64,000 nucleotides of DNA. Source: Haliotis cracherodii (lineage: Eukaryota). The stretch is from NCBI RefSeq assembly GCF_022045235.1, contig NW_027266308.1, forward strand, positions 39,122,001 to 39,186,000, given 5' to 3'. The position numbers and the translations under genes are program-made. The notes under the pieces are model-generated. The model made no database searches. It had not been told where the DNA came from and worked only from the letters and a program-made list of their open reading frames with translations. Positions 1 through 64,000 of the stretch are shown here, in pieces. The stretch's first letter is position 1; every line of letters starts with the position of its first letter.

Positions 1-276
1 TTGAAAAAATAAAGTTGAAACCCATACGTCAACTGATTGTATGAGTGAACGTTTTGTTTGCTTGAATATTGTGTCAACGTTATAACTGAATAAATGAAAG
101 AACATACACTTTGTTTGTCTGAATCAGTGTTTTTAATAAGCATTAACTTTTATCCATCACAACAGTCACAGCACATAAGAACTGATCATATTCCTCTTTG
201 AGTTTTCCTTTTCGCGTCGCTGTTTTTGTCTCGTATGTGTAATTATATATGACGCATGATCTGGTCATGAATACGC
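1..276 (+). repeat. 3' UTR/downstream flank of a further M4 protease gene copy lying upstream of the window
   Basis: Nearly identical to 6946-7215 and 20545-20710, which directly follow the stop codons of copies 1 and 2 (TTGAAA..CCATACGTCAACTGATTGTATGAGTGAACG...); AATAAA at 8-13. Confidence 0.8.
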
Positions 277-344
277 ATTAAAACAAGGACTGGCCGGCTC
301 GGAGTTGGATATTCATGTTAAACTGCGGCAAGGTATCTCAGTGT

Positions 345-506
345 NNNNNNNNNNNNNNNNNNNNNNNNNNNNNNNNNNNNNNNNNNNNNNNNNNNNNNNN
401 NNNNNNNNNNNNNNNNNNNNNNNNNNNNNNNNNNNNNNNNNNNNNNNNNNNNNNNNNNNNNNNNNNNNNNNNNNNNNNNNNNNNNNNNNNNNNNNNNNNN
501 NNNNNN
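345..506. other. Assembly gap (N run)
   Basis: 162 N bases. Confidence 1.
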
Positions 507-715
507 GACCATTTAATTCCTCCCTTTAGGACCCGGGTACCATGGTAGGGTCGGGTCTGCAAGTCTCAACAGTAGGGAACAAAATGTCTGATTGGTAATT
601 GTTTTACTGCAGCCCTGGCTAAAACTAATTAGATCATGCGTTCTAGAGTTGACTGAAGATTTATCTTTACTCAAACATATACAAGTCATAAGGATTGTGG
701 TTCCTACTCAGTCAT

Positions 716-2337
716 AGTGTATGACTCTATGCCTGGACACACAGATGAAACACGTGTATGAGTCTATGCCTGGACACACAGATGTAACACGTGTATGACT
801 CTATGCCTGGACACACGGATGTAACACGTGTATGACTCTATGCCTGGACACACGGATGTAACACGTGTATGAGTTTATGCCTGGACACACAGATGTAACA
901 CGTGTATGAGTCTATTCCTGGACACACAGATGTAACACGTGTATGAGTCTATGCCTGGACACACAGATGTAACACGTGTATGACTCTATGCCTGGACACA
1001 CAGATGTAACACGTGTATGACTCTATACCTGGACACACCTATGTACCACGTGTATTTGTCTATTCCTGGACACACAGATGTAACACGTGTATGCCTCTAT
1101 GCCTGGACACACATATGTAACACGTGTATGAGTCTATTTTTGGACACGCAGATGTAACACGTGCATGACTCTATGCCTGGACACACATATGAAACACGTG
1201 CATGACTCTATGTCTGGTCCCACAGATTAAAAACGTATATGAGTCTATGCCTGGACACACAGATGAAACACGGGTATGAGTATATGCCTGGACACACAGA
1301 TGAAACACGTGTATGACGCTATGCCTTGTCACACAGATGAAACATGTGCATGACTTTATGACTGGTCACACAGATGAAACACGTGTATGAGTCTATGCCT
1401 GGACACAGAGATGAAACACGTGTATGACTCTATGCCTGGTCCCACAGATTAAAAACGTGTATGAGTCTATGCCTGGACACACAGATGAAACACGTGTATG
1501 AGTCTATGCCTGGACACACATATGAAACACGTGTATGACGCTATTCCTGGTCACACAGATGAAACACGTGCACGACTCTATTCCTGGTCACACAGATGAA
1601 ACACGTGTATTAATCTATGCCTGGACACACAGATGAAACACGTGTATGACTCTATGCCTGGACGCACAGATGTAACACGTGCATGACGCTATACCTGGTC
1701 CCACAGATGTAACACGTGCATGACTCTTTACCTGGACACACACATAAACACGTGCATGACTCTATGCCTGGACACACAGATGTAACACAAGCATGACTCT
1801 ATGCCTGGACACACAAATAAACACGTGCATGACGCTATACCTGGTCCCACAGATGTAACACGTGTATGACTCTTTACCTTGACACACATATAAACACGTG
1901 CATGACTCTATGCCTGGACACACAGATGTAACACGTGTATGACTCTATGCCTGGACACACAGATGTAACACGTGCATGCCGCTATACCTGGTCCCACAGA
2001 TGCAACACGTGCATGACTCTTTACCTTGACACACACATAAACACCTGTATGAGTCTATGCCTGGACACACAGATGTAACACGTGCATGACTCTATGCCTG
2101 GACACACAGATGTAACACGTGCATGACTCTATGCCTGGACACACAGATGTAACACGTGCATGACTCTATGCCTGGACATACAGATGTAACACGTATATGA
2201 TTCTATGGCTAGTCACACATATATGACACCTGTATGACTAAGCCTTGACACACAGATGTAACACGTGTTTGGCTCTATGCCTAGACACACAGATGTACCA
2301 AATGCATGACTAAGCCTGGACACACAGATGTAACACA
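716..2337. repeat. 37-bp tandem satellite array 1
   Basis: Consensus TGACTCTATGCCTGGACACACAGATGTAACACGTGTA, period 37 (e.g. ATGA at 721 and 758). Confidence 0.97.
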
Positions 2338-2764
2338 GAGTTAGCTCTCTTTTCCAAACCCCAATTATGCGTTTCTCCACGTGTTTTATGTATTTCCTTG
2401 TAACTAGGTTGTTTAGTGACTTTTTAAATATGATTTTATTTGTTTCCCTTATATGATTGCCATTGGCACAACTGATATTTGATCGTCGGTTCACTGATTC
2501 AATATTTACCGATATTTTGCCTTTACGCCAAATCAAATCTGTTTCGGCAGATACTCGAGACTGATCATTGTCTGACTTTGACGTTTAATATTAAACTATC
2601 TAAATAGGCAGTAATTCGTAACTGACGTCTTAAGCCATAAGGATTAAGCAGCAAGATATATGCGAGCCGTGAGATGTTGAGAACAGTTTACTATACCTGA
2701 ATTTACAATCACTTGGGACGTATTCATTACGGTTTTTTTATTGTACAGTTTTCATGATAATGAT

Positions 2765-2945
2765 TAAAAGATGGTACTTCTGACCCTGCCTGGCGCTTGG
2801 CATTTGGGGGATAAATCAAAGACTGGTCGGCTCATATATACTGTGTCCGAGTAGGACATCCATGTCAAACAGCGGCAAGGTATCCCAGTGGACTAGCACT
2901 ATAAAATAGACACTAGACCGGACTAGTTCAAGCAAGCACAAACAG
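2765..2945 (+). mobile_element. 5'-truncated SINE (family C); duplicated at ~16826-17005
   Basis: Matches the body of the full-length elements at 52457 and 54949 (AAAGATGGTACTT...CCCTG.CTGGCGCT...CTAGCACTATAAA). Confidence 0.75.
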
Positions 2946-3011
2946 AGAGATGCCAAGATAAATGTAAAAAAAAACACCCCTACCCCCACCCGACCCCCAC
3001 CCCCAACCCAA

Positions 3012-3262
3012 ATGCCAGAGCCAACAGCGCCTCAAGAACCTTCCACTAGCGAAGCTACCTCAGACACAACACAAGACCGGAATACAGCTACTCCAGCAAC
3101 AGCAGCACCCACAACAGTTGACCCAACAGCCTGTGTCAATCCTGCCAGAGGTGAAGGGGGCAACGAGAAGGTCGGCAAATACATGCACGGCGTTCCACCG
3201 CTCTGCCTCAACACCACCGTCAGTGGCTCCACCTGCATGTTTGAGAACAACTACGTTCGACA
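3012..3262 (+). pseudogene. Orphan fragment of M4 protease gene (linker plus N-terminus of mature domain)
   Basis: Translates MPEPTAPQEP...ARGEGGNEKVGKYMHGVPPLCLNTTVSGSTCMFENNYV then stops; diverged copy of ~5409-5675. Confidence 0.85.
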
Positions 3263-3589
3263 CTAGAACCGGGATGATAAATGATAATTGAATAAAGTGT
3301 AACTGGTTTCCTTCTTGATGAAATGTTCTACACCGACCGGCACATAACCACAATATAATTAAAATAGTGATAGTATCAGACCACACAATACCAACACGTG
3401 GGGCATACCTCGGGGCCACTGATGAGAAAACCTCACCCTCATCCCTCTTAAATACAGTATCGTTTACCCTAATGTCTTCTGTAATGCAATATGTGGCTTC
3501 ACAAATTAAACCATAGCTTGGAGACATATATATTTATTAATATTAATAATTACTTTAGAGAGCAGGTGCCTCTTGTTGTATCGCCATGC

Positions 3590-3659
3590 TATATAAACCT
3601 CGGACACTGGTCAGTTGTCATCCTCCTCTTGGAATCGGATCCTTGACCCCACATCACAG
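3590..3659 (+). promoter_or_regulatory. TATA box (3590-3597) and non-coding first exon of M4 copy 1
   Basis: TATATAAA followed by Inr-like TCAGTT/TCATCC and donor CAG|GTAAAT at 3659/3660; the block is conserved in all three copies. Confidence 0.65.
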
Positions 3660-4103
3660 GTAAATGATTCTTGGTCAAGTTTAATTTATACGTCAATGAC
3701 ATCTGCTAAGTCTGTTTAATCTTACATACTGATGCTGCTAAAGAAGGCATTTCGCGTCCCTATGAATCGTCAGTGTGAAGTGTGAACCACTAAAACAGCA
3801 GCCGAAAGTTGCAAATGTAGGGTAAAGAAATTTAACGGACATTGGTTATATTAATACCAATTTATTCTTAAACTGGAGTTAATATATGAGCAACAGAAGA
3901 TTGAGTGTGTTAGTGATTGAATCATAGGTTTTTCGCACTCCTAAGGGACGCAACTGCGCATAGTGTTCATATTGTTCTTTCTCCATGTCCCAAATCTCTC
4001 AAATTTCCAGAATATCAACGTTCTACTTTTGAAACAAATACCGTAATTGTTCCCATTAAACACTTGCTTTGATGTTTGTTACAGAACAGTAGTACACGAC
4101 AGG

Positions 4104-6782
4104 ATGAATTTCTGCCTAATACAGCTCGGTAAGTTATCGCTCTTCTTGAAAACTAATTCTCAACTGTAATCGGGGGCTGGTATAGAATTGTTTTTGACAT
4201 GACGACGTCAAGGACACTGGAACACGACAAACGTGTACACGGATCGCGATAAGTGCATATAAAGCACTGAGTGGGTTGCAATTTCAAATGTTGCAAAGAC
4301 AAATTTATATTGTATGAAATAAGAAACGAACGATAGAATTGTGGTGCAAACGCTGTTGTGATCGCATTTCATTCCTGCTGATTTCTTCACATACAGAGAG
4401 GAGTATTTGATTGTAAAAGGACTAACAATTTAAACAATATGTCCTGAGGTAGCTGTGGTTTCATAATGAATACGTTTATCGTCACTAAGCCAAAGAAGGG
4501 AATTATTAAGATAACCTGCAATACACGGAGGTACTCTGTCTATTTCTCCTCGCTGATGGAACTGTCTTATGTTGGTATATACAGTAAACTACGTTTATAA
4601 GGAACACGCTTATAACGAACTGACGGATATAACGAACTTCCTTTTTTGTCCCGACTATATGCTGTAGTTATGCTGCAATATGCTTATAACGAACTACGGT
4701 TATAACGAACTAAAATGAGTGGTCCTGTTGAGTTCGTTACAACCGTAGTTTACTGTACATAGATATGTTTCTTTCATCTTTTATTCAGGTCTGCTGGCCT
4801 TGACCGTGTACAACATCGAGGCGGCACGTCGAGTTAACGTTGCAAGCGTCGCCCGACGTCTGAAATCTCGGACCGGCTACCACGGCACTCGTGCAGAGCT
4901 GTGTTCAGAGTTGGGTCTACATGGGAAGAACGCCATCGTACCCGGGACGTCTCTGAAAACAGCGCGAGGGAGGGTCAAGGAGCGTCTCCGACAGACCTAC
5001 GGGGGATTGGAAGTAGTGGGAGGGAACGTAGCCGCCGAAGTCAACCCCAGCCTCGGCTACACTGGCATTGTCAGCGGTGAAATCTACACATCGCTGGAGG
5101 AAGATATCCCCAACCCCGAAGACTGTGAGCAGTCACATGGCGCCGTCACGGGGGTAGCGCTAACGAAGGAGGGGGTCAAAGAGTCTCAAGTCAGTAATCT
5201 CAAGGTCGAGAAAAACGTCTACGTCAAGAAGAATGGCGTTGCTCGTCTGACCTATGAAATCAACTTCTTCTACATGAACGGTCACAAGCCAAGCCGTCCC
5301 TGTTACTTCATCGACGCCTGCGATCTAAGTGTAGTCCTTACGTTCAACAACATCCAGAACAAAGCTGTAGAGAGACGCCAAGACGAATGTCAAGAAAACA
5401 CCACCCCGATGCCAGAGCCAACAACGACTCCAGAAGAACCTACCACAATTGAAGCTACCACCGAGGACCAATGTGACGCAGACACAACACAAGGCCGGAA
5501 CACAGCTACTCCAGCAACAGCAGCACCCACAACTGCTGACCCAACAGCCTGTGTCAACCCTGCCAGAGGTGAAGGGGGCAACGAGAAAGTCGGCAAATAT
5601 GTGTACGGCGTTCCACCTCTCTGCCTCAACACCACCGTCAGTGGCTCCACCTGCACGCTGGAGAACGACTACGTCAAAGTGGTGGACTTGAAACAAGGTA
5701 CAAATAGGAACAACCGCGCCGCCTCCACCTACACTTGCGCCGATGGCTACGACGACGCTATCAACGGTGCCTACTCGCCTGTCCTGGATGCCATGAACTT
5801 TGGCACCAAGTCTGCCCGTATGTTTATCGAATGGTACAAGACAACTCCCCTCAACTTCAAGCCGGTTCTCTTCGTCCACTACAGCACAAACTACGAGAAC
5901 GCCTTCTGGGACGGCAGCAGCCTCACATTCGGCGATGGTCGAAACACTTTCTACCCACTGGTCAACCAGGATGTTGTATCTCACGAACTTGCCCACGGAG
6001 TCACAAACCAAAACTCCAACCTCATCTACGACGATCAATCTGGCGGCATCAACGAAGCCTTCTCAGACATAACAGGGGAGACAACAGAGATGTTTGCTCG
6101 TGGTTCTAACGACTGGCTTGTTGGATCTGAAATCTTTAAGAGCACCAGTGGAGCCCTGCGTTACTTTGAAAACCCTACAAGAGACGGCCGCTCCCTCAAA
6201 CACACCAGGGACTACAACGACAACGTCGATGTGCACTACAGCAGCGGCATCTTCAACCATGCCTTCTACCAGATCGTGAATGAAAACAACATGCCTATTA
6301 GACAGGCATTCGAGTGTTTCCTCCGCGCTAACATCATCTACTGGGGCCGTTCGACCACCTTTGAGGAAGGCGCCTGTGACGTCATGCGTGCTTGCTACGA
6401 CCTCGGCTACGATTATCTGATCGTGAAACGATCCTTCGAGGTGGTAGGAGTCACTTTCAGTGAGTGTGAGGAGCCGAGCTTCATGGAGACTGTGCCTGAG
6501 AACGAGATCCTAGCGGATCTCACTGTCTCCTCCTCCCATCGTCCCGTGTTTCTGCTGGAGCCTCCATCGGGGTCAACCCGCGTCATCGTAACGTCATCTG
6601 GACAGGGTCACTCCATCAACTTGGCCGTGTACCAAAACCTTGAATCTTCCACGCCGGTATCCATGGCAACAGGCGAGCTGACACACCAGCTTCCATCTGG
6701 ATCACCGTCGCTGTACCTGCGTGTATCTGCTGACGTTGTCAACGCCATCACTGATGTCACCGTTCGCGTCTCGTATGAATGA
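4104..6782 (+). CDS. Secreted M4 (thermolysin-family) zinc metalloprotease, pseudolysin/vibriolysin-like, copy 1; join(4104..4128,4789..6782), 672 aa
   Basis: Phase-1 GT-AG intron joins MNFCLIQL-G-LLALTVYNIEA (signal peptide); propeptide with RLRQTYGGLEVVGG (FTP-like) and KPSRPCYFIDA (PepSY-like); GGNEKVGKY, NGAYSP, NAFWDG, FGDG, HELAH (5982-5996), GGINEAFSD, ALRY, DVHYSSG; degenerate PPC-like C-terminus. Confidence 0.95.
4582..4755. mobile_element. Tc1/mariner(pogo)-type MITE in M4 copy 1 intron
   Basis: TA|CAGTAAACTACG...CGTAGTTTACTG|TA terminal inverted repeats with TA duplication; internal TATAACGAAC subrepeats. Confidence 0.9.
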
Positions 6783-7307
6783 TATCTTGAAGTGGCATTT
6801 TAGAGGATGTGGTGTTAATGAAAACAGCGATAACTTATGGATTTCCACTTCTTTGTTCATTAAAAGCGACATTTCGATGAAGGTGCTTATAGGTCTATCA
6901 CACGTGCTTGACACGTGTACTAGCACCTGTACCGAGACGTCGCATTGAAAAAATGAAGTTGAAGCCCATACGTCAAATGATTGTATGAGTGAACGTTTTT
7001 TTGCTGGAATATTGTGTCAACGTTATAACTGAATAAATGATAGATCATAGTTTGTTTGTCTGTATCAGTGCTTCAATAAGATTCAACTTATTTCCAACAC
7101 AACAGTCACAACACATAAGAACTGATCATATTCTTCCTTGAGCTTTCCTTTTCGCGGGGGTGTTTTTGTCTCGTATGTGTAATTAAATATGACGCATGAT
7201 CTGGTCATAAATTGGAATTAAAACTGGTCGGCTCGGAGTGGGGTATTCATGTTAAACTGCGGCGAGGTGCTCAGTGTGCTAGCACTATAAATCGGCATCA
7301 ATCCAGA

Positions 7308-7308
7308 C

Positions 7309-7376
<68 letters not shown>
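7308..7376. repeat. (TCTG)n(TC)n microsatellite
   Basis: Direct reading. Confidence 0.95.
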
Positions 7377-7379
<3 letters not shown>

Positions 7380-7440
7380 ATGTGTAATATGTTAAGGTGA
7401 GTCCAGATTCACTCTGGACTTTCTGGATAGGCATGAATGA

Positions 7441-7555
7441 ACGTCAATGTAAGGCGACATGACAGATTTGGGTGTGGGTCTGTAATGATATGCGGCGGTA
7501 TCATTACTATTGACAGTACGCCACTGCATATTGTCATGGACCGGTCACTGGTGAC
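7441..7555 (+). mobile_element. Tc1-like transposase fragment
   Basis: Translates NVRRHDRFGCGSVMICGGI..TPLHIV, resembling the Tc1 GGGSVMVWG motif. Confidence 0.6.
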
Positions 7556-7689
7556 ACGTGAAACAGATCAGTCGCGGGTATAACCACCACGTGCCCGGAT
7601 GACGCATTCCACCCTACGTCTCATGCCTCCAGTCAGACGATGGATCTGTTGATGGGTCAACAACAACCACAACCATGCTGTTTCCAATT

Positions 7690-8650
7690 GGCGTAAATCT
7701 TGTACAGGAGGATCTCGTGCCTGTATGCGCCGCCCCAGAATATCCTACACATTGCTGGCCAGAGTAGAGTCGTTATTGGCCCTCATGTAATTCACGGCTG
7801 CATACGAACGATGAGGCCAGGCATTTTCATCCATGTCCTGAGGTCGAGTAGCAAAAGGGTGGTTGCCAAAATAAGGAACGACGACTGGCCTCAAAATGGT
7901 GACCAAATCCAACCTGCAATCATGAGGGATACACTCCCACACCATCACCGAGCCCCCTCCGTATGCAACAGTCGGTTTAATGTTCCTGGGGCTTTAGGCC
8001 GTGTTCCGGTGCCTCCAAAGCTTCGTTCTTCCTTCGGGGACGTGGAGAAGAAAGCGACTTTCGTCTGACCAATGGATCCGTCTCGAAGTTCTCAGATTCC
8101 AGTTCTGTCGCGCAATACACCATGCTAAACGAGCAGTTTTGTGAAGATCTCTCAACGAGGGACGCTTTATGACTCGTCTAGGCATCAGTCCTGTTGCTTT
8201 AAGCCGGTTCCTGGTGGTTCTGGTGCTGAAACGACGATTGGGCAACCACAGCTGTTTCCGACGAGTACTTGTTAAAAAGGGTTCTCGGCGATGTGTCGTC
8301 ACAGGCGGCCTTCTGGATCTGGGACGGCCCTGTACATCAGCAGTCTGAGCATCTTGTGGCGTTTGATAATCGCCTTCGTGCCATGGACACACTGTCATGT
8401 GATAACTGTTCAAAACGGAGCTCAAGAAAGCAATTTTAACGTTCGGAAATACAGCTCTTAGAGATATTCGAGAGTAGCATGCTGCACGGGCATACCATGC
8501 ATGGCACGTGAGCTTTAGTCATGCATGACTGATTACATCATCTCGAGAAAACATAATTCTTTCCGTAATTATACCTTTTTATTACAAATATTGGGACCAA
8601 ACAATCATGAAATATATTAGGGTGTGCTTAACCTTTTTCTTTGTGTATAG
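7690..8650 (-). mobile_element. Degenerate Tc1-family transposon (transposase pseudogene)
   Basis: Minus-strand frames contain RIHWSDESRF (first catalytic Asp motif), SVMVW..I, MDENAWPHR (DNA.PH-like) and DILGRRI, with frameshifts and stops. Confidence 0.85.
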
Positions 8651-8769
8651 ATTCGGCGTTTACGACCCATGCTAATCTACGTTGTGTTTTTCAAGACGAT
8701 AACGCTCTTGCCCATCGAGCATTTATGGTAAAAGACTATCTTCAGCAGCACTACAGTACATAATACATG

Positions 8770-11700
8770 TTACTCTGACCACACAGATGTAACACGTTCA
8801 TGACTCTATTCATGAAAACACAGATGTAACATGTGTATGACTCTTTGACTGGACACACTGATGTAACACGTGTATGACTCTTTGACTGGACACAGAGATG
8901 TAACACGTGTATGACTCTTTCCCTAAACACACAGATGTAACACGTGTATGACTCTTTGACTGGACACAGAGATGTAACACGTGTATGACTCTTTCCCTGA
9001 ACACACAGATGTAACACGTGCATGATTCTATGCCTTGACACACACACATGAAACACGTGTATGACTGTATGCCTGGACACACACATGAAACACGTGCATG
9101 ACTCTTATGCCTGGACACAGGGGTGTAACACGTTCATGACTCTATTCATTAACACACAGATGAAACACGTGTATGAGTCTATGCCTGGACACACAGATGT
9201 ACCCGGTGCATGACTCTATGCCTGGACACACAGATGTAACACGTGTATAGCTCTATCTAACACGTGTATGACTAAGCCTCGACACACAGATGTAACACGT
9301 GCATGACTTTATACCTGGACACAACGATCTAACACGTGTATGACTCTATGCCTGGACACACACATAAACAAGTGCATGCCTCTATGCCTGGACACACAGA
9401 TGTAACACGTTCATGACTCTATTCATGAACACACATATATAACACATGTATGACTCTATGCCTGGACACACAGATGTACCACGTGTCTGACCCTATGCCT
9501 GGACACACAGATGTAACACGTGTATGGCTCTATCTACCACGTGTATGACTTAGCCTCGACACACAGATGTAACACGTGCATGACTCTATTCATGAACACA
9601 CAGATGTAACACGTGCATGACTCTATGCCTGGACACACAGGTGTAACACGTTCATGACTCTATTCATGAACCCACAGATGTAACTCGTGTATGACTCTTT
9701 GCCTGAACACACAGATGTAACAACTGTATGACTCCCTCCCTCGACACACAGATGTAACACGTGCATGACTCTACGCCTTGACACACAGGTGTACCACGTG
9801 CATGACTCTATGCCTGGACACACAGATGTACCACGTGTCTGACCCTATGCCTGGACACACAGATGTAACACGTGTATGGCTCTATCTACCACGTGTATGA
9901 CTTAGCCTCGACACACAGATGTAACACGTGCATGACTCTATTCATGAACACACAGATGTAACACGTGCATGACTCTATGCCTGGACACACAGGTGTAACA
10001 CGTTCATGACTCTATTCATGAACCCACAGATGTAACTCGTGTATGACTCTTTGCCTGAACACACAGATGTAACAACTGTATGACTCCCTCCCTCGACACA
10101 CAGATGTAACACGTGCATGACTCTACGCCTTGACACACAGGTGTACCACGTGCATGACTCTATGCCTGGACACACAGAAGTAACACGTGTATGACTTTAT
10201 TCCGAGACACACAGATGTAACACGTGTGTGATTCTATGCCTGGACACACAAATGTACCACGTTTATGACTAAGCCTGGCCCCACAGATGTAACACATGTA
10301 TGGCTCTATGCCGAGACACACAGATTTACCACGTGTACGACTCTATGCCTGGACACACACATAAACAAGTGTATGATTATATGCCTTGACACACAGATGT
10401 AACACGTTCATGACTCTATGCCTGGACACACAGGTGTAACACGTTCATGACTCTATTCATGAACCCACAGATGTAACACGTGTATTACTCTTTGCCTGAA
10501 CACACAGATGTAACACGTGTATGACTCCCTCCCTCGACACACAGATGTAACACGTGCATGACTCTACGCCTTGACACACAGGTGTACCACGTGCATGACT
10601 CTATGCCTGGACACACAGACGTAACACGTGTATGACTTTATTCCGAGACACACAGATCTAACACGTGTGTGATTCTATGCCTGGACACACAGATGTACCA
10701 CGTTTATGACTAAGCCTGGCCCCACAGATGTAACACATGTATGGCTCTATGTCGAGACACACAGATTTACCACGTGTACGACTCTATGCCTGGACACACG
10801 CATAAACAAGTGTATGACTCTATGCCTGGACACACAGATGTAACACGTTCATGAGTCTGTTCATGAACACACAGACGTAACACGTGTATGGCTCTATGTA
10901 CCACGTGTATGACTAAGCCTGGACACACAGATGCAACCCCTGTTTGGCTCTATGCCGAGACACACAGATGTAACACGTGTATGGCTCTTTGCCGAGACAC
11001 ACAGATGGACCACGTCTATGATTCTATGCCGAGACACACAGATGTACCATGTGCATGACTTAGCCTGGATGCACAGATGTAACACATTTATGACTCTATG
11101 CCGAGACACACAGATGTACCACGTGTATGACTAAGCCTGGACACACAGATGTAACACATGTATGGCTCTTTGCCGAGACACACAGATGGACCACGTCTAT
11201 GATTCTATGCCGAGACACACAGATGTACCATGTGCATGACTTAGCCTGGATGCACAGATGTAACACATTTATGACTCTATGCCGAGACACAAAGATGTTA
11301 CACGTGTATGACTAAGCCTGGATCCACAGATGTAACACATGTATGGCTCTATGCCGAGACACACAGATGTACCACGTGTATGACTTAGCCTGGATGCACA
11401 GATGTAACACAAGTATGGCTCTATGCCAAGACACACAGATGTAACATGTGTATGACTAAGCCTGGACACACAGATGTAACACGTGTATGGCTCTATGCCG
11501 AGACACACAGATGGACCATGTCTATGACTCTATGCCGAGACACACAGATGTAACACATGTATGGCGCTGTGCCTGGACACACAGATGTAACACGTTTATG
11601 GCGCTGTGCCTGGACACACAGATGTAACACGTGCATGACTCTATGCCTGGACACACAGATGTAACACGTGTATAGCTCTATCTAACACGTGTATGACTAA

Positions 11701-14700
11701 GCCTCGACACACAGATGTAACACGTGCATGACTTTATACCTGGACACAACGATCTAACAAGTGTATGACTCTATGCCTGGACACACACATAAACAAGTGC
11801 ATGCCTCTATGCCTGGACACACAGATGTAACACGTTCATGACTCTATTCATGAACACACATATATAACACATGTATGACTCTATGCCTGGACACACAGAT
11901 GTACCACGTGTCTGACCCTATGCCTGGACACACAGATGTAACACGTGTATGGCTCTATCTACCACGTGTATGACTTAGCCTCGACACACAGATGTAACAC
12001 GTGCATGACTCTATTCATGAACACACAGATGTAACACGTGCATGACTCTATGCCTGGACACACAGGTGTAACACGTTCATGACTCTATTCATGAACCCAC
12101 AGATGTAACTCGTGTATGACTCTTTGCCTGAACACACAGATGTAACAACTGTATGACTCCCTCCCTCGACACACAGATGTAACACGTGCATGACTCTACG
12201 CCTTGACACACAGGTGTACCACGTGCATGACTCTATGCCTGGACACACAGATGTACCACGTGTCTGACCCTATGCCTGGACACACAGATGTAACACGTGT
12301 ATGGCTCTATCTACCACGTGTATGACTTAGCCTCGACACACAGATGTAACACGTGCATGACTCTATTCATGAACACACAGATGTAACACGTGCATGACTC
12401 TATGCCTGGACACACAGGTGTAACACGTTCATGAGTCTGTTCATGAACACACAGACGTAACACGTGTATGGCTCTATGTACCACGTGTATGACTAAGCCT
12501 GGACACACAGATGCAACCCCTGTTTGGCTCTATGCCGAGACACACAGATGTAACACGTGTATGGCTCTTTGCCGAGACACACAGATGGACCACGTCTATG
12601 ATTCTATGCCGAGACACACAGATGTACCATGTGCATGACTTAGCCTGGATGCACAGATGTAACACATTTATGACTCTATGCCGAGACACACAGATGTACC
12701 ACGTGTATGACTAAGCCTGGACACACAGATGTAACACATGTATGGCTCTTTGCCGAGACACACAGATGGACCACGTCTATGATTCTATGCCGAGACACAC
12801 AGATGTACCATGTGCATGACTTAGCCTGGATGCACAGATGTAACACATTTATGACTCTATGCCGAGACACAAAGATGTTACACGTGTATGACTAAGCCTG
12901 GATCCACAGATGTAACACATGTATGGCTCTATGCCGAGACACACAGATGTACCACGTGTATGACTTAGCCTGGATGCACAGATGTAACACAAGTATGGCT
13001 CTATGCCAAGACACACAGATGTAACATGTGTATGACTAAGCCTGGACACACAGATGTAACACGTGTATGGCTCTATGCCGAGACACACAGATGGACCATG
13101 TCTATGACTCTATGCCGAGACACACAGATGTAACACATGTATGGCGCTGTGCCTGGACACACAGATGTAACACGTTTATGGCGCTGTGCCTGGACACACA
13201 GATGTAACACGTGCATGACTCTATGCCTGGACACACAGATGTAACACGTGTATAGCTCTATCTAACACGTGTATGACTAAGCCTCGACACACAGATGTAA
13301 CACGTGCATGACTTTATACCTGGACACAACGATCTAACAAGTGTATGACTCTATGCCTGGACACACACATAAACAAGTGCATGCCTCTATGCCTGGACAC
13401 ACAGATGTAACACGTTCATGACTCTATTCATGAACACACATATATAACACATGTATGACTCTATGCCTGGACACACAGATGTACCACGTGTCTGACCCTA
13501 TGCCTGGACACACAGATGTAACACGTGTATGGCTCTATCTACCACGTGTATGACTTAGCCTCGACACACAGATGTAACACGTGCATGACTCTATTCATGA
13601 ACACACAGATGTAACACGTGCATGACTCTATGCCTGGACACACAGGTGTAACACGTTCATGACTCTATTCATGAACCCACAGATGTAACTCGTGTATGAC
13701 TCTTTGCCTGAACACACAGATGTAACAACTGTATGACTCCCTCCCTCGACACACAGATGTAACACGTGCATGACTCTACGCCTTGACACACAGGTGTACC
13801 ACGTGCATGACTCTATGCCTGGACACACAGATGTACCACGTGTCTGACCCTATGCCTGGACACACAGATGTAACACGTGTATGGCTCTATCTACCACGTG
13901 TATGACTTAGCCTCGACACACAGATGTAACACGTGCATGACTCTATTCATGAACACACAGATGTAACACGTGCATGACTCTATGCCTGGACACACAGGTG
14001 TAACACGTTCATGACTCTATTCATGAACCCACAGATGTAACTCGTGTATGACTCTTTGCCTGAACACACAGATGTAACAACTGTATGACTCCCTCCCTCG
14101 ACACACAGATGTAACACGTGCATGACTCTACGCCTTGACACACAGGTGTACCACGTGCATGACTCTATGCCTGGACACACAGAAGTAACACGTGTATGAC
14201 TTTATTCCGAGACACACAGATGTAACACGTGTGTGATTCTATGCCTGGACACACAAATGTACCACGTTTATGACTAAGCCTGGCCCCACAGATGTAACAC
14301 ATGTATGGCTCTATGCCGAGACACACAGATTTACCACGTGTACGACTCTATGCCTGGACACACACATAAACAAGTGTATGATTATATGCCTTGACACACA
14401 GATGTAACACGTTCATGACTCTATGCCTGGACACACAGGTGTAACACGTTCATGACTCTATTCATGAACCCACAGATGTAACACGTGTATTACTCTTTGC
14501 CTGAACACACAGATGTAACACGTGTATGACTCCCTCCCTCGACACACAGATGTAACACGTGCATGACTCTACGCCTTGACACACAGGTGTACCACGTGCA
14601 TGACTCTATGCCTGGACACACAGACGTAACACGTGTATGACTTTATTCCGAGACACACAGATCTAACACGTGTGTGATTCTATGCCTGGACACACAGATG

Positions 14701-16415
14701 TACCACGTTTATGACTAAGCCTGGCCCCACAGATGTAACACATGTATGGCTCTATGTCGAGACACACAGATTTACCACGTGTACGACTCTATGCCTGGAC
14801 ACACGCATAAACAAGTGTATGACTCTATGCCTGGACACACAGATGTAACACGTTCATGAGTCTGTTCATGAACACACAGACGTAACACGTGTATGGCTCT
14901 ATGTACCACGTGTATGACTAAGCCTGGACACACAGATGCAACCCCTGTTTGGCTCTATGCCGAGACACACAGATGTAACACGTGTATGGCTCTTTGCCGA
15001 GACACACAGATGGACCACGTCTATGATTCTATGCCGAGACACACAGATGTACCATGTGCATGACTTAGCCTGGATGCACAGATGTAACACATTTATGACT
15101 CTATGCCGAGACACACAGATGTACCACGTGTATGACTAAGCCTGGACACACAGATGTAACACATGTATGGCTCTTTGCCGAGACACACAGATGGACCACG
15201 TCTATGATTCTATGCCGAGACACACAGATGTACCATGTGCATGACTTAGCCTGGATGCACAGATGTAACACATTTATGACTCTATGCCGAGACACAAAGA
15301 TGTTACACGTGTATGACTAAGCCTGGATCCACAGATGTAACACATGTATGGCTCTATGCCGAGACACACAGATGTACCACGTGTATGACTTAGCCTGGAT
15401 GCACAGATGTAACACAAGTATGGCTCTATGCCAAGACACACAGATGTAACATGTGTATGACTAAGCCTGGACACACAGATGTAACACGTGTATGGCTCTA
15501 TGCCGAGACACACAGATGGACCATGTCTATGACTCTATGCCGAGACACACAGATGTAACACATGTATGGCGCTGTGCCTGGACACACAGATGTAACACGT
15601 TTATGGCGCTGTGCCTGGACACACAGATGTAACACGTGTATGGCGCTATGCCGAGACACACAGATGTACCACGTCTATGACTCTATGCCGAGACACACAG
15701 ATGTACCACGTGTATGACTTAGCCTGGATGCACAGATGTAACACATGTATGGCTCTATGCCGAGACACACAGATGTAACATGTGTATGACTAAGCCTGGA
15801 CACACAGATGTAACACGTGTATGGCTCTATGCCGAGACACACAGATGGACCATGTCTATGACTCTATGCCGAGACACACAGATGTAACACGTGTATGGCG
15901 CTGTGCCTGGACACACAGATGTAACACGTTTATGGCGCTATGCCTGGACACACAGATGTAACATGTGTATGACTAAGCCTGGACACACAGATGTAACACG
16001 TGTATGGCTCTATGCCGAGACACACAGATGGACCATGTCTATGACTCTATGCCGAGACACACAGATGTAACACGTTTATGGCGCTATGCCTGGACACACA
16101 TATGTAACACGTTTATGGCGCTATGCCTGGACACACAGATGTAACACGTGTATGGCGCTATGCCTGGACACACATATGTGATATGTGTATTAGTAAGCCT
16201 GGACACACAGATGTAACATGTGTGTGACTCTACTCCTGGACACAAAGATGTAACACGTGCATGACCCTATGCCTGAACACACAGATGTAACACGTGAATG
16301 ACTCTATACCTGGACACACAGATGTAACACGTAGTAACACGTGCATGACCATATACCTGAACACGCAGGTGTAACACGTGCATGACTCTATACCTGGACA
16401 CATAGATGTAACACA
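8770..16415. repeat. 37-bp tandem satellite array 2 (~7.6 kb) with higher-order repeats
   Basis: Same monomer as array 1; diagnostic variant TATAGCTCTATCTAAC recurs at ~9246, 11671 and 13251; identical ORFs offset by 2425, 1580 and 4005 bp. Confidence 0.97.
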
Positions 16416-17022
16416 GGGTTAGGTCCCTTCTCCAAAACCCGCTGATGCGTTTCTCCACGTGTTTTATGTATTTCCTTGCAACTAGGTAGCTTAAAGACTT
16501 TTTAATATGATTTTATTTGTTTTCCCTTATATGATTGCCTTAAGCACTGATGGTTGATCGTAAGTTCACTCATTCAATATTTACCGATATTTTGCCTTTA
16601 CCCCAGATCAAATCTGTTTCGGCAGATACTCGAGACTGATCATTGTCTGACTTTGACGTATAATATTAAACTATCTAAATAGGCAGTAATTCGTAACTGA
16701 CAGCTTAAGCCATAAGGATTCAGCAGCAAGATGTATGCGAACTGTAAGATGTTGAGAACAGTTTACTATACCTGCATTTACAGTCACTTGAGATTTATTC
16801 ATTACGTTCTTTTTATTGTATTGATTAAAAGATGGTACTTGTTACCCTGCTTGGCGTTTGGCATTTGGGGGATAAATCAAAGACAGGTCGGCTCATATAT
16901 ACTGTGTCCGAGTAGGACATCCATCTCAAACAGCGGCAAGGTATCCCAGTGGACTAGCACTATAAAACAGACACTAGACCGGACTAGTTCAAGCAAGCAC
17001 AAACAGAAAGATGACCCCCCAG

Positions 17023-17135
17023 CACACACTACTGCTGACCCAACAGCCCGTGTCAACCCTGCCAGAGGTGAAGGGGGCAACGAGAAAGTCGGCAAATGGC
17101 TCCACCGGCATGTTTGACAACAAGTACGTTCGACA
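17023..17135 (+). pseudogene. Further-eroded orphan M4 fragment upstream of copy 2
   Basis: TTADPTARVNPARGEGGNEKVGK, then a deletion, then the same TACGTTCGACACTAGAACCGGG junction as at ~3252. Confidence 0.8.
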
Positions 17136-17427
17136 CTAGAACCGGGATGATTAATGATAACTGAATAAAGCGTTCTACACCGACAATATAATTAAAGTAG
17201 TGATAGTATCAGAAGACAGAAATATACTACACAATACCAACACGTGGGCATACCTCGGGGCCACTGATGAGAAAACCTCACCCTCATAATTAGAGTATCG
17301 TTTACCCTAATGTCTTCTGTAATGCAATATGGGACTTAACAATTAAAACCATAGCTTGGGGACATATATATTTATTAATATTAATAATTACTTTAGAGAG
17401 CAGGTGCCTCTTGTTGTATCGCCATGC

Positions 17428-17497
17428 TATATAAACCTCGGACACTGGTCAGTTGTCATCCTCCTCTTGGAATCGGATCCTTGTCCCCACATCACAG
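17428..17497 (+). promoter_or_regulatory. TATA box and non-coding first exon of M4 copy 2
   Basis: TATATAAA 17428-17435; canonical donor CAG|GTAAGT at 17497/17498. Confidence 0.65.
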
Positions 17498-17940
17498 GTA
17501 AGTGGCTCTTGGTCAAGTTTAACTCATACATCAATGACATCTGCTTAGTCTGTTTAATCTTACATACTGATGCTGCTAAAGAAGGCATTCCGCGTCCCTA
17601 TGAATCGTCAGTGTGAAGTGTGAACCACTAAAACAGCAGCAGAAAGTCGCATATGCAGGGTAAAGAAATTTAACGGACTTTGCTTCTATTAATAACAATT
17701 TATTCTTAAACTGGAGTTAATGTATGAGCTACACAAGAGTGAGTGTGTTAGTGATTGAATCATAGGTCTTTTGCACTCCTAAGGGACGCAACTGCGCATA
17801 GTGTTCATATTGTTCTTTCTCCATGTACCTAATCTCTCAAATTTCCAGAATATCAACGTTCTACTTTTGAAACAAATACCGTAATTGTTCCCATTAAACA
17901 CTTGCTTTGATGTTTGTTACAGAACAGTAGACACGACAGG

Positions 17941-20371
17941 ATGAATTTCTGCCTAATACAGCTAGGTAAGTTATCGCTCTTCTTGAAAACTAATTCTAAA
18001 CTGTAATCGGGGGCTTGTATAGAATTGTTTTTGACATGACGACGTCAAGGACTCTGGAACAAGACAAACGTGTACACGGATCGCGAATAGTGCACATAAG
18101 GTACTGAATAGATTGCAATTTCAAATGTTGCAAAGACAAATTTATACTGTATGACAGTAAAATTCCCGTTTGCGTTGTGTTTTTATTCTTCGAAATAAGA
18201 CACGAAAGATAGAAATGTGGTGCACACGCTGTTGTGATCACATTTCATTCCTGTTGATTTCTTTACATGCAGAGAGAGGTTTTTAATTGTAAAAGGGCAA
18301 ACAATTCAAACAATATGTCCTGAGGTAGCTGTGGTTTCATAATGAATACGTTTATCGTCACTATACCTTTTATTCAGGTCTGCTGGCGCTGACAGTGTAC
18401 AACATCGAGGCGGCACGTCGAGTCAACGTTGCTAACGTCGCCCGACGTCTGAAATCTCGGACCGGCTACCACAGCACTCGTGCAGAGCTGTGTTCAGAGT
18501 TGGGTCTACACGGGAAGAACGCCATCGTGCCCGGGACGTCTTTGAAAACAGCGCGAGGGAGGGTCAAGGAGCGTCTCCGACAGACCTACGGGGGATTGGA
18601 AGTAGTGGGAGGGAACGTAGTCGCCGATGTCAACCCCAGCCTCGGCTACACTGGCGTCGTCAGCGGTGAAATCTACACATCACTGGAGGAAGATATCGCC
18701 AACCCCGAAGACTGTGAGCAGTCACATGGCGTCGTCACGGGGGTAGCGCTCACGAAGGAGGGGGTCAAAGAGTCTCAAGTCAGTAATCTCAAGGTCGAGA
18801 AAAACGTCTACGTCAAGAAGAATGGCGTTGCTCGTCTGACCTATGAAATCAACTTCTTCTACATGAACGGTCACAAGCCAAGCCGTCCCTGTTACTTCAT
18901 CGACGCCTGCGATCTAACTGTAGTCCTTACGTTCAACAACATCCAGAACAAAGCTGTAGAGAGACGCCAAGACGAATGTCAAGAAAACACCACCCCGATG
19001 CCAGAGCCAACAACGACTCCAGAAGAACCTACCACAATTGAAGCTACCACCGAGGACCAATGTGACGCAGACACAACTCAAGGCCGGAACACAGCTACTC
19101 CAGCAACAGCAGCACCCACAACTGCTGACCCAACAGCCTGTGTCAACCCTGCCAGAGGTGAAGGGGGCAATGAGAAGGTCGGCAAATACGTGTACGGCGT
19201 TCCACCTCTCTGCCTCAACACCACCGTCAGTGTCTCCACCTGCACGCTGGAGAACGAATACGTCAAAGTGGTGGACTTGAAACAAGGTACAAATAGGAAC
19301 AACCGCGCCGCCTCCACCTACACTTGCGCCGATGGCTACGACGACGCTATCAACGGTGCCTACTCCCCTGTCCTGGATGCCATGAACTTTGGCACCAAGT
19401 CTGCCCGTATGTTTATCGAATGGTACAAGACAACTCCCCTCAACTTCAAGCCGGTTCTCTTCGTCCACTACAGCACAAACTACGAGAACGCCTTCTGGGA
19501 CGGCAGCAGCCTCACATTCGGCGATGGTCGAAACACTTTCTACCCACTGGTCAACCAGGATGTTGTATCTCACGAACTTGCCCACGGAGTCACAAACCAA
19601 AACTCCAACCTCATCTACGACGATCAATCTGGCGGCATCAACGAAGCCTTCTCAGACATAACAGGGGAGACAACAGAGATGTTTGCTCGTGGTTCCAACG
19701 ACTGGCTTGTTGGATCTGAAATCTTTAAGAGCACCAGTGGAGCCCTCCGTTACTTTGAAAACCCTACAAGAGACGGCCGCTCCCTCAAACACACCAGGGA
19801 CTACAACGACAACGTCGATGTGCACTACAGCAGCGGCATCTTCAACCATGCCTTCTACCAGATCGTGAATGAAAACAACATGCCTATTAGAGAGGCATTC
19901 GAGTGTTTCCTCCGCGCTAACATCATCTACTGGGGCCGTTCGACCACCTTTGAGGAAGGCGCCTGTGACGTCATGCGTGCTTGCTACGACCTCGGCTACG
20001 ATTATCTGATCGTGAAACGATCCTTCGAGGTGGTAGGAGTCACTTTCAGTGAGTGTGAGGAGCCGAGCTTCATGGAGACTGTGCCTGAGAACGAGATCCT
20101 AGCGGATCTCACTGTCTCCTCCTCCCATCGTCCCGTGTTTCTGCTGGAGCCTCCATCGGGGTCAACCCGCGTCATCGTAACGTCATCTGGACAGGGTCAC
20201 TCCATCATCTTGGCCGTGTACCAAAACCTTGAATCTTCCACGCCGGTATCCATGGCAACAGGCGAGCTAACACACCAGCTTCCATCTGGATCACCGTCGC
20301 TGTACCTGCGTGTATCTGCTGACGTTGTCAACGCCATCACTGACGTCAACGTTCGCATTTCGTATGAATGA
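17941..20371 (+). CDS. M4 zinc metalloprotease copy 2; join(17941..17965,18378..20371), 672 aa
   Basis: Same exon structure and all catalytic motifs as copy 1 (HELAH, NEAFSD, DVHYSSG); intact ORF. Confidence 0.95.
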
Positions 20372-20766
20372 TATCTTAAAGTGGCATTTTAGAGGACGTG
20401 GCGTCAATGAAAACAGCGATAACTTATGGATTTCCACTTCTTTGTTCATTAAAAGCGACATTTCGATGAAGGTGCTTATAGGCCTATCATACATGCTTGA
20501 CACGTGTACTAGCACCTGTACCGAGACGTCGCATTAGATATATATAGTTGAAAACCATACGTCAACTGATTGTATGAGTGAACGTTTTGTTTGCTTGAAT
20601 ATTGTGTCAACGTTATAATTGAATAAAAGATAGAACGTACAGTTTGTTTGTCTGAATCAGTGTTTTTAATAAGCATTAACTTTTAACCAATACAATAGTC
20701 ACAACTGATGATATACTTCCTTGGGTACCGATATTTACCTTTCGTAATGTTTTCCTCTGCGCGTGG

Positions 20767-20856
20767 ATCTCTCTCTCCCTCCCTCCCCCCTCCTTCCCCC
20801 CCCCCCTCTCTCTCTCCCTAACACCCCCCCCCCCCCCCCCCCCCCCTCTCTCTCTC
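20767..20856. repeat. Polypyrimidine (C/CT) low-complexity tract
   Basis: Direct reading. Confidence 0.9.
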
Positions 20857-21116
20857 GTGTGTATATTACGTGAAATATTCTTGATCGCGACGTTAAACCC
20901 AATTTCAATCCACCTATACCTGGACACACAGAAGTTACACATCTAGAATTCTTTGCCTGTCTAGGCATAGGTGGGATCATGAAATAGAAATGTTATAATC
21001 AGTCGTCAGAAGAAAGATCAGCTTTTAAAAATGACTGCCAGAGATAGAACGGTTTCGAAACACAAAACATACCCCCCCCCACACACACACACCACCCCCA
21101 CCCCCACCCCCACCCC

Positions 21117-21637
21117 ACGTGTATGACTCTATGTCTGGACACACAGATGAAACACGTGATTGACTCTGTGCCTGGTCACACAGATGAAACACGTGTATGA
21201 CTGTATGCCTGGACACACAGGTGTAACACGTGATTGACTCTATGCCTGGTCACACAGATTAAACACGTGTATGACTGTATGCCTGGACACACAGATGAAA
21301 CACGTGCATGACTCTATGCCTGGTCACACAGATGAAACACGTGTATGAGTCTATTCCTGGACACACATATGAAACACGTGTATGACTGTATGTCTGGACA
21401 CACAGATGTAACACGTGTATGAGTCTATTCCTGGACACACAGATGTAACACATGCATGACTCTATGCCTGGACACACATGTATAACACGTGTATGAGTCT
21501 TTGCCTGGACACACATGTATAACACGTGTATGAGTTTATGCCTGGACACACAGATGTAACACGTGTATGACTGTGTGCCTGGACACACATGTGTAACACG
21601 TATATGACTGTATGCCTGGACACAGAGATGTAACACA
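21117..21637. repeat. 37-bp tandem satellite array 3
   Basis: Same monomer and orientation as arrays 1 and 2. Confidence 0.95.
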
Positions 21638-21808
21638 ATCTGAAATAGTTACATGGGGACTTAACTATCTGAATAGTCACATGTAAATAAAAGTGATAAA
21701 CTTTAAACATGTTTAAGTGTAGGTCAGAGCAAGGGGGCTTAACACTGTGTGACATGTCCACACGTGTTCAAAAAAAGTGCATATCATCAGGCACAAGTCA
21801 AATGTGGA

Positions 21809-22087
21809 GGGGCACGGGTGGCCCAGTCGTCGAAGGCGCCGCGATTCGCTTTGCAGAGTTGCATGTCTTAGGCACGCCAGAATCCTATGATTGTGGGTTC
21901 GAATCTCTGTTCTCCCCGATTATGTTTTTAGGTTTGTCAGCACCATACCCGTGCTCGTGTGTTTCACCGAAGTGGTAAACGTCTGAGACCTGCATCAATT
22001 CTGGCTTTTCTCCACATTAAGCTGACACGCCGTGATATAACTGGAATACTGTTAAAAGCGTTAAACCCAACTCACTCACTCACTCAC
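21809..22087 (+). mobile_element. tRNA-derived SINE (family B)
   Basis: A-box-like TGGCCCAGTCG, B-box-like GGTTCGAATC, 3' tail GCGTTAAACCCAACTCACTCAC. Confidence 0.9.
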
Positions 22088-22104
22088 ATCCACGGGCACT
22101 TGAA

Positions 22105-22340
22105 GCCCGTAAAGATCCGGGTAGAGAATAGCTCTTCAGGAACCCATGCTTGCCGTCAGAGGCGACTAAAGAGATCGGGTGGTCAGGCTCGCTGACTTGG
22201 TTGATGCAGGTCATCGTATCCCAATTGCCTAGATCGATGCTCATGATGTCCATCACTGGATTGTCTGGTCCAGATTCGATTATTTACAGACAACCAGCTG
22301 GAATATTGCTGATTGCGTCGTCAAATAACAAACAAGCAAA
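22105..22340 (+). mobile_element. SINE-like retroposon (family A)
   Basis: CCCGT.AAGATCCGGG...GGCGACTAA...GGTCAGGCTCGCTGACTTGG...ACTGGATTGTCTGGTCCAGA...(AAAC)n; about 12 copies in window. Confidence 0.85.
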
Positions 22341-23128
22341 CATCAGACACATGCACTTGTATAACATATGTATCGCCAGGACTTACAACGAAATTGTTAC
22401 AATATTATCATACACATGGTGAATAGGAATACTTACACAGCACAAGTGGTAGCATGAAGGAATACCAATCGAAAGGTTTAAAAATTATTGTGTTCATTAA
22501 TGTGTGTTGCTGTATGACTTATGGCATTTTTTCTCAAAATTGGAACGGGCTTACTTCGAACTGTTTAAGTTCCCGCGCACCCGCGCACGCAAATTAATCC
22601 ATTTATATTGCTAAAATAGCTCACTTCATCATTATGCGACAGTATGTGATTCATGACAGGATTATGCTTTCATAATTAATAACGGGACAAAAACATTACG
22701 GAGAAAGGACATTAAAGGAAAAAGTTACGATAGAATTGGATAGATTGGAGCCTAAAGAAGAATACGATCAGTTCTTGTATTGTGACTGTTGTGTTGGAGG
22801 TTCTCAAGTCTTGGATAAAAAATTATGTTTATTAAAAACACTGATTCAGACAAACACACTGTATGTTCAATCATTTATTCAGTTATGATGTTGACATAAT
22901 ATCCAATCAAAAAGCGTTCACTCATACAATCAGATGACGTATGGGTTTCAACTTTATTATTTTCAATGCGACGTCTCGGTACAGGTGCTAGTACACGTGT
23001 CAAGCATGTGTGATAGACCTATGAGCACTTTCATCCAAGTGTCGCATTTAATGAACAAAGAAGTGGAAATCCATAAGTTATCGCTGTTTTCATTAACACC
23101 ACATCCTCTAAAATGCCACTTTAAGATA

Positions 23129-25422
23129 TCATTCATACGAGATGCGAACGTTGACGTCAGTAATGGCGTTGGCTACGTCAGCAGATACACGCAGGTACAG
23201 CGACGGTGATCCAGATGGAAGCTGGTGTGTTAGCTCGCCTGTTGCCATGGATACCGGCATGGAAGATTCAAGGTTGTGGTACACGGCCAAGTTGATGGAG
23301 TGACCCTGTCCAGATGACGTAACGATGACGCGGGTTGACCCCGATGGAGGCTCCAGCAGAAACACGGGACGATGGGAGGAGGAGACAGTCAGATCCGCTA
23401 GGATCTCGTTCTCAGACACAGTCTCCATGAAGCTCGGCTCCTCACACTCACTGAAAGTGACTCCTACCACCTCGAAGGATCGTTTCACAACCAGATAATC
23501 GTAGCCGAGGTCGTAGCAAGCACGCATGACGTCACAGGCGCCTTCCTCAAAGGTGGTCGAACGGCCCCAGTAGATGATGTTAGCGCGGAGGAAACACTCG
23601 AATGCCTCTCTAATTGGCATGTTGTTTTCATTCACGATCTGGTAGAAGGCATGGTTGAAGATGCCGCTGCTGTAGTGCACATCGACGTTGTCGTTGTAGT
23701 CCCTGGTGTGTTTGAGGGAGCGGCCGTCTCTTGTAGGGTTTTCAAAGTAACGCAGGGCTCCACTGGTGCTCTTAAAGATTTCAGATCCAACCAGCCAGTC
23801 GTTAGAACCACGAGCAAACATCTCAGTTGTCTCCCCTGTTATGTCTGAGAAGGCTTCGTTGATGCCGCCAGATTGATCGTCGTAGATGAGGTTGGAGTTT
23901 TGGTTTGTGACTCCGTGGGCAAGTTCGTGAGATACAACATCCTGGTTGACCAGTGGGTAGAAAGTGTTTCGACCATCGCCGAATGTCAGGCTGCTGCCGT
24001 CCCAGAAGGCGTTCTCGTAGTTTGTGCTGTAGTGGACGAAGAGAACCGGCTTGAAGTTGAGGGGAGTGGTCTTGTACCATTCGATAAACATACGGGCAGA
24101 CTTGGTGCCAAAGTTCATGGCATCCAGGACAGGGGAGTAGGCACCGTTGATAGCGTCGTCGTAGCCATCGGCGCAAGTGTAGGTGGAGGCGGCGCGGTTG
24201 TTCCTATTTGTACCTTGTTTCAAGTCCACCACTTTGACGTAGTCGTTCTCCAGCGTGCAGGTGGAGCCACTGACGGTGGTGTTGAGGCAGAGAGGTGGAA
24301 CGCCGTACACATATTTGCCGACCTTCTCGTTGCCCCCTTCTCCTCTGGCAGGGTTGACACAGGCTGTTGGGTCAGCAGTTGTGGGTGCTGCTGTTGCTGG
24401 AGTAGCTGTGTTCCGGCCTTGTGTTGTGTCTGCGTCACATTGGTCCTCGGTGGTAGCTTCAATTGTGGTAGGTTCTTCTGGAGTCGTTGTTGGCTCTGGC
24501 ATCGGGGTGGTGTTTTCTTGACATTCGTCTTGGCGTCTCTCTACAGCTTTGTTCTGGATGTTGTTGAACGTAAGGACTACACTTAGATCGCAGGCGTCGA
24601 TGAAGTAACAGGGACGGCTTGGCCTGTGACCGTTCATGTAGAAGAAGTTGATTTCATAGGTCAGACGAGCAACGCCATTCTTCTTGACGTAGACGTTTTT
24701 CTCGACCTTGAGATTACTGACTTGAGACTCTGTGACCCCCTCCTTCGTTAGCGCTACCCCAGTGACGACGTCATGTGACTGCTCACAGTCCTCGGGGTTG
24801 GGGATATCTTCCTCCAGTGATGTGTAGATTTCACCGCTGACAACGCCAGTGTAACCGAGGCTGGGGTTGACGTCAGCGGCTACGTTCCCTCCCACTACTT
24901 CCAACCCCCCATAGGTCTGTCGGAGACGCTCCTTGACCCTCCCTCGCGCTGTTTTCAAAGACGTCCCGGGCACGATGGCGTTCTTCCCGTGTAGACCCAA
25001 CTCTGAACACAGCTCTGCACGTGTGCTGTGGTAGCCGTACCGAGATTTCAGACGTCGGGCGACGCTTGCAACGTTAACTCGACGTGCCGCCTCGATGCTG
25101 TACACGGTCAGCGCCAGCAGACCTGAAAAAAGGTGCAAAAATACACATTAACAAATCTATTTATGTTAATGTAAGACAGTTCCATCTCCAAGCAGAAAAC
25201 AGTCAGAGTATATCCGTGTAATGCGGAATAACTTAATATAACATTAAATGAATCCGAAACATCGGCATTGCGACGATCAAATATTCATTATCCAACCCTT
25301 ACTCCAACAATTCTTGTCGCGAATTCTTTTTGTGGAGACGAAACATACAAATACCAGTTTATAATTATTTCTTAAAAAGAGCGATTTTATTACTTACCTA
25401 GGTGTATAAGCCGGAAATTCAT
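23129..25422 (-). CDS. M4 zinc metalloprotease copy 3 (inverted); complement(join(23129..25122,25398..25422)), 672 aa
   Basis: Mini-exon MNFRLIHL-G with GTAAGT donor, acceptor TTTTTCAG at 25123; catalytic motifs intact. Confidence 0.95.
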
Positions 25423-36700: not shown

Positions 36701-39700
36701 TTAGGTTTTTTTCCCATTGAGACTCAGATATACAGTATCGTCAATATTAGACACTTTTCAGCCAAATCTTGAATTTCTGTTTATGTAGAAATCAAACATG
36801 TTTGCATGTTTTAAGTATATGGTGTAGGGAAGAATGTAGATTAAATAAGGATCCAGTGAAACATATCGGCGTTAGGCGTGTTGGTGTGTCTTCGTACCTG
36901 TTGCTTCCTGGAGTATTAGGTATATATTTTACACGCTATGGTCTATGTTTACTCATGCTGAGTATTTTGTCTGTAATATAGGTAGTGACGTCAACATGGA
37001 TAACGACAGACACACTGACCGGTTCTGTCTGTCTGTAAACAAGTCCAAACAGAACGATACAACTCTGCTCTGGTCCCTTTGTACCCACAGCCTGAAGGCA
37101 GTTTGTCAAGTCGGTATGTACCTCTTTTCATAACAGGACGTTAGGAAGCCCAGTGGTTAAAGCGTTCACTCGTCATCCCGAGCCCGGGTTCGATTCTCCA
37201 CTTGGGTACAATTTCTTAAGCCCATTTCTGGTGTTCCCAGCAGTGATATGGCTGGAATATTGCAAACAGAAAAGTGGCGATATACTCATTCACTCACTCA
37301 CCATTCGTAACAAATGAGATGTAAACCCTTCACTTATATTTTCTAGGCAGAACGGGGCCTCCATGCTGACAACTGATGGGATTCCGCGCACGATAGGTCC
37401 CAAATACCCATGTTTGTTTAAAATTGGCATCCCGTGGTTCGAGTGTGTGACACGTCAGTTTCTGTGTCATTATAACCTTACATGATGGTCATGCAAACCA
37501 CTATAAAAATCGAAAATACCATCTTACATTTATGTTTTTTTCCCCCTCATAAATATTAAAATATATATTGTCCTCATTGTCAAACCTAGACCTAATGTCG
37601 TTACAAGCACAGTGCTATTTTGGTTGCCAATGTTAGTGACGACCTTTCTTTTTATTTCTTTTGTATTTCAGGTCCATTTTTTCATTCTTTGCTTTATCCA
37701 CTATGAAACACTGTTTGCCATCAACAGGAACACAGAGCACGAGCTTTTCTACAAGCACCACGACATCTCATCCGTCAGCGTCGACATCATCACCACCACT
37801 TCCTACAGAGGCGGGGACAACACTAGAGGCAACTTCGTCCTCCTCGGCCCATGCCACGTCCACCAGTACCAACGCTTCCAGGGACTACCAGGGGCTTGAT
37901 ACTGGTAAGAGTAGTTGTGTATGCCTCTTAGTAGCATTTTAATACTCATCTGCTCGTCCCAGGGAGGCATGTGTTTTTCATTGTAGAAATGGCTTTTGGA
38001 TTATTTAGGAAAAAAATGTGACAGTTCAGCTTTGTTGGAATTTTAATAATAGTTTTAACTGAAGGTATGCACGTTATAAGTGCATGTGAATGTTGTTTTA
38101 GCTTACCCCCAGAGGGGCGGGGCGAAACAGAGGTAATTTGGCATTATTGATTTAAGCGACTTCTTCTCTGGAACTAAGAGATAAATACCAACCATATTTT
38201 GTTGGAAGCATTCTCCGGTGGTGAGGATTCTAAATTGTACAAATGGAGGGTCTGGAAAAGTTGTTTTCGATTTTATTTTATACCGCTTTTCATAATAGTT
38301 CAGCAATATTACAACAATATCTTATTGAAAGAATGTTCGACCTCTGCGTGTTTATATACTAGTATTGCGTAGAAATTGATAGTCAGTTATATAGAGTTGA
38401 CGTCCTTCTTCCCCAAGCCCTGTGTTAAAAGCCGACTGGTGGGGAGCACGTTGTGCACAGTTTCACCAGACAGCGTGTCCCACCGTACCCTGGCGGCTTA
38501 TGATGTTGTTCATGCAGTCAGCCTTTGCCCAAGACTTGATTATGTGTAGGCAACATACGCCCACTCACTCAACATTACATCTACTGTGCGATATGTTTCA
38601 GGGACTCTCATAGGCATCTCTATCGCCTGTGTAGTCATCCTCGCCCTGACGATTGCCGCTATTGTGATCATGAAAAGGTACGTTTAACGCCAAACGAAGA
38701 CTACACATCTCCTGTGTATCATGTAGTTACGCAACACTCGCAACAGCAGTGAACTTGATTACATCTAATGAACGGAAGACGGTATCAATTAACATGAAAT
38801 GTCTATCCTCCAAAACAATAACGACCCGTGAAGATTCCGGGGTAGAATAGGTCTTCAGCAACCCGTAAAAGGTGACTATGCTTGTCGTAAAAGTCGACTA
38901 ACCGGATCGGGTGATCAGGCTCGATGACTTGGTTGATGCATGTCATCGATCCCAGTTGGTGGATCGACGCTCATGATCTTAATCACTGGATTGTCTGGTC
39001 CAGACTTGATTATTTACAGACCGCCGTCATATAGCTGGAATATTGCTGAGTGCGGCGTTAAACAACAAACCAACCAACCAAAACAATTACATGACTAATC
39101 TTCAAAGGAACGTCAGTGCGTTGCCATTTTTTTATAGCTCTACACTTAAATACTTGAAATGTAACCGTTACGTAATCATAAAGAAATATAAAAAAAATAT
39201 AAATATTCATTACGTTTTGCAAAACGACCTCTCTCTGTTCAGTAATGTAATTCGATGACGGATGTCCCCCATTAATTACAAGCCTTATAATATTTCTACT
39301 AATTCTATATTTCTATTAATGAACCTAACACTGCCTTCCAGACACAGACTGCTTTTCTTTGAAGCTAAACCAACGACTGACACGACAAACAACGTCGGAT
39401 ATGACAACAGGGCGTATGCCACGATGTTTGAAGATGATCACATCTACGACACCCTGTCAGAACACCAAGGGAGACACGGTCAATCCCACCTTCCCGTCGC
39501 CACCGTCAGACCCATCTTACACATCTATATGAACGACCCACAGTTGGACAAGGACGAAGGATACAATGTCCTATCACAGTGCAGCTCTGTCGTTCCTTCT
39601 TCAGTAAAACCTTATGATCATGTTTTAGTAGGTGGCGATGGCACAGTAGTTGGATCCGATTACGATAGAGTGATAATCACAAACGACCCACCTAAATTCA

Positions 39701-40089
39701 ACAGCAATGTTTGTCTGGATGATAATGGGGATGAAAATGAATATCTCAGTCTTAAGGACGACCTAGTGCCAGTGGATGATCGCAAAGCTGATCCTGGGGA
39801 ATTTGACAGAGCAGACGACAGGAATCACACGATCCCGGATGCAGGAACGAACTTTAACCAACACCAGAACAGAAGGGTTGCTGAAGCTGTTTATCAAAAC
39901 ATCTCCCAAATTAGACAGTCCGTCAACGACGATGGCGAGATTAGGACGGGGAACGTCAACGGTAACGTGATGACGTCGCATGATGGATGCTACTGTAGCA
40001 TTGGACCTGCGTCGGAAACAGATATCGCCATGAACAAAGAAGATGGACGTCAACCTATCCATCAATCACCAGCAGCAACAGATGCATGA
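30788..40089 (+). CDS. Type-I membrane protein with C-type-lectin-like and WSC domains and Tyr-motif-rich tail, ~686 aa; exons 30788-30896, 33308-33505, 34070-34206, 34975-35107, 35820-35954, 36317-36532, 36982-37113, 37728-37904, 38602-38677, 39342-40089
   Basis: All introns GT-AG with compatible phases (total 2061 nt). CTL-like WWDASQKGC..YWIG..WTW; WSC-like CHLHCGKGYTRIGLSGKACYC..CSGNYNEWCG..VSVY; second CTL-like YWIGLRR..W and C..W..C..C; S/T stalk; TM TLIGISIACVVILALTIAAIVIM then KR. First exon and exon-5 acceptor are least certain. Confidence 0.8.
31171..31338 (-). mobile_element. Second copy of the Tc1/pogo-type MITE, one end truncated
   Basis: Reverse complement of 4582-4755, ending CGTAGTTTACTG|TA. 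Confidence 0.85.
32549..32835 (-). mobile_element. tRNA-derived SINE family B, full length
   Basis: Flanked by TSD TCAACATTGAG; (ACTC)n tail. Confidence 0.92.
32993..33236 (+). mobile_element. SINE-like family A
   Basis: Family consensus starting GACCCGTGAAGATCCGGG. Confidence 0.88.
34302..34733 (-). mobile_element. 5'-truncated L1/Tx1-type LINE fragment
   Basis: Minus-strand translation PFWIEFFKW...LMNYLLLLAKYIVYRCK resembles an L1/Tx1 ORF2 C-terminus; A-rich tail with AATAAA; 15-bp TSD ATAATCAGGAAGATT at 34287 and 34734. Confidence 0.8.
35290..35566 (-). mobile_element. tRNA-derived SINE family B, full length
   Basis: 14-bp TSD GTGGATTATTAATG. Confidence 0.92.
37148..37300 (+). mobile_element. 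Short tRNA-derived SINE (family D); head also at ~31512, tails at ~52325 and ~58730
   Basis: AGTGGTTAAAGCGTTC A-box region, GGTTCGATTC B-box, GCTGGAATATTGC, (ACTC)n tail. Confidence 0.65.
38822..39080 (+). mobile_element. SINE-like family A
   Basis: Family consensus. Confidence 0.88.
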
Positions 40090-41499
40090 CGAATGTTCGA
40101 TGTTCTCGTCAGATCATACAGATAACAATATTCAGTGTGTTTTTATTGTCTCTGTGGAACAATTACGTCCCTTAAGCGTGTCAGGATCCAGAGAGTGTTG
40201 GTTCCACGACACACAGAATTCTTCTGTACCGCAGTTACGTTTTTTAGAACGTAATCTGAAAGTGGACACTATCTGTAATTATTCATGTTGTTTGACATTA
40301 TATCAGGACAAGTTTATTATTTCATCATATATTGTGTATGCCTTATCACAGACAATACCATTGATTCTGTAATGCAGCACCAGGGACATTCCGGGATGAC
40401 AATTAATCCACACCAACCTTAACTTGTCCTAAGAGGCGACTCGGATCGGGTGGTCAGGTTCGTTGACTTAGCTGATTGCGTGTCGTCGTACCTCGACGGC
40501 GTGGGACATTCTCAGGAAATCAAAAACTTGATGGTCTGGTCAGACTTGATTATTTACAGGCTGGCATCATATACTAGTATCCAGTTTCTTAAATGCTTTG
40601 TTGAAACTTTACAGGTGATAATTCTGACAAAATCAGTCAATGATATATATTAGACGTTTGCTGGCACTGAAGATACAGGTCGTACAACAAGCATTTGAAT
40701 GATCTCTTCAACAAGCAAGAAGTTTTTTTCACACCCACAAAATATGTTTGGAAACATTTGGAAAATATAAACAGAAATCTTAAACAGTTTAGAGATCGTT
40801 TAGATCGAAGAGATTGCTTATATACTTCCGAGTTACCAGAAGTGCTTAGATACAGAGAAAGTATAAAGGTTAGCACTGCGTCTTCTTTATCTTCGTATAC
40901 TCCGAACTTCCATGTACTTCCAGGGAATATCTACAGGACACTGACTTTATTTGGATAAGTGTCTAAGATCCAACCGATACCTGATTAAACTTGGTATGAG
41001 AACACTGGATGTTCCTCCGGGTGGTAACACGGACTTGGTCGACTATAACGTGAAGACAGAGGAAGCAACAGAATGGGTCGTCAAGTAACTAGTGCCATAG
41101 TTACAAAACATGTCATTACATAATCTATTTCGGTTTCCGTTTTTCAACAGGATTCCGACACTTCCTGGTGTATATAGTGTCAACCGCTTTTACTTACTCA
41201 TGTTTACACCAGTTGTGTATAAATATATTTTTATGAATAAATATTTCGAAAACTGCAACCCATCTTGTAGATATTCTGATGTGGACACACATATATCTTT
41301 CTAAACACGAATGTCGTATTCTGGTTATAATTAATAGATTAATTAATACGATACAGACACGAGTACGTGTACATACATGATGGGAACTTGTTGCAAAGTT
41401 CATAATGCGTCTGTAGAATCCTTTTACCAGTGCGCTTGTATCGGCAGATATGATGTGAACGTGTGAATAACTGCCTAACTAAAGGTTTTGATTTTGGTT

Positions 41500-41722
41500 T
41501 CCAGCTATATGGCGGCGGTCTGTAAATAATCGAGTCTGAACCAGACAATCCAGTGATTGACATCATGAGCATCGATCCACGCAATTGGGATACGGTGACA
41601 TGCATCAACCAAGTCAGCGAGCCTGACCACCAGATCCCGTTAATCCCCTCTTACGATAAGCATAGTCGTCTTTTACGGCAAGCATGGGTTGCTGAAGACC
41701 TATTCTACCCCGGATCTTCACG
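41500..41722 (-). mobile_element. SINE-like family A
   Basis: Reverse complement of family consensus, tail truncated. Confidence 0.85.
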
Positions 41723-42493
41723 TCAAGAGTTTCAAGCCTCCGAGTATTTCCACTTTTATCAAAAGACACTCGGGTGCGATTCTCTATATATCATCACAGT
41801 CAACTTTGCCTTAAAGTATATATCAACATGGTCCGATAATGTCCTCACTGTTCTTTCATGTTTAACACTGTGACTTCCTTAAAACCCTTGACGTGAGTCA
41901 CTTATAGACTTATAATTAAAAGCGAAAAAACCCTTCCCATAATAATAAGGATATTCTGCTAAACGCAGAGGCCGTGGTACGATTCATATTGTAACAACCA
42001 TGCATGCGTTTATGAATCACTACATAAAGGTGATGATACCAGGTGTTCGTGAAAAGGTGATAGTATCCTGCCCCACTGCTGGCCCCGTCACAAACACACA
42101 CAAACCCCTGAAATATATAAGTGTTATGTATTCTTTATTATTAGTTTATGTGGAGAAGCGACAATCTGAACAAGAAAGTTTACTATCCATCAATGTATTT
42201 CAATCATAGAGGCAATGATGATTCAGATGGATTTTTACAAACCTTATTGCAGTGGATTTTTACAATGCGTATATCCAAATTGACACCGTTTCAAAAACAT
42301 ATTTTAGTAAATACTAAGCTTGAGAAAGGCTAAAACAAATCCGAATACAAATCTCAAAATACATTTTGGAATAGTTCAATAAATAACGCGCAAGACCACA
42401 AGGATTCTATAACCAATGGCAATTCGCTTCTTGAATCCTTTCACATACGAAGTCTTTGTAATAACAGGACAATCCGACCGATTAGGTGTGGGT

Positions 42494-43637
42494 TCACTCC
42501 GATGACAGCGAGGGCTTCATCTTAGAAGGGCTGAGGGCATTTGGGAGAACAATAAGGTCCCTCCTCTCAACGTCCGCCGATACAGCCAGAGTGTCTAAGA
42601 ACCCTATAGCTTGGTGTCTCAGTAAGATAGAGGCGGCTCGACTTACAAATAAAACTGCTTTTACTCGACTCATCTCTGACGCTAGTTCGAGAGCTACTTC
42701 TGGATTCAGACAATTGCAGAAAGAGAGGTCGATTCTTGAAGGAAGAACCCTCTTGATATCAGCAACCCACAGTACCTCGAAGTCTCCATCAGCCTGGACG
42801 AAGCTACGCATACAGGATACAAGTATCTCTGTCTTGAGATGGAGAAGGTCATCTGCTGTCACGGAGCTGACGAACAGCTGCAGACGACATTCAACTGGAA
42901 CATAAAATCTCTGCCAGCTGACCATCGATATATATTCGTCGTTTGCACCACGACGAATCCGTTGTCTTAGCAACGTCCTCTTCTGGCGAGATTCTCGATC
43001 AGTTGCGTAAGATTCAGGCACGCTTTCTTTTAAAGGTTCACTTGGCGTCTTTTGAAGATTCGACAAGGATATTGGCGATTTCGTTGGGGATTCAGTTAGA
43101 CTGCTTTCACTTTTAGACGAGTTCAAAGATGAGTTTAGGTCATCATTTGTTCGTCGTTTCAGCTTGAGAGCATAGAACTTCGAATACCACATCTGCATAT
43201 CCAGCCATACCGTTTTGGAATTGGTCAAACTTCCTCTCGGGTAGAGCGGACCCCACACATTTCGAACAGGAATATATTTGCTGTACTTCTGAAGATCGGG
43301 TATGCGAATGTCAAGCGGATAACAAGTTGATTCTGTACTTTCATCACAGGCGGTGCAGCTGTGTGATCTGAGGTGATCGCTGGTTTGACCAACGTCAGAG
43401 CCCGACGCGCTTTGGTTGACATTCCCGGAATGTGCTTTCAGGAGATCACCGATATTGTTCAGCTTACATATTCCGCTTATGCGCTTACGTTTCTTGCAGA
43501 GCTTCTCTTTTCCTCTTTTGAAGACGGATTTTATTTTACCTAATGCTTTGGATGTCTTAACCGTTTTGACAATGTCTTGTCCCGGGCCGCCTGGTTTAGC
43601 TGTCTTCGCAAAATCACTATTATCACTGCCGCGTGAC
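42494..43637 (-). CDS. Large terminal coding exon (~380 aa) of an uncharacterised gene
   Basis: The frame of track ORF 42494..43258 stays open upstream to an acceptor AATTTCAG at 43638 (SRGSDNSDFAKTAKPGGPG...); AATAAA on minus near 42134; upstream exons not resolved. Confidence 0.6.
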
Positions 43638-44013
43638 CTGAAATTGAATTAAACATTGTTATGGCTCTCCAATGGTTAACGGGGAGATACATGCATCAGT
43701 ACATATAACACCACATTAAAATTAGGTTTGCGAAAATTGAGTCACGTCTATTTATACATGTTATACAAAACTTGCTGTTTATAAAGTTTAGGTCTGTTGA
43801 GGTTTCTCGGGAGAAAACAAATATACATCTCCTAGGCAACTGAGGAACCCACAATTTAATATCCTGGTATGTATCTGAGATCTTTTAAGAAGGGATAGTT
43901 TTTTCGGTAACTGTTTCAAAACACGCAATTTCTTCTGTAAAGAGAACATCTTCCCGAGGCATTTGAGTTAACTGACTATAAAAGTCCAGTTTCCACCCTT
44001 GCCGAACTAGGTA

Positions 44014-44171
44014 TTATGGAGTTATATTTTGGCTGGGCTAACGAGTCTATGCCTAGTCCAATCAAAATCGCGCAACGAAATCGAAATCCGGTTCGTAAAC
44101 TGTCGTGCTCATTTCGGTCGATTGCAGGATTTGTACACCGCCAACTCGTTGTCAACAGATATTTTCCAAAT
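44014..44171 (+). repeat. Unclassified dispersed repeat shared with ~58090-58234
   Basis: TATGGAGT.ATATTTTGGCTGG.CTA...AGTCCAATC...CGAAATCGA...CAACTCG...ATATTTT.CAAAT at both sites. Confidence 0.6.
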
Positions 44172-45006
44172 CTGGGAGGATCCCCCCTTTTTCAAATAAA
44201 TCGCACTATGGTATAAGTTCATTCATGAAAGCATGTGAATATTCATAGGGAAATGATCATCGATAGATACTTTCTCATTCAAACAAATCATTTGAAACGG
44301 TGAATTCGTATTGACTGTATAAGTCTGTGGATCCATCCAGACCTAGTTCAATTTCTTTTTCTGTTTGTTAGTATTTAGACAAAGAACTTGATTTCCATAT
44401 CATCGCGTATCACTAACTTACGTGGTGTTTGGATAACTACAGGGTCTACTAAAGATCCATCACTTAAGTGTGCTGCAATCGACAAAAATGTGTGACCCAA
44501 CTCATTGTATCATTGCAGAGTGGATATCACTGCTCATACTATCGACCACCGGGTCATCTAGCCGTGAACCTCAGCTTTCTATCTGTCGTTAATCTCAAAC
44601 TTTCACAAAGACGACTAAGCGCTAAGACATTCGTGAAACGGGATTTTGTTATTCTACAGGATGTCCTGCTATAGCTATGCATATGGTAATTTCTTTTGAT
44701 AGGAAGATGATTCAGTGAATTTAACGAGCTATATACAGTTTCCCTGAATTAAAAAGCCGATGACATCGACAATGTGAGAGGTGGTGTATACAATAATCGG
44801 CCTAAGTGTAAGAGGAATTTTTAGTGAGTGTGTGAATGTAGTTTAACGCCACTTTTAACAGTGCTGCAGCTTATCACTGCCTGTCAGCTTTTTACGGAAG
44901 GATATCCTGAAATGATCCAGGTTGTATATAGTTGCTTACTTCGAGAAACCAGCGAGCATGGGCATTGTGCTGAAGTATCATAATTGTGGAGAATCTTGAA
45001 TTCGAT

Positions 45007-45887
45007 GTGGGTGAGTTGGGTTTAACGCCGCTTTTAACAGTATTCCAGTTATATCGCGGCGTGTCAGCTTAATGTGGTAGGAAAGCTAGAAGTGATGCAG
45101 GTCTCAGACGTTTAACACTTTGGTCAATCTCATTAAAATCAGATCCTAGTTCTCGCTATCGCTAAACAAAGATCTGAGGACATCCCATTACGGGTCACGT
45201 CAGAACGACCTTACATCCGACCAATCAGGACGTCGCTTACAAGATCATGAAAGTGACAGTCGGAATGTGTTTCCTAATCATGCAACCTCGAAAACGTCAA
45301 CACGGGGTATTCCGAACGACAGTTACGACCCGTACGACTCATTCGTCAAAATTATCGTCTATCTCTCGCTTCAGTGGAATAAACATTTGAATGGAGGAGG
45401 TGTTGAACAGTATGTAGGAAGCATTGCTATACAGTATCAACCATATATTAGACATTCCGGAATGTTCGTTTGTTCAGTGTTCAAAATTTTAATCGAGAAC
45501 TGTGTCAACATATTTTTCAAACGTAATCTGAAATGGAAGTCGCCAGGTTGAAACGACTGCCGTAAAGCTCGAGAAAGCTGCTTTCTAATTGGCTGATGTC
45601 GCCTTCTTGTTTGTCATTTCTGTCGTCGGTCAAAGTTCGTGAAAGGTCGTTCTGACGTGACCCGTAATGGGATGTTCTCAGATCTTTGTTAAGGGGCAGC
45701 GAGAACTCGGGTCTGATTTTAATGAGATTGCCATTTCGGTGAAACGGGTATGATGCTGACAAACCTAGAATCATAATCGGGGCGAACCGGGATTCGAACC
45801 CACAATCATAGGTTTTTGGCTTGCCCAAGGGACGCAACTCTGCACAGCGAATCGCGGCGCCTCAGACGACTGGACCACCTGTGTCCC
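45007..45887 (-). mobile_element. SINE family B interrupted by a MITE insertion
   Basis: 3' part 45007-45124 and 5' part 45731-45887 join into the family consensus. Confidence 0.85.
45125..45730. mobile_element. Mutator(MULE)-like non-autonomous element with long TIRs
   Basis: CAATCTCATTAAAATCAGA...TCTGATTTTAATGAGATTG; TIR over 80 bp; degenerate ~10-bp TSD (ACACTTTGGT/CCATTTCGGT). Confidence 0.85.
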
Positions 45888-46986
45888 ATCTGGAATTCGA
45901 ACACACGATCGTGGGATCTTGGCATGACTAAGGGTTAATGTATAGAGTGCGCGGGGATAATCATATATTTGCAGAGCCATCCCAAGCAATTGTGCTACCA
46001 CGGGATACTGGGCTACCATAGGTCCCCAGTATAAAACGATATGTTCGTTGTAAGAGGCGAACAAACGGATCGATTGATCAGGTCCGTTGGCTTATGCATG
46101 TCATCCTAGAAACGGCGTGGTACGTAGCTCATTATATCAATCACTGGTTTGCCTTGAATGTTGTTGAGTGCGGTGTAAAACAACAAGCAAGCAAACGTGT
46201 TATTTTCATTAATAACCTTGTATATATACTTACGACAGAATTTAATTAAAAGCGTTGCATGTGTGAGGTTGTGGTTGTGTTGTGGTAGTATTGTCAAAGT
46301 TCTACATGCGATTGTGTCAGAGAGTATCATTCTGTTCCTGTAGAAATATTGTCCCTTTCCATGATACATTGGCAATGTTCGTTATATTGTGAAACTGATC
46401 ATCGTCAATATTTGAATAATAACTGGGCAGGAATTAGCTCTTTTTTACATTATTTTTTCTCGCAAAAAAAAGTAGCTCCTAGTTCAGAAGGAAACGTGAT
46501 ACTATCAACGTTATCATACATTTAATGAGAAACTCAATGGAAAAAATAAAAAACCTAGGTGTATTTTTAGGAACTTGCCAGTAGACCCGACATGTTTTAT
46601 GGTATAGCTGAAAGGTTTACATTAGGTTGATAAATTCACAATCATTGTCCTTACATAAAATCAAATAAGTAATATTAAAAGCAAAACATTGTAAAAGAAA
46701 ATATTTATGAATATAACGATATAATGCATAAACATTAAAATAAAATGTGGTAACTTACCAACTGACGTCATTTTGTTTTTCAAAAATATTTACAAATTCT
46801 TCCGTTAGGACTAAATTCCCTTTTGTTGGTTTCTTCGCTGACTTTTGTCTCTTTTTCTTCCGAAAAAGTAGCGGCATGATTATTGTAGTTCACAACCTCC
46901 TACCCCATGATGTATGGCCTCTCGGACGATGCGACCAGCTTGTAGCGCGTACGTAAAATCTACTGACAGCGGGCGGTGGCAGTTGC

Positions 46987-47040
46987 TGCACGTGATTTTG
47001 TTTACAGGTGGCGCTGTGATTATACTTCCGCTTCCGGAAT
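46987..47040 (+). promoter_or_regulatory. Putative TRMT6 promoter elements
   Basis: CACGTG, CTCF-like ACAGGTGGCGCTG and tandem ETS-type CTTCCG motifs ~100-150 bp upstream of the ATG. Confidence 0.45.
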
Positions 47041-47145
47041 AAACACATGTGTTCTGCTGTAAGCAATGTGCAATCGGTATTACGAGTTCTGAATCACTAC
47101 GTTCTTTAGTAGTTGCGTAGTATGTTTAAAACACCGTGTGCAGCA

Positions 47146-50100
47146 ATGGCCAGACTAATACAGGAAGGAGATCAAGTCCTGCTGAAAAGAGATGACAATT
47201 CTGGGGTGTTTCAAGTGAAACGAAACAGGTAAAAACTTCAGAAGGAAGGAATCTAGGCGTCCCTTTCCTCTGTACTGTTTATATTGTACTTACTATCATT
47301 TATACAAGATTAAAGAGGTTTGTCCAATATACACTTGCGTGTTGAAATGGTGTAATTTTGTGTGATGCAAACATAATTTTGTACAGACCTACATGTTAGC
47401 AAAAAAGGGATCAGGTGGTCAGGCTTGCTGACTTTGTTAATGCATGTCATAGTATCACAATTGCGTGGATCGATGTTCATGATGTCAATCACTGGATTGT
47501 CTGGTCCATACTCCATTATTTGCAGACTGCCGTTATATAGCTGAAGTATTGCTAAGTGTGGCGTTAAACAACAAACAAAAACAAAACATGTTCGCCATTA
47601 TGTTCAAAGATGATTAAAAATATATCATTTTATGAACTTATGTCATGTACATGTATACTGTACAGTCCAGATTCTTTCATCTGAATCAAAATATTCTGGT
47701 CATTCGTCATTCCGGTTTCTTCATTCATAAATTAAGGGAGACCCTGTACAAATGCATACTGATCATGCAGATAATCAACAACTCTGATAATTAACATATT
47801 TTCAGACAACTTCATTTTGACAAGGCCAAATTCACACTAGATGGACTCATTGGACATCCATTTGGTGCAACATTCAAGGTGGAGAAAGGAGGGATGATCA
47901 GAATTGATGACCCTGACGAAGTTCTCAATGAACTAATGGAAACAGAATCATCAGGTACATGTTCATGATTTATTCCTGCTCATACGATCAGGTTGTTGGA
48001 CCTGCATGTATCCCAGAGAACTTATTAAAAGATAATACAGTTTCTTTGAAAACAAAGACTAGGTAGATTGTACTGTGTATGTCTTAGCAAATTTGATTTT
48101 AAGTTGTTAACATGGTTAAAACTCACCATGCTTTTCTGTTAAAACTAGTTTTGTTATACACATCAATCTGATAGTTAGTTATTTGTACCAGGGTATCAAT
48201 TTCACAGAAAGCTCAAGAAGTTCAATTTCATGGCTTAGCCCCTCTTCAATAATGTTCGGGGGCATAGGTGGCCCAGTCGTCTAAGACGCCGTGATTCGCT
48301 GTGCTGTGTTGCGTTCCTTGGGCATGCCAGAAATCTATGATTGTGGGTTCGAAGCCTGGTTAGCCCCAATTATGTTTCTAGGTTTGTCAGCACCATATCC
48401 GTGCTCGTGGGTTTCACTGAAGTGGTAAATGTCTGAGACCTGCATTACTTGGGGCTTTCCTCCCACATAAAGCTGACACGTTGTGATATAAGAATACTGT
48501 TAAAAACGGCGTTAAACCAAACTCACTCTGTCAACATTGTTCAGTTTCATTTAATACCTAATTAAGGGAGGTAACACAGTAACAGATAGCAGTGACATAT
48601 CAGAAATAATTATTTGTTTGAGATTAACTGTCCAAGCAGTATATTTCATTATTGACAACACCCCAAGAAATACACTTATATACATACATATTTTCTCTAA
48701 ATACTAACCAAATTAGATTGTATTACAATACATATTGTTATTTGTATCACAGTTTACCAGTGTAGTGGTAATACTGGTCACTGGTATTTATCAGTTAGAA
48801 AGGAGATATAATGTACTGCATATTCAAGTATGCAAATCCTCATGCGCCGGAGTTTATGCTTGTTATTTCAGCGGCTGTCCGTGGTAAGGACAACCGGGAC
48901 TTGGTTGCTGCAGGTTCAAACCAGAAACTGTCTCAAGATGACATCCTCAAGATGAAGGAAGAGGGCAAGAAAGGAGAGGTAACATGTACCAGTCAGGTCA
49001 TAGTGTAAAGCTAATATTTCATAGTATTTGGAGATCTAGACCTCAAAATGTATGTCGTCTTATGTGGTCTGAAGAAGCATAAATGTTCTATTTACTAGTA
49101 TGCATATTTTTCTTGAGAATGTAAGAAAAATCATAAAGTAAGAAATTGTTGAATTTGTCTAAGGGTGTGACCATGGTAACAATACACAGAACATTTACAC
49201 AAGTATCATATCGGTACATCATGTATCGTAACGATGCAGGTTGAATAAGGGTGACATGTAAAATGTAAAGTACAATTTCATGTTTGATTGGAGGGGCACG
49301 GGTGGCCCAGTCATCTCAGGCGTAGCAATTCCCTGTATGTAGGGAAGCATGATTCATAATCCTGAATCATTGTGAAACAGAGATGTCTTGATGCAGATCC
49401 TTAGAACCGAGACTGTTTCTCTTATGCTTCATGTTCTTTCATGGTTTCAGGAAATCATTCAAGAGCTGATAACAAACAGTGAGACTTTTGAAAACAAGAC
49501 AGAGTATTCGCAGAGGAAATATCTGCGGAAGAAAATGAAAAAGTAGGCAAAATATGTGTTTGATGAGATGAAAGGGAGTCTGTGTTCCATGATCAGCTGT
49601 CTATTGTCATATGTCTATAGATCTTGGGTTATTGCCTTATGTGAAACTTTGATATTTTCATGGTGTAAATACGTTTTTATATAGAATTATCTACCTCATA
49701 AATGTAAGGTAGCAGACATAGCATGCTAAACAGCTTAAAGGAGTAACTATGTGGGTGTTTTTGATAGAAAAAAATGTGGCAGCTGTTATTCTTAGTTTTA
49801 GTATTAATAATGTTCGTCATTACAATCACAAAGATTTTTTTGTCTCAATTACCTACCAATCAGAAATTGTTATTGTAATCAGGGTTGAAGATAACATTTT
49901 TTACCTGCAATATTATGTTTATCTATCCTTGTGGTTCTTCAATCCCAAAAAATATATATATATAAACATGAGGATTAGATTACCTAAGAATAAATAAATA
50001 ATAATAATGATAATTGCTAAATGTTGATTGCATGAAATGATGAATGTTTATCTTTATATAAGCATTCTGCCAGTTCGGTATGATGCTTTGAAATCTATTT

Positions 50101-53100
50101 GTCTGTCTAAGGAACTTCACATATATCAGGTACATGTTGTAGGATGTATGGAATAATTTTATGGACTCTGAAGGATTTACTTTGTGGTTGCATGTATTTG
50201 AGAGAGGTTAAATCTGTTTAAAGTATGTATTGTGTGATTTTCCTTGCACTTCTCTTTGCTCGGAATGAGAACTCTTTAGTATAAGAAGCAACACTGCTGT
50301 GCTAAATCTTAACGGGCAGTAACCATGGTAACTGATGGTTTTCAGGCACATCTTCATCTTCACAGCCCTCAAGCCAACAGCTAGATTGCTCATTGACATG
50401 GTGTACACAAAATCTCCTGAAAAAATCAGGTATGTCTGTAGAAGCACTGGTACTGTGACATGACTGATGGTGGTTCAATCTGGCCTAACAGTGCAGGGTA
50501 AGAAATTGGCACTGGTCCTGTTGTCCTTGCCAAAGTACCCACTAGTTAAGATATCATAAGGATCAGTAGAAATTTGCCTTTTTTAAGGGTTTTGCTATAT
50601 GTTAACATTATAAGGACTAATGGACTAAAAATGTTAGTTTCTACCACTGCAGTGTGGACCCATGCTGGTTTGCCTGACCTTTGTTTGGTTTGTAACAGGT
50701 CGCGGTTATATTGCTGAAATATTGCTGACTGCAGCGTTTTATAACACTCACTCTCAGTTGAAGTCACGTCATTGAATCAGTCCCCTGGCTCATCATATCA
50801 TTATTCCCCAACGTGGATCATTGTTCAGGCTATCCATATATGAGTATTAAGAGGGAACTGTACTGACTTTGTTGGAAACATCGTTCGATCAGCTTCTTAT
50901 AAGTGTGTAAAGTGTCATGGTTGGTTCAATGTTGGCCACAGTCAAAAATATTCCAGCTATGTCACGGTACCATGTTAATAACCTGGGCCAGATGAAGCAG
51001 TGGATGATATAATGAACTGTTTCCTACACCGTCTGTGCAGTCAGCCAAATCACTGAGTCTGACCAACCCATGCACTTGTTTCGCCTCTCACAACAAGAAG
51101 TGCCTTAGAACATTGGCGATCTTTTCTAGCCTTGGTTCCCACAGGCTATGAGTTTCAAAAATGTGTCATATATAACTTTGTGTTTCAGTCATCTCCGAAT
51201 AGACAGCTTATCCCAGATCCTGCAGTACGCCAACATCATGGCCGGCATCAACGTCGCTATTGTCGACACACTCCAGGGGCTGGTTGTTGGGTCAGTGATG
51301 GAGAGAATGGGAGGTAACTCTTGCTGCTACTTCAAATTTAAGCAAAACGGGTATGGGAGCTTTTGTAATAATTATGTTCACAGATATTTACCGAAAAATG
51401 TTGTTTTAAGGTATAGTTTGATTATGTTTTAAGTGTATCAAATATAATAGGTATTTGTATGTGTTGACTATTCAAGGGATTTATAGAGGGAGGGGGAGAT
51501 ATTTGGTCCCAATTCGACATCAAATGTTCGTGAAAATTACGAAATAGGAATTCAGAAATCCAATTTACGATATTATAGTTGTGGCCATGTAACCTTTGCA
51601 GACATAGCAGAGTTGACTTTGTTGCTGTGATCCCAGGACTAAGAGCATGAAGATAAAGGGACTTTGATGCTTAGTTTTACATTATTGAATTGAATGCAAC
51701 ATATAATATAACACCACTGAATTTTAGAAAAAAATGATTTTGAAAAGTAATGAAAAAATTGAACGAAATAACGTTTTTTTCCAATTAACCTGCCATCTGC
51801 CCTTAGTTTGGAATCTTAGATAATTCCTGGCTGACTGGTGTTTTCCTGCTGCCTGTCCATGTTAAATCTGAACTGTGAAGATCCGAGGTAGAATAGGTCT
51901 TCAGCAACCCATGCTTGCCGTAAGAGGCGATTATGCTTGTCGTAAAAGGCGACTAAGGGGATCGGGTGGTCAGGCTCGCTGACTTGGTTGATGCATATCA
52001 TCGATCCCAATTACGTGGATCGATGCTCATGATATCAATCACTGGACAGTCTGGTCCAGACTCTATAATTTACACACCGCCGTCATATAGCTGGAAAATT
52101 GCTGAACGTGGCGTTAAACAACAAACCAAAAGCAAAAAAAAGCATGTTCAATCTTTACACGCTTCTCTACAGGTATGGGGAAGGTTGTCCAGTTCTACCC
52201 AGGATCTGATCTCAACAGGTAAAACCTTGTTCATTGTCTTTATTTGTTTTGTCCTTGAAAATTCCCTGAGGTTCATCCATTTGTATGTTCCCTCTGATTA
52301 TTGTATCAGATGTTCTACACTGTTAGTGAGTGATTGAGTGTAAGTCACTGTTTAACAATATTCCAGCAATATCACAGCAGGGGACACCAGAATTTGGCTT
52401 CACACATTGTACCACAACCACAAGGATATACCATGGCCCCTACACACAACTGGGGACCGCCTCCATGGTCTAGTGGTAGAGCGTCCGCCCAGAGAGCGGA
52501 AGGTCCAGGGTTCGATCCCCGACCGCGTCATACCAAAATATGTTAAAAGATAGTACTTGTTGTTACCCTGTCTGGCGCTCGGCATTAAAGGGCTAAAACA
52601 AGGACTGGTCGACTCAGAGTCAGTATACTGTGTCTGAGTGGGGTATTCATTGTTAAACTGCGGCATGGTATCTCAGTGTGCTAGCACTATAAATCGGCAT
52701 CAGTCTGGACTAGTACAAGCAGCCACACACACACGTGCATGCACATCGCTATATAAGTGCAATAATCTTGGACGTGACGTTAAACCCCATTTCACCTCAC
52801 CTCACACACAACTGGACTCTGACTGCACAGTATTACCCATACACTCAAATACACTGATACAAAACCTCAGCAATACGAATTGTGATACAATCTAAATGGA
52901 TCAGTAGGTTGAAGAAATACGCTCATAAGTGTATTTATGTGGGTTTTATTAATAATGAAATATATGGAAATCTCAGACAAAAAATATTTTCCAGTATGCA
53001 CTGTTGTTTGTCACTGTGTAACCTCCCTGATTTAAGCATCACTATGGTAACAAATGGCAGATGAAGCTCTTGGACAGAGGATTGTACCCAACAGAATGTG

Positions 53101-56100
53101 AAAAGCTGATGTATGGCACTATTTTGGTCTTGAAAATTAAAGGGAGTTTTGAAAGTGGAAGGAAGGATAGCAATATGTCTGCATTATATATTGCAGTACA
53201 AATTCCTGACGAAATACTAGCTCAGACCTGCTTATTGGTCAGTTATTGAAAGGAAATGTTTTTTGAGTCAACAAGGTTCCTATTTGATCAAATTAATTTC
53301 ATTTCATTTTGACTTTCACATTGTATTTGTTTTCTCATTTACAGGCATGTGTTGAATTTCTTCGACTTCCCATCAGAATTCAAAGACAATTTGTACAATT
53401 TTGGTCTTAAAAACTTACAAGAGTTAAAGACTCGTGGACAAGAATCTGTCAGAGATATGAAGAGTGACACTGAAGAGAAGGGAGATAACTCTGGAGAGAA
53501 AGGCTGTGACAGTAGTGATAATGGTGCTCCAACTCAGGACAGCCTTACAAAGACAGGCGGTAGTCAGGCTGGGGAAAAGAGGAAGGGAGATAACTCTGGA
53601 GAGAAAGACTGTGACAGTAGTGGTCAAGAACGTGCTGAGTGCCTTGATATAAAGATGGCGACTGCAGAGAAGGGAGATGACTCTGGAGAGAAAGACCGAG
53701 ACAGTAGTAATAACAGTGGACAAGACCGTGCTGAGAGCCCAGATATAAAGATGAAGACGGAAGAGGGGGGAGATAACTCTGTAGAGAAAGCCTGTGATAG
53801 TAATAACAGTGCTCCAAGTCAGGACAGCCATAAGAAGACAGATAGCATTCAGACTGGGGAGAAGAGGAAGGGAGATAACTCTGAGGTAAATTATGTAACA
53901 GCATACTACCTACCTACATACTACCTTGTGAAGCAGTGCCGTGGAGTAAGGAACAATTGTCATATTTAGGGAGTTTTTCATATTTTAGGAAGTTTGTTTT
54001 CTGTTGCAGAAAGTGGAAAAGAGACTGGAAAAAGCCAGAATACAAGATTATGTGAAAACTCTCATTTTACAGAAGGATTTTGATTGGTAAGAATAAACAG
54101 AGCATATTCATGGGCACCCCCCTTTTTATTTCGAAAAAAATCTTTATTTCTGTATAAATTACCACCAATGACAATAAATAGATCTTAATTGTGCACCCCC
54201 CTTTTCAAAAAAGCTGTATCCGCCCATGATATTGATGATATTTACAGTAACTACGCTAACATCCTGTACATACCACAATGTGTCCGTTAACAGCATTCAA
54301 TGATTTTATCTTTGTAAAAGTATATTGTAGTCATGCTACAGACTAGCCCATTTTTTCTGGAGTAAATATTGCAAAAGTTAAAACATTGTTTGGTTAAAAA
54401 TAAGATTTAATTCTTTGTAAAAATAGCCTCAATTTAACTTTGATCATATTTTCCTCATCACCTTCTTTTTCTCATATACCTTTTGGTATATTGACCAATA
54501 CAGAATTTCTAAAAGAAAATAAATGGTCAGGTTCATTGTTGGATTTCATTTAGAATTATTCTATCGCATCTGAGAATTCTGTTCAGTATTCTTACAGTAG
54601 AATCTAATGGTAATGGCATCTGTTTTGTCTGTAGTTTGATTGTGGCCTGCAAGCACCATCCCACACCTATAGTGCTGGCTCTGCTGGAGTATGTTGGCCC
54701 ATCGCGTCCCGTGGTGGTGTACTCTTCTTACAAGGAGGTAACTTTTCTCCCCAACTGACTTCAGCGCCTTTCCTTAGCTTGCTGTATGTAACTAACAAGG
54801 GTATCAAGCGGTCAAAGTAGCGGTCAGTATCACTGAAACCTTTCAACATTTTTCAACGAAACTTGGCATATGCATTGCTCATCAGCTTAACTGGTGCCTT
54901 TTGCTCTTTTTTTATTTGTTTCCCACCCAAACTTTACAGATAGTCAGACCGCCTCTGTCGTCTAGTGGTAGAGCGTCCGCCTGGAGAGCGGAAGGTCTGG
55001 GGTTCGATCCCCAACCGCGTCATACCAAAAGACGTTTAAAGATGGTACTTGTTGTTACCCTGTCTGGCGCTCAGCATTAAGGGGCTAAAACAAGGACTGG
55101 TCGGCTTGGAGTCAGTATACTGTGTCTGAGTGGGGTATTCATGTTAAACTGCGGCATGGTATCTCAGTGAGCTAGCACTATAAATCGGCATCAGTCCGGA
55201 CTAGTACAAGCAGCCACAAGTACATGTAAGTCGCTATACAAGTGCAATAATCTTGGACACGACGTTAAACCCCATTTCACCTCACCTCAGCTTACAGCTA
55301 GTCATACATGAAACCATCATCTTTCCAGACTATAATTTGCTATTATTGTTTCTTGGATTTACAAACATATTTACAGGAATAACTTGAACTAATGTATAAA
55401 AACTAAGGACGGGGGAGACATATGATTTTGAGTAAAAACTCATTCTAGTTACATAAGGTGCATTTTATCCATGTTCTGACGGTCTGAGGTTTTCCCATTG
55501 TCCTGATGTCTCGGGTACTTGCAGGCTCTGATGGACTGCTACAACTGTGTGAGGGAGCGAGGTGGCGTGCTGAGTCTCAGACTGACCGAGACATGGTACC
55601 GGGAGTATCAGGTAGGATGCCACGGGGGCTAGTAGGGCTGACTGTCACTATTGCAATACCAGGAATGTTCTTTGAATTATTTCGTTCCTTAAACAGTATT
55701 TGTATCATGCTACAACATGTTGCCCCCGGCTCTGTAGATGAAGACACAAACTGCTAGGGTACAATTTGTCTATGCAGGGGACATGGTATACCTCCCTACC
55801 TCATTGACCCAACTATGTAGATGACAGGGAGGGAGGGACTCCTCCTTTACTCACTCAAAAACCTACTCCCAGCTAGCAGTCAACAAACTATGCAGATAAG
55901 GGGAGAGGGAGGACACCTACCTCGATCTCACTCACTCACTCAATCACTGTGTAGCTTACATGTACTCCCAGCTCGCACCCACCCACACAACTATGCAGAT
56001 GGAGAGAGGGGAGGACACCTCACTCACGCCCTTATTGTATAACCTACAGGTACTCCCAGCTCTCACTCACTCACTCCCTCATTGTATAACCTACAGGTAC

Positions 56101-56755
56101 TTCTAGATTTCGCTCACTCACTCCCTCATTGTATAACCTACAGGTACTCCCAGCTCTCACTCACTCACTCCCTCATTGTATGACCTACAGGTACTCCCAG
56201 CTCTCACTCACTCACTCCCTCATTGTATAACCTACAGGTACTTCTAGATTTCGCTCACTCACTCCCTCATTGTATGACCTACAGGTACTCCCATCTCTGT
56301 CACTCACTCCCTCATTGTATAACCTACAGGTACTCCCAGATTTCACTCACTCCCTCATTGTATAACCTACAGGTACTCCCAGATTTCACTCACTCCCTCA
56401 TTGTATAACCTACAGGTACTCCCAGCTCTCACTCATTGTATGACCTACAGGTCCTCCCAGCTCTCACTCATTGTATAACCTACAGGTACTCCCAGCTCTC
56501 ACTCACTCACTCCCTCATTGTATAACCTACAGGTACTCCCAGCTCTCACTCACTCACTCACTCATTGTATGACCTACAGGTACTCCCATCTCTGTCACTC
56601 ACTCCCTCATTGTATAACCTACAGGTACTCCCAGATTTCACTCACTCACTCCCTCATTGTATAACCTACAGGTACTCCCAGCTCGCACTCACCCCACCAT
56701 GCAGATGACAGGGACTGGAGGATACCTACTGACATTCACCACTGTCAGCAGCTGA
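47146..56755 (+). CDS. TRMT6: tRNA (adenine58-N1)-methyltransferase non-catalytic subunit, ~525 aa; exons 47146-47228, 47806-47954, 48872-48978, 49451-49542, 50346-50429, 51189-51313, 52173-52218, 53345-53885, 54010-54086, 54635-54737, 55525-55611, 56672-56755
   Basis: Gcd10/TRM6 motifs: IQEGDQVLLKR, GKDNRDL..NQKLSQDDI, NSETFENKTEYSQRKY, HLRIDSLSQIL, ERMGG, LIVACKHHP, PSRPVVVYS.YKE, ETWYREYQVLPARTHP.M..GGYLL; phases consistent (1578 nt); alternative in-frame ATG at 47122; AATAAA at 57305. Confidence 0.95.
47408..47585 (+). mobile_element. SINE-like family A (3' part)
   Basis: Family consensus. Confidence 0.8.
48257..48528 (+). mobile_element. tRNA-derived SINE family B
   Basis: Family consensus with A/B boxes and tail. 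Confidence 0.88.
51875..52130 (+). mobile_element. SINE-like family A
   Basis: Family consensus. Confidence 0.88.
52457..52804 (+). mobile_element. tRNA-derived SINE family C, full length
   Basis: GTCTAGTGGTAGAGCG A box, GGTTCGATCCC B box, (CACCT)n tail, TSD CACACAACTGG. Confidence 0.9.
54109..54228. mobile_element. Small MITE with CA..TG ends and 5-bp TSD (hAT5-like)
   Basis: ATATT|CATGGGC...GTATCCGCCCATG|ATATT; inverted second copy at 60723. Confidence 0.75.
54949..55289 (+). mobile_element. tRNA-derived SINE family C, full length
   Basis: As 52457; TSD TTACAG(A/C)TAGTCA. Confidence 0.9.
56031..56690 (+). repeat. 35-47-bp minisatellite built from the TRMT6 last-exon splice acceptor
   Basis: 15 occurrences of ATTGTAT(A/G)ACCTACAG|GT, the last being the functional acceptor. 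Confidence 0.95.
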
Positions 56756-57599
56756 GAGAGCACCAGGAAGACAAAGCAGCAATAACTCACCTTAGGAGAG
56801 ACAGCCGTGAGAGAGGTTCACTTGCCAGGGGGGCTAGTAGTTGGACACTCGTTGACATACATTCTGGCTAACATGGCTAATGATAACTGTTCACCAACTT
56901 AAAAAGTGGATCCCAGAAATATTTTGAGAGTTAAGGTGGGGCAAATGGCCTTCTACATATGCCTTCCAATGCACATTGTTGCTCTACCTCTAGCGTTCTA
57001 GTTTCTACTGCTGGAGAATTGCCATTCAGATGATCATCGCCACCAATTGACATTCAGGAGCCGACACTGGAGCCTTTGGGAGCCTACTGTTATTTTAGTG
57101 GGGCTCTGCCACTGTGAAGAGACTTTCACACAAGCTGATTTGATTCCGCATCTGGACCTTGTTGTATTTATCAAATTGGGCACTTTGTGTTGATGATTTT
57201 ACAAAAGAAATAGGTTGTATTGTTTTATCTTTTATCATAATAGATATTCTCTCCATCCTGACATAATTGTGTTTACAACTTGTCCAGTTTGAGATCATCA
57301 TATGAATAAAAACTGAAGATATGAAACATGTAATTCTATTGCTTGTGTTGTTTTTTTAAGAATCATATTGAGCCATATGTACATATACTACACAAAGTTT
57401 GCTATGGATGACGACTCTAAAAGGCAATACGTCAAATTGTGTGCATCCATTGAAATAGCCCAAGACAATATTGCATGAAGACATGTGTAATGACAAAAAG
57501 TCTGTTGTCATGTGCCACCAAATGCCAACAAACAACATGTGAACAACGATAACCAACGATCATGAGACCAAAACTGAAAAAAATTACAAAAACAAATTC

Positions 57600-58527
57600 A
57601 TTGTCAAAAAATAATAAAAACCATGGTAGCGTGTATGAGATCCCTGCGATTTGATCTCATACTCTCAATAAGTGTCTGGATGGTTGCCAAGAGTGTTTCA
57701 CTCTTCAGTAAGAGCATCGCTGAGTTCCTGAATGTGTGTTCGATAGGGATGAGGCCTGGTGACCGGGCTGGCGGCTCCATGCATGGACTCCTGCTCTAAG
57801 TAGGCATCAACGCCCCTGGCACGATGAGGTGGTGTGTTATCGTCCATGAGGATGAAGTGCACCAGCATATGGTCTCACATATGCATCCAGAATGTCATCC
57901 CTGTAGTGCCCACCTGTCATCGTGCCCCGCTGTAGGACATGAAGATCGGTTCTTCCAGCTCGACTGATCCCACACCACATGATTAAGCTCCCACCATAGC
58001 GGTCATGTTCGGCTACATTGAAATCTTTCTCCTTGTCTATGCCACACTCAGGCACGAGGATTTGTGAAGTTCAGACAGGATCTTGGAATTATGGAGTAAT
58101 ATTTTGGCTGGACTATTTAGTCTATGAGTCCAATCGAACAACCGTAGCGAAATCGACATGTGGTTCATAAAAAACATCACAACTGCTGTGCTGAATTGTG
58201 CACCATCAACTCGGTGTTGACATATTTTTCAAATGTTTTCATGTTGTTCATCAAGGTGCGCAAGTGATGTGATGCACATGGCAATGTAGCAAATGTTGTG
58301 CTATCTGATGATGACGTGCAACGATTCTTTCACAATTCATCCAAACAAAGGTTTTTTAAGCACCTCATGCACATCGTGCCGATGACTGCATGCCTCTGTC
58401 CGTTCATCATGAAATTTAGGTCCTATTGGGGACCCAATCATTATATACCGGGATATTTCAATCTTTATTTGGTGATTATTATTTTTTATGTCATCAAAAT
58501 ATGATCCTTAACAAACTTTGAGTAGTA
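57600..58527 (-). mobile_element. Degenerate Tc1-family transposon remnant
   Basis: Minus-strand translation HDRYGGSLIMWCGISRAGRTDLHVL..YRDDIL..VRPY and DNTPPHRA; boundaries approximate. Confidence 0.8.
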
Positions 58528-59386
58528 TGTGTTCATGTACTCCAGATTTATTTGTCCACACATATTGTTTTACACACTGAAAGTATGGTTCAGTTTAACA
58601 CTAAACATTCCCATCTTCATTTCCACACACTGATTATGATATTGCACGGATTGGTTCCTGTCAAAACTTGCATTGCATCACCTTGCTTTAGAAAGATTGA
58701 TTCTTCCTGATATAAATTGTTCAGAGTAAGTGAGTATAGTATTTTTACGCCGCTTAAAGCAATATTTCAGCAATATCACAGGCTTCACACATTGTACACA
58801 AATAGTGAATGCAACTATTGTTAGACGTAGAGCAAAACCCTACTCACTCATTCAAACTAACAGATTATATCCATCAAAATGACACAAACTCAGGTGATTT
58901 TTTAATCATATTTATTCATATATTTGGTGGAGTAAGTAAAATATAACTGTAAAAATGTAACTAATTATATTAGTCTATTATATTCACCATATCTGAATTT
59001 CTACAACCATGCAAACTGAAGAAATTACCTCAACAGAAACAACAACTCAAACATTCATCTACATTCTCCTAGCTCTGGTGTATGTCCCCTACTTGCTCCA
59101 CGACCACCTTAACATCAGATGGATATTCACAGCAACCTGCAAGGGAGGTAACTCCATTTGTTAATGTGTGAAGCGAGTAGAGCATCATACACAACTAGGT
59201 TTCTAGCCTGATTCAGCAATAAAGGAACATTTCATAACATTTTGGCACACACAAAACAACTGGCCTGACAATGTAAATGACTGTTTGACTGTTTGACTAT
59301 CTGATATACCTATATGTTGATGTGTTCACTAATGTCACTAAATGCTCAAGATGACCCCAGGCAACATGGTGAGTGAGTGAGTGAGT

Positions 59387-59620
59387 TTGGTTTAATGCCG
59401 CTTATAACAGTATTCAAGTTATATCACAGCGTGTTAACTTAATGTGGGAGGAAAGCCCAAAGTGATGCAGGTCTCAGATGTTTACCACTTCGGTGAAACC
59501 CACGAGTACGGGTATGGTGCTGACAAACCTAGAAACATAAATGGGGTGAACCGGGATTCGAACCCACAATGATAGGTTTCTGGCGTGCCCGTGGAATGCC
59601 TTAGACGACTGGGCAACCCG
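59387..59620 (-). mobile_element. tRNA-derived SINE family B (internal deletion)
   Basis: Family consensus preceded by (GAGT)n. Confidence 0.85.
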
Positions 59621-60722
59621 TTTCAGACAAACCTTAAAACTAAGCAGTAAGGCAGCAGATCAAAGTTTAATGTTGGATTAAAATCTTTTAATTAACCACA
59701 TTACCAGGTCTGCAAGTTATCCATCAAGGGGTTTTTACAGTCAATGAATAACCGTTCAGAACATCATTTTTTTTAAATTAACGGCATCTCCAGGTAGGTA
59801 TTAAAACAAATTGAGTTGAAATGCTGTCAACTTGACATGATCGCAAGCTGTTTCACCACCAGTCTGAGAAATGATAAAGTAGGATTTACGATCACGTAAG
59901 GGTGACGGTACGTCTTCCATACAACACTGAACTTTAAATTGCTCCCTTGTACATCATCACAGTATTTTGAAACAGGGAGACAACTACTCTACTTTTGAAT
60001 CGACAAAGTCATAACTGATTTGCCTCCTTTAATAAAGTGTCACTGAGTGTCCGAAATTGAATGTACCATAATTTTGACACAATTATATCAATAGAATACT
60101 TTCCACATCAACCACTGATATAAGTCTTAAATGTACCTGGATCAGTCTTAGATTGTCATCTATCGTCATGTCTGTACCGTAACATTATGTAAGTCTGGGT
60201 TATCAAACACCACCATAATCACCCATACAACCTGGCACTTTTCAACTTAAATGACCAAAACAAATAAACTTTGCCACCGTGGAAGCACAGTTTAAAGATG
60301 TTATAACCTGAAAACCCTTTGTATGTGGAACACCCACAGTTGTATATTTAAAAAATATTTTGCTTGTTTACCAATCCGTATTTGCTTTATTAATTAAAAA
60401 TATGTTTACCCCAGAACCTTTGATTTCAATATCAGCCTTATATGTGCCAAGACGACATTACATTTGTTATTATCAAACATGATTATATACAAACCCTACT
60501 ACCTTAAAAAATATTCCAATATGACTTTGGCGCAGGTCACTTAGTGAGATCTTCAATAGAATTAAACAGAATATACTAAATACAACAGAGCCCATATGTG
60601 ACATGAGTAAATAAAATTCATAATATAACAAAAAGAATAAAAGAAGCATGAAAACATGGCGCAAGAATATAAAACAAATATTGCACAGAGTGAATAATCC
60701 AATACACTGGCCATATCCACAG

Positions 60723-60848
60723 CAGAGGCGGATACAGCTTTTTTTAAAAGGGGGGGTGCACAACTAAGATCTATTTATTGTCTTTGGTGGTAATTCATAC
60801 AGAAATAAAGATTTTTTTCGAAATAAAAAGGGCATGTATCCGCCCATG
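60723..60848. mobile_element. Small MITE, second copy (5-bp TSD)
   Basis: CACAG|CAGAGGCGGATAC...GTATCCGCCCATG|CACAG. Confidence 0.78.
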
Positions 60849-61655
60849 CACAGCATAAAGTCACACAAGTAGAGGGAGGCTACTCTACAAGTAAAGGGAG
60901 ACTACTCAGGCAAAGTGGCTGTTCCAGCCAAATGTTACTTTCTTTGCCAGGTAACTTACATGAATTTTTATCATTGATTACTCTCATTCCTGATTATCCA
61001 GTGTATGATATCTTTTTATAATACCCTGGGCCCATTTGCCTCCATAGCTTCAATTGGAGTTTCATTGCACCACATCAATCTGTTTGAAATCAATAACCAA
61101 TCAAAATACCTCTTCTGAATATAATTTGGGCAAAGATCTAGATTCAAAAGCGATGCTTCGTTTGAGCAATTCTTCAATTAATATATAAACCTATTCATTG
61201 GGATTGCTATCAAGAAAGAGAGACTTCTTTCTATAGGCATTAAAACCTATTGTGAGGTTTTACTTTTCAGTCGGGTTAAATCTCATAAACAGGGACGTTG
61301 TAATGTCCCAGGGATATTATATAATGTCCTGGGTCTTTTATTAATATAACTTCCGTTCAGATTGTAACATGTAATGAAATGTAAAATCAAATGACAAATG
61401 TTTTCTTTATACTCCCGAGGATCGAACTCGCAACCTTCATATCTGTAGCCCAGTGAGTGTACCACGAGGCAACAGAGGTGTTGATAAGCCTCACTGGATT
61501 TTAGAATGCCCTTTTCAAGATCCGTACTCCAGCAACAGATATTTTACGCGCGTTTCCTAAGGTTCATGGAAAGTATGTTCGAAGCATAAAAATGTTGATA
61601 AATGTTGTTTTAAGTTTCTTTTTTCGGTTTATTAGCATGGAAAAACACTTTCCTT

Positions 61656-61753
61656 GGTTTTGGTAGACAGAGCATGCCCTGGGGGTCGGGAATAAACCGG
61701 GGGGGGGGCTCGGTTTTTCCCTCTCCCCAGGGCATGCTCTGTCTACCAAAACC
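61656..61753. repeat. Near-perfect 98-bp inverted repeat
   Basis: GGTTTTGGTAGACAGAGCATGCCCTGGGG (61656-61684) and its exact reverse complement (61725-61753). Confidence 0.9.
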
Positions 61754-63126
61754 TCGTGAGCGTGTTTTCTCCAATACATAATCGACATCAGAAGAATGAT
61801 AAAGGGCTGTTTTGTTGGGAAAGACTAGGGAGAGAAGTCCTTTTGCTACACGACATTCCTGATGTAATTGGGATGGCATGAAAAATCCAATCGAGTGCTT
61901 GGTTCAATCAGGTAAGAACCATGTAATCTGATTGGACATCTATTTTTGGCCGCGTGTCATTTAAACTGGACACAAAATAAAGGTATGGTGAAGAATCGGT
62001 CCAAGGTATTTATCACAATAACATGGAAATTAAACTCACTGGATAATCGAGGATATATATAGCACACAGACAACATCTCTGTTTCACACAAGACACTAAT
62101 TACAAGCTCTGGACAGACTAATAATGTGAAGTTCTAACAAACTGTGAAGAATAGTCTCCCCTTAGCAATCCCCAATCAAATGATAAACTGTACTTCCTTC
62201 ACATAGCTTGGGCCAAGAGCAGGCATACCAAGTGACTGGTATCAGGAAGACAGTGACCTGAATAACACCAGCTTTCAAACCCAGGCTGCCAATATGTAAC
62301 TGAACTGTAACTGATAATTGTATTTCAGACTGAGCAGAATATAAAACCTTGAAGGCTACAGTACCTTGCTTCAGGCTGGCCTACACCTTCATAACAATCT
62401 CATTACAATCAGATATGTTACTCCAATGCTGAACCCTTTTGACAGTCCAATCTAAATGAAGGATGCAGGGTTCATCAGCCAATCAGATGACAGTTTTCTA
62501 AAACAATTCCACTTCATTTGTTTACATCTTCCAGTTGGAATTTTGATTACCGGTATAACAAAAGAAATCCCACACAGACCACAACTGTCCCTTTGATGGT
62601 ATTACGTTATGGATGTAGATGGCATGGCGCTCAGAAACAACTGGATGTAAAACATAGCAATAACAAAGTAATTGCGCTACCTTTATTAAATATCTAGTTT
62701 TGGAACCTTCCATTTGAGTTTGCTTCTGAGATACAGAAATCAGATATGCTGCTTAATACGCTGCTTCCTCACTCGTACCAAGATTAGAAGTCTTGACACT
62801 GATTGGATGATTTGAAAGGTCGCTGGCTGCAACCTGTGGAGGGATGACAAATATTCACTCAGGCATCATATGGAAGTAAAAGATCTGAATTAATGAGATT
62901 GCCTTCACAGCAAGCCATGGCCACCCAGTACTATAAGACAGCTGCCCAAGAGTGTCTCTGCCTCGTCTAGTTTTGAACTCAGATACAGCTTAAGAGGACA
63001 ATCATGCCTCGGGAAGATTACCAGACACTACAGTCAACTGTAGCAATAATTCCAGGTACCAATCCAGAGGTATTGCTTCTCTGGAATCCTACTGATCAAA
63101 CTGACATAACCTGTTCACCCAAAGCA

Positions 63127-63630
63127 CAATCTCATTAAAATCAGATCTTAGTTCTCGCTATCGCTGAACAAAGATCTGAGGACATCCCATTAGGTGTCAC
63201 GTCAGAACGACTTTTCATCCGACCAATCAGAGCGTCTCTTACCAGATCATGAAAGTGACGGACGGAATGTGTTTTCTAATCATGCAACCTCGGAAAATTT
63301 AACAGGGGGTATTCCAAACGACAGTTACGGGTTTTATAATTTATATCCATACAATCTAGGAAATCTATAAGCCATTCCTGAATGTTCTTTTTATAAGTTT
63401 TATTTTTGAGAATAGGTCAAAATATGTTTCGAAGCGTAAACGCCATTTTGAAACTTGTGCCGTAAAGCTCGAAAAAGCTACCTTCTGATTGGCTAATATC
63501 AATTTCTTGTCAGTCATTTCATTGGTCGGTCGAAGTTCGCGAAAGGTCGTTCTGACGTGACCCGAAATGGCATGTCCTCAGATCTTTGTTTAGCAGTAGC
63601 AAAAACTAAGATCTGATTTTAATGAGATTG
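63127..63630. mobile_element. Mutator(MULE)-like non-autonomous element, second copy
   Basis: Same long TIRs as 45125; perfect 9-bp TSD CCCAAAGCA. Confidence 0.9.
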
Positions 63631-64000
63631 CCCAAAGCATCATGTCGTAGCAGTATGACACGCTGATCCTAGGAGTCGGACATGTCTGATCGATACTCAG
63701 GCGTGGAAAGATATTACAAAACAAATCATCCATGCTTATTAATTGCCTATGGTAATAAGCAATGTGGATGAACTGGCCAACTGGATTGCCTAAGCAACTT
63801 CCAGTCTTGTTGAACAATCAAAACATCTGTACAGTGACCCAGGGCACCTGCTAAATAACAATGATGATAATAATGAGTATATTTTTGAAATGTGATAGAT
63901 TCCACGAACCTGTATGCTCAAAGTGCTATACCATTATTACCCCAGTCAATGGATCAGTGTGCTCTGGAAAGTCACTCTCAACTCCCTGGGGAACATACAA

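Follow-up and report, generated by a model that had tools for sequence, protein, structure and literature searches.

Promoter and spliced leader exons of a vibriolysin-like M4 protease gene in abalone, probably acquired stepwise after an ancient transfer

On a 64,000-nucleotide stretch of the Haliotis cracherodii genome (RefSeq assembly GCF_022045235.1, contig NW_027266308.1, positions 39,122,001 to 39,186,000; hereafter the window, to which coordinates refer unless a contig is named), copy 1 of an M4 protease gene is preceded by a promoter and two spliced leader exons. Our preferred reading, to which we assign a probability of about 0.7, is that a single ancient transfer brought the family in from a marine proteobacterium, and that the promoter and leader exons, which would enable transcription and export of the enzyme, were acquired stepwise rather than as one cassette.

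Structure of the gene and its neighbours

The first-pass annotation of this DNA had described a TATA box, a non-coding exon, a mini-exon and a 1994-nt body exon in each of three gene copies, and the positions were borne out in all three. In copy 1, on the forward strand, the TATA box is TATATAAA at 3590-3597. It lies in a conserved proximal and core promoter (3457..3631) that aligns with the promoter of a C34 sister gene at a score of 64, against a maximum of 36 in 500 shuffles. The TATA-to-initiator spacing is equal in the two genes, the bodies of which are separated by a dS of 0.65. Transcription of copy 1 probably starts at an initiator-like A at 3620, 30 nt past the TATA box. Exon 1 is non-coding and spans 3620..3659, with its donor shown after 3659 and its 5' end placed at this putative start. 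The 5' UTR intron that follows (intron 1, 3660..4084, 425 nt) has no counterpart in four C34 sister genes. Exon 2 (4085..4128) consists of 19 nt of UTR and 25 coding nt from the ATG at 4104, encodes the first half of the signal peptide and ends in phase 1. The length and phase proposed for this coding part (25 nt, phase 1, 4104-4128) therefore hold, whereas the wording "ATG plus 25" does not, the ATG being counted among the 25. Intron 2 (4129..4788, 660 nt, phase 1) splits Gly9, and the body exon (4789..6782, 1994 nt) encodes the remainder of the signal peptide, an FTP/PepSY-type propeptide, a Thr/Pro-rich linker, the M4 catalytic domain and a C-terminal beta domain. Given that the first in-frame Met within the body is residue 171, a protein begun in the body exon would be without its signal peptide and the greater part of its propeptide. 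A dispersed short repeat occupies about 4579-4747 of intron 2 and recurs at 31171-31341; it is not found in copies 2 and 3 and is very abundant in the sequencing runs.

Copy 2 lies on the forward strand (17428..20371), with its TATA box at 17428, exon 1 ending at 17497, exon 2 at 17923-17965 and the body at 18378-20371. Copy 3 lies on the reverse strand (23129..26064), with its TATA box at 26064, exon 1 reaching 25995, an exon 2 of 51 nt at 25448-25398 and the body at 25122-23129. When spliced in silico, all three copies give a coding sequence of 2019 nt, and the products of copies 1-3 match the RefSeq abalone proteins P0121, P0126 and P0123 letter for letter, so that the true start is already present in the public annotation. 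A fourth C45 copy adjoins the window just beyond its edge.

Copies 1 and 3 are 92% identical from TATA to donor, as against 57% and 32% in the two introns. The dS between their bodies is 0.06, yet identity across the 5' regions is about 78%, and a second species has both leader types. Given this pattern, the body exons of copies 1 and 3 have likely been homogenised by gene conversion. Just 5' of the copy 1 promoter, a relic of an M4 body on the forward strand (3006..3256; 84% identical, with a stop) covers the linker and the start of the catalytic domain, and its tail is also seen upstream of copy 2 at about 17020-17150. The same 37-nt minisatellite is found between every neighbouring pair of M4 copies (717-2336, 8780-16332 and 21116-21636), and may have promoted the unequal crossing-over by which the array arose. 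The window also contains a Tc1/mariner-type transposase fragment on the minus strand at 7994-8518 (Pfam HTH_Tnp_Tc3_2), and long open frames without a Pfam match at 39259-40089, 42494-43648 and 53313-53969, which are probably exons of adjoining host genes.

Splicing of the leader exons

Splicing was checked in contigs from five of eight runs guessed to be RNA, none of which is recorded as RNA. The contigs that bear a joint come from two studies of related species that differ by 3-4%, rather than from H. cracherodii itself, and the short sides of their joints measure 25-29 letters, which is under the 30-31 of the alignment tool. Aligned to copy 2, a contig of run X1 joins 17963 to 18376 and skips 17964-18375, which has GT..AG ends; the same joint is also visible against copy 1. 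A contig of run X4 matches exon 1 over its final 25 letters and stops matching exactly at the copy 2 donor at 17497. Past this donor come 49 other letters, in keeping with the 51-nt exon 2 of copy 3, and then the body. In run X3, a contig has a loose end that is readable as exon 2. Run X7 showed no joint, and a contig of run X2 begins within the body, at 4842, which we took as neutral. The predicted junctions are thus confirmed to the extent that both introns are removed in contigs of probable RNA runs, in related species, in genes of the copy-3 type and with short flanks. Because all three joint contigs resemble copy 3, the junctions of copy 1 are taken solely from orthology and RefSeq. Together these data support leader exons that are real and spliced.

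The M4 family in the abalone genome

A genome search for M4 genes gave 18 matches, which resolve into 13 intact loci, spread over two contigs, and five pieces of three broken copies. One coding plan is common to all 13 intact loci, namely a first coding exon that measures 25-55 nt and ends in phase 1, followed by a single body exon. After splicing, 11 of the 13 are identical to RefSeq proteins and the other two differ at 5 residues. The signal-peptide intron falls inside the hydrophobic stretch in every intact locus, 9-11 residues upstream of the predicted cleavage site, and its phase-1 position splits a Gly codon in eight of them; its length varies between less than 300 nt and 28 kb. Four C34 genes have about 190 nt of promoter in common with the window genes but no UTR intron, and their ATG stands 40-52 nt past the TATA box. 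Since these genes keep the promoter without the intron, the UTR intron does not belong to a fixed cassette. In two other C34 genes, an acceptor stands immediately before the ATG.

Some members of the family stand out in other respects. A distant paralog on C45, at about 41573300-41608600 (L028, L040, L041), has two alternative phase-1 first exons, which lie 19.6 and 35.3 kb upstream and each yield a different start of the signal peptide; the annotation of three other Haliotis species includes both isoforms. In the C34 paralog L025 (P0016), 8-residue Thr/Ser/Glu repeats form a long array in the linker, the length of which varies between species (881 vs 978 aa). Protein P0382 is the GenBank "metalloprotease" AJF36072.1 of Haliotis discus hannai, an ortholog of paralog L026, and no accompanying paper was found in the open-access literature.

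The body exon is bacterial-like and intronless, as had been proposed, and two observations might be read as signs of contamination or of chance splice-like motifs. The GC content of the body is 54% against about 41% in its surroundings, and the bare TATA-plus-donor pattern is enriched weakly, with 9 occurrences in the window compared with a shuffle mean of 2.2 and a maximum of 8 (200 shuffles). Opposed to these are the chromosome-scale contigs (one of 70.6 Mb), the 13 intact loci, relatives in four Haliotis species and orthologs across three mollusc classes, the spliced contigs and a dN/dS of about 0.19. A broken C12 copy provides a natural control, in that this pseudogene has lost TATA box, donor and acceptor alike. 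On the strength of contigs, loci, orthologs, splicing, selection and pseudogene decay we consider this explanation refuted, its likelihood being negligible, in agreement with the earlier argument against contamination.

The encoded protease

Pfam assigns the product to Peptidase_M4 (94.8 bits, cut-off 22.4) and Peptidase_M4_C (119.5 bits, cut-off 24.4), and its FTP match of 20.1 lies just below the cut-off of 21. The zinc and catalytic residues of copy 1 are H407-E408-xx-H411, E431 and H491, and the HExxH motif, the third zinc ligand (Glu in EAFSD) and the catalytic His are kept in all 13 intact loci. A predicted model with a pLDDT of 86.7 was matched by Foldseek to the vibriolysin MCP-02, with an rmsd of 1.0 Å over 299 residues at 48% identity; the TM score was 0.97 for the mature enzyme and 0.81 for the propeptide (E 2e-10). 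By fold, the C-terminal beta domain matched collagenase PPC domains weakly (E 5e-3), with neither a Pfam match nor a PDB sequence match to a PPC domain in this part. Residues 200-258 form a Thr/Pro-rich linker that is disordered in the model and is not present in the aligned bacterial rows. Judged by these sequence and model comparisons, the gene product is a secreted-type, vibriolysin-like M4 zinc protease. The M4 genes are under purifying selection, with dN/dS between 0.13 and 0.20 in all 15 pairs among six bodies.

The predicted signal peptide has a Kyte-Doolittle value of 2.4 over nine residues from residue 5, and it ends in an A-x-A-like motif that aligns with bacterial signals. These features would suit a putative cleavable signal peptide of 20 residues that would be built by splicing.

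Phylogeny and age of the transfer

Among the matches listed, named M4 relatives occur in gastropods (Aplysia, Elysia, Lottia, Patella, Pomacea, Babylonia, Lymnaea and Gigantopelta), bivalves (Solemya, Tegillarca, Pecten, Mercenaria and Sinanodonta) and cephalopods (Octopus and Argonauta). The remaining named matches are all bacterial (three protein searches; best 120, 94 and 120 rows). No named non-mollusc eukaryote is among the matches listed, although animal-like relatives outside the molluscan clade do exist. Such animal-like M4 proteins beyond the molluscan clade are P0330, P0384-P0401, P0278, P0304, P0206 and P0024, some of which form multi-gene arrays. They have the same N-terminal motif, and several sit many to one megabase-sized contig.

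Trees were built from the catalytic domain (374 and 90 rows) and with the propeptide included (64 and 42 rows), by quick searches without bootstrap, leaving out redundant Aeromonas rows and partial domains. The molluscan rows form one clade with an SH-aLRT of 98. With the propeptide included, molluscan and animal-like rows form one clade (SH-aLRT 100 and 99) placed among proteobacterial vibriolysins; with the catalytic domain alone, the P0024 group is placed among bacteria, apart from the other animal-like rows. Identity between the animal clade and proteobacterial rows is about 45-50% in the catalytic domain, and the clade is far closer to these rows than to Bacillus thermolysin or fungal M36. 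In the same trees, in which the root is weak, no bacterial sister group of the animal clade appeared with support. Comparison at this level suggests that the molluscan M4 genes likely stem from one ancient transfer from a marine proteobacterial source.

Intronless gene bodies can also arise through retroposition, and the family could accordingly be an old eukaryotic one, inherited vertically or from a much earlier transfer, lost widely, and represented here by a retroposed body that gained its 5' exons in the ordinary way. The animal-like relatives beyond the molluscan clade, which push the origin back, would suit such a history, as would the want of a specific bacterial sister group. Yet every named match outside the molluscs is bacterial among the best 120, 94 and 120 rows listed, the animal clade is nested in proteobacterial rows at the identity given above, and an intron-rich parent is absent among the 18 matches in this genome. 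We therefore regard this history as improbable, and retain the transfer from a proteobacterium.

A single clade of Haliotis paralogs was rejected (p-AU 8.7e-6, 42 rows), whereas a single clade of all named gastropod rows was not (p-AU 0.20, 42 rows). In the best tree, the paralogs would have duplicated before gastropods and bivalves split; given the p-AU of 0.20, this order is that of the best tree and is not demonstrated. Because all 13 intact loci have the same plan and the Haliotis paralogs are not one clade, the signal-peptide intron is no younger than the paralogs, which split among deep gastropod lineages, and perhaps predates the gastropod-bivalve split. Both the deep gastropod and the gastropod-bivalve splits date to roughly 450-500 million years ago. 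The event is thus ancient and family-wide, and is not peculiar to the three copies in the window.

In ten proteins (P0161, P0175, P0176, P0186, P0188, P0191, P0196, P0197, P0201 and P0202), similarity to a Mercenaria protein ends just before residue 65. This hints at an extra propeptide intron near residue 65 in about ten clam-like, genome-derived proteins, where intron positions were guessed from protein N-termini by a residue pattern that is common by chance.

Origin of the leader exons

The leader had been interpreted as an expression cassette grafted onto the gene as a unit. This interpretation is not supported, in view of the four C34 sisters, which have the same promoter but no UTR intron, and no host donor was found. 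A search for host genes that share the leader exons had been proposed as a check; in a nucleotide search of the genome, the promoter with exon 1 and, separately, exon 2 each matched the four C45 copies only. Nor does the mini-exon appear to supply a signal peptide that the bacterial gene lacked. Bacterial vibriolysins possess a signal peptide of their own, as the cited part of one report describes (PMC9785129), and it is collinear with the half encoded by the body exon. Consistent with this, animal and bacterial N-terminal profiles gave a local alignment that starts within the signal peptide and extends across the propeptide. Over the first 110 residues it has a probability of 99 and an E of 7e-19, driven mostly by the propeptide, and given that any two signal peptides align somewhat, it is no proof of descent of the signal peptide.

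The bacterial gene might instead have landed 3' of a host promoter and first coding exon, with a cryptic acceptor in the bacterial signal sequence creating a chimera. Such a true graft would explain leader exons that end in phase 1, which the portions consulted of two studies describe as typical near animal signal peptides (PMC1626468, PMC8001218). The paralog that uses two first exons implies that such exons are exchangeable, and the aphid rlpA gene, in the published account as far as it is drawn on here, is a case of this kind (PMC2662799). The promoter, for its part, is host-derived under any reading. Set against this, the donor family was already equipped with signal peptides, and the intron lies 9-11 residues ahead of the cleavage site, so that the exon holds just half a signal peptide. 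Furthermore, the UTR exon is not family-wide, and a donor of the leader exons was not found, in a nucleotide search that is blind to so old an event. We consider a true graft unlikely, though a better candidate than an old eukaryotic gene. The simplest history, as far as sequence comparison can tell, is that the donor N-terminus was kept and was split by an early phase-1 intron, although the capture of the gene by a host first exon would produce an identical arrangement.

Discussion

These data allow us to propose how the gene was built and how it may work. The donor gene would have brought its own Sec signal, of which the C-terminal half and the cleavage site would be retained on the body exon. 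A single phase-1 intron may have been gained early within the hydrophobic stretch; from then on, the short first exon would have been free to be swapped or duplicated, as in the paralog with two first exons. The UTR intron would have been gained or lost later, by lineage. In the present-day gene, TATA-driven transcription would begin at about 3620 and splicing would assemble the 20-residue signal peptide, which would direct the preproenzyme into the ER. Removal of the propeptide could proceed by autoprocessing, as in vibriolysins, or by cleavage at dibasic sites, and the mature enzyme would act extracellularly, most likely in the digestion of food or of mucus or matrix protein.

A wider version of this history can be put forward tentatively, at somewhat less than even odds. 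It holds that one vibriolysin transfer to early animals predated the molluscs, that the family is still in use in snails, clams and octopuses and in one or more other animal groups, and that the body gained hardly any introns over about half a billion years, with a swappable phase-1 first exon assuming control of secretion and of the choice of promoter.

Molluscs hold an expanded and selected protease family, likely of this origin. It is of the same type as the proteases secreted by Vibrio pathogens of shellfish, and matches to "vibriolysin" or "virulence metalloprotease" in shellfish data can be host genes. The 13 paralogs, one with two first exons and four without the UTR intron, form together with a pseudogene a natural series in which the gain of a promoter and introns by a bacterial gene can be studied. 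The main texts of the open-access literature yielded no paper on M4 genes of molluscs or on the transfer of these genes, and within that scope a transfer of M4 into animals is apparently undescribed.

The closest known systems are the bacterial vibriolysins, which in the sources as cited likewise combine a signal peptide, an FTP/PepSY-type propeptide and an M4 domain with HExxH, Glu and His; they include MCP-02 of Pseudoalteromonas (3nqx/3nqz), PlM4P (7ecc), LasB of Pseudomonas and VemA of Vibrio (PMC9785129). Unlike these, the abalone gene resides on an animal chromosome, has spliceosomal introns, and encodes a Thr/Pro-rich, Cys-flanked linker and dibasic propeptide sites. Cysteine content is also higher, at 1.7% in the animal proteins and 1.0% in bacterial vibriolysins (20 and 21 proteins).

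Introns confined to the 5' end had been presented as what a transferred gene should show. Such cases are known, and in the account of the aphid genes, to the extent cited, ldcA has one 5' intron with the entire frame on the second exon, while in rlpA a eukaryotic signal peptide is encoded by exon 1 (PMC2662799). By the same account, the rlpA intron coincides with the domain border and the added exon carries the entire signal peptide, whereas the abalone intron lies inside a signal peptide of the donor family, and the exon plan of the abalone genes is a far older one. For phase-1 introns close to signal peptides, the relevant passages of two studies name insertion at proto-splice sites or exon shuffling as the source; the excess described there is around the cleavage site, while the abalone intron is 9-11 residues upstream (PMC1626468, PMC8001218). 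The alpha-amylase of Basidiomycetes, an old bacterial transfer of a secreted hydrolase, presents the opposite pattern to the abalone M4 genes in the section of the report cited, with introns soon everywhere but in the signal peptide (PMC3584928). Because this gene reverses the arrangement, introns restricted to the 5' end are not to be expected of transferred genes in general. Compared with these systems, the abalone leader exons are ordinary ones, already contained in RefSeq models, and constitute a new example of a known pattern.
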